A DNA stretch of 45,917 bases from a virus. The translations under genes and the position numbers were made by a program. Positions 1 to 45,917 of the stretch are shown here, piece after piece. The stretch is taken from the IMG/VR virus record IMGVR_UViG_3300037761_000323. One strand, given 5' to 3'. Position 1 is the first letter of the stretch. Each line of letters starts with the position of its first letter. The notes beneath the pieces were generated by a model. The model was given only the letters and a program-made list of their open reading frames with translations. It had not been told where the DNA came from and did not search any database.

Positions 1-127
1 TTCTGGCTGAGCGTGCGCCCGAGATCGCGGAGCGAGCCCTCGTAGAGCTCGTCCTCGTCCTCGAAGCCGAAGCCCGCGTTGATGCGGCCGCGCCCGACCT
101 GGCTCCCGCGGAGGTCCCGGATGTTCC
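1..127. repeat. Left copy of the 127-bp terminal direct repeat, identical to 45791-45917. Most simply a contig-end overlap of a circular or terminally redundant genome.
   Basis: Letter-by-letter comparison of the first and last 127 bases, ttctggctgagcgtgcgccc...gaggtcccggatgttcc. Confidence 0.95.
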
Positions 128-383
128 TCCCGAGGTCCTGGGAAAACTCGTCGAATTGCGCCCTGGCGCTCCTGCGCGCGCCCTCCTCGGCGTCGAAGCC
201 GCGGAGCCGCTCGGTCGCGATCCCCTCCGACTCGCGCCCGGTCTGCTCGTCGACGTCGGCCTGGCGCATGAAGCGAGCTGAGATCCCGCTCCTCTGCCGC
301 TGCGCCCGCTGCTCCTCGCTCTCCCGCCCCGTGGGCTGGCCGAGCCTCCGACCGAATCTCCCGTAACCGATGCCTGGCGGCAT
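1..383 (-). CDS. 5-prime part of a junction-spanning gene of 212 aa in total. It continues in frame at 45917->45535 when the duplicated 127 bp are counted once. Probable ejection/internal virion protein with a glycine-zipper C-terminus.
   Basis: ATG at 383-381 is preceded by GAGGAGGGGATC. My hand translation (MPPGIGYGRFGRRLGQPTGRESEEQRAQ...) runs off the left edge with no stop. It joins in frame onto the track ORF 45535..45738 (MGERQTG...). Total length 639 nt. Confidence 0.8.
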   Translation of the reverse strand, partial: MPPGIGYGRFGRRLGQPTGRESEEQRAQRQRSGISARFMRQADVDEQTGRESEGIATERLRGFDAEEGARRSARAQFDEFSQDLGRNIRDLRGSQVGRGRINAGFGFEDEDELYEGSLRDLGRTLSQ

Positions 384-394
384 GATCCCCTCCT

Positions 395-580
395 CTACTC
401 GGTGTAAAGCACTTGGGCGCGGTAGGCGCCGCTTTCTCCGCTCTCGAAGGAGATCCCTACGATCGCCTCCTCCGTCCTGCCGCTGAGCCACGCCTGGAGC
501 TCGTCCTGGAGCTCCTCCTGCGTCGCCTGCTCGAAGAGCTCGACCTTGAGATCCCTGGCCTGCATCCGCGCGAGCAGCAT
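395..580 (-). CDS. Small 61-aa protein, possibly Cse60/DUF2758-like. Function unknown.
   Basis: ATG at 580-578 overlaps the stop of the 1011-aa gene (ATGA). Sequence MLLARMQARDLKVELFEQATQEELQDELQAWLSGRTEEAIVGISFESGESGAYRAQVLYTE. The pattern (beta strand, acidic helix, LQxWL, beta hairpin ending LY) recalls Cse60-type small phage proteins. Confidence 0.55.
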   Translation of the reverse strand: MLLARMQARDLKVELFEQATQEELQDELQAWLSGRTEEAIVGISFESGESGAYRAQVLYTE

Positions 581-3500
581 CAGAGTCCTTCCGGCCAGTC
601 GACGAGCACGTTCTCGGAGTACTCGCCGAAGTCCGAGACCGCGAACGAGGTCAGCTTGTGGCGGAGCCGCGCGAGGAACTCCACGTCGTCCTCCTCGTCG
701 AAGACTCCGGCCCCGCTGCCCGCCTCCGTCTCGCCGGCGGCGACCGTCTCGCGGAGCGCGAAAAAGCCCGTGTTGACCGGCGGCGGGCCCGTGTCGAGCT
801 GGTCGTAGAGCTCCGTCTCGAGCGTCGCGTCGGTGGTCGTGAAGCCGATGATGTAGGCGCCGCCCTGGAAGAAGACGCCCACGACCTGGGGGATCGCCGC
901 CGGACCCGCCCACACCCGCACGGGCTCGGAGAGCGGGCTCTCCCCCGCGACGGACGACGTGAGCGCGGCGTAGTAGTAAGCCGTCTCGCCCGCGATCGTC
1001 TCGTCGTCGTAGTTGAACGGCGAGGCGTGCGGCCCGAGGATCGTGTCGAGCAGCACGTACACGCCCGGAGCTCCTCCGACCTCGGGCGCGCGCCAGACCT
1101 CGATGTCCTCGTCCTCGGCGCCCACGACCGGCTCGATCGAGAGACGCACACGCTCGAGCACCGCGCTCTCCCTGCTCCAGACCCCCGACTCGACCACGGG
1201 CGGGTCGATCGTCGTCGTGAAGCTGCACCGCGAGACGGACGGCCACGTTTGAGGGTTGTCGGTGTCCTCCGCGCCGGCGGAGTAGAGCAGGCCCCTCCGG
1301 TAGCGGAGCGCGACCTCGTAGCTCGAGGCGATGAGGAGCTCGATCACCTGCACGAGCTGGCTCGCCGACGCGCTCACGGCCACCGAGCGGGACAGGAACC
1401 AGTCGCTCGCCGCGGCCGCCGTGAACGTGTACGTGTCGCCGCCCCACACGCCTTCCGCCGGGCTCGTGCGGTCGATCTCGAGGTCAGCCGCGTCCGTGAG
1501 CTGCACGGCCAGGACGTCGGGCATCCAAAGGCCCATACAGTCGAGCAGCGCGGAGCCGCCCGAGACTTCCTCCTCGAGGAGCACGACGTCGGCCGCACCG
1601 AGCAGCTTCACCTTCCACCCGTCGACGAGATCGCCCACCGCGGCGATGAACTTGTCCGTGTGGTAGTAGAACTCCTCGACCGTGACGCTGCTGACCTGGC
1701 TGTTCTGGAAGCGAGCGATCACCGCCTGGCCCGAGACCAGGCTCATATTGACCGTCGTGCGAGGGAGCACCACGTCGTCGAGACCGTTCCAGCCCTCGAG
1801 CTGACGGGCGGGCTCCGTGCCCGGCGATGCGTCCGCCCACACCACCATCTTGCGGTAGACGTCGTACACGGCCTGCGCCCCGTCCACGTTGTCGAGCGTA
1901 GAGAACACGCCGTCCAGGACGCGCCCCACCGTGTAGAACTCACTCGCCGCCACGGGTCCGCACGTCTTCCGCTTGATGTAGAAGTCCCAGGTCGTCGGCG
2001 TCACGCCGGCGCCGATCACGCCGACGCCCATCGAGGCGTTCGTAGTGGCGCCACCGAAGGCGTTCATCCGCATGATCGTCTGGACCATGGCCTTCGCTCG
2101 CGCGGCGACGGCCGTGTGGAGGACGCCTTGGAAGTTGGCCGCGGCGTTGTCGTGCTGGAAGCGGAGCTCTCCGCTCGGCCCGAGATCGAAGGAGCTGTTG
2201 CCCACGGAAGTCCAGTCAGTCAGCACGAAGGGATCGGTCCCTGAGTCGTGGATGTAGGCGGCGAGCTTGCCAGAGGCCGTCTTCTCCCAGCCGCCGGAGA
2301 GCGGCGTGAGGCGGAGCCAGACCTCGAGCGTCTCGTCGCCGTCCTGATTGTGGTTGCCGACGAGGATGTCGGCGAACGAGCCCGCGGGCGTCACCTCGTC
2401 GCACGACGGATAGCCGGGCGGCGCCGTCTTCTCCTCCGTCGTCTCGAAGAGCGTGATCGCGCCGTAGGCGTCGAAGCCGAGGGTCTGGTAGCTCCAGCGC
2501 CAGTGACCTTGCACGCGCGCCGTGAGCGCGTACACGCGCCGGCCGAAGTGGAACCAGCCCACGCGCTCCCGCGGGACGTAGTGAGCGAACGCATAGGCGA
2601 GCTCGCCCTCGTCCACCAGGTCGTCCGGCTCCCAATCGTCGAGCCCGAGCGGGAGCTCGAGCGCGTCGGAGACGCCGAGCCCGCTCCAGAGACGGGGACC
2701 CTCCTCGGCCCAGGCGATGTTGAGCCCCTCGATGTTGACGTGCGCCCTCGAGGCGACGATCCCGTGGCGCGGGTCGATGAGGCGGATCCCGAACGTCGCG
2801 CGGTCGTAGCCGTGGATCGCGTGCGTCTCGGAGCGCTTCCAGACGTCGAGGATGCCCTGGGGCCCGTCCGCGTCGCCCGCCGGCGCGCACGCGAGCACCG
2901 GATCGCGCCGATCGCCCGCGGCGAAGTAGTGGTTTTCGTCGAAGGTGATCGGGTCGCCCGGCAGGCTGATCCGCACGAGCTCGGGCCGCGGCTCGTTCGC
3001 CGTCCCGAAGCCCCAGCCCACGAGATAGGCGAGGTGACGCACGACGCCCCGGAAGCGGATCGCGTTCGGGACCGTGACCACCGACTCCGACTCGGGCACG
3101 CCCGACTCCGCCGATTCGTCCGTGGAGCCCGCGAAGAGGGCCGTAAGCACGTTGAGGAGCTCGGCCCCGGTGATCGGGTCGTAGTAGAGCGTCGGCGCCC
3201 TCCGCGTCACCCGGCTCTCGTCGTGCGCCATGAAGACGCGGCCAAAGACCTCGGCCATGATGATCCGCGGGATCGACGGCCCCCATCCGCCCTGATCGTG
3301 CTCCCACTCGCCGAGCAGCTCGACGAGCGAGAGGTCGGGCGTCACCCGGTAGACGTGGACCGTCTCCGTCGTCGTGTCGTAGCCGACGACGATCCCGAGC
3401 CCGTCGCTCTTGAGCGCCTCGCCGGCCAGGAGGATGTCGACCTCGGGGAAGGCGTCTACACCCGCGGGAAGGAAGCCCGGGCGCAGGATGATCTTGCCCT

Positions 3501-3615
3501 CGTGGAGCAGCACGTTCCGGAGGTCGGCCTGGTTGACCGGGTTGACCACCATGAGGCCCGACTCGCGATCGAGGCCCTCGCCGGCGTAGAGCGGCGTCCG
3601 GTCACGCGGAGGCAT
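580..3615 (-). CDS. Large tail / receptor-binding structural protein, 1011 aa.
   Basis: Long uninterrupted ORF in the morphogenesis operon, overlapping the upstream gene by 14 nt. It lies after adaptor-sized genes and before ejection-type genes. The segment IEVWRAPEVGGAPGVYVLLDT...YYYAALTSSVAGESPLSEPVRVW looks Fn3-like. Function is called from position only. Confidence 0.6.
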   Translation of the reverse strand: MPPRDRTPLYAGEGLDRESGLMVVNPVNQADLRNVLLHEGKIILRPGFLPAGVDAFPEVDILLAGEALKSDGLGIVVGYDTTTETVHVYRVTPDLSLVELLGEWEHDQGGWGPSIPRIIMAEVFGRVFMAHDESRVTRRAPTLYYDPITGAELLNVLTALFAGSTDESAESGVPESESVVTVPNAIRFRGVVRHLAYLVGWGFGTANEPRPELVRISLPGDPITFDENHYFAAGDRRDPVLACAPAGDADGPQGILDVWKRSETHAIHGYDRATFGIRLIDPRHGIVASRAHVNIEGLNIAWAEEGPRLWSGLGVSDALELPLGLDDWEPDDLVDEGELAYAFAHYVPRERVGWFHFGRRVYALTARVQGHWRWSYQTLGFDAYGAITLFETTEEKTAPPGYPSCDEVTPAGSFADILVGNHNQDGDETLEVWLRLTPLSGGWEKTASGKLAAYIHDSGTDPFVLTDWTSVGNSSFDLGPSGELRFQHDNAAANFQGVLHTAVAARAKAMVQTIMRMNAFGGATTNASMGVGVIGAGVTPTTWDFYIKRKTCGPVAASEFYTVGRVLDGVFSTLDNVDGAQAVYDVYRKMVVWADASPGTEPARQLEGWNGLDDVVLPRTTVNMSLVSGQAVIARFQNSQVSSVTVEEFYYHTDKFIAAVGDLVDGWKVKLLGAADVVLLEEEVSGGSALLDCMGLWMPDVLAVQLTDAADLEIDRTSPAEGVWGGDTYTFTAAAASDWFLSRSVAVSASASQLVQVIELLIASSYEVALRYRRGLLYSAGAEDTDNPQTWPSVSRCSFTTTIDPPVVESGVWSRESAVLERVRLSIEPVVGAEDEDIEVWRAPEVGGAPGVYVLLDTILGPHASPFNYDDETIAGETAYYYAALTSSVAGESPLSEPVRVWAGPAAIPQVVGVFFQGGAYIIGFTTTDATLETELYDQLDTGPPPVNTGFFALRETVAAGETEAGSGAGVFDEEDDVEFLARLRHKLTSFAVSDFGEYSENVLVDWPEGL

Positions 3616-4102
3616 TGACGGCCGCCTTGCCCTCGGTGACGAGCTCGTGCTCGAACTCCCAGCCCTCGATGATGAGCCGGCCGGCGGGCAGCACTCCCAC
3701 GCTCCGGAGCGACGCCTGGAACCAGGTCCCCCGCATCGCCGTGGCGATCTGCGGATCCGCCGGGGACGGGTAGTACACCGCGAGCCCGATCTCGAGGACC
3801 TCGCGCGTCGGCGCGGCCACCGCGGGGCGCGTGATCTCGATGGGCTCCTGTTCCACGTCGTCGACGATCGGCGTGAGCTCGAGCACCAGGTCGTCCGCGT
3901 TGGAGCGGAAGAGCGTCAGGTAGACGTTCGTGAAGATGGCCTCGCCACCGATGCCGGCCGGCGCGTACTGATTCGACTTCGCGACGAGCTCGATCGGCAC
4001 GCCCAGGTCGTCGGCGCTCTCCTGCCCGCCCATCGCCAGGTTATCGGCGACGGCCAGGTACCAGTAGACCGTGACGGCACGGGTCGGGAGCTCGAGGGGC
4101 AT
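3602..4102 (-). CDS. Virion structural protein, 166 aa (tail/adaptor module), function unknown.
   Basis: ATG at 4102 shares one base with the upstream stop (TGATG). GC-rich third codon positions. Lies inside the structural operon. Confidence 0.6.
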   Translation of the reverse strand: MPLELPTRAVTVYWYLAVADNLAMGGQESADDLGVPIELVAKSNQYAPAGIGGEAIFTNVYLTLFRSNADDLVLELTPIVDDVEQEPIEITRPAVAAPTREVLEIGLAVYYPSPADPQIATAMRGTWFQASLRSVGVLPAGRLIIEGWEFEHELVTEGKAAVNASA

Positions 4103-4809
4103 CAGAGCTCCACGTCGGTCCCGCCGGCGAGCAGCGCGTTCAAGGGAACGTGCGTCGGGCCCGTGTAGCGCTGAGACGTGCCCGTCGAGCGGGTGAGCCC
4201 GAGCGTCGCGTGCTCGAGGTGCGCGATGAAGCGGCGGAGCCAGGCGTCGCGCTCCGGGCGGAGGACGGCGACCTCATCCATGCGCTCGTCCTTGAGCGCC
4301 AGGATGATCGCGTGCTCGAGGACGAGCAGCTCGTCGAAGGTGCGGGGCCAGAGCGCTTCGAGCTCCGTGTCGGCGGTGGCCGGGACTTCGGGTTGCTTGG
4401 AGTACCAGAACGTCAGGCCCGTCTCGATCGACTCCGCCGACTCACCGAGCGGGTCGAGGTCGTTGCCCGCGGAGAAGAAGACCTGCCCCCACTCGTAGAC
4501 CGCCGGCGAGAAGGGATCGGCGTCGCGCTCGTCCAAGGGGACGATCTCGACCTTCTCCCCGTCGTCTTCGATCCGGAAGATCGACTCCGCATCATCCGGC
4601 CGCGGCCATCCCTCGAGCGCGGCCGAGAAGGGGATGTCCACGACCTTCCCGAAGAAGCTCGGGTTGACCCGCGCCGCGATCGTCCAGAAGACGGGGTAGT
4701 AGCGGTTGAACTGGCTGAGCAGCTCCGCCGCCGTCGCGATGATGCCTGGCTGGTTCTTCCGGTTCTTGGCGAGCGCGGCCGTGAAGATTTGGTTGGGCGT
4801 CATTACCAC
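4102..4809 (-). CDS. Head-tail adaptor-like structural protein, about 233-235 aa.
   Basis: The track start at 4809 is GTG. An ATG at 4803 overlaps the upstream TAA (TAATG) and is the likelier start. Its architecture resembles the upstream 223-aa gene, so the two may be paralogs. Confidence 0.6.
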   Translation of the reverse strand: MVMTPNQIFTAALAKNRKNQPGIIATAAELLSQFNRYYPVFWTIAARVNPSFFGKVVDIPFSAALEGWPRPDDAESIFRIEDDGEKVEIVPLDERDADPFSPAVYEWGQVFFSAGNDLDPLGESAESIETGLTFWYSKQPEVPATADTELEALWPRTFDELLVLEHAIILALKDERMDEVAVLRPERDAWLRRFIAHLEHATLGLTRSTGTSQRYTGPTHVPLNALLAGGTDVEL

Positions 4810-5474
4810 GTCTCCCGGATCCGAGAGAGCGTCGCGCCCTCACGCCGCTGGAGCTCGTCGATCCAGAGCGCTTCCGCGTCGAGCGCCTCCTGGAGGTACT
4901 CGCGCCGCGGCCGCGCGAGCTCCTTCTCGTTCATGCGCCGAGCGAAGAAGGCGCCGAGCCAGCTCACCACCACGTCCTCCGCCGTGATCGGCAGGATGAG
5001 CGGCTCGGCCAGGCCTGCGATCGCGGCCGGCGTGGGCGTGTAGGTGAACTCGACCCGGAGGACGTCGTTGTAGTCCTCGACGTGGCCCGTGAAGTGGAGC
5101 GTGCTCTCCACGAGATAAGCCGCCCGGCTGTTGACGTAGCGGTTCCGGTCGCCCCACCGGATGAGGTCCAGGTCGACGGGCTCGACGCACCCGCGCACGA
5201 ACATATCGAGCGGCCGCTGGATCGCCGTGATCGGGAGCGGGCTCGCGACCGACTCCTCCGGGTCGACGAGCAGCTCGCCGGCGTCGAAGTCGGCGAGCGG
5301 GAACGTGACCACGTACGTCTCGACGTTCGAGGTCTCCTCATGCTTCGCCCACTCCCCCACGAGGCGCCGCTGGAGCCTCGATAGGAAGTTGATCGCCACC
5401 CGGTTCGGGTGGCGCTGCTGCGTGAAGCTGGGGTCCAGCTCACGCGCTTGGGCGATGATCTCCTCGGGGGTCAC
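4803..5474 (-). CDS. Head-tail adaptor-like structural protein, 223 aa.
   Basis: GTG start at 5474. Position in the operon and coding-like composition. No recognisable catalytic motif. Confidence 0.55.
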   Translation of the reverse strand: MTPEEIIAQARELDPSFTQQRHPNRVAINFLSRLQRRLVGEWAKHEETSNVETYVVTFPLADFDAGELLVDPEESVASPLPITAIQRPLDMFVRGCVEPVDLDLIRWGDRNRYVNSRAAYLVESTLHFTGHVEDYNDVLRVEFTYTPTPAAIAGLAEPLILPITAEDVVVSWLGAFFARRMNEKELARPRREYLQEALDAEALWIDELQRREGATLSRIRETW

Positions 5475-5481
5475 GGGGAGC

Positions 5482-5880
5482 TCAGCGAGCGAGCTTCGCG
5501 AGGAGCTTCGTCACCGACTCACGCGGCCCGCCGGGACGCTTGCCCTCGATCTCCGCGAGGAGCTCGAGCGCGCCCTTCCGCTGGCCGTCCGGGTGGCTCA
5601 CCTCCGTCTCGATCGCGAGATCGAGCAGGTTCGGCTCCTTCTCGAGGATCTCGCCGAGGCGCACGATCGAGACGCGGCCCTTGCCCTGGACGAACGGGTT
5701 GCGAGGCTCGTCGTTGGCCTCACGCACCGGAGCGGCGACGGGCACGGGCACCCGGCCCCCCTTCCGCTTCCCGTACACGGTCGCCTCGCGCGTGCTGACC
5801 TTGTTCTTCGCCTGCTGCTCGAGCCACGCCTTCTTGCCGAGCTTCCTGACCCCGTACTGGACCTTCCGCGCGTCCGCCAT
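5482..5880 (-). CDS. Basic 132-aa protein in the head-completion region, function unknown.
   Basis: ATG at 5880 preceded by GGCAGAGG. Lys/Arg-rich N-terminal half, helical C-terminal half. Confidence 0.55.
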   Translation of the reverse strand: MADARKVQYGVRKLGKKAWLEQQAKNKVSTREATVYGKRKGGRVPVPVAAPVREANDEPRNPFVQGKGRVSIVRLGEILEKEPNLLDLAIETEVSHPDGQRKGALELLAEIEGKRPGGPRESVTKLLAKLAR

Positions 5881-5883
5881 GGT

Positions 5884-6423
5884 CTACCTCTGCCGTTTGT
5901 GGGACCCGCTCGAGCTCCGGGCGCCCTTGAATACGAAGCGGAAAGCCTCAGCCGCGACCTCCGCTGCCTGCTTGCCCCACTCCAGGATCCGACGCCGGTT
6001 GAGCGCGTCCATGGAGATCGCCGCCTTGAACTCCTTTTCGATCTGCTCCGCTGTCTTCGTGCGGAAGTTGTGGTCGCGGATGCGGAAGTCCTCGACGATC
6101 ACGGAGAGGTCGTTGTCCTCGACCACGTAGAGCTCGACCGGCCGGAAGCCGGCCGCCATGATCTGCCGCATCTGAAACTCCCTGCCGAGCTCGACCTCCA
6201 TCATCGCCCGCTCCGCCGGGTCGTTGATCGTCGAGCGCATCCCTGCGTATTTCGCCGCCGATGCGAGCTCCATCGGATCGCCAGCCTCCGGGTTCGGGGC
6301 CACGATCCCGAGCCACCAGCGCTTGCCCTCGAGGTGCACGAGCTCCGCGTGGGGGTCGATCGCCTTGAGAGCGCTCGCCACCTCCTCCGGAGCTCGCCCC
6401 GGTCCGAGGACTGGACCCTTCAC
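5884..6423 (-). CDS. 179-aa protein in the head-completion region, function unknown.
   Basis: GTG start at 6423, three nt after the upstream stop. Coding-like composition. Confidence 0.55.
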   Translation of the reverse strand: MKGPVLGPGRAPEEVASALKAIDPHAELVHLEGKRWWLGIVAPNPEAGDPMELASAAKYAGMRSTINDPAERAMMEVELGREFQMRQIMAAGFRPVELYVVEDNDLSVIVEDFRIRDHNFRTKTAEQIEKEFKAAISMDALNRRRILEWGKQAAEVAAEAFRFVFKGARSSSGSHKRQR

Positions 6424-6426
6424 GGC

Positions 6427-6657
6427 TCACGCCGGCGGCGCGTCGGAGTGCCGCATCGCGAGGAAGGCCTGCTTGGCCGAGTCCTCGAGGTGGATGAGCG
6501 CGTTGTTGAGCAGCTTCCCATCGGGCACGACGGCCACGAGCTCGGTCGCGAGCTCGCGGTAGAGGATGGTCAAGGCGTCGATCTCGGCCTGTGTCGCCGC
6601 CACGCCTGCCTGCCCGGAGTACGCGACTGCGATGTACTCGGCGCTGGTGCGGTCCAT
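6427..6657 (-). CDS. 76-aa helical-hairpin protein, a divergent relative of the 14966-15313 product.
   Basis: ATG at 6657 preceded by GAAGAGGAATCACC. VVPDGKLLNNALIHLEDSAKQAFLAMRH aligns by eye with LVPPGREQSTALTRLEEAVMHANAGIARH of the 115-aa protein. Confidence 0.55.
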   Translation of the reverse strand: MDRTSAEYIAVAYSGQAGVAATQAEIDALTILYRELATELVAVVPDGKLLNNALIHLEDSAKQAFLAMRHSDAPPA

Positions 6658-6699
6658 GGTGATTCCTCTTCGGTTCGGGTTGATCGTGCTTGGGAGTGG

Positions 6700-6732
6700 C
6701 CCCGGGGGCGGGCTGTCAGCCGGGCCCCGGGG
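6700..6732 (-). terminator. Strong GC hairpin directly after the major capsid gene. Probably an attenuator/terminator or mRNA-stabilising stem-loop.
   Basis: CCCCGGGGGCGGGCTG / CAGCCGGGCCCCGGGG pairs as about 15 bp with one mismatch and a 3-nt loop. It lies in the 90-nt gap between 6748 and 6657. There is no T-run. Confidence 0.5.
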
Positions 6733-6747
6733 ACCGCTCCGCTCCGC

Positions 6748-8124
6748 TTAGACCGACTCCGCCGGGATCGACTCCGCCGGCGACATGAAGCCCTCGAGCC
6801 GCCAACAACGCTGCGGGCTCTTGATGCCGATCTCGCCGTGAGCCGTCCCGTAGGCGTAGAAAGCATCCTTACGGCCAGTGGAGTCCGTGACCTGGCGCCA
6901 GAGGCTCCCGGTCGTGTCGTCCCACTGGAACTCATGGAGCAGGAACTTCCGGAAGACGTCCTTCTGGAGCCCGAAGACCAACGTGCTCGGGAGCTTCCTC
7001 GCCGTCCGGAACTCGACGGTGCGCGTGCCACCGAAGAGCATCGTGATCCCCTTCCGCCCAGCCGTGTAGGCCCGAGGGTCGTTGACCACGCGGTCCGCCT
7101 TGATCTCCGTCCACACGGCGTCGAAGGCCTCGTCGCTCATGACGATCATGTCGACCTTGCCGCCGCCGCGGTGGCGCGCCTGACGATCCGTTTGGATCAT
7201 CGCGAACTCGGTCAGGTCCGCGCCCGCGAGGTCCCGCACGTACGAGCGGAACCACAGATGCACGTTCCTGTCGATGTTCTGGAGCGTCTGCACGATGTCC
7301 CCGTCGTCGACGAGACCGAGCAGGCCCATCATGTCCTTTCCGGCGGAATTATCCGCGGCGTCACCCTCGAAGAGGTAGTCGCCATCCACCAGGTCGGCCA
7401 CGCTGTTGAGCTGGAGCGCGTTGTTGTCCCAATCGAGCTGGTCCACGGTGTAGGCCGTGGCGCGCGGAGCAGACCCGTCGATGTTCGGCGACGCCCGGAG
7501 GCGGAGCCCACGACGGAACTGCATCAGCTCGTGATCGAAGCCGGCGACGCCGAGCGTCGACCCGACTACGACCGGATTGGAGATCACGGTCTCGTTCACC
7601 CGTGCCCGGATGCCCGAACCGTCGCCGACGAGCTGACGATCCATTTCGTCGACGAGACCCTCCTTGAAGAGGGGGAACTGCTCGTCAGACCAGGTGAGGA
7701 AGGCAGCCTTGTCCCTCTTGATTTTCTTGAGGACCTCGGCCGTCTCCTCGAGGGAGCCGACGATCTTCTTGAGCGTGATCCGGCTGTTCTCCGCCTTGGC
7801 GCTGTTCGCCTCGGGGATGTAGCCGTTTTCGCCACGAGATCCCCAGGATCCGGGCGATTGGTAGAGCTGGCTCGTCTCGAACCAGCGGCCTTCGGGGCCC
7901 TGTTTGACTTCGCCTTCCGGCATGAAGTCCATGAGCTCCGTGTCATAGACCGTCTCCGAGATCACTGTGTCGTCGAAGACGATCTTCATGAGCTCCGTGT
8001 AGTCCTCGGTCGTGGCCGTGTCCCCGATGAGGAAGGGGAGCGCGAGCAACGCGCTCGGTGCGAACCCGAGCAACGCCGCAACGCACAGTCCGAGGCCCAC
8101 GAAGAGCTTTTGGCGCTGCTTCAT
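6748..8124 (-). CDS. Major capsid protein, 458 aa, carrying an unusual hydrophobic N-terminal leader.
   Basis: ATG at 8124 preceded by GGGAGAAGCATCCCC. It directly follows the scaffold gene, and its size and composition fit an HK97-fold coat protein. I reject the upstream extension of the track ORF to 8289 (Arg/Pro-rich, no RBS). Confidence 0.75.
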   Translation of the reverse strand: MKQRQKLFVGLGLCVAALLGFAPSALLALPFLIGDTATTEDYTELMKIVFDDTVISETVYDTELMDFMPEGEVKQGPEGRWFETSQLYQSPGSWGSRGENGYIPEANSAKAENSRITLKKIVGSLEETAEVLKKIKRDKAAFLTWSDEQFPLFKEGLVDEMDRQLVGDGSGIRARVNETVISNPVVVGSTLGVAGFDHELMQFRRGLRLRASPNIDGSAPRATAYTVDQLDWDNNALQLNSVADLVDGDYLFEGDAADNSAGKDMMGLLGLVDDGDIVQTLQNIDRNVHLWFRSYVRDLAGADLTEFAMIQTDRQARHRGGGKVDMIVMSDEAFDAVWTEIKADRVVNDPRAYTAGRKGITMLFGGTRTVEFRTARKLPSTLVFGLQKDVFRKFLLHEFQWDDTTGSLWRQVTDSTGRKDAFYAYGTAHGEIGIKSPQRCWRLEGFMSPAESIPAESV

Positions 8125-8173
8125 GGGGATGCTTCTCCCAAGGTGTAAGGGCGTGAATGGCACGCCCGCCGGC

Positions 8174-9520
8174 TCAGGGCTTCGGTGCCTTCTCCGGCAA
8201 TCCGAGCGCCCTGGACAGGCGGTTGCGCCGGTCCGTGTACGTCTCGCCCGGGACCTTGGTGAAGCCGGCCGGAGCTGCGGAGCCTGCACCCCCTGGGGTG
8301 GTGGCTGCGCCCTTCCGGCGCCTCATTCGTTCCCGGACGTCCGGCGCCTTGCCCTTCACGGCCGCGGGCTTCTTGCCGGGGGCCTTCGGGGGGGTGACAC
8401 CGGACGCACTACGCTCCCCGTTCTTCGTTGGGGAGATCCCGAAAAACTCGAGCACGCCAAGCTCGCCGAGGAGCTCGGGGACCTTGGCCGGGTCGAGTGT
8501 CGTCTGCTTTGTCGCCTTGAGGTGCGCGTTGAGCTCCGCCGCGGCCTGCATGGAGAACATCTTGGCCTTCTTCGGATCGTAGTCGTCCGGGAGGACCGAG
8601 CGAATCGCCGCGCCGATGTCGCGGATGAGGTCCTGCGTCTTCGCCACTGTCGCGCTCGAGCGCGTGCGCTCCCGCTCGGCCTTGAGCCGCTTGTTCTCGG
8701 CGTCCGTGCGTTGGGTGACCCTCGAATTGGGGTCACGCGCCCAAGTGTTGATCTTGCGGACGAGCTTGTCGAAGTGCTCTTCCTCGAGCTCCAGGAGGAG
8801 CGCCTCGACGACCGAGCTCCGGACCGTGGGGGCGACCGTCTCCATGAGGAAGGCGGCCGGGTCGGCCTCCATCGCCTCGTAGATCCCGTCGAGGTCGGCC
8901 TTGTCCTTCTGCACGTCGGCGATCGCGTCCTCGTACTCACGCCGGTACATCGCCCCGTTTCGGAGCTGATTCAGCCGCTCGACCGCATCCGCGGGGTCGA
9001 TACCAGCCGCCTCGAGCGCCGCGATGTCGAGCGGGAGCTCGAAGTCCTCCTCGCCCGCCTTACGGGCGGGGAGCGAGACGACCACGAAGTCGTCGTCGTC
9101 GCCCCCCGCCTCTCCGGCTGCACCAGCTTCCGCACCTTCCGCCTCGCCGCCGGCACCCTCGCCGGCGGCCTCTCCGGGTAGCTCGTCGCCCGTCTCGACC
9201 CCTTCCTCTTCCTCGCCCGCGGCCGCGGCGGCCGGAGGAGGAGGTGGAGCTCCACCCGCGGCCTTCGCGGCCTCCTCCGTGGCGAGCTCCTCGCGGAGCT
9301 TCGCCATCTTCGCCTCGAACGGCCGGAGCTCCTCGGCCGGCGGCGGCGGCTCACCGCCGCCCTCCCCTCCGCCTTCCCCTTCCCCCCCGCCGGCCCCTGC
9401 GGCGTCGTCGTCCTCGGTGTCACCGACGAGGAGCGGGAGCGCGAGGAGCGACTCCGGGCTCTGACCGAGCACGGCGAGGAGGAGGAGGACAGCACCGGCG
9501 AGGAGCCTATCGAGACGCAT
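8174..9520 (-). CDS. Scaffolding-type protein, 448 aa.
   Basis: Lies between portal and capsid. ATG at 9520 is one nt after the portal TAA. It has a long acidic G/E/A/P low-complexity region, then a helical charged domain and a basic C-terminus. Its N-terminal leader resembles that of the capsid protein. Confidence 0.7.
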   Translation of the reverse strand: MRLDRLLAGAVLLLLAVLGQSPESLLALPLLVGDTEDDDAAGAGGGEGEGGGEGGGEPPPPAEELRPFEAKMAKLREELATEEAAKAAGGAPPPPPAAAAAGEEEEGVETGDELPGEAAGEGAGGEAEGAEAGAAGEAGGDDDDFVVVSLPARKAGEEDFELPLDIAALEAAGIDPADAVERLNQLRNGAMYRREYEDAIADVQKDKADLDGIYEAMEADPAAFLMETVAPTVRSSVVEALLLELEEEHFDKLVRKINTWARDPNSRVTQRTDAENKRLKAERERTRSSATVAKTQDLIRDIGAAIRSVLPDDYDPKKAKMFSMQAAAELNAHLKATKQTTLDPAKVPELLGELGVLEFFGISPTKNGERSASGVTPPKAPGKKPAAVKGKAPDVRERMRRRKGAATTPGGAGSAAPAGFTKVPGETYTDRRNRLSRALGLPEKAPKP

Positions 9521-9521
9521 G

Positions 9522-11807
9522 TTACGCCACCTGTTCGGGGGAAAGCTGTTCGGAACCGGGCTCGAGGAGGCGCACGGCGTTGGCCTCGATCGCGGCGGCC
9601 TGCTGCGCGGCCGCGCCCTGGACCTGGCCCTCGACCTCGAGCTGGCGGCCCGCGGCGAGGAGCTGCGCCTGCTGCTGCGCCAAGAGGAGGCGCTTCCGGT
9701 AGAGCACCATTTCCTGCATGATCGCCGGGTCGATCTTGAGGTACTCGGGGCTCTTGAGGAACCGCTCGAGGACGTGCAGGAAGATCCCGTGATCGTACCA
9801 CTCGAAGATCGGGATCTCCGTCGCCGGAGCGCCCTGGATGAGGCGGCCGACGAACTGCTCCGCGCTCGCCCGGTCGGCTCCGCCCGGCCGCGAGGCGCGG
9901 CCCATGTGCGGGAAGCGGGATAGATCCAGGAATGTGTTGATCGCGGTCGGGGAGACCGGATCGCCCCATACGCCCGCCTGCCAGAAGCGCATCATCCGGT
10001 CCTGACGCTCGCCCCTGCCCTCGGGCAACATCGACTCGATCTCGGGGATCGCGTTGACCGTGCCCTCCTCGAAGAGCTGAGGCCAGACCGTGATCGTCCT
10101 GGCGATGTTGTCCTCGCCGACGACCTGGATCGCCTTCTCCTGATCGAGGAAGAGCGGGTACATCACCTTCCAGTCCTCCGCCATGCGCGCGAGCTCGAGC
10201 ACCATCCGTCGCATCGGTCCCGAGCTCGGCCGATCGGCGTTGAAGCGGAGCTCGCTCACGAGCTCGCCCGAGGCGCTCTTCGTCGGCGTGTTGCCCTGCG
10301 TGCCGGAGATCGAGCCGAGCATGTCGACCTCTTCCGCGAGCCGGTCAGCCGACTCGTAGACCTCGGGACCGAGCCGGCCAGGGTGCACGAACTCGATGAT
10401 CGGCGCCTTCGACTTTGACCTCGATGCGAGGACCTGGAAGCCGGGGACGTTCTTCACGTCGCCGTCCTTGATGCCCGAGTCCCGGTCGATCACCTGGATC
10501 GGGTTCGCCACGAGCGTCGCGTGCTGGATCCCCTGCGCGTGGAGCCGGTTCCGCGTCCTGATCGGTCCGTTGAGCATTTCCTGGCTGCTCGAGCCCTGCG
10601 GCCTGCCCGGGAGGTTGTGGAAGTCGAAGCAGCGGATCGGGCTCGTGTACTTGAACGGCGCCGTGCGCGGCCCGTCCCGGACGCACTTCTTCGCGCCGGT
10701 CACGATCGTCAGCCGCCCGCCGGGCGACTGGCCCGGGATCCGCTGCGTCCCCGGGAACCGGCTCGGCCGCTGCCAAAGCTCGTAGACGCTCACGAACTCC
10801 GTCGACGTCGCCGACTCGAGCGTAGCGCCCCTGCGCTGCTCGGCCGAGCCGAAGAGGCCGGCGCCGTGCAGGAGCCGCCAGATCACGCCCACGTCGTCGC
10901 CGGTCTGCCCACCGCGCACGTCGGGCTCGAGCTCCATGCCGAAGGCCTCGTAGGCCTGGAGCGGCGTCAGGAGCGAGCGCTGCATGTGCCAGGCCTTCTT
11001 GTGCCACGGGATCTGCTGACCCCATTCGCCGCGCACCTCGAGGCACGTCAGGACGTCGACCTCGAGCGCGCCCTCGTAGAAGACGTGCGGCTCGCCGTTC
11101 TCCTCGACCACCTCTCCCCCGTCCTCCTCGAGGAGGCGAGCGCGCGGGTTGCCCTGTTCGTCGAGCGGAACGTTCGGGATCTCGCGCTGGATCGGCATAC
11201 CGTCCGCTCCGAGGATCTCGGTCCCGTCCGCGCGGAGGAGCTTGAGGATCGCCGTGTCGATCGCCGCGATCGCGTCGCCCTGCATCGCGTCGATGCGGCT
11301 CTTGAGGTGGGCCCTGCCCGAGGGGATGAGCCAGGCCGTCAGTCGGTCGAGGACCTCGAGCATCCCGACGTTGTTCCAGGTGTGCTTGAAGAGCGGGTCC
11401 ATCACCTCGGCGAGCTCGGCGTCGATCCGATCGGGCCCGGGCTGCCAGGAGATCACCGGCGGGTTCTCGTTCATCCGCGCCTGCGTCAGGATGAACCAGA
11501 GGAAGAGGCGGTTGAGGACGGGCATGTGCCGCCACCTCTTCTCGTCGTCGTTCAAGTGCTCGGCGAGGTCGACGTAGCGCTGGCGGAGCTCGCTCCAGAC
11601 GATCCAGTGCTGGCCGAGCAGCATCCGGACGTTCTCCTCGACCTGGCGGTCCCGCTGGCGGAGCTTGTCGTCCTGCTCGTGCCAGAGGCCCATCACCCAC
11701 TCGGCCCGGATCGCATCGGCCACGTCGAAGGCGAAGGGATCCTCCCGCATCCGCGGGATGTCTGCGATCCGGGTGAAACGCTGGCCCTTCGCGGTGGCTG
11801 AGCTCAA
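9522..11807 (-). CDS. Portal protein, up to 761 aa.
   Basis: Size and position upstream of scaffold and capsid, with a portal-like N-terminal region (...RWRHMPVLNRLFLWFILTQARMNENPP...). The track start at 11807 is TTG, overlapping the upstream stop (TTGA). An ATG 19 codons downstream (start 11750) is an alternative. Confidence 0.8.
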   Translation of the reverse strand: MSSATAKGQRFTRIADIPRMREDPFAFDVADAIRAEWVMGLWHEQDDKLRQRDRQVEENVRMLLGQHWIVWSELRQRYVDLAEHLNDDEKRWRHMPVLNRLFLWFILTQARMNENPPVISWQPGPDRIDAELAEVMDPLFKHTWNNVGMLEVLDRLTAWLIPSGRAHLKSRIDAMQGDAIAAIDTAILKLLRADGTEILGADGMPIQREIPNVPLDEQGNPRARLLEEDGGEVVEENGEPHVFYEGALEVDVLTCLEVRGEWGQQIPWHKKAWHMQRSLLTPLQAYEAFGMELEPDVRGGQTGDDVGVIWRLLHGAGLFGSAEQRRGATLESATSTEFVSVYELWQRPSRFPGTQRIPGQSPGGRLTIVTGAKKCVRDGPRTAPFKYTSPIRCFDFHNLPGRPQGSSSQEMLNGPIRTRNRLHAQGIQHATLVANPIQVIDRDSGIKDGDVKNVPGFQVLASRSKSKAPIIEFVHPGRLGPEVYESADRLAEEVDMLGSISGTQGNTPTKSASGELVSELRFNADRPSSGPMRRMVLELARMAEDWKVMYPLFLDQEKAIQVVGEDNIARTITVWPQLFEEGTVNAIPEIESMLPEGRGERQDRMMRFWQAGVWGDPVSPTAINTFLDLSRFPHMGRASRPGGADRASAEQFVGRLIQGAPATEIPIFEWYDHGIFLHVLERFLKSPEYLKIDPAIMQEMVLYRKRLLLAQQQAQLLAAGRQLEVEGQVQGAAAQQAAAIEANAVRLLEPGSEQLSPEQVA

Positions 11808-12004
11808 AGGGGCCGGTAGCTCGCGATGTAGACCTCGAAGGCGTCCTTCTTGCCCGGAGGGACGGGGCGCCAGATCGGCTTGGGGAGCTGCGGGGGCGGG
11901 TGATACGTGTGGGCGGCGTGCCCAGCCTCGAGCGCTCGAGCGACCGCGGTGAGGCCGAGGCCTCCGGCCATGCGAAGCAGGAAGCCGCGGCGATTCGTCT
12001 TCAT
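11804..12004 (-). CDS. 66-aa micro-protein with a twin-arginine (Tat) signal peptide.
   Basis: MKTNRRGFLLRMAGGLGLTAVA|RALEAGH... has the RRxFL motif, a hydrophobic h-region and an AVA cleavage-type site. GC3 is about 88 percent by hand count. Its stop overlaps the portal start. The mature part is His/Pro-rich. Confidence 0.6.
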   Translation of the reverse strand: MKTNRRGFLLRMAGGLGLTAVARALEAGHAAHTYHPPPQLPKPIWRPVPPGKKDAFEVYIASYRPL

Positions 12005-12038
12005 GGGCCCGAACGTGTCAGGGCCCGAGCTCAGCCCG

Positions 12039-12278
12039 CTATTCGGAGAACTCCGAGGCCCGTCGCACGAGCACCCACACGAGGACGCGAAGCGCCGGGC
12101 TGAGCTTCGGCTCGAAGTCCGCGGGCAGCTTACGGTTGATCGCGGTGACGTGCGCCTCCGCGGTCCGCCACGAGACGGGCGGGTCGAGCGTGCGCGCGAC
12201 CTCCCGAAGTGAGCGAGCTCCGCCGGCGATCACCTCGAGGACGTCGAGCTCGCGGGGGGTCAGCTCTCTTGAATCCAC
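12039..12278 (-). CDS. LuxR/GerE-type HTH DNA-binding protein, 79 aa, HTH domain only.
   Basis: LTPRELDVLEVIAGGARSLREVARTLDPPVSWRTAEAHVTAINRKL matches the LuxR_C-like HTH pattern. GTG at 12278 is preceded by GGAGGGGGCGG. I reject the track extension to 12353. Confidence 0.7.
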   Translation of the reverse strand: MDSRELTPRELDVLEVIAGGARSLREVARTLDPPVSWRTAEAHVTAINRKLPADFEPKLSPALRVLVWVLVRRASEFSE

Positions 12279-12589
12279 CCGCCCCCTCCACTGTCCGTCC
12301 CGGCCCTGGCAAGGAGCCTGTACCACTCCTGCTCTGCCTGCTGCCGGGAGCATCCGGTCTCGTACATCGTTTGCTCGAGGAACTCCGCCGGCGCCTCGGC
12401 GAGCTCGCCCGGGACGCCGAGCGTCTCCTGATCCTCGGCCAAGCGCACGATCGCCCGCGGCGGCTCGTCGACCTTGAGCACGCCCTCGCGGCGCTGCGCG
12501 TCCTTGCGCCGGCCACGCTCACCGAGCCAGAGCCCGAACGCGAGGCCTGTCATGCCCGCGAGCGCTGTCAACAAAACCTCGGGTGTCAC
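12260..12589 (-). CDS. 109-aa single-pass membrane protein, function unknown.
   Basis: GTG at 12589 overlaps the upstream stop (GTGA). N-terminal helix VLLTALAGMTGLAFGLWL is followed by RGRRKD and then an acidic soluble domain. Confidence 0.6.
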   Translation of the reverse strand: MTPEVLLTALAGMTGLAFGLWLGERGRRKDAQRREGVLKVDEPPRAIVRLAEDQETLGVPGELAEAPAEFLEQTMYETGCSRQQAEQEWYRLLARAGTDSGGGGWIQES

Positions 12590-13221
12590 GAGCGCCTCCG
12601 GATGGGGGTGTCTGAGGCGCGGAGGTCCATCAGCCGGTTCGCCCCGTGGATCACGGCGATCGCTCCCGGCTCCCTGCTCCACCGCGGCTCGAGGAGCTGG
12701 TGCATCTGCCCGTGACTCCGGGCGTAGACGTGCACCTCCGCGGTCGGGTTGTAGATCGCGTAGAACGGGCTCACGCGGCCCTTCTCCTCGTACCGATAGC
12801 GGTGGCGGAAACAGGCGCCGTCCTCGAGGCGCTGCTTGATCGGCTGCCAGCTCCGGAGCTCGGTCAGGCGCGGTCGCTCGTATCCCTGGATCGTGAAGTA
12901 GCTCGCCTCGATCGTGTAGAGGAACGTCGGCCTGATCCGGTCGTCGGAGTCGAGCGTGCTCTGGATGTCGTCGCGTCCAGGCCCGAAGTGCTGGAGGACC
13001 TCGAGCGCGTGCGTCCAGCCGCCGTCCCGCACGATCCGCTCGATCGCCTCGAGGTGCCGCTCGTGAGCTCGCCACGCCCAGGCGATCACGACGTCGGGCT
13101 TGAGGTTCTTCGCCGCGGCCACCATCGCCGGGATACACGTCCGGCGCGCGAGCTCCATCCGAGCGCGGAAGTGCTTGTCGTCGTCGTAGCACTGGCGCGT
13201 GTAGACCGTGTGGAAAATCAC
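12586..13221 (-). CDS. Glycosyltransferase-like protein, 211 aa. It resembles the putative rhamnosyltransferase family, but the family assignment is tentative.
   Basis: GTG at 13221 overlaps the stop of the GT2 gene (GTGA). It begins VIFHTVYTRQCYDDDKHFRARMELARRTCIPAM... Adjacent to and translationally coupled with a GT2 gene. Confidence 0.45.
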   Translation of the reverse strand: MIFHTVYTRQCYDDDKHFRARMELARRTCIPAMVAAAKNLKPDVVIAWAWRAHERHLEAIERIVRDGGWTHALEVLQHFGPGRDDIQSTLDSDDRIRPTFLYTIEASYFTIQGYERPRLTELRSWQPIKQRLEDGACFRHRYRYEEKGRVSPFYAIYNPTAEVHVYARSHGQMHQLLEPRWSREPGAIAVIHGANRLMDLRASDTPIRRRS

Positions 13222-13979
13222 TCGCGGCGCTCGAGCGGAGTGCAGACAGGGTGAACGTGGAGGTCGAGGCCGAGCTTCGTGAGGTGCTTGGCCCGGCCGG
13301 CGAACTGGCGGCGGAGCTCGGAGCGGAAGCCGGTTCGCTCGTCCTGGGTCAGGCTGGCCGGGTGCACGCGGCGAATGTAAAGCGAGCGGTTGATGGCGCG
13401 CACGGGGATCTGGAGCGCCCTCGCCCGGAGGATGAGGTCGTGATCGGCCGCCACGGGCCACGGCCGATAGCCGCCCAAGCGCTGCCAGGCGCCGTGGGCG
13501 ATGATCGCAACGCCTCCCTTGTAGCCTGCCCGCCGGCGGATGATGCGCCCGTCCTCGCGCACCTGGGTACGCCCTCCGCCCGAGATCCCATCCGGTCCGA
13601 CGCCGGCGAGGAGCTCCCTCAGATAGCTCGGCCGCATCACGTCGTCCGCGTCGAAGATCGCGTAGGCCTCGGCCGCCTCGAGCTCGACGAGGCTGTTCCG
13701 CATGATGTAGGGCCCGACGTGCTCCCGGGCGTACCAGTGAGCCCTCCCGGCCTTCGTGAGCGTCCTGGACGTCTCCGGGCAGGCGTCGACGCCGATCCGG
13801 AGCGAGTACTCCCACCCCGGACGAGCCTCCTGGAAGTCGATCGACTCGAGCGCCTTGCCGATCCACTTGCTCGCCCCCCGGGCCGCCATGACGACGGAAC
13901 ACTCGCCCCCCGTGTCCGGAGGCGCCGGCGGGCGACGGACCGAGCCACGGCGGCCGCGGCGCCGGGGAGGGCCCGGCAT
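13218..13979 (-). CDS. Family-2 glycosyltransferase, 253 aa.
   Basis: CSVVMAARGASKWIGKALESIDFQ...AYAIFDADDVMRPSYL shows the GT-A N-terminal strand plus a DxD (DADD) motif. ATG at 13979 overlaps the upstream stop (ATGA). Confidence 0.7.
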   Translation of the reverse strand: MPGPPRRRGRRGSVRRPPAPPDTGGECSVVMAARGASKWIGKALESIDFQEARPGWEYSLRIGVDACPETSRTLTKAGRAHWYAREHVGPYIMRNSLVELEAAEAYAIFDADDVMRPSYLRELLAGVGPDGISGGGRTQVREDGRIIRRRAGYKGGVAIIAHGAWQRLGGYRPWPVAADHDLILRARALQIPVRAINRSLYIRRVHPASLTQDERTGFRSELRRQFAGRAKHLTKLGLDLHVHPVCTPLERRE

Positions 13980-14368
13980 CAGTCCACGACTTCGAGGTTC
14001 GCCTTCCGCTCTTCGTCGGCCGCGAGCGCGTTCTGACGCACGGCCCAATCCTCCGCTTCCCACCGATCGCGGAGCGCGAGCTGCTGCCAGGGCGAGAGGT
14101 TCCTCGTCCGGCCGACCTGGCCGCCGAAGAGCTGACGCCATTTCCTCAGCATCCACGCCCGAAGCCCGCGCTCCGGAAGGACGACCTCGTGGTGATACCA
14201 CGCGAGCAGCTCCCACACCTGATACCTGCGGGAGTACTCCCGCCCGTCCGGCGGGAAGCGCCACTCCCGGATCGGCGGCATCGGCGGGAGCCGCATCGCC
14301 TCGAGCCGCTGCTGCGCCTGCCGTTCGAGCTCCTCGCGCACCAGCGCGTTCTTCGGGCCCCTCGCCAT
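13979..14368 (-). CDS. 129-aa hypothetical protein, Trp/Arg-rich.
   Basis: ATG at 14368 preceded by GGGAGGCGGAGGACTG. It is the first gene after the 217-nt non-coding gap 14369-14585. Confidence 0.6.
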   Translation of the reverse strand: MARGPKNALVREELERQAQQRLEAMRLPPMPPIREWRFPPDGREYSRRYQVWELLAWYHHEVVLPERGLRAWMLRKWRQLFGGQVGRTRNLSPWQQLALRDRWEAEDWAVRQNALAADEERKANLEVVD

Positions 14369-14585
14369 CAGTCCTCCGCCTCCCTTGGTCTGCACCAGTG
14401 ACACACGGTTGGGCTCGCGAACGCGAAACGCCCACACCTCGAGCAGCCCACCGACCCATCGCCGTACGGTGGGCGATTGGCATTTTTCCCTACTCCCGCC
14501 TCACTCGATTTTCTGACGTTATTTAATGGCACGGCCTTGCCGAGCACGCCGGCGAACCGCGTGAAGAGGTCCTCTTCCAAGCCCC

Positions 14586-14969
14586 CTACGGCTCCCTCAA
14601 GAGCGCACGCACGACCGAGACGAAGAGGTAGTCCTTGCGACGCTGGAGCTCGGGGAGAAGGGCGTACGGCACGAGACACGGGTGCAGCTTCGCCTCCGGA
14701 TCCTTGTCCGGCCCGTAGGTCCACCCCTCCTCGAGCTTCCCCTGCATCCAGCGCGCGTGAGCGTCGATCGGGTGGGCGAGCGGGTTGGCGACGAGGAACT
14801 CCACGCCCTCGATCGAGGCCGAGCGCTGCCACTCCGGCGCCTCGTCCCAAGGGAGCTGAGAGTCGTCCCCGATGGTTATGCAGTACGCGCGATTCGCCTC
14901 GTGGACGACGCGGGCGATCGCCTTCACGGGCGGGAGAAGCGCCTTCTCCTGGATGCGCGGGGCGCTCAC
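14586..14969 (-). CDS. RyR-domain protein, 127 aa.
   Basis: EGWTYGPDKDPEAKLHPCLVPYALLPELQRRKDY closely matches the ryanodine-receptor repeat signature (GWTYGP...K.HPCLV.F..LPE.E..Y). The N-terminal half (IARVVHEANRAY...PWDEAPEWQRSASIEGV) also fits bacterial and phage RyR-domain proteins. Confidence 0.85.
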   Translation of the reverse strand: MSAPRIQEKALLPPVKAIARVVHEANRAYCITIGDDSQLPWDEAPEWQRSASIEGVEFLVANPLAHPIDAHARWMQGKLEEGWTYGPDKDPEAKLHPCLVPYALLPELQRRKDYLFVSVVRALLREP

Positions 14970-15313
14970 CCGTGCCTCGCGATCCCCGCGTTCGCGTGCA
15001 TCACGGCCTCCTCGAGGCGCGTGAGCGCCGTCGACTGCTCGCGGCCGGGGGGGACGAGCTCAACGATCGCGCGAGCCAGCGCCTTCGCCTGACCGCGGAG
15101 GAGCGCGTAGGCCTCCGGCTGGCCGTCCTTCGGAGCGTGGTACGTGAAGTCGCTCTCAATGCGCCCCAGGAGCTGGTTGTGTTGGACGGTCCGCGGCGGC
15201 TGCTCGACGCGCTCGAACTCCCCATGTCCTCGAGGAGCTGCGTGACCGATCGGTGGAGCACCCTGAGCCTGACGATCGAGCTCCTTGAGATCCGGGTCCG
15301 TGTCGCCCTTCAT
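14966..15313 (-). CDS. 115-aa helical-hairpin protein. Candidate Acb2/Tad1-hairpin family member, that is a possible cyclic-nucleotide sponge.
   Basis: DFTYHAPKDGQPEAYALLRGQAKALARAIVELVPPGREQSTALTRLEEAVMHANAGIARHG. From memory, the F-x-Y-H-x-P ... ALTxLEEAVMxANAxIA signature belongs to a widespread phage small-protein family annotated with the Acb2/Tad1 hairpin domain. I could not verify this here. Confidence 0.4.
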   Translation of the reverse strand: MKGDTDPDLKELDRQAQGAPPIGHAAPRGHGEFERVEQPPRTVQHNQLLGRIESDFTYHAPKDGQPEAYALLRGQAKALARAIVELVPPGREQSTALTRLEEAVMHANAGIARHG

Positions 15314-15477
15314 CGGTCGGCCCGACCGCGGGGGATGCCCGCCCGGCGGCCCTTGCGCCCCGTGGCTGGCGCGGTCCGCGGCGGCGTGTCGACGCGCTCG
15401 AGCTCCTTGAGCTGTTTGGGCGTCCCGTGCATCCTCGACTTCCTCCCCTTCTTCCCGTACCCGATTCCCTTCGGCAT
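15310..15477 (-). CDS. 55-aa highly basic micro-protein, below the ORF-track size cut-off.
   Basis: My own translation is MPKGIGYGKKGRKSRMHGTPKQLKELERVDTPPRTAPATGRKGRRAGIPRGRADR. Its ATG shares a base with the TerL TAA (TAATG) and its TGA overlaps the next ATG (ATGA). 50 of 55 third codon positions are G or C. Confidence 0.6.
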   Translation of the reverse strand: MPKGIGYGKKGRKSRMHGTPKQLKELERVDTPPRTAPATGRKGRRAGIPRGRADR

Positions 15478-17240
15478 TAGTCGATCCTCTCGATGATGGA
15501 GGGGTTGATCGCCGGGTCTCTCGGCGATGGAGTGTCCCGGATTCTACGGTGCTCGAGCTCGGCCAGCAAAGCCTCCTTGTCCCAGGCGCCGAGCTCCGTC
15601 TCCTCCTCGGGGTGGATCCGCTCGCGCACCCGGTTCCAGAGGAGCACGGAGTCGCCCTTGTCGGGGCTCCGGCCGAGGCGTTTCATGACCTCCGCCTTCT
15701 CCTCGACCTGGATCTTGCCAAGGACGCTCTTCCAGCGGATCGAGCGGAGATCCTCGTGGAGCTCCTGATCGGGCGGGAGCGCGATCCGGTTCATCTGGAG
15801 GTCGAGCGCGAGCCGCCACGCCATCGCCGCGCGCTCGTTCCGGTAGAGGACCTCCTCGCGCACGACCTCGCCCTTCTCGTCGAGCAGCGTCTCGTCGATC
15901 GAGGGCACCGCCAACGAGCCCGGGTTGATCGCCTGCACGTAGATCCCGAGCTCCTTGAGCTTGTCGACCGTGCCGCCGCCGTAGCCGCCGCCGACGTCGA
16001 CGCCGACGTGGCGCTCGTGGATGTCGCGCGTCGTTATCATCACCGCGAGCCGCACGCCGAGCTGCGCGACGTCGGGGCAGGGGAAGGAGATCACCTCGTC
16101 GAGGTGCGCGCCAAGCCCGTCCGCGATCGCCGCCTTGTCGCCGTCCTCCGAGCGCGCGACGTCGACGCCGAGCCCCGGGAAGCCCCACCGAAGGTCCTGA
16201 GCCCGCCAGCGGTCGGCCGCCCGGTCGAGCCAGACCTGGCGGATGAGCGCCTCCTGGTGCTCCGGCGGGCTGATCCCCCGGACGCGCGACTGGTAGTGCC
16301 GATGCTCGACGCCGTAGCGGCGGAGCCGGCGCAGGATCGACGCCCTCGAGACCGCGCCCGGTACGATCATCACGTCGCCCTTGACGTCGCTCCACTCCGG
16401 GTCGCGGGCGTTGTTGCAGACGATGTTCGGGTGATCGAGCGCGCTGATCCGGATGTGGACGGTCGACTCGAGCTCGCAGAACTGGTGCAGCGCGTCGTCC
16501 TGGCTGTCCGGGTTGCCGACGTAGGTGCGGAGGTTGTGGGGCGCCGTGCAGGTATTCTCGAGGCCCTGCGACGCCGCCTGGTGGAACTCCTGCGCCTCCT
16601 CGACGCTGATGTGCATGTGGGGCGCGTGCATCCCCGCGGCGCCGGCGGCGATCTCGGTCGCCGCGCCCACCTCGACGCCCTGACCGAACGCGCCCCACCC
16701 CACGCTGTCGCCCTCGCGGAGCTTGCCGTCCATCCGGATCCGGAGGGCCCCGAGCGTCGCGGAGGGGAAGAGGACCTTGAATCGGGGCCAGAGCTTGCCG
16801 AGCTCCATCCACGAGTACTCGCTGAGCTGGTCCTTCTTCGAGGCGAAGTCGAAGCAGCGCGCGCCCTGCCAGGACGCCAGAAACCACAGCTTCACCAACG
16901 CGAGCCCGAAGCTCTTGCCCGTCCCCGTCCCGCTCTCCACACCGACGTCCTTCCACTCCGCCGTCGCCCGGAACCATGCGGCGAGCGGGTCCGGCGTGCC
17001 GTCCCATATGTGGCCCTCGTACTCCGGGAGCTCGCTCCACACCAGCGTCTCGCGACGGATCCCGAGCTCGGCCGTCATGAAGCCGATCGGGTCGTCCTGG
17101 TAGTGCGCCATCCCGGGCGGCGCCTCGGCGGCCGTCACGATCTCCGCCCCAGCCTTGCGGATGCCCTCGGCCACCATCGAGCGCGGCCGCTGCTCCCACC
17201 ACGCGCCGGCGAGCGGCGCCGAGCTGCTCCGGTCGGTCAC
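15477..17240 (-). CDS. terL: Terminase large subunit.
   Basis: Walker A VESGTGTGKSF and Walker B-like HMHISVEEAQ, followed by a C-terminal nuclease-sized domain. GTG at 17240 overlaps the upstream stop (GTGA). ATG at 17177 is an alternative start. Confidence 0.9.
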   Translation of the reverse strand: MTDRSSSAPLAGAWWEQRPRSMVAEGIRKAGAEIVTAAEAPPGMAHYQDDPIGFMTAELGIRRETLVWSELPEYEGHIWDGTPDPLAAWFRATAEWKDVGVESGTGTGKSFGLALVKLWFLASWQGARCFDFASKKDQLSEYSWMELGKLWPRFKVLFPSATLGALRIRMDGKLREGDSVGWGAFGQGVEVGAATEIAAGAAGMHAPHMHISVEEAQEFHQAASQGLENTCTAPHNLRTYVGNPDSQDDALHQFCELESTVHIRISALDHPNIVCNNARDPEWSDVKGDVMIVPGAVSRASILRRLRRYGVEHRHYQSRVRGISPPEHQEALIRQVWLDRAADRWRAQDLRWGFPGLGVDVARSEDGDKAAIADGLGAHLDEVISFPCPDVAQLGVRLAVMITTRDIHERHVGVDVGGGYGGGTVDKLKELGIYVQAINPGSLAVPSIDETLLDEKGEVVREEVLYRNERAAMAWRLALDLQMNRIALPPDQELHEDLRSIRWKSVLGKIQVEEKAEVMKRLGRSPDKGDSVLLWNRVRERIHPEEETELGAWDKEALLAELEHRRIRDTPSPRDPAINPSIIERID

Positions 17241-17443
17241 AGCTTGAGGCCCTTGTAGACGTAGCGGAAACCGTCCATGATCGGCCGCTCGCGGATGTAG
17301 ACCACATCGCTCGGGCGGAGCGGGGCCTTCACCGCACGGACGCTCGGGATTCCATTCTCCGCCACCCACAGCTCGGACGGAAGAACGCCTCCGAGGGTGA
17401 GCTCCTTCCCGTCGAAGGGCCCGCCGATGAAACGAGCGATCAA
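17237..17443 (-). CDS. 68-aa hypothetical protein.
   Basis: MIARFIGGPFDGKELTL... It is coupled by 4-nt overlaps on both sides. Confidence 0.55.
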   Translation of the reverse strand: MIARFIGGPFDGKELTLGGVLPSELWVAENGIPSVRAVKAPLRPSDVVYIRERPIMDGFRYVYKGLKL

Positions 17444-18066
17444 GGGACCTCGATGCGGAGCCAGTCCTCGAGGATCTGCTCGCGGACGCGCTCGTCGTGC
17501 ACCCTCGCGTTCACGGCCCGGCCCATCGCCTGCATCACCCGGTAGAACTGGCCCCTGGGGATGTACTTATCCGAGGTCGCGCGCTCGATGCGGAACACGA
17601 TGCGGCTGATCGCCTCCAGGAGCGGCGTGAGCTCCTGGAGGTCGGGCACCCGGCCGGGCCGCTCATCCCCTCCCCTCGAGGCGTTCCAGGCGAGCACGGC
17701 CTCGCGCAGGGCCGTGAAGCGCTCCGTCCAGTCGACGAGGATCGCGCGGGCGAGCGTGAGCTCGGGCACCACGTCCAGCGGGTTCGCGAGCGTCTCGAGC
17801 TCGGCGATGATCGTGGCGAGCCGCACGTCGGAGACCGTCGAGTAGATCCCGCTCCGGAGCCGCTTGTCGCGGTCCTCGTGCTTGATCCCGCCGTGTAAGA
17901 AGCAGGCGCCCTTCCCGACGTGCACGGTCCTCCAGCCCGCCGGCTGCGTGCAGAGGCCTCGGCCCTTCTTACGGGGCCGGCCGCACGTCGGGTAGGGGCG
18001 CTTGTAGAGCTCGCGATCGAAGGCCGCAAGCGCTGTCGAGTGACCGTCCTTGGGGCCTTCCATCAT
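17440..18066 (-). CDS. 208-aa protein with an N-terminal Cys/His-rich motif ending GKGACFLHGG. Second candidate small terminase or DNA-binding packaging factor.
   Basis: TCGRPRKKGRGLCTQPAGWRTVHVGKGACFLHGG resembles the C..C...G.G.C..HGG motif that I recall in some actinophage small-terminase-type proteins. It lies just upstream of terL. The function is uncertain. Confidence 0.4.
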   Translation of the reverse strand: MMEGPKDGHSTALAAFDRELYKRPYPTCGRPRKKGRGLCTQPAGWRTVHVGKGACFLHGGIKHEDRDKRLRSGIYSTVSDVRLATIIAELETLANPLDVVPELTLARAILVDWTERFTALREAVLAWNASRGGDERPGRVPDLQELTPLLEAISRIVFRIERATSDKYIPRGQFYRVMQAMGRAVNARVHDERVREQILEDWLRIEVP

Positions 18067-18090
18067 CGGGTCCGTGTCCGGAGCGCGCCA

Positions 18091-18294
18091 TCATGGGGTC
18101 CCAAGGTTGGCCGGCTCCTCGATGATGATGCGGCCGCCGAAGCGGTGGGAGGTCGTGTTGGAGCTCGGGATGAGAGCCCGCTCCATCGCGAGCTGGTAGA
18201 CGCGCTCCTTCTGCTCGCCGAGCGTCGCGCCCTCGATGTCGCGGCCGTGGAGATCGCCGTGTCCGTCGAGCCAGACGTGGGGAGGCGCGCTCAT
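18091..18294 (-). CDS. 67-aa hypothetical protein.
   Basis: ATG at 18294 overlaps the upstream stop (ATGA). Confidence 0.5.
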   Translation of the reverse strand: MSAPPHVWLDGHGDLHGRDIEGATLGEQKERVYQLAMERALIPSSNTTSHRFGGRIIIEEPANLGTP

Positions 18295-18557
18295 TCGGGG
18301 TCGGCCGTCATGAAGCCGATCGAGTCGAGCCCCGACGCCTCGAGCGCTGTCCTGATGGCGTTGACCGTGAGCCCAGCGCGCTCGATCGCGCGGAGCGCGC
18401 ACTCCTCCCGGCTCACGCCCTCGACGATCTCGTGGAGCAGCCGGAGCGCGAGCTGGAGGTCCTCCACGGCGGCGGTCGAGGGCCAGAGCCTCGGGTCCTC
18501 CGCCTGTTCGGCGACGACCCTGCGGAGGTGCTCGAGGACCTCCTCGGGGCTCACCAT
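18291..18557 (-). CDS. 88-aa helical hypothetical protein.
   Basis: ORF track, coding-like composition, overlaps the upstream gene by 7 nt. Confidence 0.55.
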   Translation of the reverse strand: MVSPEEVLEHLRRVVAEQAEDPRLWPSTAAVEDLQLALRLLHEIVEGVSREECALRAIERAGLTVNAIRTALEASGLDSIGFMTADPE

Positions 18558-18877
18558 GGCATCCCCTCCCGGCGACGCGCGAGCTCGTCCACGAGCTCCC
18601 CGAGGTCGTAGGCCTCCGGCTTACAGGCGGGGCAGGGCGCAGCCTCCGCTCCGCAATCGCATCCGTAGTGCGGCACGTTCGGGTGCCGGCGGCAGACCGT
18701 GAGGGTGGAAAAGCACCGGGGACAGAAAAACTCGAGCTGGCGCCGGAGCTCCTCGGGGAGCTCGGCGACGGGGAGGCTCACCACTTCGCGGACGAGGTAG
18801 ACCAGCCCCACGAGGGCGCCCGTCGCAATGAAGCCGATCAACACGCCCATGGCGATGCGAAGGATGTCGACCGCCAC
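18551..18877 (-). CDS. 108-aa membrane-anchored Cys-rich (zinc-ribbon-like) protein.
   Basis: TM helix ILRIAMGVLIGFIATGALVGLVYLV, followed by CPRC...C...CDC...CPAC. Confidence 0.6.
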   Translation of the reverse strand: MAVDILRIAMGVLIGFIATGALVGLVYLVREVVSLPVAELPEELRRQLEFFCPRCFSTLTVCRRHPNVPHYGCDCGAEAAPCPACKPEAYDLGELVDELARRREGMPW

Positions 18878-18891
18878 GAGCGAGCTCCAGG

Positions 18892-19188
18892 TCAGGGACG
18901 GGAAGCGGGGTCGTGGGCCCGAAGGTGCGCGTGCAGGGGCTCGGGCGGCAAGGCCTCCTCGAGGATCCTCCGCTCACGGGCGTAGTCCTCTTCGATGATC
19001 GCCGCGTGGCGCGGACGGTCGGCCTCCTCCTCCTCCAACTCCCGCCGGCGCTGAGCCGTCGCGACGAAGTAGCGCGTGAGCGCGTACTCGACGATGTGGG
19101 CCAGGAAGCTCGGCCGCTCGAGGTGGAGCGCCTCCGCTTCGGCCGCGAGCTCGTCCGGGAGCTCTATCGCGATCGTGACCGCCTTCAT
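18892..19188 (-). CDS. 98-aa ribbon-helix-helix (CopG/Arc-like) DNA-binding protein. The call is tentative.
   Basis: MKAVTIAIELPDELAAEAEALHLERPSFLAHIVEYALTRYF fits a strand-helix-helix pattern. ATG at 19188 is preceded by GGGAGG and overlaps the upstream stop (ATGA). Confidence 0.5.
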   Translation of the reverse strand: MKAVTIAIELPDELAAEAEALHLERPSFLAHIVEYALTRYFVATAQRRRELEEEEADRPRHAAIIEEDYARERRILEEALPPEPLHAHLRAHDPASRP

Positions 19189-19847
19189 GGGGACCTCCCG
19201 TAGATCATGTTGCGGCCGTCGAGCCGGCGGCCGACGTAGCCGTACGGATCGAGCAGATCGCCGACCATCGCGGCCCGGTCGCCGCCACTCCCGCTCTCGA
19301 CCTCGACGATGAGCGTGGGATGATACCGCTCGATCGTCAACGCCGCCCCGAGGAGGACGAAGGGCTCGTGGCCCTCGACGTCGATCTTGATGAGCGACAC
19401 CCGCCGCCGCGGCGCGAGCCGGTCGATCGTCACGATCTTCGTCGGGCCGCTGGGATCGGCGGCGCGGAGCTTGCCCGTCGAGCAGATCCCCTTCCGCTCG
19501 TCCGTGATCTCCATGGAGCCGGTGCCACGGAAGGCGCCCGCGGCGACGTTCATGACGCGGGCGTGGCCCGTCGTGAATCCGTTGTGCCCGAGGTTCTCGA
19601 TGAGGCGGAGGTAGCCGGAGGGGTTCGGCTCGAGCGCGATCACCTCCCGGGCGCCGGCCTGGAGCGCGAGGATCGTGAAGAGCCCCGTGTACGCGCCGAC
19701 GTCGATCACGGACCCGTCCGGATCCGCCACGATCGCGGCGAGAAAAGCGGCAACCGTCTCGGGCTCGAAGCTGCCCTTGCCTTGGTCGACGAAGAGCGCG
19801 ATCCGGTCCCGCTCGAGCCGGAGCTCGACGCCGTGAACGAGCGTCAC
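19185..19847 (-). CDS. FkbM-family SAM-dependent methyltransferase, 220 aa.
   Basis: VIDVGAYTGLFTILALQAGAREVIALEPNP...SLIKIDVEGHEPFVLLGA...LIVEVE matches the Methyltransf_21/FkbM signature. GTG at 19847 overlaps the upstream stop (GTGA). Confidence 0.85.
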   Translation of the reverse strand: MTLVHGVELRLERDRIALFVDQGKGSFEPETVAAFLAAIVADPDGSVIDVGAYTGLFTILALQAGAREVIALEPNPSGYLRLIENLGHNGFTTGHARVMNVAAGAFRGTGSMEITDERKGICSTGKLRAADPSGPTKIVTIDRLAPRRRVSLIKIDVEGHEPFVLLGAALTIERYHPTLIVEVESGSGGDRAAMVGDLLDPYGYVGRRLDGRNMIYGRSP

Positions 19848-20863
19848 TCCTCCCGCCAGGCGTCGACGTCGATGCAGTACTTCTCGGCCAGCATGATCGC
19901 GGCGATCCGATCGGCCGCCTTCGGAGACACCCGCCCACGGAGGCGGACGTGGACTTCCGTGGCCCCGTCGAGGCGCGTCAGCCGGAAGTCGCCCCACGGG
20001 CCCTCGAGCGTGAGCTCCTCCGTGGCGGCCCCGTCGGTTGGATTCTCTTCGTCCTCCATGAGTCTCGCGATGTGCCTCGGGAGCGCGAGGGTGCCATCGC
20101 CCCACGGGCCGCGGGGCTCTGCCGCTGCCAATGCAGGATGAGGCGCGCTCGGCGACGCATCTTTTTCCGTCCCATCGTCTTCCGGCCCTGGATGCTTACC
20201 CCCCACCGAGGCATCGCTTTCGGGAGAGGACTTGAGTACGAAGACGCCGTGTTCCTGGATGAGCTCTTCCGCGCTCGGCGGTGGGCTCGCTCGAGCCTCG
20301 AACTCCGCGGGTGACATTGGCTCGGTGTCTGGCGGGGTGATCGACTTCATGAGCTGCTCCAGTGTGAGTGTCCCCGTCCAGCCCGCGCGGTGGAGTGCCG
20401 GCCGGATGTGCCCGTACCACGTCTGGCTCATCGTCGAGCCGAAGATGCCCTCCTCCCACCCCTTCGCATAGAGCTCCTCGACGAGCGCGGCCAGCTCCGG
20501 GACCTCGATCCCCCCCAGGTCCGCGCCGTTGATGATCCCGTCGCAGAAGTCCGCCGCGATCGGCTTCCCCGGTTTCCGCCCTCTCTTCGGCGCCGGTCCC
20601 GCTCGCCTCTTCTCGTAGTCCGCCTGACGGTCCTTGAGCGCGTCCCGGATGTAGCCGACGAGACGCTCGATGCGCTCGCTCGAGTATGAGCTGAGCGAGG
20701 CCCGGAGGGCGAGCGCGTCGGAGATCGCCCGCTCCGTCACCCGGAGCCGGTCAGAGCCGAGCCAGAGCTCGGTCGCCATCCGTCCGGCAGTCTGCCGGTC
20801 GTGGGCCTCTTCGTTCCGGGCGAGCGAGGCCTCGCGCTCCGCCGCCAGGTCGATCTCAGACAC
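19844..20863 (-). CDS. 339-aa hypothetical protein.
   Basis: GTG at 20863 overlaps the upstream gene by 8 nt. The N-terminal 61 aa of the track ORF (Ser/Arg-rich) are rejected as non-coding frame. No recognisable domain. Confidence 0.5.
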   Translation of the reverse strand: MSEIDLAAEREASLARNEEAHDRQTAGRMATELWLGSDRLRVTERAISDALALRASLSSYSSERIERLVGYIRDALKDRQADYEKRRAGPAPKRGRKPGKPIAADFCDGIINGADLGGIEVPELAALVEELYAKGWEEGIFGSTMSQTWYGHIRPALHRAGWTGTLTLEQLMKSITPPDTEPMSPAEFEARASPPPSAEELIQEHGVFVLKSSPESDASVGGKHPGPEDDGTEKDASPSAPHPALAAAEPRGPWGDGTLALPRHIARLMEDEENPTDGAATEELTLEGPWGDFRLTRLDGATEVHVRLRGRVSPKAADRIAAIMLAEKYCIDVDAWREE

Positions 20864-21062
20864 GGGATAACGGACGCCGCCGCACCTCCGGCGGGAAGAG
20901 GCGCGCAATCGCCCGCACGGCGACGAGCGCGGTCGTGCGGCACGTCCGGAGCGCGGGCGCCGGATCGCTCTCGAGCTCCACGAGGATGCGCTTCGCGCGC
21001 TGCGCGTGTTGGAGCGCCCGGCCGAGGTCGATGATGATGTCGTCAAGCTGCTGAGCCGTCAT
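20856..21062 (-). CDS. 68-aa hypothetical helical protein.
   Basis: MTAQQLDDIIIDLGRALQHAQRAKRILVELE... ATG at 21062, inside the end of the TerS-like gene. Confidence 0.5.
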   Translation of the reverse strand: MTAQQLDDIIIDLGRALQHAQRAKRILVELESDPAPALRTCRTTALVAVRAIARLFPPEVRRRPLSRV

Positions 21063-21306
21063 GGGCTTCCCTCCTGAGCTTCTCGAGCTCCTTGATGCGG
21101 GCCTGGATCTCCGGCCGGCGTAGTAGGCGGACCGCGGCGGTCGTCGCCACGGGTCCTGTTGACTTGTACCCGGCCGCTTCGTACGCCCGGGTGGCGTTCC
21201 TACGTGGTTTCTCCCTCCACGTCGAGGAGCTCCCATTCTTCGGCGGGTGGCCCTGGACGTAGAACTGGCAAAAGAGCTCGTGGCGGACTTTCTCGAGGCG
21301 CCCCAC
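21043..21306 (-). CDS. Terminase small subunit-like HTH protein (Terminase_2/P27-type N-terminal domain), 87 aa.
   Basis: HELFCQFYVQG...NATRAYEAAGYKSTGPVATTAAVRLLRRPEIQARIKEL matches the FCxEY...NAtxAaxxAGYs...a...a.rLL....i..ri pattern. GTG at 21306 is one nt after the upstream TGA. Confidence 0.6.
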   Translation of the reverse strand: MGRLEKVRHELFCQFYVQGHPPKNGSSSTWREKPRRNATRAYEAAGYKSTGPVATTAAVRLLRRPEIQARIKELEKLRREAHDGSAA

Positions 21307-21307
21307 G

Positions 21308-21634
21308 TCAGTCCTTGTACGCGAGCGGGAGCTCGGCCCGGTCCAGCCGCGGCCTCCGCCCGTACTCTCGATCGACCGCGAGGCCGTCCCGCTCGAGCGC
21401 GTCGAGCGCCTGGCGCAGCCGGCCGAGCGCGATCCGGTAGTCTGGCGCCGGCGGCGCGGCGTCATGTCTCGAGGCCTCGCACCACGCCGAGCGCCTGCTC
21501 CGGACGATCTCGCGCGTGAGCGCGTTCCTGCTCGTACCGCACCGGCCGCACACCTGTTGCGGCGTGTGCAGCGGACCCTCGGGCGTCTTGACGACAGCGA
21601 CCGAAGGCCCTCCCCACTGGTGATGGAAGATCAT
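21308..21634 (-). CDS. First gene of the long minus-strand block, about 108 aa, function unknown.
   Basis: ATG at 21634 preceded by GCGAGGTGCGCC. The track start at 21661 is GTG and is the alternative. Confidence 0.5.
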   Translation of the reverse strand: MIFHHQWGGPSVAVVKTPEGPLHTPQQVCGRCGTSRNALTREIVRSRRSAWCEASRHDAAPPAPDYRIALGRLRQALDALERDGLAVDREYGRRPRLDRAELPLAYKD

Positions 21635-21688
21635 GGCGCACCTCGCGCGCAGAATGTTCACGCGATACTATCATAACGATCACCTGAA

Positions 21689-21703
21689 CCCCTCGGAAAG
21701 GAG
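21689..21703 (+). promoter_or_regulatory. Copy 1 of the conserved leader word, here CCCCTCGGAAAGGAG (extended SD context).
   Basis: Ends 8 nt upstream of the ATG at 21712. Confidence 0.5.
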
Positions 21704-21711
21704 CAGGACCT

Positions 21712-22215
21712 ATGGCTGAGCACGAGTCGTACCCGAACGTCGACGGCTTCTACGACGCCCACCCCGCCGCACGGCTCTCCCCGGAGTCCGACTATGGCGT
21801 GTGGTGGAAGGGCCCGGACGGCGACAACTGGCGCGTGACGTACGTGCACGAGACCGGGCACGTCTACGCGATCGGCCAGGGCGGGACCCGCTCCGGTCGG
21901 ATGGTCCTCGGCGGCGAGGACGTGCTCGTCGTGAGCGCCGGCAAGCTGAGCGGCCCCGTCGTGATCCTCGGCCAGCTCGCGCCGTTTCCGCGGGAGCTCG
22001 AGGAGGCGACGCGCCGAACGAACCGCTACGGCGTCGCTCCTCCGGGTCCGGCGGAGGCGGCACTCGACGGATGGGTGCAGAAGTGCGGCGAGCAGGGCTC
22101 CCTCGAGTGGGCGCTCGATCGCGTGCAGAGAGCCCAAGTCGAGCGGCTCTCGCGCGAGCGGAGCTCCGAGCTCATTCAGCGATCCCTCGACGACAACGAC
22201 CGGGGGGCCTCATGA
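21712..22215 (+). CDS. 167-aa hypothetical protein, first gene of the plus-strand block.
   Basis: ATG preceded by AAAGGAG. Sequence MAEHESYPNVDGFYDAHPAARLSPESDYGVWWKGPDGDNWRVTYVHETGHVYAIG... Confidence 0.6.
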   Translation: MAEHESYPNVDGFYDAHPAARLSPESDYGVWWKGPDGDNWRVTYVHETGHVYAIGQGGTRSGRMVLGGEDVLVVSAGKLSGPVVILGQLAPFPRELEEATRRTNRYGVAPPGPAEAALDGWVQKCGEQGSLEWALDRVQRAQVERLSRERSSELIQRSLDDNDRGAS

Positions 22216-22751
22216 AATACTGTATCTGCGGCGAGGTAGTGGAGAGCCACGTCACTTTCCATTGGCTCACCACCGAAGAAGGCCACTACGTCAACGACGA
22301 GAAGGCTCGGGCGAAGGAGAACCGGGACCGCCTCGAGGTCGAGCGGAACGGCCGCGCGGAGTGGCCGGTCAACCTCCAGCGTGCCGGCGCGCTCTTCGGT
22401 TCCCCGCCCAACCGGGCACCCGCCTTCCTGGCGGTCCCCTTGAAGCGCTTGTGGACGCCGGAGGACAACCTTCGCCGCGCGGGAAACGCCGTGATGCGGG
22501 ACCTCGGCTACGCCGTCTACGACCTCGAGCAGGGCTACCGGAAGGATGGCTCCAGCCGGCAGACCGTGGGCATCGGCGACTGCTACTTCATCGGCGACGT
22601 CGTACAGGGCTGGATCGAGTACAAGCGGTGGGACAACGAGCCGTCGCAGGCGCAGTACGCCTTCGCTCGCGAGGTCCTCGAGGCCGGCGGGATCTATCTG
22701 CTCGTCTACGACACCTACCAGCTCGCCACCTGGCACCAGTGGGAGGCCTGA
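22212..22751 (+). CDS. VRR-NUC / PD-(D/E)xK-type nuclease, 179 aa.
   Basis: GIGDCYFIGDVVQGWIEYKRWDNEPSQAQYAFAREVLEAGGIYLLVY fits the G.PD ... E.K ... Q pattern. N-terminal C..C motif. ATGA overlap with the upstream gene. Confidence 0.6.
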   Translation: MKYCICGEVVESHVTFHWLTTEEGHYVNDEKARAKENRDRLEVERNGRAEWPVNLQRAGALFGSPPNRAPAFLAVPLKRLWTPEDNLRRAGNAVMRDLGYAVYDLEQGYRKDGSSRQTVGIGDCYFIGDVVQGWIEYKRWDNEPSQAQYAFAREVLEAGGIYLLVYDTYQLATWHQWEA

Positions 22752-22978
22752 TGCGGAAACGCCGGAAGGTCCCGACGAAGGAAGAGAAGCTCGCGGCCGC
22801 GGTCCACGACGCGGCGAGCGCGCTCAACATGGCGATGCAACTCGCGGCTCGAGAAGGCCTCCGCGTCGAGGTGACCGTCCGCCGGCCCGACCGCCTGCTC
22901 CGCCGTATCTTCATCGACTGTACGGTGAGCATCGAGCTCGGGCCCACGAAGGACCCGGCTCAGGGCGACGACTTCTGA
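22751..22978 (+). CDS. 75-aa hypothetical protein.
   Basis: ATG shares a base with the upstream TGA (TGATG). Confidence 0.5.
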   Translation: MRKRRKVPTKEEKLAAAVHDAASALNMAMQLAAREGLRVEVTVRRPDRLLRRIFIDCTVSIELGPTKDPAQGDDF

Positions 22979-22989
22979 GGAGGTTCCCC

Positions 22990-23550
22990 GTGGCCGACAA
23001 GCTGCTTTACCTCATCTTCGGCGCTGCGGCGGGCGCCTGGCTCTTCCAGAGCTGCGGGCCGGCCGACTTCATCGCCTTCCCGGAGGTGATCGTGCCCGCG
23101 GCGCGCATCGTCGAGCGCGAGCCGCCGCCGCGGCCGCCGACGATCATCGAGCGGATCGTCTACGTGGCCCCCAGGCCCGTCCAGGTCGCTCGGGCCCCCG
23201 GAGGGGCCTCCGACGCGCTCAGCGCGTTCTGCGCCCCCGTCACGCTCGTCCAGGGGCCGGATACGGTGGTGGTGGTCGACACCGTGCTCGTCCTCCGGAG
23301 CGGGGTCTACTCCGAGGCCTGGCTCCCGGGTCGGAAGGACGAGCTCCGGCTGACCGGCTTCACGAACGTCGGCGACCTCGAGGAGCGGACCTTCCGCACC
23401 CGGGGCAGCTTCGACTTCACCACCGCGGGCGGGAGCGAGGTGATCGTCCGCTACGGTCGCCTCGCTTTCGTTGGGGACCTCGTAGACGCCGGCGCCTACG
23501 GCTGGTCCCTGTTCTCACTTCTCCGCGCCGGCGTGGAGGCCTTCCGATGA
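22990..23550 (+). CDS. 186-aa membrane or secreted protein, function unknown.
   Basis: GTG at 22990 preceded by GGAGG. N-terminal hydrophobic segment LLYLIFGAAAGAWLFQSCG and a hydrophobic C-terminus. Confidence 0.55.
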   Translation: MADKLLYLIFGAAAGAWLFQSCGPADFIAFPEVIVPAARIVEREPPPRPPTIIERIVYVAPRPVQVARAPGGASDALSAFCAPVTLVQGPDTVVVVDTVLVLRSGVYSEAWLPGRKDELRLTGFTNVGDLEERTFRTRGSFDFTTAGGSEVIVRYGRLAFVGDLVDAGAYGWSLFSLLRAGVEAFR

Positions 23551-23792
23551 TGATGTGGACGGGGGATGAGGAGTATCTCCCCAAGAAGGGCGACGTGATC
23601 GAGGCGACGATCAAGTTCCCGCGGCACGAGGCACGGCGGGAGTGTCGCGTGACTACGGTGGGAAAGCACGGGCTCAGCAACGGGACCGTGCTGATGTTCG
23701 TGCACGGCCTCTACCGCACGAACCGCGGCGACTGGAGCACCGTCGAGCGCGTGCTGAAAGAACCGTGGACCTTCCTCCGGAGCGAGCCGTGA
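23547..23792 (+). CDS. 81-aa hypothetical protein.
   Basis: ORF track. ATGA overlap with the upstream gene. Confidence 0.5.
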   Translation: MMMWTGDEEYLPKKGDVIEATIKFPRHEARRECRVTTVGKHGLSNGTVLMFVHGLYRTNRGDWSTVERVLKEPWTFLRSEP

Positions 23793-24133
23793 GCCAGAGG
23801 AGCCTCTTCCCTGATCCCGAGGAGGGCCGGCGCCGGCGGGACGCGGCGCTCGCCCGCGTCGAAGAGAACGCCGGCGAGACGTGGATGGCGCTCGCCTGGC
23901 AGGCGCTCCTCGACGTCCTTGAGGAGGCGCCCATGGAGTTTACGTCAGAGCGCGTCCGCGAGCTGCTCACAGAGCGGGGCCAGTGGCCGCCGCCAAACGC
24001 TCCCCAGGCAAGCGGGGCGATCATGACGAAGGCTCGGAAGGCCGGCCTCATCGTCGACACCGGCCGCTACACCACGTCAGTCTACGCGAGCTCGAACAAC
24101 ATGCCCAAGCGGATCTGGAGGAAGGTCCGATGA
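23789..24133 (+). CDS. 114-aa hypothetical protein.
   Basis: GTG at 23789 overlaps the upstream stop (GTGA). Confidence 0.5.
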   Translation: MSQRSLFPDPEEGRRRRDAALARVEENAGETWMALAWQALLDVLEEAPMEFTSERVRELLTERGQWPPPNAPQASGAIMTKARKAGLIVDTGRYTTSVYASSNNMPKRIWRKVR

Positions 24134-24408
24134 AGGTCCGCCATTGCCGCGGCTGCTCTCAGCCGATCATCTGGACCGAAACCCAGGCGGGGAAGCGGAT
24201 GCCCGTCGACGCGAAGCCCTCGAGCGAGGGGACCTTCGTGCTCCTCAAGGCGAGCGACTACTTCGCGCTCCCGGCGGAGGACGAGACGGCGCCGATCGCC
24301 GTGCACGTCGCCAAGGCCCACGTCCACCTGACGCCCGAGCAGCTCGAGGGCCGCGATCGCTACGTCCCGCACCACGCGACTTGTCCCGACGCCAAGAGCT
24401 TCCGGTGA
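24130..24408 (+). CDS. 92-aa CxxC ... H-x-ATCP protein, paralog of the 27941-28198 product.
   Basis: MKVRHCRGCSQPIIWTETQAGKRMPVDAKP...YVPHHATCPDAKSFR. ATGA overlap. Confidence 0.6.
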   Translation: MKVRHCRGCSQPIIWTETQAGKRMPVDAKPSSEGTFVLLKASDYFALPAEDETAPIAVHVAKAHVHLTPEQLEGRDRYVPHHATCPDAKSFR

Positions 24409-24617
24409 GGAAGTGGAGGTGGATCGTCTCGAGCACGGGCTACGCGACCGACACGTACACCGTCCGCGAGGCGAGCGGCATCCAGGAGGCGCTCGATCGT
24501 TACCTCGAGGCGCACCCCGCCTGCCTCAAGACCGGCGGCTTCGTGGGCGTCGTCGATGCGGACACGGGCCGGGAGAGCCGCTTCCGCATCCGGCCACCGA
24601 AGAAGGGAACGACGTGA
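24405..24617 (+). CDS. 70-aa hypothetical protein.
   Basis: GTG at 24405 overlaps the upstream stop (GTGA). Confidence 0.45.
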   Translation: MRKWRWIVSSTGYATDTYTVREASGIQEALDRYLEAHPACLKTGGFVGVVDADTGRESRFRIRPPKKGTT

Positions 24618-25090
24618 GCGCCTCGTTCGGTTGGCCCAAGCTCAGCGTCACGCTCCCCGAGCGCTGGAGTCAGCTCTTCCCGCTCGAGTGGGGGATGTGC
24701 GAGTCGTGCGGCGCGGAGGGCGAGCTCTTCACCAAGGAGCTCGTGGTCTGGCAGGAGCAAAGCGACACCGATCGACCGACGCCCGTGGCTGTGGTGCTCT
24801 GTCCGAAGTGCTCCAAGGCGCTCGTGCCCCCGCACCCGCGGCTCTACAGATCGGTTTGGCCGAACGCGCCGCTGCCGGGGGTGATGGAGCTCTGCCGCGG
24901 CTGCCGGAAGAGGGCCGGCTACCGCTGCACCCACCCGGACTTGACGACGAACGGCGGGCCCGGCCTCGAGACCATCTACCCGGCCCCGTCGCGGGCGCAC
25001 TTGAACTACGGCGGCGGCCGCGGCGAGTGGGTACTGCTCTGGAACGGGCCGCCTACGTCATGCGCTGGCCGGCTTCCGCACGACGAGTAG
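24614..25090 (+). CDS. 158-aa Cys-rich (multiple CxxC) protein.
   Basis: CESCG...CPKC...CRGC...C. GTG at 24614 overlaps the upstream stop (GTGA). Confidence 0.5.
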   Translation: MSASFGWPKLSVTLPERWSQLFPLEWGMCESCGAEGELFTKELVVWQEQSDTDRPTPVAVVLCPKCSKALVPPHPRLYRSVWPNAPLPGVMELCRGCRKRAGYRCTHPDLTTNGGPGLETIYPAPSRAHLNYGGGRGEWVLLWNGPPTSCAGRLPHDE

Positions 25091-25603
25091 GCTCGCCGAG
25101 GAGAGCATCCAGTCCGCGCCGGTCGCGAGGAACTCGACGTCTCTCGCCACGCACGAGCCCGGCGCGTGGAGGTCCTCGATCGCGTAGAAGCCTCCGGGCC
25201 GGACGTGCGGCCACAGCGCCTCGAGGCTGACGAGCTGGTCCCAGGCCTTGTGCGATCCGTCGTCGATCACGACGTCGAAGGGCCCGTAGGCGGCCGCGAG
25301 CCGCTCGAGGAGGTCCTGGTCGGCCTGGCGGCCGCGGTAGAGGCGGACGTTGAGCTCGGCGACGTTGGGCAGCGGCCCCTTGTCGACGCCGATGATGATG
25401 GCGTCCGGGAGCCACGCGGCCCACATCCGGACCGAGGCGCCCTTGGCAACGCCGAGCTCCAGGAGGCGGCTCACCTCGAGCGGCCCGAAAAGGTGCTCGT
25501 AGTGCTCGGTGTAGCCCTTCGGTGAGAGCCCGGAGGGGACGGCGGCCGTCCCCTTGTCGGTCCCGAAGCGTGCGGCCAGCGAGCCGAGGGACGGCCGGCT
25601 CAA
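25058..25603 (-). CDS. Class I SAM-dependent methyltransferase, 181 aa.
   Basis: FGTDKG...GYTEHYEHLF...LLELGVAKGASVRMWAAWLPDAIIIGVD...FDVVIDDGSH shows GTDK-type MTase motifs I and post-I. Its 3-prime end overlaps the convergent gene by 33 nt. Confidence 0.7.
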   Translation of the reverse strand: MSRPSLGSLAARFGTDKGTAAVPSGLSPKGYTEHYEHLFGPLEVSRLLELGVAKGASVRMWAAWLPDAIIIGVDKGPLPNVAELNVRLYRGRQADQDLLERLAAAYGPFDVVIDDGSHKAWDQLVSLEALWPHVRPGGFYAIEDLHAPGSCVARDVEFLATGADWMLSSASLLVVRKPASA

Positions 25604-25797
25604 TCGAGGTCGGAGCTCTCCTCACGCTCGCGGCGAGCTTTCTCGGCCGCGCGACGGTCCGCCTCGCGAGCTCGCTCGATGCGCTGCGCGGCCGTGCCCT
25701 CCCTCGAGACGACCGTGCGCCGCCTCCACCTCGAGCGGAGGAAGAGGGTCCCTCCGATCCCGGCCAGCAACGCGACGGCGATGAGAGCGACGGTCAT
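25600..25797 (-). CDS. 65-aa single-pass membrane protein.
   Basis: ATG at 25797 preceded by GAGGAGGAATCACC. MTVALIAVALLAGIGGTLFL, followed by a charged tail. Confidence 0.6.
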   Translation of the reverse strand: MTVALIAVALLAGIGGTLFLRSRWRRRTVVSREGTAAQRIERAREADRRAAEKARREREESSDLD

Positions 25798-26447
25798 GGT
25801 GATTCCTCCTCGTTCGGGGGCGCGGCCGCGGGGAAGAGCTCCTTGCTCATCCAGTCCGAGAAGAGCCCCCAACCCTCGATGCGGCGGAAGGGCCCGGTCT
25901 GGACGAACTCGTGCGTCGAGCCGTTTGGGAACCGGACCCGGAAGCGCGACATCGCCCCCACGACGGGGGCCCCGGGCTCTTCCGGCGGTTCCTCGGGGGG
26001 CTCCTCCGGCGGCTCCTCGGGTGGCTCGACGGGCGGCTCCTCCGGCTCAGGCTCCGGGAGCGGTTCGGGCTCGGGCGGCGGCCAGGGCTCCACCTCGTAG
26101 ACGAGCGCAGGCCCCACGCCGCTGTTCTCGCCTGGCCACTTGTCGCCCCACACCTTGAAGCCGGTCCCGTCGAGCGTGAAGGCGATCCCTTTGAAGGCGA
26201 TCCCTTCACCGACCACAAGCTGCGTAATCCCGCCCGTGGCGGTGAGCAGCGCGAGGAAGTCGAGCTTGATCGCAACGGGCGTGCCCGCCGGCGGAAGCTC
26301 GGCCGGAGCCCACTCGGCGAGCTGCTGCATGAGCCACCAACGCTCCTCGAGCTCGCGGGAGTAGCGGAGGACGAGGCCCTCGCCCGTCGATGTGAAGGTG
26401 AGCTCGTACTGCGTCAGGCTCACGCGCTTGATCGCGAATTGGATCAC
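25794..26447 (-). CDS. 217-aa protein with two beta-rich halves joined by a Pro/Glu repeat spacer.
   Basis: GTG at 26447 preceded by GGAAGGAGGCATCGG. The spacer is EPWPPPEPEPLPEPEPEEPPVEPPEEPPEEPPEEPPEEPG. Confidence 0.6.
   Translation of the reverse strand: MIQFAIKRVSLTQYELTFTSTGEGLVLRYSRELEERWWLMQQLAEWAPAELPPAGTPVAIKLDFLALLTATGGITQLVVGEGIAFKGIAFTLDGTGFKVWGDKWPGENSGVGPALVYEVEPWPPPEPEPLPEPEPEEPPVEPPEEPPEEPPEEPPEEPGAPVVGAMSRFRVRFPNGSTHEFVQTGPFRRIEGWGLFSDWMSKELFPAAAPPNEEESP
25974..26090 (-). repeat. In-frame tandem P/E-coding repeat (PEEP units) inside the 25794-26447 gene.
   Basis: Reiterated ggctcctccggc / ggttcctcgggg-type 12-mers on the plus strand. Confidence 0.8.
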
Positions 26448-26874
26448 CCGATGCCTCCTTCCGATGGCTCCGGGCCCGAATGTACGGCGGCCGCTCGCGC
26501 CCGAACAGAGCCCCAAGGGTTGCGCGGGGTCGTATCATGGTCCCCCCTCGCGACGGTCGCGCGGGCGGGAGTGCTCTGGCACCGTCCACTCCCGGAGCTC
26601 GAAGGAGCCGAGGCTCGCTCAACTCGACGGGGATGTGCGATGTCTCTCGACGGGGTTCGCTGGCTGTCCCCGGACCAAACAGCTACCGGCGTCGATCGGG
26701 CGCGTGGGGCGTTACTCGATCACGGCACTCCCAGGGCGGTCGGTAGACCGCGGAGCCGCCGAGCCGGCCTACAGTGGGGCGGGACTTCATTCGTGACTCC
26801 CGCGGGGTGCGGGGTGGGGTGTCGAGAGCTCGTGGCGGGAGCGAGACCCGCCGGGCCGCGTCTACGCTCGGCCC

Positions 26875-26937
26875 AAAAAAAAAGAGGGAGTCGAGCAGGG
26901 CATCAGGACTTGACGGACCCTGAGAGCCTCGACTCCC
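26875..26937 (-). terminator. Rho-independent terminator for minus-strand transcription.
   Basis: GGGAGTCGAG (26886-26895) pairs with CTCGACTCCC (26928-26937), with an inner CAGGG/CCCTG stem. On the minus strand it is followed by TC plus T9 (A9 at 26875-26883 on the plus strand). Confidence 0.75.
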
Positions 26938-27015
26938 CCGAGCGTTGCCGCTCCCTTGCCGCTCGCGTGGCGAGAACAATCTGCGCCCCCCTCCCCCCGG
27001 TGGGCAAGGCCCCCG

Positions 27016-27231
27016 TCACGTCCGCGTGTTTCCAGCGGCTCGAGCGCCCGGCCGGCACCGGCAGGGAAGCCCCGGTCCGGCGCACTCTTCATGCGGGAAC
27101 GGCCGGCCCGGGTGAGCCTCGCACTCCCACCCCTCGCCCTGGCAGACAAGGCACTCGACGTCGATCGGCCCGAGCGCTTCGTCGATCGTCGGCAGGCGGC
27201 CGACGCGGACCGGGCGAGCTCCGAGGCACAT
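27016..27231 (-). CDS. 71-aa Cys-rich protein.
   Basis: ATG at 27231 preceded by CAGGAGTCGCGCG. VECLVCQGEGWECEAHPGRPFPHEECAGPGLPC. The terminator above follows it. Confidence 0.5.
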   Translation of the reverse strand: MCLGARPVRVGRLPTIDEALGPIDVECLVCQGEGWECEAHPGRPFPHEECAGPGLPCRCRPGARAAGNTRT

Positions 27232-27314
27232 CGCGCGACTCCTGGACCGAAGAGAAGGGGGCCGAGCACCGTTCGCCCCTGGGCAGGTTTGACAGGCTCG
27301 ACCCCCTCCGAAGC

Positions 27315-27327
27315 CCCCTCGGAAGGA
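27315..27327 (+). promoter_or_regulatory. Copy of the leader word CCCCTCGGAAGGA, oriented antisense to the surrounding minus-strand genes.
   Basis: Lies in the 123-nt gap between 27231 and 27355. No convincing plus-strand ORF follows, only an 18-codon TTG ORF. Confidence 0.4.
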
Positions 27328-27354
27328 AAGGCTCTTGGCGACAAAGCTACCGCG

Positions 27355-27609
27355 TCAGGGCTGCCCGGTCGAGGTCCTTGGTGCCTGGTAGGCTCCGGGC
27401 AACTGAGGGAGCTCGCGGAGCTCCGCACCGAGCGCCCGCTCGAAGCGCTCGACGTCAGCCGCCGCGACCCGCACGACCGCCACGTAGACATCGACGAGAA
27501 TCCCGTCCTCAGTCCAGCCCCACCACCTCCGGACCATCTTCTGGCCGGCCGGCCACTCGAGGAGCTCCGCGGTCGGGTGGAGGTCTCTCAGGAACGGCTT
27601 GGGGTGCAT
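27355..27609 (-). CDS. 84-aa hypothetical protein.
   Basis: ATG shares a base with the upstream TGA (TGATG). Confidence 0.5.
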   Translation of the reverse strand: MHPKPFLRDLHPTAELLEWPAGQKMVRRWWGWTEDGILVDVYVAVVRVAAADVERFERALGAELRELPQLPGAYQAPRTSTGQP

Positions 27610-27944
27610 CAGTCCCCCCCGGCCGGCCAGCGGACGCGCCGAGCGAAGCCCGGCGTGTCGTCGTCACCTGGATCCTGGACGTGCTCGTAGTCGCCCACGG
27701 TCTCGAGGAGCGCACGGTCGATCACCGTCAAGGGCGTGGTGACGATCTCGACGAGCGCGCATGTGCATTTCGTGATGTCGTGCGCCACGCGGCCGGGGCA
27801 TCCCGGGTCGTGGTCGACGCTGACGTGCACGGCGCCGCTCGCGTTCGGCGTGTTCGCCAGGAGGAACGGCGCAACCTCGAAGGCCGCCGCCCGAGCTCGC
27901 TCGAACGCGCCCGGACCGCCCTCCACCCACGTCACCGCCTTCAC
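27609..27944 (-). CDS. 111-aa hypothetical protein.
   Basis: GTG at 27944 overlaps the upstream stop (GTGA). The remainder of the 531-aa track ORF is the antisense-type frame of the ParB gene and is rejected. Confidence 0.5.
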   Translation of the reverse strand: MKAVTWVEGGPGAFERARAAAFEVAPFLLANTPNASGAVHVSVDHDPGCPGRVAHDITKCTCALVEIVTTPLTVIDRALLETVGDYEHVQDPGDDDTPGFARRVRWPAGGD

Positions 27945-28198
27945 GGGCCGGACACCCCCTTCTTCACCTTCTCGAGGGTGGACGCGCCGAGCGCCTGGCG
28001 CGCCGTACACGTCGCGGAGTGGGGGCGGTGGACCTCGACGTCCACCAGGACGGCCCGCTTGGCCCGCTCCGCTCCGGTCGGCGCCTTGAGCTCGAAGCCG
28101 CGCACCCGGATCGGGTGCACGTCGACGGGGAAGGTCGCATCCGTGAAGTCGTCGCGGACGTGGAGGACCTCCGCGCCGCACGTTGGACAGCTCGCCAT
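27941..28198 (-). CDS. 85-aa CxxC ... H-x-ATC protein, paralog of the 24130-24408 product.
   Basis: MASCPTCGAEVLHVRDDFTDATFPVDVHP...HRPHSATCTARQ. Confidence 0.6.
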   Translation of the reverse strand: MASCPTCGAEVLHVRDDFTDATFPVDVHPIRVRGFELKAPTGAERAKRAVLVDVEVHRPHSATCTARQALGASTLEKVKKGVSGP

Positions 28199-28201
28199 GG
28201 C

Positions 28202-29776
28202 TCAGGCCTCCGCCCGGGGGGTTACCGCGTCTGCACTCGTCTTCTTGGCCTTCTTCTTCGCCTTTTTCCGCTTGGCCTTCTTCTTCGCCTTGGCCTTGGG
28301 CTCGGCCGCCGGCGCCACCTTGGCGACGATCTTCTTCGCGTCGATGCCGAACGGCTTGAGGGCCTTCGGGACCTTCGAGGCGGCACTCCAACTGTCGACG
28401 ACGACCTGGGCGAGGACCTGGAAGGCAGCGTAGCGCACCGCGTCCTCGAGCGTCTCTCCGCGCGCCATCGTCTTCGGTAGCCGGTCGCCCCAGCCGGTGC
28501 ACGCCGCGATGATGCCATGGGGCCCGTCCATGAGGGTGAGCGGATCGGCCTCGCTGAGGTTCACGGCCAGCGCCTCGAGGAGCGCCGGCTCGGCCTTCTT
28601 CCAGCGGGCGCGCTCGGCGTCCTCCCGCTTCCGCTGCTCCTCGTACCTCCGCTGCTCGGCCGCGCGGTCGACCTTGGGCGCCGCCTGACCGTTCGCCCGC
28701 TTGGCCGCCTGCTTGATCTCCGCGGCCCAATGGACGGTGCACTTCTTCTTCGCGATGCACACGGGGAACGCCTCGCCGCGGCCGGGCCCCGCCACCACGA
28801 GCCCGAGCACCTGGTGGTCGCACACCTTCGAGACCTTCGACTTGCCACTCCAGGCCTCGACGTCCTCCTTGCCGTCCGCCCGCCGCCAGTGCTCCCGGCC
28901 GATGGTGCGCGTCTCCGGGTCCTTCGCGTCGTCGCTCACCCGATACTCCCGGGTGATGTGCACGACCTTGAGCTCGAGCTCGGTCGCCGCGCGGAGCGCG
29001 AGCTCGGTCTCGGGGAAGAGGTTGGGGAGGTCGATCTCGTCGACCCGGAAGCGGACGTGATCGCTGATCCAGTGGTCGAGCTCCCGCACGCTCACGGCCT
29101 TCCGGGGATGCTCGTCGTCGTCGTCCCGCTCGTCGTCGAGCTCGAGCCCCCACGCCCCCGGATCGGCGAGCTCCGGCATGAAGAGGCCCGTGACCTGACC
29201 CCACCGCGTCTCACCGCCGAGCGCGCGCCGCTGATCGGTGGCGCTCAGCCGGGACAGGAGGATCGCGTGGCCGGCCGTGATCTCGCCGCCGATGAAGACG
29301 TCCCGGAGCTCGGGGACGAGCTCGCGCAGCTTGAGCCGGTCGTACACGTACTTCCTCGAGCGCCCGATCTTGCCCGCGATCTGCTCGACGTCGTAGCCGG
29401 CCCTGAGCATGAGGTCCGCGTAGCCGTTCGCCTCCTCGAGGGGGTGGAGGTCGTCCCGCTGGAGGTTCTCGATCGTCTGGAGCTCCAGGCACTCGACGTC
29501 GGAGAGATCGCGCAGGATGCAGGGAACCTTGTCGATCTGCGCGATGATGGCCGCGCGGAGGCGGCGCTCCCCGACGACGAGCTCGAACCGCTCCCGGAGG
29601 CCACCCTGCACGCTGGCGCTCAGGGCTCGCACCACGATCGGCTCGATCATGCCCTTCGACGCGAGCGAGCGAGCCAGCTCCTCGAGCTTCGCCGAGTCGA
29701 ACGTCTTGCGCGGGTTCGTGGGGCTCGGCTCGATGTCCCGGACCGCAATGACCTGGAACGTGCCGAAGGCGTGCAT
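28202..29776 (-). CDS. ParB/Srx-family protein, 524 aa, with a large C-terminal extension and a Lys/Ala histone-like tail.
   Basis: IEPSPTNPRKTFDSAKLEELARSLASKGMIEPIVVR...ELVVGERRLRAA is the ParB N-terminal box. An HTH region follows (YDVEQIAGKIGRSRKYVYDRLKL). The tail PKAKAKKKAKRKKAKKKAKK is encoded at 28241-28300. Confidence 0.85.
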   Translation of the reverse strand: MHAFGTFQVIAVRDIEPSPTNPRKTFDSAKLEELARSLASKGMIEPIVVRALSASVQGGLRERFELVVGERRLRAAIIAQIDKVPCILRDLSDVECLELQTIENLQRDDLHPLEEANGYADLMLRAGYDVEQIAGKIGRSRKYVYDRLKLRELVPELRDVFIGGEITAGHAILLSRLSATDQRRALGGETRWGQVTGLFMPELADPGAWGLELDDERDDDDEHPRKAVSVRELDHWISDHVRFRVDEIDLPNLFPETELALRAATELELKVVHITREYRVSDDAKDPETRTIGREHWRRADGKEDVEAWSGKSKVSKVCDHQVLGLVVAGPGRGEAFPVCIAKKKCTVHWAAEIKQAAKRANGQAAPKVDRAAEQRRYEEQRKREDAERARWKKAEPALLEALAVNLSEADPLTLMDGPHGIIAACTGWGDRLPKTMARGETLEDAVRYAAFQVLAQVVVDSWSAASKVPKALKPFGIDAKKIVAKVAPAAEPKAKAKKKAKRKKAKKKAKKTSADAVTPRAEA

Positions 29777-30276
29777 CAGTTGGCTCCCTTAGCGAGCCCG
29801 CCGGCGTCGACCTTCGCGACGAGGGGCTTCCTCGCCGCGCGGATCACGTCGAGCACGCTCTTCCGGGCGCCGGCGACCTTCTCGTTCTCCCCGTCCTCGA
29901 GCGCGTTGAGGATCCGGATGGCCGCCGCCGCCGGGTTGGCGCTGATCTCGGCCGACACGAGCTCGGCGACCTGCTCGGTCGTCAGGTTCCACGTCCGATA
30001 GTCCTTCGCGTCCTCGAGGTCGGCCTGCAACGGGTCCTTGGCCTTCTCCGGCTTCGCCTTCTGCTCCTCCTGGACGTCGAGCGCGTAGAAGAGCCCCCGC
30101 TTCTCCTTCGTGCCCTTGAGGAGCTCGAGCTCGTCGTCGACCGGCTTCGGGTCGAAGCCTTCATCCTCGATCTTCTGGCGGAGCTTCTTGAGGGTCCCCT
30201 GGCGTTCCTTCGCCGCCAGTCCCAGGCTCCGCTTCGCCTCCGGCATCAGGTCCAGAACCTTCTTGAGCTCGTCCAT
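29776..30276 (-). CDS. 166-aa charged helical protein, function unknown.
   Basis: ATG at 30276 preceded by AAGGGGGTACAGC. Confidence 0.55.
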   Translation of the reverse strand: MDELKKVLDLMPEAKRSLGLAAKERQGTLKKLRQKIEDEGFDPKPVDDELELLKGTKEKRGLFYALDVQEEQKAKPEKAKDPLQADLEDAKDYRTWNLTTEQVAELVSAEISANPAAAAIRILNALEDGENEKVAGARKSVLDVIRAARKPLVAKVDAGGLAKGAN

Positions 30277-30583
30277 GCTGTACCCCCTTGAGTGAGTGAT
30301 CCACCGCCAACGAAAAGCACCGGAGCAGAGGCCCCGGAGTCGTCTTTAGGATGAGCATGAGCGACGAGACGAGCCGCCCGTGCTCGATCGCCGTCTCGAT
30401 CGCCGACGCGACGAGGAGCGGGAGCTCCTGCTCCTTGCCGACGAAGGTTGCGAAACTCTTGGTCTCTTCGCCGCTCGTGTCGGCCACGATCGCGATGCCC
30501 ACGGTGCCCTCGAGGATCGCCGCGTGATCCCCGGACCGGACCGTGATCTTGACCGGCTCGCCTCCTGCGATCTCCTCCTTCAT
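30161..30583 (-). CDS. 140-aa hypothetical protein. Its last 38 codons overlap the next gene out of frame.
   Basis: ATG at 30583 overlaps the stop of the annealase gene (ATGA). GC3 collapses after 30276, so the tail is probably run-on. Confidence 0.5.
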   Translation of the reverse strand: MKEEIAGGEPVKITVRSGDHAAILEGTVGIAIVADTSGEETKSFATFVGKEQELPLLVASAIETAIEHGRLVSSLMLILKTTPGPLLRCFSLAVDHSLKGVQHGRAQEGSGPDAGGEAEPGTGGEGTPGDPQEAPPEDRG

Positions 30584-31674
30584 CGCTTGCCGAGCTCCCC
30601 GATCCAGTACTCCACGGCGTCGTTCCAGCCGACCGACTTCGCCGCCTCGATGAGGATGCGCTCCTCCCCGTTGACCTTGTGCGAGTCGAGCAGCTCGTCG
30701 AGCACCATGAGGCGCTCGGGGCCGGTCGGGAAGTCCCTGGCGAGCTCCTTCATGGCGTCGTCCCAGCGGCCGCGGTTCCTGCGCGTGAGCTCCTCGACGA
30801 TGAGCCAGTCGTCCATCGTGCCGATCTCGCCGAGCTTCGCCGCGGAGGCGTATCGCTCGCGGAGCCCGGGGTGCGTTTCGACCACCGCGTCGAGGTGGTA
30901 GACCTTGAGCCGGTGCTGATTCATGAAGGCCCGCACGCTGTCGCGACACCGTTGGATCTCGGCCTTCACCTCCTCGGGGCTTGGCGCCTTCGGCTTGGCC
31001 GGCGGCTGAGGTGGCTCCCCTGGGGTGCCAGCTTCACGCGCCGGCGGCGAGCCCTCGGCCAGGCCGACCGACGCCTCGAGCTCCGCAGCGGAGAGCGACG
31101 CATCGTAGCCCGGGATCTCGCCCGGATACGACGGACGGCCCTCGAGGCCGGGCGGATCCCACTTGCAGGCGCCGCCGTCCTTGAGCTGCGCCGTGTAGCG
31201 GCCGTTGTCGTTCACGATGCCGAAAAGGTGGCCGACCTCGCGGAGATAGAGCCCGATCCCGAAGAGCTCGCACGCCCGCTTGAAGGCGTTGGAGAAGTCG
31301 CCCTTGCCGGCGTCGACCGCCTTGAACTTCTCGTCGCTCTCGAGGAAGCCGGCCCCGTCCCAGCGCCACACCCACTCATGCACGTCGGGCAGGCCGTGGA
31401 CGTCGAAGGTCTGCACGACCCGGATCCCGACGCCGATGTACGTGTGGCCGGCGGAGACGCGGGCGTCGGACTGCCAGCCGCCGATCCCGCATACCTGGTT
31501 GAGCCGGTTGATGAGCGCCGGTCGGTTCACGTACGGGGCGCAGAGCACGAAGGGGCCCTTGGTGCCCTTCTTCGCGAAGATCGCTCTCCACTCGAGGTCG
31601 GCGGGCTCGAACGGGCGACGTAAGGCGGCGTAGAGCGCCGCCGCGGGCGTGGGGCTCGACATGGTGGTCAACAT
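30580..31674 (-). CDS. Rad52/Sak-type single-strand annealing protein with a C-terminal extension, 360-364 aa.
   Basis: APYVNRPALINRLNQVCGIGGWQSD...WDGAGFLE...GKGDFSNAFKRACELFGIGLYL matches the Rad52/22 core pattern. From the leader-word spacing, the second ATG at 31662 is the likelier start. Confidence 0.7.
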   Translation of the reverse strand: MLTTMSSPTPAAALYAALRRPFEPADLEWRAIFAKKGTKGPFVLCAPYVNRPALINRLNQVCGIGGWQSDARVSAGHTYIGVGIRVVQTFDVHGLPDVHEWVWRWDGAGFLESDEKFKAVDAGKGDFSNAFKRACELFGIGLYLREVGHLFGIVNDNGRYTAQLKDGGACKWDPPGLEGRPSYPGEIPGYDASLSAAELEASVGLAEGSPPAREAGTPGEPPQPPAKPKAPSPEEVKAEIQRCRDSVRAFMNQHRLKVYHLDAVVETHPGLRERYASAAKLGEIGTMDDWLIVEELTRRNRGRWDDAMKELARDFPTGPERLMVLDELLDSHKVNGEERILIEAAKSVGWNDAVEYWIGELGKR

Positions 31675-31686
31675 CCTTCCGAGGGG
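31674..31686 (-). promoter_or_regulatory. Minus-strand copy of the leader word CCCCTCGGAAGGA.
   Basis: The minus strand reads cccctcggaaggATGttgaccaccATG at the start of the annealase gene. Confidence 0.5.
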
Positions 31687-31743
31687 ATCAAGACGGGCGG
31701 CCGGTCCCGGCGGGCCGCTCGATCGCCCTGGAAAGCTACAATC

Positions 31744-32277
31744 TCAGCGTCCAACCTGCACGGGCTTCCGCTCGAAGTGGGGAAGGTCGTCGAAGCTCTG
31801 ATCGTCGACCTGGCGGTTCCCGTTCCAGTCGCCGCCCCACCGGATCGGGATGCCGAGCTCCTCCGCCACGCCGCACACGTAGCCCCCGAAGTAGTACCAG
31901 CGGGCGAGGTCCTTGGCGTACTCCTCGATCGCCGCGAGCAGCTCGTCGGCCTCCTCGGGAGCTGAGCCCGATCGCGTCTCCCGGACCTGCTCGTCGACGA
32001 GCTCGGCGATGCGCTTCCTCACCTTGTTCGTAGTCGGCCACTCGAGCGGGTCCGGCGCCGCGTCGACGGCGTTGGAGAGCGGCTTGTCGAGGTGCCTCGA
32101 GTCCATCGTCTTCGAGACGCCCTTCTTCACGTTCGCCCGCTGCTGCTCGATCGAGCGCGACGTCTCGAGGATCGTGTTCGGGAACCGCTCCCCGACCCGA
32201 AGGAAGAGCTCCTGGAGGAACTCGTGCGCGTCCTCGAGGCGCTCGAGGGACTTCTTCCCGTAGTTGCTCGTCGCCAT
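31744..32277 (-). CDS. Endolysin, peptidase M15 (VanY / L-Ala-D-Glu peptidase-like), 177 aa.
   Basis: SRHLDKPLSNAVDAAP (H-x6-D zinc site) and IRWGGDWNGN...DDLPHFE are typical of M15 cell-wall peptidases. ATG at 32277 is preceded by AAGGGG. Confidence 0.8.
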   Translation of the reverse strand: MATSNYGKKSLERLEDAHEFLQELFLRVGERFPNTILETSRSIEQQRANVKKGVSKTMDSRHLDKPLSNAVDAAPDPLEWPTTNKVRKRIAELVDEQVRETRSGSAPEEADELLAAIEEYAKDLARWYYFGGYVCGVAEELGIPIRWGGDWNGNRQVDDQSFDDLPHFERKPVQVGR

Positions 32278-32282
32278 CAGAC

Positions 32283-32311
32283 TTGCCCCTTGTCGCGATA
32301 GGTGGTATGGT
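32283..32311 (+). promoter_or_regulatory. Candidate sigma70-type promoter for the plus-strand DUF932 block.
   Basis: TTGCCC (32283-32288), a 17-nt spacer, then TATGGT (32306-32311), about 37 nt upstream of the ATG at 32348 in the divergent gap. This is a pattern match only. Confidence 0.3.
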
Positions 32312-32329
32312 AGGGGTGCAGGCACATAT

Positions 32330-32343
32330 CCCCTCGGAAGGAG
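32330..32343 (+). promoter_or_regulatory. Copy of the leader word CCCCTCGGAAGGAG.
   Basis: Ends 4 nt upstream of the ATG at 32348. Confidence 0.5.
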
Positions 32344-32347
32344 AACG

Positions 32348-33484
32348 ATGATGGCACACGAACTGGATTACAGCGACTCCATGGGCCGGCACGCGATGTT
32401 TTCGGTCAAGGAGACACCGTGGCATCGCCTCGGGATCGTCCTCGAAGATTCGCCCGACGTCGACTCGGCTCTACGCCTCGGCGGCCTGGATTTCGAGGTC
32501 GAGAAGGTCCCCCACTTCATCCGGCTCGACGGGCTCGATGGGGCCGTCGAGTACAAGCGGAGCGGCGACGCCTTCTCGATCGTGCGTCGCGATCGCCAGG
32601 AGGTGATCGGCACGGTCGGGAGCACCTACGAGCCGCTCCAGCAAGAGACGGCCTTCGGAGTACTCCGGCCCGTGGTCGATCAAGGCCTCGCCACGATCGA
32701 GACGGCCGGCGTGCTGCGCGGAGGGAAGCAGGTTTGGATGCTCGCCCGCTTCAACCTGGGCGAGATCGTCCGGCGCGCGATCGAGCAGGGCGGCGACCCG
32801 ACGCTGATCGAGCTGATCGCGAACGAGGTCGTTCCTTACGGCCTCTTCACCAACGACCACTCCGGCGCGGCCAAGGCCCGGATGAAGGAAACGGCCGTCC
32901 GCGTGGTCTGCGCCAATACGTTCGGCATGGCGATGGGCAAGGCCGAAGAGGGCACCTCGGTCGAGATCACGCACGGGAAAAACATCGAGGAGCTATACCG
33001 GACGGCGGCAAACATGATGCTCTCCGGCGTGGCGCAGCGGTACGCGCAGCTCGCTCGGGCCCGTGCGCTTCTGGAGACGACGGACCTCCGCGGGATGGAG
33101 GAGCGGCCCTTCCGCCGGCTCGTGCTCGATCCCACGGTTCCGATCCGTCACCTGGAGCGGAAGGTCCAGCGGCGCGAGGACACCGTGCGGACCCGGATCG
33201 CGCTCGACGCGGCCCACGGCAAGCGCGCCGAGATCCGGAGGCTATGGGACGAGGGCGACGGCCACACGGGCAGCGGGAGCGCGTGGGAGGCGTTCCAGGG
33301 CCTCGTCCAGTGGACCGACCACTCCTCGCAGTCGCTCAACGGCCAGGAGGAGCGCGACGAGCGCCGGGCCACGAGCCTCTACGACGGCACGCTCGGCAAC
33401 ATCAAGTCGAAGGTCGCGCGGGGCGTGTTCGCCTACGCGGCCGCGGAGAACGAGGACGAGCGGCTGGCGCTGCTCGCTGACTGA
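32348..33484 (+). CDS. DUF932-family protein (phage/plasmid-associated), 378 aa.
   Basis: ETPWHRLG...GGKQVWMLA...FTNDHSGAAKARMKETAVRVVCANT matches the DUF932/TIGR03299 pattern. Confidence 0.8.
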   Translation: MMAHELDYSDSMGRHAMFSVKETPWHRLGIVLEDSPDVDSALRLGGLDFEVEKVPHFIRLDGLDGAVEYKRSGDAFSIVRRDRQEVIGTVGSTYEPLQQETAFGVLRPVVDQGLATIETAGVLRGGKQVWMLARFNLGEIVRRAIEQGGDPTLIELIANEVVPYGLFTNDHSGAAKARMKETAVRVVCANTFGMAMGKAEEGTSVEITHGKNIEELYRTAANMMLSGVAQRYAQLARARALLETTDLRGMEERPFRRLVLDPTVPIRHLERKVQRREDTVRTRIALDAAHGKRAEIRRLWDEGDGHTGSGSAWEAFQGLVQWTDHSSQSLNGQEERDERRATSLYDGTLGNIKSKVARGVFAYAAAENEDERLALLAD

Positions 33485-33495
33485 CGCGCAGAGGG

Positions 33496-33521
33496 CCGGG
33501 GGGCTCAGGCGAGCCCCCCGG
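33496..33521 (+). terminator. Perfect 11-bp GC hairpin after the DUF932 gene.
   Basis: CCGGGGGGCTC aggc GAGCCCCCCGG. There is no U-run, so it may act as a terminator or as a stabiliser. Confidence 0.55.
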
Positions 33522-33554
33522 TAATGCACAGGCCCGGTCCCAAGTCCGGGCACT

Positions 33555-33568
33555 CCCCTCGGAAGGAG
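33555..33568 (+). promoter_or_regulatory. Copy of the leader word CCCCTCGGAAGGAG.
   Basis: Ends 8 nt upstream of the ATG at 33577. It is preceded by the small hairpin GCCCGGtcccaagtCCGGGC. Confidence 0.5.
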
Positions 33569-33576
33569 ATCCAACG

Positions 33577-33837
33577 ATGAAGACGATCGACCCCGCCGAC
33601 ATGGTTCCGGAATCGCGCTACGGTCCCGGCCACGTCTACCTCGGCTCGCTCGGCCGCGGACGAGTCTGCTTCGACACGCTCGGGCGCAAGCTCAAGGTCC
33701 TGCGCCAGAGCCCCGGCTCGACGGTCGTGCGCCGCGCGGGCACCCCGAAGACGATCAAGGGCCGCACGTTCACCCCGCCCGAGACGATCACCCTCTCCGC
33801 CGGGACCGCGGTGCGGTTCCGGAAGGAGGCCACTTGA
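33577..33837 (+). CDS. 86-aa hypothetical protein.
   Basis: ORF track with a strong SD. Confidence 0.55.
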   Translation: MKTIDPADMVPESRYGPGHVYLGSLGRGRVCFDTLGRKLKVLRQSPGSTVVRRAGTPKTIKGRTFTPPETITLSAGTAVRFRKEAT

Positions 33838-34028
33838 AGACGGCGACGACCACGATCCGCGAGACGCCCGAAGGGTGGACCGAGGACGAGACGGGCCGGC
33901 GGTGGAACACCGCGGTCGAAGCCGAGCGCGCGATCCGCGCCAGCGCCCCGGAAGGGATCCTCGTGGTCGAGTGGATCTATGCCACGCGCGTCGGCGAGAT
34001 CGTCGTGCGCTTCCTGGTAGAAGGCTGA
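33834..34028 (+). CDS. 64-aa hypothetical protein with a TTG start.
   Basis: ORF track. 4-nt overlap with the upstream gene. Confidence 0.45.
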   Translation: MKTATTTIRETPEGWTEDETGRRWNTAVEAERAIRASAPEGILVVEWIYATRVGEIVVRFLVEG

Positions 34029-34030
34029 CC

Positions 34031-34231
34031 ATGAAGACTCACAAGAGCGTGACCGTGGCGCGCTTGCAGGCGCTCTACGAGGCGGACGAGGACACGCTGG
34101 GCGTCTGTATCGAGTGTGGGGAGGAGCAGGACGGCGTTGAGCCCGACGCCGAGCGCTACGTCTGCCAGAGCTGTAAGAGACCGGGCGTATTCGGCGTGCA
34201 GCAACTTTTCCTTCTACTGACGGGGTGGTGA
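34031..34231 (+). CDS. 66-aa zinc-ribbon protein.
   Basis: CIECG...CQSC. ATG at 34031. Confidence 0.5.
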   Translation: MKTHKSVTVARLQALYEADEDTLGVCIECGEEQDGVEPDAERYVCQSCKRPGVFGVQQLFLLLTGW

Positions 34232-34234
34232 ACC

Positions 34235-34516
34235 ATGTCGACGAACGCGCTCAAGGACTTCATCGGCCGGAAGGGGACGGTGCGGATGGTGACGAGCAGC
34301 AACGCGAACAAGTCGCTCCGCGTCCCCTGCGTGGTGCTCGACGTCCGCGAGGCCTACGGCCGCACCGACTACCTCGTCACGCCGATCGGCGTCGACGGGC
34401 TCGGGGACCCCGATCTCTTCGGATCCGCGTGGGCGAGCGACGACAAGGTGACGCTCGATCCGGCCCCCGCCGACTCGCCCGAGTCCGACGTCGAGGAGAG
34501 GAGGCGGCTGCTATGA
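34235..34516 (+). CDS. 93-aa hypothetical protein.
   Basis: ORF track. Confidence 0.5.
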   Translation: MSTNALKDFIGRKGTVRMVTSSNANKSLRVPCVVLDVREAYGRTDYLVTPIGVDGLGDPDLFGSAWASDDKVTLDPAPADSPESDVEERRRLL

Positions 34517-34788
34517 GCACGCACACCAGCACACGCCATAGTCCGACTCCGCGGAGGAAGGTCCCGATCGCCGAGTCGGCGCCGGCGGCCCCGCATTGCC
34601 CGGGCTGCGGCGATGCCCTCAAGCCGATCTACGGCGAGGAGTCTCGCGAAGACTCGGACACGCCTTACGTGCGCGTCTTCTGCGGCTGGAACGCCTACGG
34701 CGCCTTTTGCACGATGCGCTGCGCGACGGCGTACGCGAATCGGATCTACAAGGAGACGGGGCGCCGTTACCGGAAGGCCGTCCGATGA
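34513..34788 (+). CDS. 91-aa Cys-rich protein.
   Basis: HCPGCG...FCGWNAYGAFCTMRC. ATGA overlap. Confidence 0.5.
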   Translation: MSTHTSTRHSPTPRRKVPIAESAPAAPHCPGCGDALKPIYGEESREDSDTPYVRVFCGWNAYGAFCTMRCATAYANRIYKETGRRYRKAVR

Positions 34789-34997
34789 GGTTCTACAGGC
34801 TCCACCGGCGGACCGAGGGCGGGGTCTCGGGCAGCTTCCAATTCTACACGCGCCGCGCCGACGCTGAGCGGGATGGTCGCGCGTGGGCGGAGCAGGAAGA
34901 CGAGGGCTGGGAGGTCGACGTGATGGACGTCACGCCCACGAAGGCCGGCATCCTGCGGGCCCTTGAGCGGTACGCGAGCCACGCCCGTAACGGCTAA
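34785..34997 (+). CDS. 70-aa hypothetical protein.
   Basis: ATGA overlap with the upstream gene. Last gene of the plus block. Confidence 0.5.
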   Translation: MRFYRLHRRTEGGVSGSFQFYTRRADAERDGRAWAEQEDEGWEVDVMDVTPTKAGILRALERYASHARNG

Positions 34998-34998
34998 C

Positions 34999-35532
34999 TC
35001 ACGGGGCCCCCGGGTACGTCCGGGGGCCCGACTCCTCCTCCCCCCGGGGCGGCGCTCCCGGGGGGTTCCCTTCGCCCTTCACGCGCCTCGAGCCGCCAGT
35101 CGCCGAGCGGAGCTTGGCGAGCACAGTCCCAAAGAGCGGGATCCTCCGCCCGCCGAGTGCGACCACATGGTCCTCGATCGACTCGAGCTCGTCGGCCACG
35201 AGCATCAGCGCGATCATCGAGCCCCCGATCCCGATACCCATGACGTCGGGGAGGCCGACGACGGGCAGGATCGACTCGAGCGTCCTGAGCAGGAGGAGGA
35301 TCATGAGCGTGCCCGCCTTGGAGTGGATCCCCGCCCTCGATCGTGCCCGGTCGTACCTGTTGGCGTAGAGCGCCACGCGCCGGCCCCAATACCAGTCGAT
35401 CGCGTTCGCCACGATGAGCACGAGGAAGAGGAGCCCAAAGACGTCCGGATACACCCAGCCGAGAAAGCCGCCGAGCGCGCCCGCGCCGACGCGGAGCGAG
35501 TCGACATCCTGGTCGAGACGGTAGAACATCAT
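34999..35532 (-). CDS. Holin (phage_holin_4_1 / toxin-secretion-lysis holin family-like), 177 aa.
   Basis: Three hydrophobic segments, IDWYWG...SRAGIHSKAGTL..., and ADELESIEDHVVALGGRRIP resembling the E.SI.EN...G..iP family motif. The start ATGATG overlaps the stop of the giant gene. Confidence 0.65.
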   Translation of the reverse strand: MMFYRLDQDVDSLRVGAGALGGFLGWVYPDVFGLLFLVLIVANAIDWYWGRRVALYANRYDRARSRAGIHSKAGTLMILLLLRTLESILPVVGLPDVMGIGIGGSMIALMLVADELESIEDHVVALGGRRIPLFGTVLAKLRSATGGSRRVKGEGNPPGAPPRGEEESGPRTYPGAP

Positions 35533-38500
35533 CCGCCTCCGCCCGGGAGCTCCCGGCCGAGCGCGCTCTGCGCGAGCTCGCGGGCCACGCGCCCGAGCGC
35601 GTCCACCGCGGCACGCTTGTCCTCCGGGCTCATTTCCTGGTCGCGGCGGATCGCTTCGACCTGAGCGCGGAGCTCCGCGAGATCGGCCGCGGCGGCCCTG
35701 AGCGTGGGCTCGCGCTGCCTGAGATCGGAGAAGGCCGGGTCGGCCAGCTCCGCCTCGTACGCCTCGACGTTGCCGCTGCGCTCGAGATAGCGGAGCGAGC
35801 TCGTCGCCACGCGCGCCTCCTCGTAGACCTGGTAGAACCGCGCGATCGACTCCGAATTGAAACCGGCCTGCGGGTCCAGAACGCCGCGGATGCCCGGGAC
35901 GTCCGTGGCCCGACCGCCGATCGGCGGAACGTCGCCAGACGTGAACGGAAGCCGGCCCTCGAGGAGCGGGTCCGCCAGCTCCGTCGCGACTCGGCCGAGT
36001 CCTCCAGTCCAGGCGAAGAGGAGGTTGTCGATCTCGCGCGGGCTGCCGATGAACTCGCTCGCAATCGGGATCCGATGCGTCCAGCGGGCGAGCATCTTCG
36101 CGACTTCCGACGTGTAGGGGCCCGCCTGGTACTGCACGCGGACCTCCTCCTCCGACTCGGGCACGATCGGGCGGCGGAGGAAGAAGCTGTAGTTGACCGC
36201 GTTCTCGATGAGCGGCTCGATCGCCGTAGGCGACGGGAGGAGACCCGAGACCTGGCCGCCGGCGAACTCCTCGAGGAAGGCTCGGAGCTCATGCCCCCCG
36301 CCGGGGCCCTTGATCGCGGAGTCGAGGATCCGCACGGGCAGGGTCCCGAAGATGAGCCCGAGCTCGAACGGCTTGGGGACAACCACCCAATCGTCGCCGA
36401 TGCGGAAGTGCCAGAAGAGGTCGCGCTCCCATTGGGCTTTCTCCCAATAGTCCGGGTCGTCCATGTTCGAGTAGTACTCGAGCAGCGACGGGACCGTGAT
36501 GATCGCGAAGGCTTTAGCGGTGAAGCCCACCGGGTCTTCGTGGGCCGCTCGAGCCATGCGCTCGTAGCCCTGGAGGCGGGCGTTCCAGAAGGCCGATAGG
36601 TTCCGGATCGCCGCTGTCTTCGCCCCATGGCGAGCGAAGTCGATCGAGACCTCCCTCGAGGCGAGCGCGGCCTGCTGGAGGGTCTCCTTCGCATACGGGC
36701 CCTTGGCCCCCTTGCCGAGCGCGAGCTGGACGCGGCCCTTGAACCCGTGGGCACCGCCGAAGGCGTGCTGCTGAGCTCGAGCGTTGAGAAACTCGCCCAT
36801 CCGGGTCGCGTCCTCCATGAGCGCGGACAGCGCTTGGAGCGCGTCGAAGGGAGTCTTGAGGACGTTCCTGATGCCGCCGCCCTCGACGAGGTTCGTGACT
36901 GCGTTCTGCATCGACTTCCGATCGAGCGACGTGAGTGCCGCACGGTAGCCTCCGGCGGAAAGCCACTGTTGATAGGCCTCGCCGCGGCGGAAGAGCTCGA
37001 AGATCCCCCGGGCCATGTCGACGCCCGGCACATAGCCGTACTCCGATTGGATGAAGGCCATGACCTGATCGCGGAGCGGGTTCCTGATGAGGAACTCCGG
37101 GGCGAGCGTAGCGCCGGCGCGGAGCGTGCGGGCCGGGATGCCGAGCCAGCGAGCCCAACCGTCGAGCTGCTCCGTGTTGAGCCCCTCGAGCGCGGCGTAG
37201 AGCTCCTTGTCGACCTCGTACCACGCGCGGCGGCCGTCCTGGAGGACGGAAATGACGTTGGGCTTGCCCATGTAGTCGCCGGGCCGGAAGAAGGCCAGGA
37301 CCTCCTCCGCCGGGTCGTCGAGCGTGATACCCGAGGTGAGGATCTCCCCAGGGGTCATGCCCGCCGTCGCCGCGTCGTAGCGCTCCTGGGCGAGGCGGCG
37401 CACCCGCGCGAGGAGCTCGTCGGATCCAGGTAGGATCTCTGCGAGCTGCTTCTCGATCTCGCCCAGCGTGAGCTCGACCCGCTTGATCGGGCTCCCGAGC
37501 TTCTCGAGCACGCTGCCGACGCCGGGCTTGTTGGCGAGCGACGCGAGCGCACGGCTGACCTGTTGTTTCTGCGCGATCTGCGTGTAGACCATCGCGTTCT
37601 TCGCGAGCGACTCGAGCGGGTCGATCACATCGAGCCCCGAGCCCTTGAGGCGCTTGATCGGGCTGAAAAGATGGCCGTACGTCTCCCCCAGGCCTCCGGC
37701 CGAGCCGCCCTCGCGCACCCGGTAGAAGGGCACGTACGACTGATTGAGCTCGAGGATCGCGTCGTAGCTGTCAGAGCTGATGACGCCCGAGTCGCGGAGG
37801 TACTTGAGCAGGCCCTCATTCCACTCCTGGACCCCCTTGAAGGCCTCGGTGAAGCGATCGCCATGCTGGGCGTCGAGCTGGCGGACCGAGGCGTCGACGT
37901 CCTCGTTCCGGAAGCCCGTTAGCTTGTCGCGCCCGTGGAGCTCCTGCGCCCGGCGGGCGACCATGTAGATCCGGAAGTCGTCGAGGTCCTCCACGACCGG
38001 AGCGATGATCTGCTTGAGCCCGGGCCCGATCTTGCGGAGCGTGCGGAAGTCGATCATGCCGTGCTCGAGGACGTGCATCCCCACGCCCACCGAGCCGCGT
38101 GACAGGCGGGCGAGTGAGTCGGCCTCGTCGGCGAAGTCCTCGACCCCCACACCCTCGCGGATCTTCTCGACGAGGCGGCGCACCGGCTCCATGTCGTCCA
38201 GGACGATCGTGCGCGCCCTCGACCACCGCTCCTCGATCGAGAGGGCCGGGGCGTCGCGATCGCCCACGCTGATCTTCGACCACACCCGGGAAAGCGCGTC
38301 GCTTTCGCGGTAGCGGGTCCAGTCGGCTCGAGCGTTCTGCCAGGACGCCCGGAGCTCGGGGAAGCCCTCGAGGCGCTCCTCGACGAAGCGGAGCGTGTTG
38401 GGGGCCTCCCTGGGGAGGACGTCGGGGTTGTCAAGGTAGCGCCGCCAGAACTCGGCCCATCCCTCGGCGAGCGATTCGTCGCTGATCCCCTTCGAGAGGT

Positions 38501-41500
38501 CGTCGAGCTCACCGCGGATGGGACCCGGAAGCGCCTTGAGGTCGGCGTTGCTCAGGTTCCCCCGCGGCGTCGAGCCGAAGAAGAGCTTGTGCATGGCGTG
38601 GCCCGCCTCGTGACCGAAGACGGGCACGTCGCTGATGTCCACCTGGCGAATGACTTGCTGGCGTGCCTTGAAGATCCCGAGCGTCTGGAGGAGGGGGTTC
38701 CTGGAGCGCGGGACGCGGCCGGTCGCAACCTTGAGGCCGAGCGCGGGCATCGCCTCATCCATCGCCTCGCCGAGCTTCCCGATGATCTCGACGGGCGAGA
38801 CGAGATCGGCCCGGATCGCCTGCGGGTTCTCGTAGAACTTGCCGGCCGAGGGGAGGCGCTCGCCGGCCTGCGCCGTGGGCGCGAGCGCCCTCGTTCCGAC
38901 CTCCTCCGGGTCGATGCGCCGCTCGAGGACGTTGAACGTCTCGGCCGCCCGGCGAGCTCCCGGCGACGGGCGATAGCGGCCCATGCCGACGAAGCCGAGC
39001 CCCGCCCCGACCGAGGCGCCCAGGAAAGCCCCGAACGCCGGGGAGAGCCCCACCTCGTCGGCCACGGCCGCGCCGCCCGTCGCTCCGATCGCCGCGCCAG
39101 CGAGCGGGCGCAGGAGGGCCGGGTGCAAGTAGCCGAGCCGCTGGCCTTCCGTCTTGATCTTGGCGATGAGCTCGGGGGTGAGGCGAACCCCGAGGTTCGT
39201 GACCGGGGCCTCCCACGTTTGGATCTCCCTGATCTCCGGGTAGAGCTCGATGCGCTGCTTCCAGGCCTCGAGCAGCTCGGGCGTCGCGAACAGACCTTGT
39301 TCGTCGATCGTCTTCTGGATCGCCGCGGGGCCCGAGGAACCCTCGACGACGTAGCGCCTCACCTGGTTCGCCATGAACCTGATGCGCGTCGCCAAGTCCT
39401 CGACGCCGGCGGGCTCGCGGGGCTCCATGCCGAGCAGCTCGACCGCTTCTTGTGTGTTGTTGACCAAGCGGTTGAGCGCCCTCGCCTGATTTTCGGGGAA
39501 GCCCTGCGTGGGGCGAGTCGTCGTCGCACTTTCCACCCACTCGTCCCCCACCAGCACGCCCACCTCCGATACCCGGAACGGCTCGATCTTGGCGTCCAGC
39601 TTGAGGCTGCGCAGATATTTCCTCACGACGCCCGTGTAGATCACGTCGTAGTACTGCTTCATCGCGTGGCCGCCGATCTGCACTCCGCGATCGAACTCGA
39701 GGCGGAGCAGATCGTCAGAGGAGCCTTTCCCGCCGACGCCACGAACGAAGGCGTCGACCTCATCGAGACGGTCGACGATCTGTGTGAGGTTCACCTCGTT
39801 GTATCCCGTCTCCACCTCGACCCGGTAGCCGATCTCCTCAACCGGAAGGCCGAGGATCCGGAGCTGATTCGTGAAGGCGAGGTTGGCCGCCTCCTGGTCA
39901 ATGAGGACGGTGGACCGCCAGAGGACGTTGGCGTCCCCCTCGTCCACATGCCCAGCGGGAAGGTGGTAGATGTTGAGCTCGAGCGTCCCCCCCTCCGTGG
40001 GCTCCCGGATGGCGAAGTACCGATCTCCGTTCGGCGCCTCGTAGTCTGCCCGCATTTCGTAGCCGTGGCCTCCTTGCCGGTAGGTCTGCTCCCACCGAAA
40101 GCCGCCCGTCGCCTGGCTGACCTCGATCACTCCCACGCCCTCGAAACGGCCGTGGACCCTATCCGCACGACCGAGGGCGAGGCGGTCCAGTTGCTCGGTT
40201 CCGCCGTTCCACTCGATTTTGGCCGGAGGACCTTCAACTGGCGCCTTGGCGAGGAGCTCCTCGGCGACGTCGCGGCCGAGCAAGTCGTTGAGCGAGCCGC
40301 GCCCGTCGACGGTCGCGATCTGCTCGGTCGCAACCTGGTTGCCCTTGTACGCCCTGAACGCCCGGGTGCGCTGGTTGAACTCGACGCGGGTGACTCCATA
40401 GCGGGCGAAGTTGTAGTTGTCGGCCGCCTGCTGCCCTGACACCCACGTCATTGCGTCCGCGCCTTCCTCAATGGCCTGCCAGAGCGCCCGCTTGACGTTC
40501 ACGAGCGTCCAGTCCTCCGTGGACTTGAAGGGCACGTCCGGAGCGAGGTTGTTGTTCCGGAGCGCCATTTCCTTCGCGGCCGTCCCGGCGTGACCGTGCG
40601 CCCGGATCCGGCCCTTCCCGTCGACGACGATCCATTGCCAGGTCCCGGGGTCCGGCTGGTTCTGCATCCCAGGCGGAAGCTCGCCCCTCGCGACGTAGGG
40701 AGCCGCCCGCTCCGCAACGCCCTCCCCGTAGAACCGCGTCGCGATCGCCATGGCGTCGCGCTCGAGCTCGACCGGCCGAACCACCCACCCGGCCGGGAGC
40801 CGGTCGGGCTTGTAGCCCTGCTCCCGGCCCTGTTGATGGAGGTCCGACTGGCTCTCCTCGACGTGGTAGACCTCGAGGCCGTCGAAGGTGTCTCGGATCT
40901 TAGCCCGCGAGAAGGCAAAGGGGTCGCGCTCAGTGTGGTGGCCCTTGAAGCCGTGCTCGCCCTCGTCGATCTGCACGATGATCTCGTGGTAGTCCCTGCC
41001 GCCCGGCTGCGTCCATTGCTCGTATCCCGCCGCCAAGTCGGCGCCACCCTCCTCCGCCTCCTCGATCTGCGCGCGCAGGCTCGATATGTCGTTGTGCAGC
41101 TCGTCGATCGTGTCCTGAGTCTCTCGGGCGTACGTCGCGAGGTCGCGCCAGCGCTGCACGGCATCCTCGAGGCCCGATCCGTCGTCGAGATCCCAGCGCT
41201 CGAAGAAGGTGTCGTCGCCGATGGTGTCCCTGACTTCATCGCGGATGAGCTCCATCGTGCGCGTGGAGCCTCTCTCGTTATCAGCGCCCTCCTCGGCGAG
41301 CTCCACGATCCTCGCGTTGAGCTCGTCACGCTGCTTGTCGCTGAGGAGCCCACCTTCCTCCCGGAGAGCGTCGTCGAGCTCCTCGACGTAGCGGCTCGCT
41401 CGGTCCTCGGCCTCGAGGCGCACGTCCGAGTGAGCATCCCCACCGCTCTCGTAGTCCTCGAGCCGGATCTCCATGTCGCTGAGCTCTTCCTGCCGGGTCT

Positions 41501-44249
41501 CGAGATCGCTTTGCAGATCGGCGAGGGCGTCTTGGTCGATGTCTTCGTCCCCCGCGCGGACAGACTCCGTGATCCGCGAACGGAGCCCCTTCTCTTCGAC
41601 GATCTTGGCGACCTCCTCCTTCGTGAACGTCTGGCGGAAGTCCTCGATCGACGGGTCCCATATCGCCTCCAGGATCTCCTTCTCCTGCTCCGTCGAGATC
41701 CGGCCCCTGTTCACGAGGTTCCGCGCGGCGATGTTCGGGCTGGTCCATTGGCCGCCCACGGACTGGTTCTGCATCTCCTCGGCCACCATGTCGACGAGGT
41801 GGCCGTTCTCCAGGAGCCCCGTCCCACGTAGGCGAGCTGCCGTCGCGGTCGTGCGCCGATAGTCGGTCGGCCTGGCAGGCGTGAGGCCCCGCGCAATCGA
41901 GTCGAGCTCGTCCTGCGTGACGCCCTTGTTCTTGAGGTAGGCGAGCCATCCCTCGCCACTCTGCCGGGTAGGCGCCTTGGGCTCCTCGAGCGCTCGAGTC
42001 GCCTGCGAGTAGTAGCGCCCCTGGAGCGGACCCCGCCCGGACGTGGCGAAGCCAGCCTGCCCGGGCGTGATGCGGTTGATCCTTCTCGCGAGGCCAGGGA
42101 GGCCGAGCGCGACCGCTGCCCCGACGAGCGCACCTTGCCCGGCCGTCACTTCCTCGGAGGGACCGCCCACCACAGCTCCGCCCGCGGCGCCGAGCGCCGC
42201 TCGACCGAATGGGCGAGCTGCCGCGGCCGCGGCGATCTCTGCAAACGAGCGGCGGGCCTCCTCGGTGCGTGCACGCACCGGCTCAGCCTCCGGCGCCTCG
42301 GCGCCCAGCTCGGCGGGTCGAGCTGCCTCCGCTGATGGGGCCTCCGCTCGCGCCGCTGGCGCCCCTGGAGCCTCGAGGACCTCGGGCGCCCTCCCGGCAG
42401 GCGTTTCCCGTGAAACGCCTCCTGGGGCCTCCTGGCGCGTCGCGAGGTCTCGAGCCCTGAGCTTGCCCGAGGCCTTCTTCGCGGTCGCGGCCGCTTCGTC
42501 CGCCGCGCGGAACGTCTCACCCACGCCGAACCGAGCGCTGAGCGTGAACTCGGTCCCCTCGATCGGCCGCTCGCCGAGCGCGTCCTGGACGGCCTTGCCG
42601 AGCCTCGCGCCCTCCCCCTTCGGCGCGGCGATCACGAACTCGTCGCCGCCGGCGCGGAAGAGCTGGCGCTGCTCGAGGCCGAGACGCTGCATGATCTTCC
42701 CAACCTCGCCGAGGATCTCGTCGCCCGCCTCGAGGCCGTGCGCGTCGTTGACGGCCTTGAAGTTGTCGAGGTCGACGATCACGAGCTCCGTGTTCGGGTC
42801 CGCGTCGAGGCGCGACTTCGCACGGCTGAAAGCGGTCTGATTGCGGAGGCCCGTCTTCGGGTCGGTGTATGCCTCTTCGAGCTCCTGACGCACGGACGGA
42901 TCGGCTGCCTCGGCGATGCGCCGCCGGATCGTGCGTTGTTCCGGTGGCGGTGCAGACGGTTGCACACCCTCGGGCGCGGCCGCGTCCGGCGCGCGCAGGC
43001 GGTCCTGCTCGGCGCCGAACGCCTCGAGCGCGGCCTGGCGGAGGTTCGGTGGGAGCTCCTCGATCGCCTGCACCATCGCGGGCGCCGGCGTGCCAGAGAA
43101 CTCGGCCGCGGCCGCCATGCGACCGAGCCGCTGCGCTCGAGGAACGGCGCGGCGGCGTCCGAGCGCCTCGAGCCCCTCGCCGAGCCCTTGGCCGAGCACC
43201 CATCCCGTGAGGACCTCGTACGTGCCGCGCGACACGGCATCGCTCGCGACGTCGGCGAGCTCCTCGTCGCCGGTGAGCATCGCCAGCGCACCCGACATCG
43301 ACTCCTCTGCGCCGGCCTGCGAGATCACGACGTCGATCGGAGCTCCGGTCAGGAAGTTTTGGGCCGCCCGCTGCGCGAGGCCCTGCGGCCGTGCGAGGAA
43401 GTTGAGGAACCGCCCGGTCCCGCCGGCGGCCTGCGCCGCTTGAGCTCCCCTCGAGGCCAGCGCACCGGGCATCATGAAGAGCGCACCCTCGCCGGCGAAC
43501 TGCGTCCCGATGTTGGCGGCCAGCCCGAGTCCCGTCTCCGGCTCCGGGTACTCCTCGCGGGCGAGCTCCCTCGAGGCGCGCACGTTCGCCGCGCGCCGGT
43601 CGGTCATGTCGAGCTGCTCGCCCTCGGGATCTGCGATGCGCTCCGCGAAGGGCCGGCGGGCCGCTCGTTCCCCCCTGCCACGCGGCGGGAGCGTCTCGGC
43701 GAGGCCGAGCGCCGTGCGGTGGCCCACCTCCGACGCACCTCGACCGACCTGGCCCGGGATCTCGGGCACGCCCTCCATGAGGCCGAGCATGGCGCGCTCG
43801 GTCGGGCTCAGGAAGTCCTCCCGCATCGAGGGACGCGGCGCCCCGTCCTGCGCGACCTCCTCCTCGTCCTTGCCGAAGATGGCCTCGTAGCCGAGCTGTA
43901 CGGTGCGCCCGACGCCCTTCACGCCTCGAGCGACGCGGCCGAGTACTCCGGGCGGCTGCTCAGGACCGGCAGGCGGCTCGGGCTGGAGGCCGGCGGCCCC
44001 AGGTCCGGGACCACGCGCTCGAGCCGGCCGCCCGGTCGTGTCGGGCGGGGGGGCGGGCCCACGCGCTCGAGCCGGTGGTGCCTCCGTTCCAGCCGGAGGC
44101 GGAGTCGTTCGGCGAACGGGCGGAACCGTCTCAGGCGGAGCCTCGATCGTCTCCGCGGCGGGCTCAGTCGTTCCGCGTGCAGCTCGGACGCGGGCGAGTG
44201 TGCGCTGCCGCCTGATCCGCGCGAGGAGGTCCTCTTGCGTCGTGCCCAC
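35529..44249 (-). CDS. Giant 2906-aa multi-domain (polyvalent-type) virion/ejection protein with GGDEF and HExxH modules.
   Basis: Single uninterrupted ORF. GTG at 44249 directly follows the upstream TAA. It occupies the last ejection-protein position of a P22/T7-like layout. Order of parts: Pro/Ala-rich N-terminus, GGDEF domain, two glycine-zipper hydrophobic patches, HEAGH motif, then a long helical C-terminal region. Confidence 0.85.
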   Translation of the reverse strand: MGTTQEDLLARIRRQRTLARVRAARGTTEPAAETIEAPPETVPPVRRTTPPPAGTEAPPARARGPAPPPDTTGRPARARGPGPGAAGLQPEPPAGPEQPPGVLGRVARGVKGVGRTVQLGYEAIFGKDEEEVAQDGAPRPSMREDFLSPTERAMLGLMEGVPEIPGQVGRGASEVGHRTALGLAETLPPRGRGERAARRPFAERIADPEGEQLDMTDRRAANVRASRELAREEYPEPETGLGLAANIGTQFAGEGALFMMPGALASRGAQAAQAAGGTGRFLNFLARPQGLAQRAAQNFLTGAPIDVVISQAGAEESMSGALAMLTGDEELADVASDAVSRGTYEVLTGWVLGQGLGEGLEALGRRRAVPRAQRLGRMAAAAEFSGTPAPAMVQAIEELPPNLRQAALEAFGAEQDRLRAPDAAAPEGVQPSAPPPEQRTIRRRIAEAADPSVRQELEEAYTDPKTGLRNQTAFSRAKSRLDADPNTELVIVDLDNFKAVNDAHGLEAGDEILGEVGKIMQRLGLEQRQLFRAGGDEFVIAAPKGEGARLGKAVQDALGERPIEGTEFTLSARFGVGETFRAADEAAATAKKASGKLRARDLATRQEAPGGVSRETPAGRAPEVLEAPGAPAARAEAPSAEAARPAELGAEAPEAEPVRARTEEARRSFAEIAAAAAARPFGRAALGAAGGAVVGGPSEEVTAGQGALVGAAVALGLPGLARRINRITPGQAGFATSGRGPLQGRYYSQATRALEEPKAPTRQSGEGWLAYLKNKGVTQDELDSIARGLTPARPTDYRRTTATAARLRGTGLLENGHLVDMVAEEMQNQSVGGQWTSPNIAARNLVNRGRISTEQEKEILEAIWDPSIEDFRQTFTKEEVAKIVEEKGLRSRITESVRAGDEDIDQDALADLQSDLETRQEELSDMEIRLEDYESGGDAHSDVRLEAEDRASRYVEELDDALREEGGLLSDKQRDELNARIVELAEEGADNERGSTRTMELIRDEVRDTIGDDTFFERWDLDDGSGLEDAVQRWRDLATYARETQDTIDELHNDISSLRAQIEEAEEGGADLAAGYEQWTQPGGRDYHEIIVQIDEGEHGFKGHHTERDPFAFSRAKIRDTFDGLEVYHVEESQSDLHQQGREQGYKPDRLPAGWVVRPVELERDAMAIATRFYGEGVAERAAPYVARGELPPGMQNQPDPGTWQWIVVDGKGRIRAHGHAGTAAKEMALRNNNLAPDVPFKSTEDWTLVNVKRALWQAIEEGADAMTWVSGQQAADNYNFARYGVTRVEFNQRTRAFRAYKGNQVATEQIATVDGRGSLNDLLGRDVAEELLAKAPVEGPPAKIEWNGGTEQLDRLALGRADRVHGRFEGVGVIEVSQATGGFRWEQTYRQGGHGYEMRADYEAPNGDRYFAIREPTEGGTLELNIYHLPAGHVDEGDANVLWRSTVLIDQEAANLAFTNQLRILGLPVEEIGYRVEVETGYNEVNLTQIVDRLDEVDAFVRGVGGKGSSDDLLRLEFDRGVQIGGHAMKQYYDVIYTGVVRKYLRSLKLDAKIEPFRVSEVGVLVGDEWVESATTTRPTQGFPENQARALNRLVNNTQEAVELLGMEPREPAGVEDLATRIRFMANQVRRYVVEGSSGPAAIQKTIDEQGLFATPELLEAWKQRIELYPEIREIQTWEAPVTNLGVRLTPELIAKIKTEGQRLGYLHPALLRPLAGAAIGATGGAAVADEVGLSPAFGAFLGASVGAGLGFVGMGRYRPSPGARRAAETFNVLERRIDPEEVGTRALAPTAQAGERLPSAGKFYENPQAIRADLVSPVEIIGKLGEAMDEAMPALGLKVATGRVPRSRNPLLQTLGIFKARQQVIRQVDISDVPVFGHEAGHAMHKLFFGSTPRGNLSNADLKALPGPIRGELDDLSKGISDESLAEGWAEFWRRYLDNPDVLPREAPNTLRFVEERLEGFPELRASWQNARADWTRYRESDALSRVWSKISVGDRDAPALSIEERWSRARTIVLDDMEPVRRLVEKIREGVGVEDFADEADSLARLSRGSVGVGMHVLEHGMIDFRTLRKIGPGLKQIIAPVVEDLDDFRIYMVARRAQELHGRDKLTGFRNEDVDASVRQLDAQHGDRFTEAFKGVQEWNEGLLKYLRDSGVISSDSYDAILELNQSYVPFYRVREGGSAGGLGETYGHLFSPIKRLKGSGLDVIDPLESLAKNAMVYTQIAQKQQVSRALASLANKPGVGSVLEKLGSPIKRVELTLGEIEKQLAEILPGSDELLARVRRLAQERYDAATAGMTPGEILTSGITLDDPAEEVLAFFRPGDYMGKPNVISVLQDGRRAWYEVDKELYAALEGLNTEQLDGWARWLGIPARTLRAGATLAPEFLIRNPLRDQVMAFIQSEYGYVPGVDMARGIFELFRRGEAYQQWLSAGGYRAALTSLDRKSMQNAVTNLVEGGGIRNVLKTPFDALQALSALMEDATRMGEFLNARAQQHAFGGAHGFKGRVQLALGKGAKGPYAKETLQQAALASREVSIDFARHGAKTAAIRNLSAFWNARLQGYERMARAAHEDPVGFTAKAFAIITVPSLLEYYSNMDDPDYWEKAQWERDLFWHFRIGDDWVVVPKPFELGLIFGTLPVRILDSAIKGPGGGHELRAFLEEFAGGQVSGLLPSPTAIEPLIENAVNYSFFLRRPIVPESEEEVRVQYQAGPYTSEVAKMLARWTHRIPIASEFIGSPREIDNLLFAWTGGLGRVATELADPLLEGRLPFTSGDVPPIGGRATDVPGIRGVLDPQAGFNSESIARFYQVYEEARVATSSLRYLERSGNVEAYEAELADPAFSDLRQREPTLRAAAADLAELRAQVEAIRRDQEMSPEDKRAAVDALGRVARELAQSALGRELPGGGG
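38598..38612 (-). other. HExxH zincin motif (HEAGH), residues 1880-1884 of the giant protein.
   Basis: The context is VPVFGHEAGHAMHKLFFG. Confidence 0.6.
42462..42866 (-). other. GGDEF (diguanylate cyclase-type) domain, residues about 462-596 of the giant protein.
   Basis: TDPKTGLRNQTAF...VIVDLDNFKAVNDAHGLEAGDEIL...LFRAGGDEFVIAAP...LSARFGVG...ADEAAATAKKASGK. The GGDEF codons are at 42636-42650. Confidence 0.85.
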
Positions 44250-45524
44250 TTACCGGGGCCCCGCGTTCTCGATGAGCTCGGCGATCTCCTCGTCCGTCGC
44301 GTCCGGGTTGGCCTCGATGATCTTGGCGATCTCCTCGTCCGTAGGCTCCCGGGACGCGCCAGCGGCCGACGAGGTGGGGCGTGGCCCGCTGCCGACGCCC
44401 GTGAGCCTGAGCGCCCGCATTTCCTGTTGGAGCTCGTCCCCGCTCTCGAAGCCGAAGAGCAGGAGTGTGTTCCGGATCTGATCCTCGAGGTAGCCGGCCG
44501 GAAGACGACCACGCTCAAAGGCGTTCATTTCCCGGACCTGGTTCCGGATCCGGTCGATCGCCGTAGATGCCGCGCGTGCCAGCGTGCGGCGCGTGACCTC
44601 GCCCGTGATCCGTCCATCCCCACTCGTCGCTCCAGTGCGGGAGGCCTCCGCCATCGCCTCGCGCCATGCGATCGCGGCGACCTCTCCCTCGGGCGTGTTC
44701 GGGAAGTCGCGGCCCATGACCGTGATGTTGTCCGCGTCCTCGTCGGGGAAGAGCACGCTCCCGGGCACCTGGCCGACGAGCTCGGCGAGCACCTCGGGCG
44801 ACGTCTCTTCGCCGCGCTGGAGGGCCCCCAGGGCCGTCTCGAGGCGGGCGCGCTCCTGCCGGTCCCGCTCCGTCTCCCGCTCCTCTCCGCGGACCTCCCT
44901 CGCCTCGCCGCGCTCTTCGCCCCGGACGGCCGTGGCCTCGGCTCGGGCCGCCGGCGTCGCCGCGCGGTCGATGTAGAGATCCTCCGTCACCTGCTCGAAG
45001 CCGGGTCGGGGGCGCTGGCGCTGGACGGCGTTGCGCCGCCTCGACTCCTGCACGAGGTCCTGGTCCGTGATCGCGCGCTCGGTGAAGCCGAGGCCCTCCA
45101 CCCACGCACCAGGGAGCGCGAGGATCTGCGGCTCCGGCGGAGCGCCCTGCATCTGGATCTGAGTGAGCGCGTCTTGGGCGGGAGCTCCGGACGGGGCCAT
45201 ACCCATCCCCGCGCCCCGGAAGATCGAGGGCGCCTCGTGCTCGGTGCGCTCCGAGGCCATCCCGAACTCCGCGCCGGCGAAGATGTCCTCGTCCGGCGGG
45301 ACGGGCTCGGTCGGCCCGCGGCCGCGGCGCACGCCCGCCTCGTGGAGCTCGATCTCCCGGTCCTCCGCCTCCCGGGCACGCTCCTCCGCGAGGAGCCGCC
45401 GCTCCTCTTCCTCGCGCCGGACCCCCGTGAAGCCCGTCGCCCCCTGCGTCGCGATGTGGCTGAGCGCATCGAACACCCCGGGGACCGGGGTGAAACCAGG
45501 ATCGCGCGGGCTGTAGCGTGCCAT
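44250..45524 (-). CDS. 424-aa ejection/internal virion-type protein.
   Basis: ATG at 45524 preceded by GAGGAGACAACC. Charged coiled-coil-like middle region. Lies between the junction gene and the giant gene. Confidence 0.6.
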   Translation of the reverse strand: MARYSPRDPGFTPVPGVFDALSHIATQGATGFTGVRREEEERRLLAEERAREAEDREIELHEAGVRRGRGPTEPVPPDEDIFAGAEFGMASERTEHEAPSIFRGAGMGMAPSGAPAQDALTQIQMQGAPPEPQILALPGAWVEGLGFTERAITDQDLVQESRRRNAVQRQRPRPGFEQVTEDLYIDRAATPAARAEATAVRGEERGEAREVRGEERETERDRQERARLETALGALQRGEETSPEVLAELVGQVPGSVLFPDEDADNITVMGRDFPNTPEGEVAAIAWREAMAEASRTGATSGDGRITGEVTRRTLARAASTAIDRIRNQVREMNAFERGRLPAGYLEDQIRNTLLLFGFESGDELQQEMRALRLTGVGSGPRPTSSAAGASREPTDEEIAKIIEANPDATDEEIAELIENAGPR

Positions 45525-45534
45525 GGTTGTCTCC

Positions 45535-45917
45535 TCAGCCGGTCGCCAGCGCTGCACCCGCGCCTACGGGCCCGCCGGCGATGAAGCCACCCACGCCACG
45601 CGCCAGCGTGCCGAGTGCGCCGAAGAGGCCGCTCCGGCTCTGTGCGCGCTGGCGGCGGCGCTGCTCCTCCTCGAGGAAGCTCGCGTCGCGCTCGGAGCCG
45701 AGGATCTCGAGGCCGCGCCCGGTCTGACGCTCACCCATCCCGCCGAGCTCGCCCGCCGCCTGGAGGTTGAGCCCCTGCGCCTGGAGCGCGTTCTGGCTGA
45801 GCGTGCGCCCGAGATCGCGGAGCGAGCCCTCGTAGAGCTCGTCCTCGTCCTCGAAGCCGAAGCCCGCGTTGATGCGGCCGCGCCCGACCTGGCTCCCGCG
45901 GAGGTCCCGGATGTTCC
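45535..45917 (-). CDS. 3-prime part of the junction-spanning 212-aa gene.
   Basis: Same frame as the 383->1 segment. Ends ...SGLFGALGTLARGVGGFIAGGPVGAGAALATG (GxxxG-rich, membrane-insertion-like). TGA at 45535-45537. Confidence 0.8.
   Translation of the reverse strand, partial: NIRDLRGSQVGRGRINAGFGFEDEDELYEGSLRDLGRTLSQNALQAQGLNLQAAGELGGMGERQTGRGLEILGSERDASFLEEEQRRRQRAQSRSGLFGALGTLARGVGGFIAGGPVGAGAALATG
45791..45917. repeat. Right copy of the 127-bp terminal direct repeat.
   Basis: Identical to bases 1-127. Confidence 0.95.

Follow-up and report, generated by a model that had tools for sequence, protein, structure and literature searches.

Tailed phages are generally taken to have coat proteins that are soluble and cytoplasmic. 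A phage coat protein made with a signal-peptide leader is known from a filamentous phage, in the form of the M13 procoat (pVIII). The delta domain of HK97, a soluble coiled coil of about 100 residues, takes the place of a separate scaffold and is cleaved off by a phage protease, and head processing in T4 is carried out by the phage protease gp21 at L/I-x-E sites. In hepatitis B virus (HBV), an upstream in-frame start adds a signal peptide to the capsid protein, which gives the secreted precore/HBeAg form, and the assembling form is made from a second start codon. The N-terminal extension of Staphylococcus phage 80alpha is short (13-14 residues) and non-hydrophobic, and it mimics the pro-sequence of ribosomal protein L27. 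This type of processing belongs to Firmicutes hosts, with the protease Prp encoded next to the L27 gene and acting at a site of the Phe-Ala|Ser type. In 80alpha, both the coat and the scaffold are N-terminally processed by this host protease, and cleavage of the coat is dispensable (PMC5744158). Proheads of T4 are initiated at the inner membrane, with gp20, gp40 and YidC as the means (PMC9958956).

Here we describe a leader of about 35 residues on the predicted HK97-fold coat protein of a tailed phage; no described precedent for such a leader on a coat protein of this fold was found. It is like Sec signal peptides in its basic n-region and its h-region of 14-15 residues, and its c-region tends to show a helix-breaking Pro near -6, with a bulky residue at -2 and a small one at -1. 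Unlike in Sec substrates and the M13 procoat, the leader is carried by an HK97-fold shell protein of 420 residues that has to meet portal, terminase and DNA in the cytoplasm, position -3 is often Leu, and a hydrophobic stretch past the predicted cut is conserved. As in 80alpha, coat and scaffold both carry an N-terminal extension and no phage protease was detected, and the dispensable coat cleavage of that phage is paralleled by repeated loss of the leader here; the leader differs, however, in being signal-peptide-like and about 35 residues long, with a scaffold copy that is rare. An extension of the 80alpha Prp type was considered and rejected, as the present leaders are longer, hydrophobic and unrelated in sequence.

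The proposal made below, in which head assembly would be tied to the inner membrane and the leader removed, has likenesses to T4, where N-terminal peptides are removed in maturation. Nevertheless, the membrane-bound component of T4 is the portal and not the coat protein, and neither a phage protease nor an L/I-x-E site is present here. Like the HK97 delta domain, the leader would extend an HK97-fold coat at its N-terminus as a helical segment, directed into the procapsid and dispensable after assembly. Identity with that domain was rejected, the leader being hydrophobic and of only 35 residues, with a separate scaffold gene present and no protease found. HBV is unrelated in virus realm and capsid fold, and the phage studied here, unlike HBV, has no start at the junction between leader and mature protein.

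Head genes of the phage

The window, that is the whole stretch of DNA analysed, comprises 45,917 nucleotides and holds a complete tailed-phage genome of 45.8 kb with a terminal overlap of 127 bp. The coat, scaffold, portal and terminase genes and all features within them lie on the minus strand. The coat is encoded together with a P22-like portal protein (9522-11807; PF16510, phrog_156) and the large terminase (15477-17369; phrog_2). In a hydrophobicity scan neither of these carries a leader (maximum hydrophobicity of the portal, 0.92), and the endolysin likewise has no hydrophobic N-terminus. A 66-aa ORF at 11804-12004 carries a twin-arginine motif, and in three genomes a conserved small protein with a twin-arginine signal is encoded immediately upstream of the portal.

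The major capsid (coat) protein gene (6748-8124) encodes 458 aa. Its product matches phrog_14242 (major head protein; 8e-18) from aa 46, and its AlphaFold2 model (pLDDT 83.6) matches phage capsids in Foldseek with a probability of 1.0, for example 9ny2, 7z48, 6j3q and HK97 2fte. The model thus assigns the coat to the HK97 fold.

The only gene between portal and coat (8174-9520) encodes a strongly acidic protein of 448 aa that is all-helical in the AlphaFold2 model, with disordered acidic linkers between long helices. Its position and predicted elongated helical shape are those of a P22-like scaffold. Searches against Pfam, PHROG, PDB sequences and Foldseek gave no match to a characterised scaffolding protein, so the name scaffold is used from position and architecture only; 503 members of the family were found. 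This protein shows no protease signature, and searches across the complete genome turned up no protease family, which extends an earlier remark that no prohead protease is encoded between portal and capsid.

Two homologous leaders

The coat protein begins MKQRQKLFVGLGLCVAALLGFAPSALLALPFLIGDTATT. Its leader (aa 1-35, 8020-8124) is supported by homologues, position statistics, dN/dS and the AlphaFold2 model, in which residues 3-18 form a helix and a flexible arm comes after it. It consists of an n-region, MKQRQK (8107-8124), in which K2, R4 and K6 are basic, an h-region of 15 aa (L7-F21, 8062-8106), a c-region (A22-A28, 8041-8061) and a hydrophobic tail (L29-D35, 8020-8040), with A28|L29 as a candidate site of the signal peptidase I type. 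The scaffold protein begins MRLDRLLAGAVLLLLAVLGQSPESLLALPLLVGDTEDD. The leader of this protein (aa 1-34, 9419-9520) has the n-region MRLDR (9506-9520; R2 and R5 basic), an h-region of 14 aa (L6-G19, 9464-9505) and a c-region (Q20-A27, 9440-9463) with a predicted site at A27|L28. An acidic, Gly/Pro-rich linker of low complexity (aa 35-64, 9329-9418) leads from there to the first conserved helix, as seen in the alignment and in the model, where pLDDT is below 50 at residues 27-63.

The two leaders share a block that reads LLALPFLIGDT in the coat (aa 26-36, 8017-8049) and LLALPLLVGDT in the scaffold (aa 25-35, 9416-9448), and that was recovered by pattern scan, by alignment and as a DNA repeat. 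A scan of all six reading frames of the window found the pattern L[LIVMF]A[LIVMF]P.[LIVMF].G[DE] nowhere else. The DNA itself is directly repeated here over 34 nt at 82% identity (8018-8051 versus 9417-9450), with most differences at third codon positions; between the two 33-nt block strings, 4 codon differences are synonymous and 2 conservative. Local alignment of the leaders scored 79 against 22.6 +/- 4.4 for shuffled sequences (z = 12.8), and none of 20000 composition-preserving shuffles reached that score. The coat and scaffold leaders are, on this similarity, taken to be homologous.

Both leaders appear to be translated. A Shine-Dalgarno-like sequence, GGGAGAAG, lies 7 nt 5' of the coat ATG (8132-8139, minus strand), and an SD-like or G-rich site precedes the leader ATG at about 20 of the 25 related loci checked. 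The scaffold ATG is placed 1 nt past the portal stop (TAAcATG), and it lies 0-5 nt past that stop in 4/4 genomes with a full or decayed scaffold leader. The scaffold leader has a GC3 of 0.83, and a direct count of codons gives about 0.89 for the coat leader. In the latter, dN/dS is 0.19-0.39, versus 0.13-0.22 in the mature domain, which shows its codons to be under purifying selection; Rfam gave no match over the leader region. The junction codons of the coat gene in the studied phage are ATC GGG GAC, so that no in-frame start is found there.

The first-pass annotation had described, for both N-termini, a basic tip, a hydrophobic core and the near-identical block. These termini read exactly as it quoted them, and its count of codon differences was reproduced. 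Its two further arguments, that selection acts on the protein rather than on an RNA element and that both starts are real, are in agreement with the substitution, GC3, Rfam and initiation data above.

Anatomy of the leader

The coat leader, as judged from its residues, is a pro-peptide of about 35 residues with the layout of a Sec signal peptide of the signal peptidase I type. Among the 105 coat leaders, the n-region has a net charge of +1 or more in 97% and of +2 or more in 88%, as expected for the positive n-region of such a signal. In both leaders a hydrophobic core of 14-15 residues is followed by a polar turn containing Pro, which agrees with the predicted h-region of a signal peptide (about 7-15 residues, shorter than a transmembrane helix). 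The insertion energy summed over 15 residues comes to -1.7 in the coat leader and -0.3 in that of the scaffold, and over 19 residues to +0.5 and +5.0, respectively; the median best values over leaders are -1.6 for 15 residues and only +0.9 for 19. The hydrophobic stretch noted in the first-pass annotation is therefore present, but the transmembrane-like character given to it needs refining: the leaders, that of the scaffold above all, look signal-peptide-like and not like a full transmembrane helix.

The c-region was examined in 86 leaders, with positions counted from the conserved Pro. Site -1 (Pro position -2) is A/G/S in 65/86, site -2 (Pro position -3) is a bulky L/F/Y in 48/86, site -3 (Pro position -4) is L/A/V in 70/86 and site -6 (Pro position -7) is Pro in 36/86. 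The -3 residue is Leu in 33 of the 86 leaders, and Leu at this site is tolerated by signal peptidase I but suboptimal.

Two other classes of signal were tried and rejected. A lipoprotein signal (signal peptidase II), with its lipobox [LVI][ASTVI][GAS]C and invariant Cys, does not fit, given that the LGLC of the coat has Leu at -1 and a Cys that is not conserved in homologues, and that the scaffold leader has no Cys. A twin-arginine (Tat) signal, marked by S/T-R-R-x-F-L-K in the n-region, does not fit either, an RR motif being in neither leader.

Distribution and evolution

The coat leader was found in 105/120 homologues, down to about 33% identity, so that the first-pass annotation, which would have been contradicted by a leader conserved in no homologue, stands on this point. 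What is widely conserved is the n-h-c pattern together with a G-[ADS]-T-x-T-T junction; the exact LLALPxLxGDT string, which had been put forward as the element to look for, occurs only in close relatives. This retention, the SD sites before the ATG and the purifying selection together argue that the coat leader is no annotation artefact.

The 15 leaderless homologues begin M-[AS]-T-T-T-T, exactly at the junction. These starts lie 10-12 residues upstream of the MKI methionine, which is for this reason not the ancestral start. The portal-scaffold-coat module occurs both with and without the coat leader, and in the coat tree a leaderless clade is basal and is followed by at least 3 later leader losses. 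From these three observations the mature coat protein does not need the leader. The leader arose at the base of a clade of phages of about 45 kb, and most descendants have kept it. Several members of the clade lie in genome bins of Gemmatimonadota, which are putative hosts.

On the contrary, the scaffold leader is not a family trait, as the first-pass annotation's pairing of scaffold and capsid might have implied. It is absent from 147/149 representatives of the scaffold family; a full copy is found only in the studied phage and in loci L005 (P0130) and L094 (P0122), with a decayed copy in L095 (P0123), and every other scaffold examined in about 40 related loci is without it. Even a genome whose coat is 86% identical (P0003/P0124) has a leaderless scaffold. 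This distribution indicates that the scaffold leader is a recent in-frame copy of the coat leader, placed at the 5' end of the scaffold gene in a small subclade, and such copying would account for the near-identity of the LLALPxLxGDT block.

What the leader may do

With no leader on the portal, the terminase or most scaffolds, head assembly has to be cytoplasmic. We tentatively favour, on the sequence features described, an accessory pro-peptide that would bring coat subunits to the inner membrane and then be removed by a host peptidase. The leader would carry new coat subunits to the cytoplasmic membrane and, in the studied phage, scaffold subunits would likewise be brought there, hanging on their flexible acidic linker. 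Concentration of subunits on this surface could help or time procapsid nucleation. The bulk of the coat protein would stay on the cytoplasmic side, as portal, terminase and most scaffolds carry no signal. The leader would then be cut off, presumably by a host enzyme since the phage encodes no detectable protease; one candidate is signal peptidase I, cutting at A28|L29 before further trimming, and the other is a protease that acts near G-[ADS]|T, either within the membrane or in the cytoplasm. The mature N-terminus would thereby fall at the Thr-rich junction at which leaderless homologues begin. Tethering to the membrane combined with cleavage by a host protease is the most likely reading. A localisation signal followed by a flexible linker on the scaffold also fits co-localisation better than a pure cleavage tag.

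Several points nevertheless speak against a tether. The basic n-region and the acidic early mature region predict, by the positive-inside rule, an N-in/C-out orientation, which amounts to export of the coat. The second hydrophobic arm is about 6-10 residues in the clade, too short for a membrane-spanning hairpin, the Leu at -3 is suboptimal and the Asp at the junction does not make a signal peptidase I site. Finally, the benefit of the leader is modest, as it was lost repeatedly from the coat and its scaffold copy decayed in L095.

It is conceivable, though doubtful, that heads of this family would be nucleated on the bilayer: coat subunits, and in the studied phage the scaffold, would enter the inner membrane by a leader of the Sec/YidC type, polymerise there in two dimensions and be set free into the cytoplasm by a host membrane peptidase.

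Genuine secretion is unlikely. A working Sec signal would export the coat in part or in full, and here the scaffold too, to the periplasm, with cleavage at A28|L29, and the exported coat could act as a decoy, in the exclusion of other phages, in perturbation of the envelope or in the timing of lysis. The textbook n-h-c anatomy and the small-bulky-small pattern before the conserved Pro are what such a signal would show, an acidic early mature region is compatible with export, and the twin-arginine small protein upstream of the portal in three genomes suggests that export signals are not foreign to the module. In addition, 33/105 leaders have a Met among the 5 residues that precede the junction, about twice the roughly 15% expected from a Met frequency of 3.2% in the leader body; in some relatives two forms could thus be made, a long one for export and a short one for assembly. 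However, every coat molecule of the studied phage would carry the leader in the absence of a start at the junction, and full export would abolish assembly, with which it seems incompatible. Nearly all scaffolds, like the portal and the terminase, are without a signal, the conserved hydrophobic stretch past the cleavage site is not needed for secretion alone, and why a scaffolding protein should be exported is not obvious.

An assembly domain that involves no membrane is judged improbable. The N-arm of HK97-fold coats faces the interior, and the leader could accordingly be a short intramolecular scaffold or a scaffold-binding arm inside the procapsid, equivalent on a small scale to the HK97 delta domain or the P22 coat N-arm. 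It might bind the very acidic scaffold through its basic tip, or the leaders might cluster into a hydrophobic core that a leader-bearing scaffold could join; the modelled helix and flexible arm suit such a role. On the other hand, leaderless relatives have the same scaffold type and the same module order, and the pattern of Pro at -6, small -1 and bulky -2 would have no rationale. An exposed hydrophobic helix of 14-15 residues with a basic tip is a target of the signal recognition particle (SRP) and SecA, and would be captured or aggregate before assembly.

Quite improbable is the idea, taken from the first-pass annotation, that LLALPxLxGDT is a shared tag for cleavage by one protease or for prohead targeting, without membranes. 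The near-identity of the block in the two proteins of the studied phage, the coincidence of the G-[ADS]-T junction with the starts of leaderless homologues and the processing of both proteins by a host protease in 80alpha would agree with it. The tag is lacking, though, from nearly all scaffold representatives, as counted above, and its exact motif is lost beyond close relatives; coat and scaffold leaders within a genome co-vary no more than between-genome pairs. A tag gives no account of the basic tip and hydrophobic core, which are conserved best of all, and the likeness once drawn to the T4 capsid-targeting sequence fails for want of a prohead protease in the genome and of L/I-x-E in the leaders.

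Already disfavoured, and very improbable, is an artefact in which the true starts lie downstream (for example at the MKIVFDD methionine of the coat or at MAKLREEL in the scaffold) and the upstream similarity is a non-coding DNA or RNA repeat: a public gene call for a 100%-identical scaffold does start at MAKLREEL (P0121, on a contig of just 1931 bp) and the PHROG homology of the coat begins only at aa 46, but the pattern kept in 105 homologues, a leader dN/dS below 0.4, the GC3 of both leaders, the SD sites, the coupling to the portal stop in four genomes, the third-position differences, the Rfam result and the upstream starts of leaderless homologues all stand against it.

Significance

A leader that resembles a secretion signal, present on an HK97-fold coat across more than 100 lineages, contradicts the picture of the tailed-phage coat as a soluble, cytoplasmic protein, and it poses a paradox in which the sequence says export and the biology says cytoplasm. 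If the membrane tether is true, it would represent a new route of capsid nucleation and, besides 80alpha, a second case of head maturation by a host peptidase. Nucleation on the bilayer, if true, would make this a tailed phage that uses the secretion-targeting machinery as an assembly platform, while a working signal would give the HBV precore/HBeAg strategy its first counterpart among viruses of bacteria. In either case, coat proteins of this kind may be truncated by gene callers and annotation pipelines, or wrongly labelled as secreted or membrane proteins. Moreover, the naturally paired leader-bearing and leaderless relatives are ready-made controls for experiments.

The leader shared by the coat and scaffold proteins

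The coat protein (458 aa; 6748-8124, minus strand) and the 448-aa protein encoded between it and the portal (8174-9520, minus strand) begin exactly with the N-terminal sequences given in the first-pass annotation, which had proposed that they share a leader serving as a cleavage, targeting or membrane tag. A six-frame translation of the whole window contains L[LIVMF]A[LIVMF]P.[LIVMF].G[DE] at two sites only, namely in these two leaders. Their local alignment (38-39 residues) scored 79 versus 22.6 ± 4.4 for shuffled sequences (z = 12.8), a score equalled in 0 of 20000 shuffles. In the DNA, the shared block forms a 34-nt direct repeat of 82% identity, and the earlier count of four synonymous and two conservative codon differences was borne out. 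An RNA or DNA element was rejected as the cause of this repeat, with no Rfam hit and differences lying mainly at third codon positions. The coat ATG is preceded by GGGAGAAG 7 nt upstream, and the scaffold ATG lies one base past the portal stop.

The coat leader across the family

The search of homologues that had been suggested as a check recovered an N-terminal extension of the same design in 105 of 120 coat homologues, at identities from 99% down to 30%. This design comprises, in order, a basic tip (97% of coat leaders have a net charge of +1 or more), a hydrophobic core, a turn containing Pro or Gly, a short second hydrophobic stretch and the junction with the mature coat. The latter reads G-[ADS]-T-x-T-T and is followed by a conserved D-x-x-E-[LA]-[ML]-K-I-x-F-[DE]-D. 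The mature N-terminus (aa 36-45, window 7990-8019) is Thr-rich in nearly all homologues, for instance TATT or TTTTT. SD-like sites were found 5' of the leader ATG in about 20 of 25 loci checked, and dN/dS in the four closest comparisons was 0.19-0.39 for leader codons versus 0.13-0.22 for the mature domain. Taken together, conservation, SD-like sites and dN/dS indicate that the coat leader is a translated, signal-peptide-like pro-sequence, selected as protein and evolving faster than the shell domain. Faster evolution is usual for a pro-peptide that lies outside the final structure.

The 15 leaderless homologues start with M-[AS]-T-T-T-T, at or close to the junction, and the mature coat fold is independent of the leader. 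In a neighbour-joining tree of the mature domain a leaderless clade is basal and at least three later losses are seen within leader-bearing clades. Distant metagenomic coat relatives examined (23-28% identity) had no leader. Relatives were found in Gemmatimonadota genome bins, and so were the leaderless loci L085 and L086, on which ground host phylum was rejected as the determinant. A compensating extra gene in leaderless phages was also rejected, the portal-scaffold-coat order and the gene sizes being identical with and without leader.

Genome context and head genes

The window ends (1-127 and 45791-45917) are identical, and this exact 127-bp terminal overlap shows that the window is a complete, circularly assembled genome of ~45,790 bp (~45.8 kb), with a G+C content of 69%. 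It encodes a P22-like portal (9522-11807, minus, 761 aa), a large terminase (15477-17369, phrog_2), two methyltransferases (19185-20105 and 25058-25603), ParB (28202-29776), Rad52 (30580-31674), an endolysin without signal sequence (31744-32325, phrog_465) and a DUF932 protein (32264-33484, plus). In a 2906-aa polyvalent protein (35529-44249, minus), aa 460-594 form a GGDEF diguanylate-cyclase domain and aa 2598-2762 an LPD38 domain; one part also gave a weak hit to a PHROG whose annotation is DNA methyltransferase. A temperate or plasmid-like way of life would agree with the presence of ParB, Rad52, endolysin and DUF932 genes. A related locus inside a 1.18-Mb Gemmatimonadales contig (L083) is read as a prophage. 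There are no cultured relatives, the nearest isolates being Arthrobacter and Microbacterium phages only 23-25% identical.

The coat has an HK97 fold (AlphaFold2 model pLDDT 83.6; many phage capsids matched in Foldseek at probability 1.0). Only position and architecture mark the protein between portal and coat as a scaffold: its AlphaFold2 model is all-helical, with long helices and disordered acidic linkers between them, and it gave no Pfam or PHROG family match, no PDB sequence hit and no Foldseek hit. A protease hidden in the scaffold was rejected on the same model and the same structural searches. No protease family turned up either when essentially every ORF of the complete genome was scanned against Pfam and PHROG, so the phage has no detectable protease.

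Several small genes lie upstream of the portal. The portal frame (9522-12017, minus) has no stop for ~70 codons ahead of the first possible start, the TTG at 11807, and third-position GC shows a different frame to be the coding one there. A 66-aa ORF (11804-12004, minus; third-position GC in its frame 0.84 over 11851-12000) has a stop that overlaps the portal start (TTGA) and an N-terminus, beginning MKTNRRGFLLRMAGGLGLTAVARALEA, that resembles a twin-arginine (Tat) signal. Small RR-signal proteins are also found 5' of the portal in two related loci, L095 (MKRRAFLHRIAGALGL...) and L001 (MRLTRRRFLAAIAAIPLAG...), and not in most other relatives. A small-gene cluster between terminase and portal (12039-13889, minus) encodes a helix-turn-helix protein of the LuxR/GerE type (12039-12353) and a protein of 109 aa that is hydrophobic in an N-terminal segment (12260-12589), and has two unannotated ORFs of ~210-220 aa (12586-13221 and 13218-13889). 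A LuxR-type gene also lies 5' of the portal in L001, L002, L005, L081, L083 and L095.

A recent leader on the scaffold

The full scaffold leader is confined to the window and two related loci, L005 (protein P0130) and L094 (P0122). In the close relative L095 (P0123; gene 5637-6944) all that is left at the scaffold N-terminus is a shortened hydrophobic stretch of 14 residues, MLRFLQTLGIALLL, which runs straight into the acidic linker and is apparently a decaying copy. All other scaffolds examined (~40 related loci) lack it, including those of genomes whose coat is 75-86% identical to that of the window, and an exhaustive profile search of the scaffold family showed no leader in 147 of its 149 representatives. 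The leader ATG lies 0-5 nt past the portal stop in 4/4 genomes (window, L005, L094 and L095), and leaderless scaffold genes also begin a few bases past that stop (3 nt in L001), from which it follows that the segment was added in frame at the extreme 5' end.

Among themselves, scaffold leaders are similar in the h-region (LLAG.V.L), as would be expected from one ancestral copy; their likeness to coat leaders lies in the c-region and junction. Concerted evolution or co-variation was considered; scaffold-coat leader identity within genomes (17/20/19) is not above that between genomes (15-22), hence gene conversion or co-selection of the two leaders is not supported. The simplest history is that the coat leader was copied once onto the scaffold, in the common ancestor of a small subclade, and that divergence and one decay followed.

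Nature of the leader

Judged from sequence, the leader resembles in its n-h-c anatomy the Sec signal peptides that signal peptidase I removes; the predicted cuts are A28|L29 (coat) and A27|L28 (scaffold). When 86 leaders were lined up by the conserved Pro of LLALP, position -2 from it, corresponding to -1 of the predicted site, was A/G/S in 65/86, position -3 (site -2) bulky L/F/Y in 48/86, position -4 (site -3) L/A/V in 70/86 and position -7 (site -6) Pro in 36/86. Many homologues have canonical A-x-A strings at the predicted site (AHA, ALA, AFA, ATA, VSA). Two features do not suit an ordinary secretory signal, namely the frequent Leu at -3 and the hydrophobic character, across the family, of the 5-7 residues past the predicted cut. 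The anatomy is not that of a stable transmembrane anchor. The hydrophobic core spans 14-15 residues. Insertion energies summed over 15 residues are favourable, but a 19-residue sum is only marginal in the coat (+0.5) and unfavourable in the scaffold (+5.0), on an approximate form of the Hessa et al. 2005 scale.

Among known systems, the leader is closest in sequence to Sec signal peptides and closest in logic to the 80alpha/Prp extensions, although the Prp motif itself is absent. It lacks the defining features of the T4 capsid-targeting sequence and the HK97 delta domain. The same holds for lipoprotein and Tat signals and, by inspection, the defining residues of lipobox, Tat motif, prepilin-type and double-glycine leaders are absent or unconserved.

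Possible roles in head assembly

The assembly partners carry no signal. Portal, terminase, DNA and nearly all scaffolds would be cytoplasmic, and the productive coat pool would therefore have to stay on the cytoplasmic side. We tentatively favour, as somewhat short of probable, a role in which the leader brings the coat to the inner membrane and is then removed by a host peptidase. The leader would carry coat subunits to the membrane, where local concentration and the timing of nucleation would be controlled, and cleavage would leave an N-terminus near the Thr-rich junction. The scaffold acquired the leader together with a ~30-residue flexible acidic linker, which suits a gain from co-localisation better than a tag for cleavage alone. 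The main weakness of this membrane role is topology: a basic tip combined with an early mature region that is acidic predicts that the coat body is exported, and the second hydrophobic arm lacks the length to cross the membrane back.

Alternatively, part of the coat pool could be truly secreted, in a logic resembling that of HBV precore. A Met lies at most five residues upstream of the Thr-rich N-terminus in 33 of 105 leaders, about twice the chance expectation of ~15%, and some relatives might make a long as well as a short coat isoform. No such start exists in the window, where the codon at the junction is ATC, so that it cannot make both. Secretion is rated as unlikely. We give slightly less credit to an arm working inside the assembling head without any membrane. 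An internal lipid membrane held by the leaders is likewise unlikely, as a 45.8-kb genome and a ~420-residue coat match a full T=7, P22-size head and would leave no room. A pure shared protease or targeting tag is improbable. The evidence for translation and selection of the leader leads us to reject a true start further downstream, such as the MKIVFDD Met of the coat, and makes an annotation artefact most improbable.

Both elements of the membrane role, proheads begun at a membrane and processing by a host peptidase, have precedents. T4 proheads begin on the inner membrane via gp20, gp40 and YidC (PMC9958956), and in 80alpha the host protease Prp processes the N-termini of coat and scaffold, coat cleavage being dispensable (PMC5744158). 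Literature searches gave no precedent for a signal peptide or membrane anchor on an HK97-fold or major capsid protein. The leader belongs with the N-terminal pro-peptides on phage head proteins, and there is a real if minor chance that it is the sign of a new way of assembling capsids, with nucleation at the membrane.

Follow-up and report, generated by a model that had tools for sequence, protein, structure and literature searches.

A candidate counter-defence cassette coupled to terL in an uncultured phage encodes Acb2/Tad1-type hairpin and RyR-domain proteins

Immediately downstream of the large terminase subunit gene (terL) of an uncultured phage with high GC content (69%), three small genes follow one another without interruption, and encode a 55-residue peptide, a 115-residue hairpin protein and a 127-residue RyR-domain protein. 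Judged from their sequences, these terL-coupled genes probably form a small counter-defence unit, an interpretation to which we assign a probability of about three in four. The same interpretation had been put forward in an earlier, sequence-only reading of this DNA, and it gains support from the fact that both domain assignments pass the Pfam thresholds and that both families have been backed experimentally elsewhere. The hairpin and RyR proteins are, by homology, new members of already described sponge families; their family membership, the conservation of the ligand-binding residues in the RyR protein, its RyR fold and the coupling of the genes are established. The coordinates of all features within the window (the whole 45,917-nt stretch of phage DNA analysed here) are collected in Table 1.

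Table 1. Features of the cassette and of related loci in the window.
Feature	Position	Strand	Details
terL (large terminase subunit)	15477-17369	-	phrog_2, E 2.4e-15, residues 127-584
55-aa micro-ORF	15310-15477	-	very basic; GC3 0.89; GAGAGGA upstream
115-aa hairpin gene	14966-15313	-	PF24729, E 5.6e-17; phrog_1454, E 5.4e-24
127-aa RyR gene	14586-14969	-	PF02026, E 1.7e-11
148-nt non-coding gap	14438-14585		closes the cassette; inverted repeat GAAGAG-GAC-CTCTTC
152-aa gene	starts at 14437		next after the gap; no family
Portal gene	9522-11807		phrog_156
76-aa ORF	6427-6657	-	directly after the major capsid gene
GGDEF domain	42465-42872	-	inside a 2906-aa ORF; PF00990, E 3.6e-18, 66.3 bits (cut-off 23.8)

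From terL onwards, the stop codon of each gene in the cassette overlaps the start codon of the next. The stop codon of terL and the start codon of the micro-ORF share one base (TAATG, i.e., TAA plus ATG), while the stop of the micro-ORF overlaps the start of the hairpin gene (ATGA) and the stop of the hairpin gene overlaps the start of the RyR gene (GTGA). These overlaps and the minus-strand coordinates agree with the description of three coupled small genes directly after terL. The site had also been singled out as unusual, since phages usually continue there with the portal gene; in this phage the portal gene and terL are indeed about 3.7 kb apart, with accessory genes filling the space. Given the chain of overlaps from terL through the micro-ORF and the hairpin gene to the RyR gene, the three small proteins are most likely co-produced with packaging and head proteins. 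The true start of terL may lie downstream of its first GTG, and no close relatives of this gene were found among the viral, genome or metagenome contigs of three collections. None of the six proteins scanned against NCBIfam gave a match. The gap that closes the cassette is the sole AT-rich patch of the area, and a consensus scan of the minus strand returned no terminator downstream of the RyR gene.

The basic micro-ORF reported after terL is present, has a coding-like composition at the third codon position and is an orphan: a search of 1.84 billion representative proteins gave no homologue at E <= 0.001, Pfam, PHROG and NCBIfam gave no match, and the protein atlas returned nothing. Together with its low-complexity, Arg/Lys/Gly-rich composition, this lack of relatives favours the view that the ORF is a chance frame in the GC-rich stretch separating terL from the hairpin gene. 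We nevertheless regard a chance origin as somewhat unlikely, for several features speak against it. Its GC3 (0.89) and GC2 (0.62) are those of coding frames in this DNA (GC3 is 0.82 in the hairpin gene, 0.91 in the RyR gene and 0.94 in the 76-aa ORF), and it fits exactly between its neighbours, overlapping both, with a purine-rich stretch upstream. Moreover, its N-terminal motif (MPKGIGYGKKGRK) recurs in the gene starting at position 383 on the minus strand, where the first 13 residues match and the codons differ, and a degenerate DNA pattern for this N-terminus gave two matches against none expected. The motif is also found in an ORF adjoining the hairpin gene of a second phage (L068), which keeps 10 of the first 11 residues. 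The 55-residue ORF is, on these features, probably translated.

The RyR repeat noticed in the 127-residue product scores well above the Pfam gathering threshold (PF02026, 44.6 bits against 27.4), and the protein matches chains of the RyR R12 domain in a phmmer search (E 1e-22) and the phage protein RyDEP (PDB 35TM) in a sequence search of the PDB (E 1.4e-9). Its AlphaFold2 model (pLDDT 89, pTM 0.80) adopts the four-helix R12 fold, with helices at residues 13-32, 46-61, 67-80 and 107-124, and when this model was used as a Foldseek query the top matches were all RyR R12 or Bacteroides RyR structures (probability 1.00, best E 4.8e-5). The accompanying statement that phage RyR domains are without known function no longer holds, since Thoeris is blocked by RyDEP (PMC13232231) and RyR Tad (10.64898/2026.06.04.730250), phage proteins that bind or hydrolyse 2'/3'cADPR. 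Both reports are 2026 preprints. RyR Tad, which is gp68 of Pectobacterium phage vB_PatP_CB1 (CB1), is a dimer that binds 3'cADPR with a Kd of 43 nM and inhibits type I Thoeris (10.64898/2026.06.04.730250). Its counterpart in Pectobacterium phage CB4, gp072, is 51% identical to the 127-residue protein (E 7e-41) and differs from the RyDEP homologue H7 at a single position across the aligned RyR domain. All six ligand residues of RyR Tad are kept (H129/W132, K147/H154 and K170/D171 correspond to H71/W74, K89/H96 and K112/D113), and across ten RyR homologues these six contact residues vary little or not at all. With reasonable confidence, the RyR gene can be annotated as encoding a predicted anti-Thoeris protein.

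Two of these residues could also serve catalysis. RyDEP of Mycobacterium phage DyoEdafos (gp78) hydrolyses the ribose-ribose bond of 2'/3'cADPR to give linear ADPR, and the 127-residue protein might do the same through an H71/D113 dyad: the RyDEP dyad H75/D117 and the additional residues W78 and H100 align with H71/D113, W74 and H96, so that all four are kept with identical spacing. Even so, we consider an enzymatic role distinctly unlikely, and a cleaving glycosidase less likely than a dimeric sponge. Among eight RyDEP homologues in which the residues are conserved, none cleaved the signals and six only bound them (PMC13232231). The protein is also more distant from RyDEP (34% identity) than from CB4 gp072, which is closely related to H7 and RyR Tad, both of the sponge type. 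Furthermore, the DyoEdafos RyDEP gene is embedded in a NARP1 NAD-salvage operon (PMC13232231), whereas no operon of this type was seen near the RyR gene.

The 115-residue product had been linked in the sequence-only reading to the Acb2/Tad1 hairpin family, and the Pfam search that we ran places it there, far above threshold (PF24729; score 62.1 bits, threshold 27), with residues 57-113 spanning the full 58-position model. We collected 205 homologues, and PF24729 was present in all 120 of those listed. Thirteen positions are invariant in the family (F56, Y58, H59, R73, P88, R91, E92, T98, L100, E101, A107, N108 and A109). The core of the protein (residues 41-115) comprises a short helix, the FTYHAP segment and two long antiparallel helices; in the AlphaFold2 model (pLDDT 83) the helices cover residues 41-55, 66-86 and 91-114, the last two with values above 90. 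Residues 1-40 constitute an N-terminal extension that is modelled with low confidence; it is real, because the first 62 codons of the ORF contain no alternative start. Searching the PDB with the monomer model gave nothing at E <= 0.001 in Foldseek, and a wide VIA-align search retrieved only generic helical bundles (Z <= 9.8); the monomer is a poor probe because the family folds as an interlocked hexamer.

The nearest solved relative of the 115-residue protein is Acb2_43 (9PTQ), which matches the hairpin family profile over its full length (E 3e-7) and has been crystallised as a hexamer that acts as a 3'cADPR sponge and blocks type I Thoeris (Hadary et al., 10.1101/2025.08.24.671296). Two of its six ligand contacts are kept, H5 as H59 and K19 as the likewise basic R73, while the other four are changed (T4, L6, V7 and K55 align with Y58, A60, P61 and A109). 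The relation to classical Acb2 is less direct. On the PF24729 model JBD67 Acb2 scores 59.6 bits, compared with 62.1 for the 115-residue protein, and hhalign found no significant match between the hairpin family profile and either JBD67 Acb2 or a 20-sequence Acb2 profile. Y58/R73 and R91/T98 have the same spacing as the Acb2 residues that contact cGAMP (Y11/K26) and cA3 (R67/T74), a correspondence seen in non-significant or MAFFT alignments only; since the direct Acb2 profile comparisons are not significant, we make no claim for the Y11/K26 mapping. Tad1 chains match the profile along just 21 residues of helix 2 (E ~0.01). The proposed analogy with cyclic-nucleotide sponges stands at the level of the family (PF24729), but the nearest characterised protein is the 3'cADPR-binding Acb2_43 and not classical, cGAMP-binding Acb2. 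The subfamily with the FTYHxP...ANAGIAR signature is very conserved and widespread (273 cultured phage records), and none of its members is known to have been assayed. Of 84 sponge homologues tested, 19 failed to inhibit any of the seven systems (Hadary et al., 10.1101/2025.08.24.671296).

We also asked how often the hairpin and RyR genes occur together. Conserved synteny between them was rejected as a general rule: no RyR gene figures among 71 downstream neighbours of hairpin genes, no hairpin gene occurs at any of six RyR loci, and a RyR gene lies within 5 kb of the hairpin gene at only one of 80 IMG/VR loci. In metagenomes, three of 67 hairpin loci have a RyR gene beside them, representing two phages. 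Three additional phages (L068, L144 and L115) do carry the two genes alongside genes for packaging or the head; counting this one, at least four unrelated phages have both in such a setting. It is conceivable, though very doubtful, that hairpins of the FTYHxP subfamily and phage RyR domains make up a functionally linked pair and not two independent sponges. As a linked pair, the hairpin partner would bind a signal to which no sponge has been assigned, or would clear away whatever the RyR protein lets go, and the orphan peptide with its MPxGIGYG motif would be a third, lineage-specific component.

That the hairpin protein and its 76-residue relative are instead head or packaging accessories (e.g., assembly factors) with a merely Acb2/Tad1-like fold seems highly improbable, even though a terminase, portal, head-tail adaptor or tail protein is encoded upstream at many of 75 hairpin loci, the L068 gene sits between capsid and adaptor genes, conservation in the family is unusually high, the profiles give no direct link with classical Acb2 and the fold searches were uninformative: the proven sponge Acb2_43 matches the family profile from end to end, the downstream neighbours are wholly heterogeneous and many loci are non-structural (primases, RNR, methylases, integrases), and in cultured mycobacteriophage carriers the hairpin gene is found in early or accessory regions. 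Nor does the position of the gene argue against a sponge, because the validated acb2 of JBD67 likewise lies in the head block, flanked by the genes for the major head protein and the head-tail adaptor. The absence of a common downstream family in the 71 loci is what would be expected of a mobile accessory gene.

A second, diverged hairpin copy had been proposed just after the capsid gene, and here the evidence is divided. The ORF and its position were as described, and several comparisons give moderate support below threshold: the 76-residue product is related to phrog_1454 (E 0.006) and to the 115-residue protein (E 5e-4 in BLASTP), a profile of three sequences aligns with the hairpin family over 43 columns (hhalign, 76% probability, E 2.3e-5), and in a protein-language-model search of ESM-Atlas 29 of the 30 nearest clusters carried PF24729 (score 0.91). 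Missing from the claim are a Pfam match, which neither this ORF nor its two homologues gave at E <= 1, and the invariant motif residues: the product has no FxYHxP strand and has lost the R-E, T and N that are invariant in the family. Comparison with classical Acb2 was not significant either (hhalign against JBD67 Acb2 and the 20-sequence Acb2 profile). The placement resembles that of JBD67 acb2, which lies one small gene past the major head gene. Judged by its sequence, the 76-residue product is a likely hairpin paralogue that has degenerated; it may share the family's mode of action or its origin, but we would keep it out of PF24729.

Elsewhere in the genome, the GGDEF domain named in the sequence-only reading was recovered, with PF00990 well past its cut-off and a RAGGDEF motif in the 2906-residue ORF. 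The nucleotide-messenger theme by which that reading joined it to the cassette is a tentative association.

Taking the sponge interpretation of the cassette as the most probable one, we envisage that its genes would be expressed at the time of the packaging and head genes. The 127-residue protein would dimerise and capture 3'cADPR and 2'cADPR in a predicted pocket formed by H71, W74, K89, H96, K112 and D113, and with these Thoeris signals captured a host effector of the ThsA type would stay off. The 115-residue protein would form an Acb2-like oligomer, in which R73 and the invariant FTYHxP segment would form pockets that could sequester a second nucleotide immune signal; candidate ligands are 3'cADPR, the signal bound by Acb2_43, and the cyclic di- and tri-nucleotides of CBASS. 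The 55-residue peptide may contribute a further role to the cassette. The late packaging and head operons of this phage would carry at least two, perhaps three, predicted genes of the immune-signal sponge type. Sponge genes can adjoin structural genes, and their products would then arise with packaging and head proteins. The cassette also suggests TIR/Thoeris-type signalling in the host, and the conserved, widespread hairpin subfamily would be well suited to a screen for ligands.

Compared with known systems, the hairpin protein is most similar to Acb2_43. The two share about 29% identity (counted from the alignment), a layout in which two long antiparallel helices come after a short N-terminal segment, a common F, the histidine H5/H59, a basic residue and a P-x-G-R-E...T-x-L-E-E-A motif; they differ in four of six ligand contacts and in the 40-residue N-terminal extension of the 115-residue protein. 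Classical Acb2 (PaMx33, JBD67, T4 Vs.4) and Tad1 belong to PF24729 as well. The classical Acb2 proteins are set apart by the lack of a significant hhalign match between the subfamily profiles, whereas Tad1 shares the sRE..aLT.vEEA motif of helix 2 with the 115-residue protein family and possesses an N-terminal domain that is missing here. The RyR protein resembles RyDEP (DyoEdafos gp78, 35TM) in being a stand-alone domain of comparable length with H75, W78, H100 and D117 kept, but RyDEP is a glycosidase encoded within a NARP1 operon, and the 127-residue protein, 34% identical to it, is nearer to the sponge-type homologues. RyR Tad (CB1 gp68) and H7 differ from the stand-alone 127-residue protein by an N-terminal domain of about 70 residues, and their genes lie beside a primase, in the N4-like anti-signalling hotspot, whereas the gene described here follows terL in a late-type operon of 69% GC; with both proteins the 127-residue product has in common a single RyR/Repeat12 domain and the same predicted four-helix fold.

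The counter-defence reading of the small genes downstream of terL is supported, with corrections, in that the hairpin and RyR families both have a published counter-defence role. As the sequence-only reading had proposed, three small open reading frames (ORFs) follow terL, all on the minus strand, and direct reading of the junctions shows that each overlaps its predecessor: the terL stop and micro-ORF start share TAATG, the micro-ORF stop and hairpin start ATGA, and the hairpin stop and RyR start GTGA. Third-position GC reaches 0.89 in the micro-ORF, 0.82 in the hairpin gene and 0.91 in the RyR gene (genome GC, 69%), and the frame plot agrees with the frames of all three. The 115-aa ORF offers no other ATG, GTG or TTG start up to codon 62, so the N-terminal extension of its product is genuine.

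Coordinates of the cassette, its surroundings and the 76-aa ORF
Feature	Position	Strand	Basis or remark
76-aa ORF	6427-6657	-	directly after the major capsid gene
portal	9522-11807		phrog_156
rest of terL-portal island	11804-13979	-	
152-aa ORF	13979-14437	-	directly beyond the gap
non-coding gap, 148 nt	14438-14585		cassette ends here
RyR-domain protein, 127 aa	14586-14969	-	ORF call
hairpin protein, 115 aa	14966-15313	-	ORF call
micro-ORF, 55 aa	15310-15477	-	ORF call
terL	15477-17369	-	phrog_2; gene upstream of cassette

The cassette is the first part of a 3.7-kb accessory stretch that keeps terL and portal apart. Beyond the gap, the 152-aa ORF is Trp/Arg-rich, with good coding statistics and no match in Pfam, PHROG or NCBIfam; it could be a further accessory or counter-defence gene. 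The remainder of the island encodes a GerE/LuxR-type HTH protein (PF00196, E = 1.4e-5) and two ORFs with weak signals, glycosyltransferase (PF13632) or DUF5648, both sub-threshold in Pfam. TerL itself has no Pfam match, and a close-relative search gave no tblastn-confirmed relatives in IMG/VR, GTDB species genomes or JGI metagenome contigs; the phage lineage appears poorly sampled.

The micro-ORF matches no family and has no homologues among 1.84 billion representatives. Its coding-like composition, exact fit between its neighbours and N-terminal motif, MPxGIGYG[KR]xGR[KR], support translation. As MP[KP]GIGYG[KR]xGR[KR], these 13 residues open both the micro-ORF (15455-15477(-)) and, with different codons, the gene starting at 383(-) (361-383(-)), which runs across the genome ends; the corresponding degenerate DNA pattern occurs at 2 sites, against 0 in 100 shuffles. 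The motif belongs to no known family and has no known function. In L068, the locus of an unrelated phage, a 34-aa ORF two genes past the hairpin gene (5376-5480(+)) begins MPKGVGYGKKG.

Pfam confirms the Acb2/Tad1 hairpin domain in the 115-aa protein (PF24729, E = 5.6e-17, whole model covered), and its membership in this family is secure. A search of 5.8 billion proteins returned 205 relatives; PF24729 was present in every one of the 120 listed, the majority of which have 69-90 aa. In an alignment of 33 relatives, 13 positions are invariant and the core is unusually rigid (RIxNDFTYHxP...R..AKELA...VPxGREQSTALTRLEEAVMHANAGIAR). The profile built from this alignment, searched against all PDB sequences, matched Acb2_43 (9PTQ) over its full length (E = 3e-7) and Tad1 over 21 residues of helix 2 only (E about 0.01), with no match to classical Acb2. 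Acb2_43 is an Acb2-like hexamer that sequesters 3'cADPR and blocks type I Thoeris, leaving CBASS unaffected, and contacts its ligand through T4, H5, L6 and V7 of the N-terminal strand plus K19 and K55 (Hadary et al., 10.1101/2025.08.24.671296). H5 and K19 align with the invariant H59 and R73 of the 115-aa protein, whereas the other four contact positions differ. The validated Acb2 of Pseudomonas phage JBD67 scores 59.6 bits on the same PF24729 model, and the spacing of Y58/R73 and R91/T98 in the 115-aa protein equals that of Y11/K26 and R67/T74 in Acb2; these correspondences stay unproven, because hhalign between the hairpin-subfamily and classical Acb2 subfamily profiles was not significant. 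The AlphaFold monomer (pLDDT 83) has helices at residues 41-55, 66-86 and 91-114; residues 1-30, at a mean pLDDT of about 60, show no secondary structure. Searching for similar structures with the model was uninformative. On well-founded grounds the 115-aa protein is predicted to be a sponge, of a ligand not readable from its sequence.

The suggestion of a second hairpin copy, the 76-aa ORF, stands in part: the ORF is real and all weak signals agree, but Pfam returns no match for it, and neither the FxYHxP segment nor the family's invariant R-E, T and N residues are present. Only two homologues were found. BLASTP against the 115-aa protein (E = 5e-4), a match to phrog_1454, the PHROG of that protein (E = 0.006), hhalign of a small profile against the hairpin family (76% probability, E = 2.3e-5) and a protein-language-model search with PF24729 in 29 of the 30 nearest clusters agree in direction, each being weak singly. 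The ORF is a probable degenerate hairpin paralogue, with doubtful binding ability. JBD67 carries its validated acb2 in the same head block, one small gene past the major head gene (NC_042135 21500-24500, in the order scaffold, major head protein, 64-aa ORF, acb2, head-tail adaptor), so it is not unusual for a sponge gene to lie in a late operon; in L068 a clear hairpin gene lies between the capsid and adaptor genes.

Hairpin genes act as mobile accessory genes: their downstream neighbours share no Pfam family across 71 loci, and the upstream neighbours at 75 loci are heterogeneous, several terminase subunits, portals, adaptors and tail proteins among them. An RyR gene lies within 5 kb of the hairpin gene at one of 80 viral loci, and nearby at 3 of 67 metagenome loci (two phages). 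These exceptions are consistent with one another: L144 reads hairpin, cold-shock protein, RyR, 283-aa ORF, terL; L115 reads hairpin, six small ORFs, RyR, terL; and in L068 RyR follows portal, with the hairpin gene two genes past the capsid gene. RyR occurs in 292 of 50,697 cultured phage records; a crude background from this rate, assuming about 10 kb per locus, predicts well under one paired locus in about 147, so the association seems genuine, though loose, of the kind seen in anti-defence hotspots. The cold-shock-domain protein of L144, a high-GC metagenomic phage (1314-1577(+); PF00313, E = 1.3e-31), is encoded just 5' of the terminase genes.

The GGDEF domain noticed elsewhere in the genome is real (PF00990, E = 3.6e-18, within a 2906-aa ORF); no mechanistic tie between it and the cassette is evident. 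Phage records label hairpin-family genes 'phosphomannomutase' (several Paenibacillus phages) or 'tail assembly protein' (cyanophage S-2L), and some RyR-domain genes 'minor head protein' or 'alanyl-tRNA synthetase'; such labels are likely misannotations.

The RyR repeat of the 127-aa protein scores above the Pfam gathering score (PF02026, E = 1.7e-11). AlphaFold gives the protein all four helices of the RyR fold (pLDDT 89), and the model retrieves RyR R12 domains in Foldseek with probability 1.00; PDB sequence searches return RyR Repeat12 domains (best E = 1e-22) and RyDEP (35TM, E = 1.4e-9). The phage domain had been described as being without known function; this does not hold, as the RyDEP/RyR Tad family, to which the 127-aa protein belongs, has a published anti-Thoeris role. 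[quoted passage not shown] DyoEdafos gp78 (RyDEP; sequence from MN234187) is 34% identical to the 127-aa protein by BLASTP, which aligns H75, W78, H100 and D117 with H71, W74, H96 and D113. With the dyad so conserved (H71/D113), the protein might hydrolyse 2'/3'cADPR as RyDEP does; we consider this unlikely, and it is much nearer to homologues H6-H8 (supplementary table, PMC13232231) than to RyDEP itself. Most likely the 127-aa protein is of the sponge type, as predicted from its residues and relatives. In the metagenomic phage of L115, and also in L114, an RyR homologue beside terL (L115:6674-6979(+)) is short by about 30 residues, the ligand-contact His and Trp among those lost; this copy has probably decayed or been repurposed.

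Pectobacterium phage CB4 gp072, which matches H7 at all but one position of the aligned RyR domain, is 51% identical to the 127-aa protein over the entire domain (BLASTP, E = 7e-41). Its orthologue CB1 gp68, RyR Tad, is a dimer that binds 1''-3' gcADPR (3'cADPR) at 43 nM through H129/W132, K147/H154 and K170/D171, and its RyR domain suffices to block type I Thoeris (10.64898/2026.06.04.730250). All six residues are identical in the 127-aa protein (H71/W74, K89/H96, K112/D113) and invariant or nearly so among ten homologues. Judged against these systems, for which two of the sources are 2026 preprints, the hairpin and RyR genes each add a new member to an already published counter-defence family.

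What the first reader, a model, noticed from the sequence alone, without database searches (positions are those of the whole stretch)
35529..44249. A 2906-aa single-ORF polyvalent protein takes up 19 percent of the genome and is coupled to the holin
- **Size and coupling:** one gene of 8.7 kb lies at the end of the structural operon. Its GTG start abuts the upstream TAA, and its TGA lies inside the holin ATGATG start.
- **Composition:** it strings together the following parts.
  - A Pro/Ala-rich N-terminus.
  - A GGDEF domain.
  - Two glycine-zipper hydrophobic patches (AALGAAGGAVVGGP...GALVGAAVALGLPGL and LAGAAIGATGGAAVADEVGLSPAFGAFLGASVGAGLGFVGMG).
  - A conserved-looking block, YHVEESQSDLHQQGREQGYKP.
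  - An HEAGH zincin motif.
  - About 1000 aa of helical C-terminal region.
- **Interpretation:** this is the architecture described for polyvalent proteins of phages and conjugative elements, which fuse effectors delivered with the DNA. The two upstream genes (212 aa with a glycine-zipper tail, and 424 aa) fit the smaller ejection proteins.
- **What is missing:** I see no lytic transglycosylase motif, although such a motif is the usual enzymatic cargo at this position.
Basis: partly seen in the sequence, partly recalled or inferred. Interest (0 to 1): 0.75.

Follow-up and report, generated by a model that had tools for sequence, protein, structure and literature searches.

The report
Giant phage polyvalent protein with GGDEF
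A single real 2906-residue phage gene fuses an apparently active c-di-GMP synthase and a widespread unannotated module onto the conserved "LPD38" tail end that relatives use for giant virion-packaged proteins, so it is a new member of a known class, not a new kind of system.

Summary
ORF 35529..44249 (-) is a genuine 2906-aa gene, 19.0% of a 45,790-bp circular phage contig. It has uniform coding signal, a TAA|GTG junction upstream and an ATGA overlap with a Pfam-valid holin.

It is a phage-type polyvalent protein as defined by Iyer et al. 2017. Its parts are:
- an invariant HExxH...EGxAE zincin block and an LPD38 chassis (aa ~1856-2906), shared with 40 giants that carry different N-terminal cargo;
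- a GGDEF domain (aa 455-597) with intact catalytic motifs and no RxxD I-site;
- two Gly-zipper hairpins;

That middle module belongs to a very large unannotated family: 12,601 cluster representatives, no Pfam or NCBIfam model, and no significant match to solved structures.

In a syntenic sister phage a ddrB-ParB domain sits in the slot where GGDEF sits here. LPD38 giants of phi24B and JC1 were found in virions by mass spectrometry, so packaging and ejection is the best-supported inference. It is not shown for this phage.

GGDEF in polyvalent proteins is already documented. The verdict is a new member of a known kind, of moderate interest. The host and the morphotype remain unknown.

The parts
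35529..44249 (-). Whole gene: 2906-aa phage-type polyvalent protein (GTG start, TGA stop)
   Evidence: ORF list and translation. Uniform GC3 along its length. Collinear homologue P0001 from an independent sample.
43950..44249 (-). aa 1-100: Pro/Ala-rich low-complexity N-terminus
   Evidence: 23 Pro and 17 Ala in the first 100 residues. The start is conserved: it aligns from residue 1 of P0001.
42930..43949 (-). aa 101-440: lineage-specific N-domain of unknown function
   Evidence: Shared only with P0001 (49% identity) and P0002 (47%). Iterated HMM searches find it in no other LPD38 giant.
42459..42887 (-). aa 455-597: GGDEF diguanylate-cyclase domain with intact catalytic motifs and no RxxD I-site
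   Evidence: Pfam PF00990 62 bits and TIGR00254 52.6 bits, both above cutoff. PDB sequence matches to diguanylate cyclases, 4wxo at 5e-11. Motif alignment. 68% identity to P0001.
42090..42200 (-). aa 684-720: Gly-zipper hydrophobic hairpin 1 (AALGAAGGAVVGGP...GALVGAAVALGLPGLA)
   Evidence: Kyte-Doolittle 19-residue peak of 1.44. Weak Pfam Gly-zipper_YMGG hit, below cutoff. 70% identity to P0001.
39570..42020 (-). aa ~744-1560: 'QSD-x-HQ' module, homologous to a widespread stand-alone phage protein of about 600 aa. It carries an acidic coiled-coil insertion (aa ~790-1050) and a second insertion (aa 1342-1522). The core is aa 1101-1341 (40227-40949).
   Evidence: The family HMM maps collinearly in four pieces. 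166 word-indexed hits and 12,601 cluster representatives. 15 invariant positions. No Pfam, NCBIfam or PDB match.
38979..39104 (-). aa 1716-1757: Gly-zipper hydrophobic hairpin 2 (LAGAAIGATGGAAVADEVGLSPAFGAFLGASVGAGLGFVGMG)
   Evidence: Kyte-Doolittle peak of 1.59. It meets the strict uncharged Gly-zipper criterion, against 0.055 segments expected per shuffled query. 60% identity to P0001.
38265..38684 (-). aa 1856-1995: zincin-like metallopeptidase block (HEAGH at 1880-1884; EGWAE at 1929-1933)
   Evidence: H1880, E1881, H1884, E1929, G1930, A1932 and E1933 are invariant in 19/19 homologues. Both motifs lie in predicted helices that follow two short strands. This matches the fold description in Iyer et al. 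2017.
35532..38264 (-). aa 1996-2906: conserved, mostly helical C-terminal chassis. It includes Pfam LPD38 at aa 2598-2762 (35964-36458).
   Evidence: LPD38 scores 116 bits. The chassis is shared by all 40 homologues, with D2394, G2542, F2554 and P2737 invariant. AlphaFold2 model: pLDDT 71.9, 59% helix. No solved-structure match.
34999..35532 (-). Downstream 177-aa holin, ATGA-overlapped with the giant gene's stop
   Evidence: Pfam Phage_holin_4_1 32.2 bits, cutoff 22.2. Sequence junction. 43% identity to the gene at the same position in L002.
44250..45524 (-). Upstream 424-aa protein, a candidate co-packaged virion or ejection protein
   Evidence: GC3 0.89. Conserved at the same position in L001 (46% identity) and L002 (32%). 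No family hit in Pfam, PHROGs or NCBIfam.
45535..45790 (-). C-terminal part of the 212-aa upstream protein, which wraps the circular junction. It ends in a Gly-zipper tail.
   Evidence: Circularised ORF. 69% identity to the L001 neighbour. A Gly-zipper segment at aa 193-212.
1..383 (-). N-terminal part of the same 212-aa protein (ATG at 383)
   Evidence: Circularised ORF after removal of the 127-bp terminal repeat.

Best explanation
**What it is**
The gene encodes one real polypeptide of the phage-type polyvalent-protein class. Its last ~1050 residues are a zincin-like metallopeptidase block followed by a mostly helical LPD38-containing module. This is a conserved chassis that always sits at the extreme C-terminus of such giants. 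I infer that it mediates incorporation into the capsid and exit through the tail at infection.

**Cargo**
Cargo modules are exchanged by recombination upstream of the chassis. In this phage they are:
- a lineage-specific N-domain;
- a GGDEF diguanylate cyclase that keeps every catalytic motif and lacks the product-inhibition I-site;
- a large 'QSD-x-HQ' module of unknown but enzyme-like function, which elsewhere is a stand-alone gene in the terminase/portal region.

**Proposed course of events**
1. The gene is expressed late, as the last structural gene, and is translationally coupled to the holin.
2. A few copies are packaged, together with the 212-aa and 424-aa proteins encoded just upstream.
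3. On infection they are ejected ahead of or with the DNA.
4. The Gly-zipper hairpins insert into the cytoplasmic membrane.
5. The zincin block cuts the chain at the low-complexity linkers.
6. The freed or membrane-tethered GGDEF domain makes c-di-GMP from host GTP within the first moments of infection. This pushes the cell toward a high-c-di-GMP state, for example loss of motility or pili and an altered surface, with possible exclusion of further phages.

**Shown and inferred**
- Shown: the gene is real, its domain identities, the conservation of catalytic residues, the chassis/cargo modularity and the late-gene context.
- Inferred: packaging, ejection, cleavage, membrane insertion, enzymatic activity and the physiological effect.
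For: **The gene is real**
- Uniform GC3 along the ORF.
- P0001, from another sample, is collinear with it.

**Class membership**
- LPD38 scores 116 bits.
- Forty homologues share aa ~1800-2900 but carry ART-PolyVal, ddrB-ParB, RadC, Zeta toxin, Sno/helicase, methyltransferase, SLT or GGDEF cargo.
- The chassis ends a median of 8 residues from the C-terminus in 15 further giants.

**Cassette swap**
- P0002 lies in a syntenic 44.8-kb contig. It has the same N-domain and chassis, but ddrB-ParB at aa 486-625 where ours has GGDEF at aa 455-597.

**Zincin block**
- HExxH plus EGxAE are invariant in 19/19 homologues.
- Iyer et al. 2017 describe this HExxH plus distal-Glu arrangement and propose autoprocessing.

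**GGDEF**
- It scores above the Pfam and TIGR cutoffs.
- The TDPKTGLRN, DLDNFKAVND, GD and RAGGDEF motifs align with solved diguanylate cyclases.
- It is 68% identical to P0001, as conserved as the chassis at 71-73%.
- It recurs in P0007, P0020 and P0027.

**Virion location by homology**
- phi24B gp47, which carries LPD38, was abundant in virion mass spectrometry yet invisible in cryo-EM.
- JC1 gp69 and the two proteins encoded upstream of it were found in CsCl-purified virions, and the lysis genes follow them.
- The DC1 homologue of gp69 matches our aa 2526-2885.
- Phage polyvalent genes typically lie among late virion genes.

**Membrane hairpins**
- Gly-zipper-like uncharged segments occur in 28/40 homologues, against 2.9 expected from shuffles.
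- T7 gp16 likewise has two putative transmembrane regions.
Against: - There is no direct evidence for this phage: no virion proteomics, and host and morphotype are unknown.
- The match to the experimentally studied DC1/JC1 protein covers only aa 2526-2885 at 24% identity.
- The upstream 212-aa and 424-aa proteins have no detectable homology to known virion or ejection proteins.
- The Gly-zipper segments are only borderline hydrophobic (Kyte-Doolittle 1.44-1.59). Unlike most homologues, ours are not N-proximal.
- The chassis model has no significant structural neighbour (best E 0.28), so its role in packaging or ejection rests on context only.
- GGDEF domains act as dimers, and nothing here shows dimerisation.
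- N4 vRNAP shows that a zincin-bearing giant can be packaged uncleaved.
- The ATGA overlap with the holin is not conserved in L001 or L002, so the coupling may be mere gene packing.
Confidence: 0.62

Rival explanations
1. The protein is mainly a structural ejectosome component, the functional analogue of T7 gp16 or P22 gp16/gp20. Together with the 212-aa and 424-aa proteins it builds the trans-envelope DNA conduit. The enzymatic domains are secondary passengers or are inactive.
For: - A small-medium-large gene triad sits at the end of the structural operon, and two hydrophobic segments lie in the largest protein. This matches the size-and-synteny pattern used to recognise T7-type triads.
- The phi24B authors propose exactly this role for gp47.
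- Gly-zipper segments are enriched in the family, 28/40 against 2.9 expected.
Against: - No sequence or structural similarity to T7 or P22 ejection proteins was found in PDB sequence or fold searches.
- The catalytic residues of GGDEF and the zincin block are fully conserved, which argues against mere passengers.
- Wholesale cargo swapping among homologues is typical of effectors rather than conduit parts.
- This rival is largely compatible with the best explanation and does not exclude it.
Confidence: 0.2
2. The protein is not packaged. It acts in the producing cell late in infection, for example by raising c-di-GMP or processing phage or host proteins before lysis. Its place next to the holin reflects timing only.
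For: - It is co-transcribed late and coupled to the holin.
- Stand-alone GGDEF genes exist in many cultured phages outside virion modules.
- There are no proteomic data for this phage.
Against: - LPD38 giants were detected in purified virions of two unrelated podophages.
- The chassis is conserved at the extreme C-terminus whatever the cargo.
- A 19%-of-genome investment at the end of the structural operon matches the virion-gene context described for the class.
Confidence: 0.1
3. The GGDEF domain is not a diguanylate cyclase in this context. It could make another nucleotide product, or act as a binding or regulatory domain.
For: - GGDEF-family enzymes can have other products, as Iyer et al. 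note.
- P0013 carries a degenerate copy (RDGDAF) at the same place, so activity is not always retained.
- The polyvalent-protein GGDEFs share features among themselves, such as the GERPI-EGT block.
Against: - The GGDEF signature is complete, including the metal-binding Asp and the Lys, Asn and Asp positions aligned with solved cyclases.
- The best family matches are all diguanylate cyclases.
Confidence: 0.12
4. The ORF is an artefact (assembly chimera or read-through of a frameshift), or it is a tape measure or tail fibre.
For: - At 69% GC, long spurious ORFs are common.
- Gly-rich hydrophobic patches also occur in tape measure proteins (from my own knowledge).
Against: - GC3 is uniform at 0.82-0.96 in frame 1.
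- Collinear homologues come from two other samples.
- There are no tape-measure or fibre family hits.
- The gene is followed by the holin, not by distal tail genes.
- Homologues occur in cultured phages; the ones whose morphotype was checked here (phi24B, JC1) are podoviruses, and the rest I believe to be podoviruses from my own knowledge.
Confidence: 0.03

Closest known systems
Phage-type polyvalent proteins with a C-terminal LPD38 domain (Iyer et al. 2017, PMC5512222). Examples: E. coli Stx phage phi24B gp47 (2811 aa) and Burkholderia Bcep22-like 'DarB-like' giants (JC1 gp69, 4515 aa; DC1 gp67, 4650 aa).
   Same: - A giant single ORF among late virion genes, taking about 19-22% of the genome, preceded by two smaller virion-protein genes and followed by lysis genes.
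- An LPD38-containing module at the extreme C-terminus.
- A zincin-type metallopeptidase.
- Unrelated enzymatic domains fused in one chain.
   Different: - The cargo differs. Ours has GGDEF plus the QSD module. The others have LPD1/LPD5/MuF-C (phi24B) or are annotated only as 'DarB-like' (JC1, DC1).
- Sequence similarity to the DC1 giant is limited to aa 2526-2885 at 24%.
- The phage backbone is unrelated to any cultured phage: the portal has no match and the capsid protein is about 24% identical to actinophage capsids.
P0001 and P0002: giant proteins of two syntenic ~45-kb metagenomic phage contigs (JGI 3300042196 Ga0395785_0000381; NCBI JBINOL010000656.1)
   Same: - The gene order is the same: about 190 aa, about 400 aa, the giant, then a small membrane protein.
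- The N-domain is shared (47-49% identity) and so is the chassis (62-73%).
- P0001 also has GGDEF, both Gly-zippers and the QSD module.
   Different: - P0002 carries ddrB-ParB instead of GGDEF and lacks the QSD module.
- The QSD core of P0001 is only 37% identical to ours, and P0001 lacks most of the aa 1342-1522 insertion.
T7 gp14/gp15/gp16 and P22 gp7/gp20/gp16 ejection proteins
   Same: - A triad of small, medium and large genes in the tail-proximal part of the structural module.
- The largest protein has two hydrophobic regions and the smallest is membrane-active.
- Such triads are recognised by size and synteny rather than by sequence.
   Different: - No detectable sequence or fold similarity.
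- Our large protein is more than twice the size of T7 gp16 and carries enzymatic cargo.
- It has no transglycosylase.
Phage P1 DarB and DdrB (head-packaged antirestriction proteins)
   Same: They are large proteins packaged in the capsid and injected to act at the start of infection. DdrB carries a zincin-like peptidase and is processed before packaging.
   Different: - The methylase-helicase dyad that Iyer et al. list for DarB-type polyvalent proteins (section heading; that P1 DarB itself has it is from my own knowledge) is absent here.
- The PHROG 'DNA methyltransferase' hit (phrog_15406) falls on the chassis, not on a methylase domain.
- The 'DarB-like' labels on homologues reflect the shared chassis or other cargo.
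Bacterial GGDEF diguanylate cyclases (for example PleD, WspR, YfiN/DgcN) and stand-alone phage GGDEF genes
   Same: The domain fold and the catalytic motifs are the same. The scores are above the family thresholds.
   Different: - There is no sensory or receiver domain and no RxxD I-site.
- The domain is embedded in a 2906-aa virion-module protein between low-complexity linkers and a Gly-zipper.
- Cultured-phage GGDEF genes such as those of the Pseudomonas PaSz-4 group and Bordetella FP1 are annotated as GGDEF-domain genes and lie in phage groups that did not match the LPD38 chassis.

Membership tests
Phage-type polyvalent protein (Iyer et al. 2017) | One polypeptide combines two or more domains of disparate biochemical activity. 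| tested here: met
   A GGDEF nucleotidyl cyclase, a zincin-like metallopeptidase, LPD38 and the QSD module lie in one ORF with an uninterrupted coding signal.
Phage-type polyvalent protein (Iyer et al. 2017) | Presence of class-specific LPD domains. [quoted passage not shown] | tested here: met
   PF18857 LPD38: 116.1 bits against a cutoff of 27, at aa 2598-2762. The restriction to phage-type proteins is stated in the paper.
Phage-type polyvalent protein (Iyer et al. 2017) | A zincin-like metallopeptidase hub domain: HExxH in one helix and a Glu in a following helix. | tested here: met
   HEAGH (aa 1880-1884) and EGWAE (aa 1929-1933) are invariant in 19/19 homologues. Both lie in predicted helices that follow two strands. 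No Pfam peptidase model matched.
Phage-type polyvalent protein (Iyer et al. 2017) | The gene lies among late or virion genes. | tested here: met
   It is the last gene of the operon that runs terminase, portal, capsid and onward, directly before the holin.
Phage-type polyvalent protein (Iyer et al. 2017) | The protein is carried in the virion and delivered into the host with the DNA. | not testable with these tools
   This is known only for homologues: phi24B gp47 and JC1 gp69, by mass spectrometry.
GGDEF diguanylate cyclase (PF00990 / TIGR00254) | The profile score is above the curated threshold. | tested here: met
   PF00990 62 bits (cutoff 23.8). TIGR00254 52.6 bits (cutoff 37.4).
GGDEF diguanylate cyclase (PF00990 / TIGR00254) | An intact active site: the GG[DE]EF loop, the metal-binding Asp of D-x-D-x-F-K, and the guanine-contacting Asn and Asp. 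| tested here: met
   RAGGDEF, DLDNFKAVND and GD align with the same residues of solved cyclases (4wxo alignment; multiple alignment). The assignment of roles to these residues follows the PleD literature (Chan et al. 2004, cited) and my own knowledge.
GGDEF diguanylate cyclase (PF00990 / TIGR00254) | An allosteric I-site (RxxD five residues before GGDEF). This is common but not defining. | tested here: not met
   The sequence before GGDEF is LEQRQLFRA, with no RxxD at the expected offset.
GGDEF diguanylate cyclase (PF00990 / TIGR00254) | Synthesis of c-di-GMP from GTP. | not testable with these tools
   This needs an enzyme assay.
T7/P22-type podovirus ejection proteins | Sequence or structural homology to gp14, gp15 or gp16 (or to gp7, gp20 or gp16 of P22). 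| tested here: not met
   The PDB sequence search returns only GGDEF hits. Foldseek finds nothing significant for the chassis. There are no PHROG or Pfam hits for the 212-aa and 424-aa proteins.
T7/P22-type podovirus ejection proteins | A small-medium-large gene triad in the structural module, with membrane-active segments in the small and the large protein. | tested here: met
   The triad is 212 aa (Gly-zipper tail), 424 aa and 2906 aa (two Gly-zipper hairpins). The criterion is described.
P1 DarB-like antirestriction protein | An N6-adenine methyltransferase plus helicase dyad. | tested here: not met
   There are no methyltransferase or helicase Pfam hits. The phrog_15406 'DNA methyltransferase' match covers only chassis residues 2380-2623.
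Tape measure protein or tail fibre | A family hit, or a position between the tail chaperones and the distal tail genes. | tested here: not met
   No such hits were found. The gene is followed by the holin and then by oppositely oriented genes.

The most novel reading that the evidence does not exclude
The phage injects a pre-made, constitutively active diguanylate cyclase that lacks an I-site. Gly-zipper hairpins tether it to the membrane, and the zincin block may release it. Host c-di-GMP would then jump within seconds of adsorption, before any phage gene is expressed. This would be the first case of a virion-delivered second-messenger synthase. Separately, the QSD-x-HQ module (12,601 cluster representatives, invariant E-x-QSD-x-HQ and PDAPFK motifs, no known fold) could be a new enzyme family that phages carry in their heads.
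Probability: 0.25. Interest if true: 0.75.

Novelty: new member of a known kind. Interest (0 to 1): 0.45.

Why it matters
**A testable idea about early infection**
Polyvalent proteins are thought to be the first phage molecules to act in a newly infected cell, yet almost none of their cargo has been tested. This protein is a clean natural example. It combines a catalytically intact GGDEF domain with no I-site and the chassis that, in other phages, is found in virions. A sister phage carries a different domain in the same slot. This makes the idea of a phage manipulating c-di-GMP from the moment of entry directly testable.

**Three general points for the class**
- The zincin plus LPD38 region behaves as a fixed C-terminal chassis.
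- Gly-zipper hydrophobic segments are a recurrent feature of the class. The founding paper's text never uses the word 'transmembrane'.
- A very large family, the QSD-x-HQ module, remains without any database model or structural neighbour. It occurs both as a stand-alone gene in the terminase/portal region and as a module of giants.

Tried and rejected
- **DNA search:** a megablast of the ORF against cultured phages found no match.
- **Middle region, first attempt:** a homologue search with aa 730-1720 scored nothing, apparently because low-complexity words saturated the candidate list. I repeated it successfully with a seven-sequence profile of the core.
- **Structure job size:** I reduced it to 25 sequences.
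- **Fold searches against solved structures:**
  - Chassis: best E 0.28, with only a weak echo of anthrax lethal factor.
  - QSD core: best E 0.2, weak GNAT-like fragments with TM below 0.16. I do not accept either as a fold assignment.
  - A profile search of the QSD family against PDB sequences gave zero hits at E<=1.
- **Family scans:** Pfam at E<=5 on five QSD segments gave nothing credible. NCBIfam found nothing for the QSD family or the 424-aa protein.
- **Host identification:** two scans of 185,579 species genomes, one with the chassis and one with the terminase, found no relative. The portal has no match in cultured phages.
- **Upstream proteins:** I tested the 212-aa and 424-aa proteins for homology to the virion proteins encoded upstream of the DC1 giant. 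BLAST found none.
- **N-domain:** I tested whether it is a second universal element. It is not; it occurs only in this lineage.
- **Readings considered and rejected:** tape measure, tail fibre, DarB proper and assembly chimera (see the rival explanations and the membership test).
Full report
**1. The observation**

The ORF listing gives a 2906-aa GTG-initiated ORF at 35529..44249 on the minus strand. The upstream gene ends in TAA, directly followed by the GTG. The TGA stop shares TG with the first ATG of an ATGATG start.

The window is about 69% GC, so long spurious ORFs abound. I therefore checked codon-position composition. Frame 1 has GC3 of 0.82-0.96 in every 100-codon block. The exceptions are aa 1-100 and 601-700, which are Pro/Ala low-complexity stretches.

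The window has a 127-bp terminal direct repeat, as expected for a circular assembly. The genome is therefore 45,790 bp and the ORF is 19.05% of it. One is a 212-aa protein ending in GLFGALGTLARGVGGFIAGGPVGAGAALATG, and the other is a 424-aa protein. The downstream 177-aa protein passes Pfam's Phage_holin_4_1 threshold (32.2 against 22.2 bits).

**2. Genome context**

On the minus strand the order is: large terminase (15477-17369), portal (9522-11807), major head protein (6748-8289), six small genes, a 1011-aa protein, a 61-aa protein, then the 212-aa, 424-aa and 2906-aa proteins and the holin. An M15-type endolysin, an Erf-like protein, ParB and a DUF932 protein lie beyond.

The phage is remote from cultured phages:
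- The ORF has no DNA match.
- The portal has no protein match.
- The capsid protein is about 24% identical to capsids of Arthrobacter and Microbacterium phages.
- Two scans of species-representative genomes found no relative.

Host and morphotype are therefore unknown.

**3. What the protein is**

Pfam finds GGDEF (aa 460-594, 62 bits) and LPD38 (aa 2598-2762, 116 bits). A search of 5.8 billion proteins returned 40 giants of 1.7-4.7 kaa, every one with LPD38.

BLAST mapping shows that all of them share our aa ~1800/2000/2330-2900, while their N-terminal parts are unrelated to ours and to each other. Their cargo includes:
- ART-PolyVal, ddrB-ParB, RadC and Zeta toxin;
- Sno-type and other helicases, and methyltransferases;
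- SLT, in one protein;
- GGDEF, in P0001, P0007, P0020 and P0027.

In 15 further giants found later, the chassis ends a median of 8 residues from the C-terminus.

This is the architecture that Iyer et al. 2017 named polyvalent proteins. That paper states three things relevant here:
- LPD38 occurs only in phage-type members.
- GGDEF and RelA/SpoT are present but 'not very widespread'.
- Zincin-like metallopeptidases are the hub domain and probably process the chain.

**4. The chassis**

In the 19 homologues with the long version, seven positions are invariant: H1880, E1881, H1884, E1929, G1930, A1932 and E1933. This is HExxH plus a distal glutamate helix. Downstream, D2394, G2542, F2554 and P2737 are invariant in all 41 sequences.

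AlphaFold2 on a 25-sequence alignment gives pLDDT 71.9 and pTM 0.64, with 59% helix and 4% strand. Both zincin motifs lie in helices preceded by two short strands. Foldseek against the PDB finds nothing significant (best E 0.28). A faint anthrax-lethal-factor echo is consistent with a zincin but is not evidence.

**5. The cargo**

*GGDEF.* The motifs TDPKTGLRN, DLDNFKAVND, GD and RAGGDEF align with solved diguanylate cyclases, and TIGR00254 also passes its cutoff. The stretch before GGDEF (LEQRQLFRA) has no RxxD I-site. The domain is 68% identical to that of P0001, as well kept as the chassis at 71-73%. P0013 carries a degenerate copy.

*The 'YHVEESQSD' block.* It belongs to a conserved domain shared with five chassis-bearing giants.
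- A seven-sequence profile found 166 proteins, mostly stand-alone and 400-640 aa, none with any Pfam domain.
- An exhaustive HMM search found 12,601 cluster representatives at E<=1e-3 and 6,250 at E<=1e-30. Most of the best hits are giants of 1,000-7,500 aa.
- A 102-sequence alignment has 15 invariant positions. The consensus reads FxSxHxDEPNxLAHxRxNDR ... EEIQSDWHQxGRKxGY ... VPDAPFKxTWHEL ... GGEGMKGFYD.
- The full-length family HMM maps collinearly onto our aa 744-784, 958-1098, 1101-1341 and 1523-1560. The whole middle third is thus one module with two insertions.
- It has no Pfam model, no NCBIfam model and no PDB sequence match.
- It has no significant fold match in the PDB. In the viral model library it matches only segments of other uncultured-phage giants.
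- Stand-alone members sit directly upstream of the large terminase (L003, L006) or between terminase and portal (L009).
- Only 15 of 134 QSD-bearing giants also have the LPD38 chassis, and the QSD module is always upstream of it.

*Gly-zippers.* The two patches have Kyte-Doolittle peaks of 1.44 and 1.59. They are 70% and 60% identical to those of P0001. Under a strict definition of an uncharged Gly-rich hydrophobic segment, 28 of 40 homologues have at least one, usually near the N-terminus, against 2.9 expected from shuffles.

**6. Module exchange**

Two syntenic ~45-kb contigs carry the closest relatives.
- P0001 is collinear with ours. Its QSD core is only 37% identical, however, and it largely lacks the aa 1342-1522 insertion.
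- P0002 shares the N-domain (47%) and the chassis (62%). It has ddrB-ParB at aa 486-625, the slot where ours has GGDEF, and it lacks the QSD module.
- The N-domain is restricted to these three proteins.

**7. Virion location**

This is an inference by homology.
- phi24B gp47 (2811 aa; LPD5, LPD1, LPD38, MuF-C) was abundant in virion proteomics but invisible by cryo-EM. Its authors propose that it is an encapsidated ejection protein.
- In JC1, gp69 (4515 aa) and the upstream gp67 (196 aa) and gp68 (510 aa) were detected in CsCl-purified virions. The lysis genes follow.
- The DC1 orthologue matches our aa 2526-2885 at 24% identity (E 1.5e-13). Its upstream neighbours show no BLAST similarity to ours.
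- The ejection-protein review describes T7-type triads as small, medium and large. The largest has two transmembrane regions, the triads are matched by size and synteny, and the transglycosylase is phage-specific. Our triad fits positionally only.

**8. Mechanism and verdict**

I think the most likely sequence is: late synthesis, packaging through the chassis, ejection with the two smaller proteins, membrane insertion of the Gly-zipper hairpins, zincin cleavage at the low-complexity linkers, and immediate c-di-GMP synthesis by a GGDEF domain without an I-site.
- Shown: the gene is real, its domain identities, the conservation of catalytic residues, the modularity and the context.
- Inferred: everything from packaging onward.

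The class, the LPD38 link to phage-type proteins and the occasional GGDEF cargo are all in the literature. This is therefore a new member of a known kind, from an uncharacterised phage lineage. The unexplained parts with real discovery potential are the QSD-x-HQ family and the function of the chassis.

Noticed in passing
window 39570-42020 (-), aa ~744-1560 of the giant ORF; also loci L003, L006, L008 and L009: The QSD-x-HQ module belongs to a very large family with no annotation. It has 12,601 cluster representatives at E<=1e-3, 15 invariant residues, no Pfam, NCBIfam or PDB match, and no significant fold neighbour. Stand-alone genes of about 600 aa lie next to the large terminase or the portal. 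This looks like an undescribed enzyme-like protein associated with the phage head.
   Followed up: partly
window 1-127 and 45791-45917: There is an exact 127-bp direct repeat at the two window ends. It is probably a k-mer overlap from a circular assembly (my inference). The true genome is 45,790 bp, and one gene (212 aa) spans the junction.
   Followed up: yes
window 580-3615 (-): The 1011-aa protein corresponds to two separate genes in the sister contig L001: a 401-aa gene that is 75% identical to the N-terminal 400 aa, and a 552-aa gene that is 51% identical to the C-terminal 270 aa. This is either a fusion or a split. The conserved N-terminus and variable C-terminus suggest a tail or receptor-binding protein. 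It has no family hit.
   Followed up: partly
homologues P0003, P0005, P0007, P0008, P0011, P0014 and P0020; our aa ~2560-2585 (window ~36495-36570): Many homologues have a strongly hydrophobic helix (Kyte-Doolittle 1.4-1.8), judged by its position relative to the C-terminus to lie just before the LPD38 Pfam region. The equivalent segment in our protein (FTAKAFAIITVPSLLEYYSN) is less hydrophobic. It could be a transmembrane or buried helix of the chassis.
   Followed up: no
window 28202-29776 (-), 30580-31674 (-), 32264-33484 (+): The genome encodes a ParB-like protein (524 aa), an Erf-like annealing protein and a DUF932 protein. I found no integrase among the genes examined. The sister contig L002 has a CI-like repressor. 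The element might be temperate, or a plasmid-prophage.
   Followed up: no
window 31744-32325 (-) and 34999-35532 (-): The M15-type endolysin is separated from the holin by a ~2.7-kb block of plus-strand genes. No spanin candidates lie next to the holin. This leaves open whether the host is Gram-negative.
   Followed up: no
aa 801-1050 of the giant ORF (window ~41100-41849): A very acidic, probably coiled-coil insertion lies inside the QSD module, with up to 19 Glu and 16 Asp per 100 aa. It is only 22% identical to P0001, with 33% gaps, making it one of the two most divergent stretches of the protein (the aa 1342-1522 insertion is lower still, at 15%).
   Followed up: no
phage collection hits: GGDEF-like genes are common in cultured phages. 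Examples are about 40 Pseudomonas phages of ~61 kb (PaSz-4 group), Bordetella FP1 and Bacillus phage G gp350. None of these phage groups matched the LPD38 chassis.
   Followed up: partly

Follow-up and report, generated by a model that had tools for sequence, protein, structure and literature searches.

The window, i.e., the whole 45,917-nucleotide stretch of viral DNA analysed here (IMG/VR record IMGVR_UViG_3300037761_000323), encodes a giant phage protein with an embedded GGDEF domain. On balance, we favour a reading in which this domain is a genuine cyclase carried as swappable cargo of an LPD38 polyvalent protein, which would be packaged into the virion, injected and raise c-di-GMP in the host. 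The two features on which this reading centres are:

35529..44249, minus strand: giant open reading frame, 2906 amino acids, GTG start (ORF list and translation), assigned to the LPD38 class of phage polyvalent proteins
42462..42872, minus strand: GGDEF domain, residues 460-596 (Pfam, TIGR00254, AlphaFold2 model and fold search)

Positions 42462-42866 of the minus strand correspond to residues 462-596 of the giant protein, where the initial annotation, made by eye, had recognized a GGDEF fold and had proposed profile and fold comparisons to check it. These comparisons bear the assignment out: (i) Pfam PF00990 (GGDEF) matches residues 460-594 with E=7.5e-17 and 62 bits (gathering score 23.8); (ii) NCBIfam TIGR00254 matches with E=4e-14 and 52.6 bits (cut-off 37.4); (iii) the sequence matches 48 solved diguanylate cyclases, with SadC at the top (PDB code 4wxo, E=1.8e-12) and PleD at 2e-7; and (iv) the AlphaFold2 model of residues 441-606 (pLDDT 90.8, pTM 0.84) retrieves GGDEF/diguanylate cyclases in all of its best 50 Foldseek matches in the PDB, with E-values down to 3.6e-11 and TM-scores of 0.6-0.74. 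Every motif quoted in that annotation is located within the segment, comprising DPKTGLRN (463-470), VDLDNFKAVND (492-502), GLEAGDEIL (505-513), RAGGDEFVI (532-540), LSARFGVG, and ADEAAATAKKASGK, the last residue of which is 596. Both the sequence and the predicted fold identify the segment as a genuine GGDEF diguanylate-cyclase domain.

The functional residues were placed by alignment with PleD, the reference sequence of which was confirmed against PDB chains (E=3.6e-104). In this alignment, D493, N501, D510, and R532 are equivalent to D327, N335, D344, and R366 of PleD, respectively, and two sites can be located:

42636..42650, minus strand: A-site (active-site) motif G534-G-D-E-F538, aligned with GGEEF 368-372 of PleD
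42666..42677, minus strand: allosteric I-site position, L525-E-Q-R528 against R359xxD362 of PleD, with no RxxD

The placement of the I-site relies on ungapped spacing: D510 and G534 lie 24 residues apart, as do D344 and G368 in PleD. As judged from the aligned residues, the metal, guanine and A-site positions are occupied and the RxxD feedback site is absent, so that both the guanine-reading Asn/Asp pair (N501 and D510) and the missing I-site (L525-E-Q-R528) claimed at the outset stand. All 16 aligned GGDEF modules of polyvalent proteins retain residues equivalent to D327, N335, and D344, and 14 of the 16 retain the GGDEF motif itself. In Hypr GGDEF enzymes, a Ser rather than Asp at the guanine-reading position goes with cGAMP synthesis. 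Here, an alignment that includes 6d9m places Asp510, and no Ser, at that position, which argues for GTP use and c-di-GMP production over cGAMP. On the other side of the balance, Leu506 stands in for a His that is nearly invariant in the 'GHxxGD' motif, Lys596 probably takes the place of R446 of PleD, the Pfam match reaches no further than position 148 of the 161 in the profile, and the model has low confidence in its last strand; these substitutions and the short, poorly modelled C-terminal end would weigh against the favoured reading. A GGDEF domain needs dimerisation to work, and no dimerisation domain was identified in the 2906-residue protein, which also weighs against it.

By its sequence features, the protein as a whole belongs to the so-called phage "polyvalent proteins" of the LPD38 class, with GGDEF and LPD38 being the domains that the Pfam search detects. 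It is laid out as a constant N-terminal block, a variable cargo, and a constant C-terminal module of ~1100 residues bearing an HExxH zincin motif and LPD38:

43179..43781, minus strand: constant N-terminal block, residues 157-357, 47% identical to residues 194-389 of the related protein P0002
42891..42926, minus strand: lead-in helix 'IRRRIAEAADPS' (RRR-helix), residues 442-453 (alignment of 16 GGDEF modules)
42087..42203, minus strand: Gly/Ala-rich hydrophobic hairpin 1, residues ~683-721 (Kyte-Doolittle peak 1.44)
39120..42086, minus strand: poorly conserved middle region, residues 722-1710, no family match
38982..39119, minus strand: Gly/Ala-rich hydrophobic hairpin 2, residues ~1711-1756 (Kyte-Doolittle peak 1.59)
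35532..38870, minus strand: constant C-terminal module, residues 1794-2906, common to the whole family
38451..38612, minus strand: zincin-type metallopeptidase signature, H1880-E-A-G-H1884 ... E1929-G-W-A-E1933 (homologue alignment and model)
35964..36458, minus strand: LPD38 domain, residues 2598-2762 (Pfam PF18857, E=2.6e-33)

The C-terminal module defines a family of 11,585 cluster representatives (E<=1e-3) and forms the extreme C-terminus in 40/40 homologues. The H, E, H, E, and E of its zincin motif are invariant in 153-156 of the 157 homologues aligned; the region is modelled with a helix, three strands, and the HExxH and Glu helices (pLDDT 72-89), its top fold match being anthrax lethal factor at a non-significant E=0.04. 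Hairpin 1 is a possible membrane segment and displays a weak Gly-zipper match in Pfam (E=0.025, under the cut-off). The middle region is without match in Pfam, PHROG, NCBIfam, or PADLOC (residues 722-1710), and a word-index search with residues 730-1700 returned no homologue.

Two relatives indicate how the GGDEF domain is maintained and exchanged, and in both the N-terminus 'TTQEDLLARIRRQRTL' of the giant protein is kept. P0001, encoded on an independent 45.9-kb contig, carries a GGDEF domain in the same place and is 69% identical in the GGDEF segment and 70% in the C-terminal module, compared to 48% and 32% in the flanks (~32% over residues 597-1793); a GGDEF segment conserved as much as the C-terminal module and above its flanks points to functional constraint. 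P0002, from a sister phage with the same arrangement of giant gene and holin, is 62% identical in the C-terminal module and 47% in the N-terminal block, after which its cargo differs, with a DdrB-ParB domain where GGDEF would be. Since P0002 and the giant protein are alike on both sides and differ in this domain, GGDEF appears, from these sequence comparisons, as one interchangeable 'cargo' module of an LPD38-class polyvalent protein. The search of related phage genomes suggested in the initial annotation finds GGDEF in 11/150 of the closest family representatives, and finds it replaced in P0002. The sister phage manages without it, so the cyclase is dispensable, which counts against the favoured reading. 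The lead-in helix precedes GGDEF in nearly all GGDEF-bearing relatives in the 16-module alignment, and the region is modelled as helices H2-9 and H11-20. A related 1-kb metagenome contig (L003, encoding P0042) looks chimeric: over 350 nt it matches the window with 100% identity, after which, within the conserved VND motif, its sequence changes abruptly to a GGDEF of bacterial type whose I-site reads RESD.

Delivery with the virion is suggested by LPD38 homologues. JC1 gp69 was found with 51 unique peptides and 15.6% coverage in CsCl-purified virions (PMC9144972), phi24B gp47, for which a role as an ejection protein has been proposed, was detected in purified virions (bioRxiv 10.64898/2026.04.10.717836), and Bcep22 gp75 is a virion protein according to Gill et al. 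as cited in the JC1 paper (PMC9144972). The last of these, the only one directly compared with the 2906-residue protein, aligns through its C-terminus with the LPD38 domain (BLASTP E=6e-11, 24% identity over the LPD38 region), and its gene occupies the same genome position. The earlier description of a probable virion-delivered protein, drawn from the place where P22/T7-like podoviruses encode ejected proteins, is supported on other grounds, namely LPD38 (E=2.6e-33), published virion proteomics, and genome position; no relationship to the ejection proteins of P22 or T7 is detectable in Pfam and PHROG searches. The analogy is with distant LPD38 homologues, none with GGDEF, which would weigh against the favoured reading.

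In the mechanism that we propose, the protein would be synthesised late in infection and enter the capsid, as proteomics found for LPD38 proteins, and would exit along with the phage DNA when the next cell is infected. Two GGDEF domains would then pair, either as parts of whole proteins or after a cut by the protein's own metallopeptidase, with candidate sources of pairing in the lead-in helix and in the giant protein's oligomerisation, and would convert two GTP into c-di-GMP, predictably without product inhibition. Host c-di-GMP would rise before any phage gene expression. If so, motility and pili would likely be lost and the cell surface changed, which would block superinfection or prime the cell; interference with nucleotide-based defence would also be possible.

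An alternative, which we consider improbable, is that the site of action is the producing cell: the gene would be expressed late together with the structural genes, and its GGDEF part would make c-di-GMP in the cell already infected rather than after injection, for example stopping motility, changing the surface, or timing lysis, and the zincin domain may cut the GGDEF part off before packaging of the C-terminal module. In favour, the gene belongs to the late virion operon and adjoins the holin, the virion-detected homologues are without GGDEF, and P1 DdrB, a polyvalent protein with a metallopeptidase, is cleaved ahead of packaging (PMC5512222), so the N-terminal GGDEF part might share this fate and stay behind. 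Against this, Iyer et al. (PMC5512222) report full-length delivery both for N4 virion RNA polymerase and for two polyvalent proteins of plasmids, ArdC and TraC1, and effectors on a virion-borne scaffold make most sense if they travel along. The two sites of action are not mutually exclusive.

It is unlikely, in our estimation, that the domain is in practice no c-di-GMP synthase at all, serving instead as a nucleotide-binding regulatory or structural element or an NTPase, or yielding another product, for instance linear pppGpG or a mixed dinucleotide. Other activities are known among GGDEF-like domains, e.g., the YybT ATPase and the Hypr cGAMP synthases, and the changes to Leu506 and Lys596, the shortened C-terminus, and the lack of an identified dimerisation domain would fit; however, every residue that defines catalysis or guanine specificity is retained, in this domain as in the 16 related modules, the Hypr-determining position is Asp510 and not Ser, and degenerate GGDEF domains are usually without the GG[DE]EF motif. 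A spurious match, arising by chance, from an assembly chimera, or from a dead remnant, has a negligible probability. The related contig L003 does look chimeric, but this explanation is refuted by E-values of 1e-14 to 1e-17 in two libraries, the confident fold model, the same domain at the same place in the independent contig of P0001, the circular assembly of the window, and a conservation equal to that of the essential module.

The idea itself has a precedent. Iyer, Burroughs, Anand, de Souza, and Aravind (2017, J Bacteriol, PMC5512222) predicted GGDEF domains in polyvalent proteins computationally, proposed that they make cyclic nucleotides on delivery at invasion, and listed LPD38 as a phage-only domain. 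Their proteins, e.g., Acetonema longum WP_004096050.1, are likewise giant phage proteins combining GGDEF, a zincin-like metallopeptidase, and other modules, likewise predicted to be capsid-packed and delivered with DNA; the Acetonema protein also has SNF2 ATPase, DNA methylase, and ART domains, none of which Pfam detects in the 2906-residue protein. The literature searched holds no experimental test of GGDEF in polyvalent proteins and no characterised virion-borne GGDEF enzyme or virion-delivered second-messenger synthase; the novelty asserted in the initial annotation holds for such an enzyme within that literature and not for the idea. Added here are the absence of the I-site, the RRR-helix lead-in, the sister-phage cargo swap, and the 11/150 frequency.

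Other known systems share parts of this arrangement. Bcep22 gp75 and JC1 gp69 ('DarB-like', Burkholderia phages) and phi24B gp47 (E. coli Stx phage) end in the same LPD38 module, and the genes of giant LPD38 virion proteins likewise come last in the virion operon, before the lysis genes; their cargo differs, comprising lytic transglycosylase, methylase, helicase, LPD1, LPD3, and LPD5, with GGDEF absent from the reported domain lists. Compared to PleD, WspR, SadC, and DgcZ, the phage domain agrees in fold and in its catalytic, metal-binding, and guanine-binding residues, but has shorter loops and neither a sensor/receiver domain nor an RxxD I-site; unlike cellular diguanylate cyclases, it has Leu for the conserved His and is embedded in a 2906-residue protein. 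Stand-alone phage GGDEF proteins occur in Bacillus phage G (gp350), SP-15, Bordetella phages FP1/CN1/LK3, Pseudomonas phages PaSz-4 and AN14, and others; most matches listed are annotated simply as diguanylate cyclase/GGDEF-domain protein or unannotated, and none of those listed carries a virion or polyvalent annotation. T4 Alt ADP-ribosyltransferase and N4 virion RNA polymerase are head-carried enzymes acting in the new host before phage gene expression (PMC5512222), with different chemistry and targets. The YIP peptides of PB1-like Pseudomonas phages raise host c-di-GMP early in infection via YfiN activation (PMC8085984), an indirect route in which early-expressed peptides activate a host cyclase, in contrast to an injected enzyme.

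The window represents a complete phage genome of ~45.8 kb, assembled as a circle, which runs from TerL, portal, and major capsid protein to the giant gene, the last of the virion operon, directly ahead of the holin and lysis genes:

34999..35532, minus strand: holin gene directly downstream of the giant ORF (Pfam PF05105, E=1.2e-7)
44250..45557, minus strand: 435-residue gene upstream, end to end with the giant ORF (ORF list)

No c-di-GMP riboswitch was found in the window, no PilZ, EAL, or HD-GYP partner among the ~40 ORFs scanned, and no match for its portal protein among cultured phages. The giant-ORF frame has GC1/GC2/GC3 values of 0.73/0.48/0.88, the composition of a real gene for a 69% GC genome; the plus-strand ORFs overlapping it display an antisense pattern. 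At the place equivalent to the upstream gene, L001 and L002 carry genes of 423 and 388 residues.

The minus-strand segment at 42462-42866 of the window encodes a GGDEF domain, corresponding to residues 462-596 of a 2906-codon ORF (35529-44249, minus strand, GTG start). The genome shows a GC content of 69% and numerous spurious ORFs on both strands; the minus-strand frame of the giant ORF displays GC1/GC2/GC3 values of 0.73/0.48/0.88, resembling those of the real genes of the genome, and the overlapping plus-strand ORFs follow the antisense pattern. All the motifs quoted in the initial annotation are found in the ORF translation, and its assignment of the domain is upheld by two profile matches above the curated cut-offs, including (i) PF00990 from Pfam (residues 460-594, E=7.5e-17, 62 bits compared with a gathering score of 23.8) and (ii) TIGR00254 from NCBIfam (E=4e-14, 52.6 bits compared with a threshold of 37.4). 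In addition, the segment matches the sequences of 48 solved diguanylate cyclases. The AlphaFold2 model of residues 441-606, built from a 50-sequence alignment, displays a palm-like α/β fold (pLDDT 90.8, pTM 0.84), and a fold comparison returned GGDEF domains for all 50 of the best PDB matches, including SadC, PleD, WspR, DgcZ, and DosC. The Pfam match extends to position 148 of the 161-position profile, and the model is poor at the last strand.

The functional residues were mapped by alignment to PleD, the reference diguanylate cyclase, the sequence of which was checked against PDB chains (E=3.6e-104). The spacing between the guanine-reading Asp and the GGDEF motif comprises 24 residues in both proteins, so that the mapping is gap-free.

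Residues of the GGDEF domain and their PleD equivalents
D493: PleD D327, metal binding
N501: PleD N335, guanine reading
D510: PleD D344, guanine reading
R532: PleD R366, cross-dimer Arg
G534-G-D536-E537-F538: PleD GGEEF 368-372, active site, with the metal-binding acidic residues (PleD D327 and E370) retained
K592: aligns with the conserved Lys (PleD K442), phosphate binding
L525-E-Q-R528: position of the PleD I-site R359xxD362, absent

The Asn and Asp expected to read the guanine base are thus present, as N501 and D510, and the absence of the feedback site is borne out, with L525-E-Q-R528 replacing the RxxD found five residues upstream of GG(D/E)EF in PleD. The near-invariant His of the 'GHxxGD' motif corresponds to Leu506, and the position of PleD R446 is probably occupied by K596, the equivalent Lys being displaced by one residue in P0001, a GGDEF-bearing relative of the giant protein. 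A Hypr GGDEF domain of the GacA type, a cGAMP synthase, was considered and ruled out, the query reading 'AGD' where the Hypr structure 6d9m reads 'VGS'. The conservation of Asp510, instead of Ser, at this Hypr-defining position argues for GTP as the predicted substrate and c-di-GMP as the predicted product.

The giant protein contains the LPD38 domain (PF18857, Pfam; residues 2598-2762, E=2.6e-33), one of the so-called 'large polyvalent protein-associated domains' of Iyer et al. 2017 (PMC5512222). LPD38 lies within a constant C-terminal module of ca. 1100 residues (C-module, residues 1794-2906), located at the extreme C-terminus of 40/40 relatives recovered by a word-index search; an exhaustive HMMER search with this module disclosed 11,585 cluster representatives at E<=1e-3, 4,604 of them at E<=1e-30. 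The start of the C-module carries the signature H1880-E-x-x-H1884 ... E1929-x-x-x-E1933, with these residues invariant in 153-156 of the 157 aligned homologues, and in the model (pLDDT 72-89) a first helix and three strands precede the HExxH helix, which is followed by the Glu helix; this arrangement agrees with the zincin core of Iyer et al. (PMC5512222). A zincin-like metallopeptidase in the C-module is probable. The Pfam peptidase models do not match the HExxH region, and a PDB search with the AlphaFold2 model of the C-module (pLDDT 55) returned anthrax lethal factor only, a weak hint that does not reach significance (E=0.04).

Comparison with P0002, a relative encoded by a sister phage, highlights how the protein is assembled: the C-module is 62% identical and the N-terminal block comprising residues 157-357 (N-block) is 47% identical, and DdrB-ParB is found where the query carries the GGDEF domain. 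The cargo of other relatives includes RadC, ART, Zeta toxin, methylase and helicase, lytic transglycosylase (SLT), and 2H phosphoesterase domains. Since the C-module and the N-block are kept while the cargo differs, the architecture is that of a constant N-block, a swappable cargo, and a constant C-module. Judged from its sequence, the query is an LPD38-class polyvalent protein, displaying LPD38, several unrelated domains, a variable cargo, and a location in the phage virion block. Three hydrophobic elements were also observed.

Hydrophobic elements of the giant protein
42087-42203, minus strand: Gly/Ala-rich hydrophobic hairpin, residues ~683-721
38982-39119, minus strand: Gly/Ala-rich hydrophobic hairpin, residues ~1711-1756
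36474-36530, minus strand: hydrophobic helix and, after it, an acidic 'DDPDYW' motif, inside LPD38 and recurring in homologues

The two hairpins border an orphan middle region, of which residues 730-1700 have no homologue in the word-index search and no family match in Pfam, PHROG, or NCBIfam. The hairpins and the LPD38 helix are possible membrane-insertion elements, consistent with a role as an ejection conduit. The exact giant protein has no record in the contig index, and PADLOC returned no match.

The GGDEF domain is a recurrent cargo of the family. An HMM built from the GGDEF alignment and run on the 150 closest representatives of the C-module family detected a full domain in 11 (~7%); with the word-index set added, the count reaches 14 full and one partial domain out of 189, and two further GGDEF-bearing giant ORFs occur in IMG/VR. 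Among 16 aligned polyvalent GGDEF modules, the residues corresponding to D327, N335, and D344 are kept in all, the active-site motif reads GGDEF in 14 and SGDEF or SGDEM in one each, and the RxxD motif is also missing from the four modules closest to the query. Almost all have in common a lead-in, 'h-R-R-R-h-A-E-x-x-x-P-(S/E)', located 20-45 residues upstream of the DxLTG start and helical in the AlphaFold2 model. The domain is placed near the N-terminus in most relatives, and in mid-protein or directly before the C-module in others, which suggests that the GGDEF domain and its lead-in form a common cassette moved between positions. The query and P0001, previously labelled 'diguanylate cyclase (GGDEF)-like protein' by the JGI pipeline, share 69% identity in the GGDEF segment and 70% in the C-module, compared with 48% and 32% in the surroundings; conservation of the GGDEF domain to the level of the C-module, far above that of its surroundings, argues for selection on function.

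Some variation is observed within this set. A subclade comprising P0105, P0108, P0111, P0115, and P0163 places RxxD 7-10 residues upstream of GGDEF, compared with a canonical distance of five, and the relative on contig L007 shows Asn at the position of the guanine-reading Asp. A further protein, P0042, with 77% identity and a RESD I-site, initially resembled a natural variant and was rejected as such due to an abrupt switch of the DNA inside a conserved motif. Its contig, a 1-kb metagenome sequence (L003:1-1059, JGI 3300042191), is 100% identical to window 42742-43091 over 350 nt and, from within the VND codons, continues into a bacterial-type GGDEF sequence that contains the RESD I-site and ends shortly afterwards at a stop. 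L003 is most likely a chimera of the assembly, and its identity to the window indicates that the same phage was present in sample JGI 3300042191.

An exact 127-bp terminal direct repeat (1-127 and 45791-45917) identifies the window as a circular assembly of ~45,790 bp, probably a complete genome. The minus strand comprises, in order, the large terminase, the portal, the major capsid protein, several small genes, and a 1011-aa protein, followed across the junction by a 435-aa protein, the 2906-aa protein, and a holin; TerL, portal, major capsid protein, and holin are all encoded on the strand of the giant gene. The contigs of P0001 (45,875 bp) and P0002 (44,817 bp) show the same gene arrangement, with the holin directly after the giant gene on the P0002 contig too.

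Structural module
9522-11807, minus strand: portal gene
6748-8289, minus strand: capsid gene

Megablast of 21 kb against phages gave no match, tblastn with the portal protein at E<=1e-5 likewise found none among 50,697 phage records, and a weak PHROG match is all that the capsid protein displays; by these comparisons, the structural module is that of a lineage without a cultured relative. TerL is only ~24% identical to actinophage terminases, and the endolysin resembles L-Ala-D-Glu peptidases from phages of Gram-negative hosts. No relative emerged when GTDB genomes were scanned with the C-module.

The C-module itself reaches cultured phages, being encoded by podoviruses of Pelagibacter, Vibrio, Thalassomonas, Shewanella, Bacillus, Ralstonia, and Burkholderia. 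It aligns by BLASTP with the C-terminus of Bcep22 gp75 (E=6e-11 across 408 residues including LPD38), the gene of which likewise follows the virion genes, differing in that two small reverse genes separate it from the lysis cassette. JC1 gp69, a 4515-aa protein with LPD38 at 4195-4401, ranks second by score among the proteins of CsCl-purified virions, with 51 unique peptides (PMC9144972), and the JC1 paper cites earlier mass spectrometry of Bcep22 virions (PMC9144972). In addition, proteomics detected in virions phi24B gp47, which comprises a MuF-C metallopeptidase together with LPD5, LPD1, and LPD38; this protein is unseen in the cryo-EM map and is proposed by its authors to be an encapsidated ejection protein (bioRxiv 10.64898/2026.04.10.717836). 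From the distant homology and the gene position, it is reasonable to infer that the 2906-aa protein is packaged. The initial annotation had placed its gene where P22/T7-like podoviruses encode ejected proteins, and the resemblance to these proteins concerns the presumed role only; a sequence relation was not found, the families of P22 (gp7/gp16/gp20) and T7 (gp14/gp15/gp16) being absent from the Pfam and PHROG matches. The label 'DarB-like' carried by homologues does not suit the 2906-aa protein either, because it derives from the methylase and helicase domains of P1 DarB, a cargo that Pfam and NCBIfam do not detect here.

A tentative reading, plausible but somewhat short of an even chance, is that of a virion-borne, feedback-free diguanylate cyclase injected with the DNA, which would flood the cell with c-di-GMP within minutes, before phage transcription. 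Such an injected second-messenger synthase would serve host takeover, superinfection exclusion, or the jamming of nucleotide-based immunity, with the RRR-helix lead-in as a dimerization or cleavage signal. In order of decreasing confidence, (i) the 2906-aa protein would be packaged in the capsid, (ii) the GGDEF part would stay with the packaged protein, (iii) the protein would be ejected into the host with its GGDEF domain, (iv) the domain would dimerize via the lead-in helix or oligomers of the giant protein, (v) the dimer would synthesize c-di-GMP free of product inhibition, (vi) the zincin domain may release the GGDEF part, and (vii) the rise in c-di-GMP would benefit the phage, the weakest step. 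As to this benefit, Iyer et al. suggested interference with host nucleotide signalling (PMC5512222), and PB1-like phages raise c-di-GMP through YfiN, with superinfection exclusion raised as a possible advantage (PMC8085984).

In a rival reading, the cyclase would act late in the producing cell and be cut off before packaging; P1 DdrB provides a precedent and all the data fit, and we consider it unlikely. A GGDEF domain that binds nucleotide without c-di-GMP synthesis, or yields another product, is permitted by the deviations from the consensus, but every catalytic residue is conserved across the cassette, and this explanation appears rather improbable. A chance or artefactual GGDEF match is excluded; the sole oddity that might have spoken for it, P0042, is itself best read as a product of assembly.

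The closest known system to the 2906-aa protein is the polyvalent class of Iyer et al. 2017, who reported GGDEF domains in polyvalent proteins as 'not very widespread', with an example in an Acetonema prophage (PMC5512222); small stand-alone GGDEF proteins are also encoded in phage genomes. The presence of GGDEF in a polyvalent protein is therefore a computational prediction in print since 2017 and not a new concept, and the initial annotation, essentially right in its interpretation, overstated the novelty. Full-text literature searches returned no experimental work on diguanylate cyclases that are phage-borne or injected. The absence of the I-site in the query clade, the shared lead-in motif, the clean exchange of cargo from one sister phage to the other, and the first frequency estimate may be new details. 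Proteins carried in the phage head act before phage gene expression and so set the terms of infection; if the injected cyclase is active, phages would rewrite at entry a central second messenger controlling motility, pili, surface polysaccharide, biofilm, and the cell cycle, and the LPD38 scaffold would serve generally to deliver swappable effectors. With 11,585 cluster representatives and GGDEF in ~7% of the closest 150, a test of one member would inform many. The locus offers a well-defined experimental target, one that a specialist in phage conflict would recognize without surprise.

Elsewhere, the genome encodes the endolysin, methyltransferases, and Erf and ParB-like proteins. No c-di-GMP receptor or phosphodiesterase was detected among ~40 ORFs scanned, nor a c-di-GMP riboswitch in the genome; no integrase occurs among the ORFs scanned, and no tRNAs were found.

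Genes outside the virion block
28202-29776, minus strand: ParB-like protein, 524 aa
30580-31674, minus strand: Erf-type annealing protein
32264-33484, plus strand: DUF932 protein

A small RyR-domain protein (14586-14969, minus strand; PF02026, E=1.7e-11) is encoded between the terminase and portal regions. Three nt past the stop of the DUF932 gene starts a type-P5 twister ribozyme (33487-33549, plus strand; Rfam RF02684, 60.4 bits compared with a gathering score of 37.6, E=3e-10).
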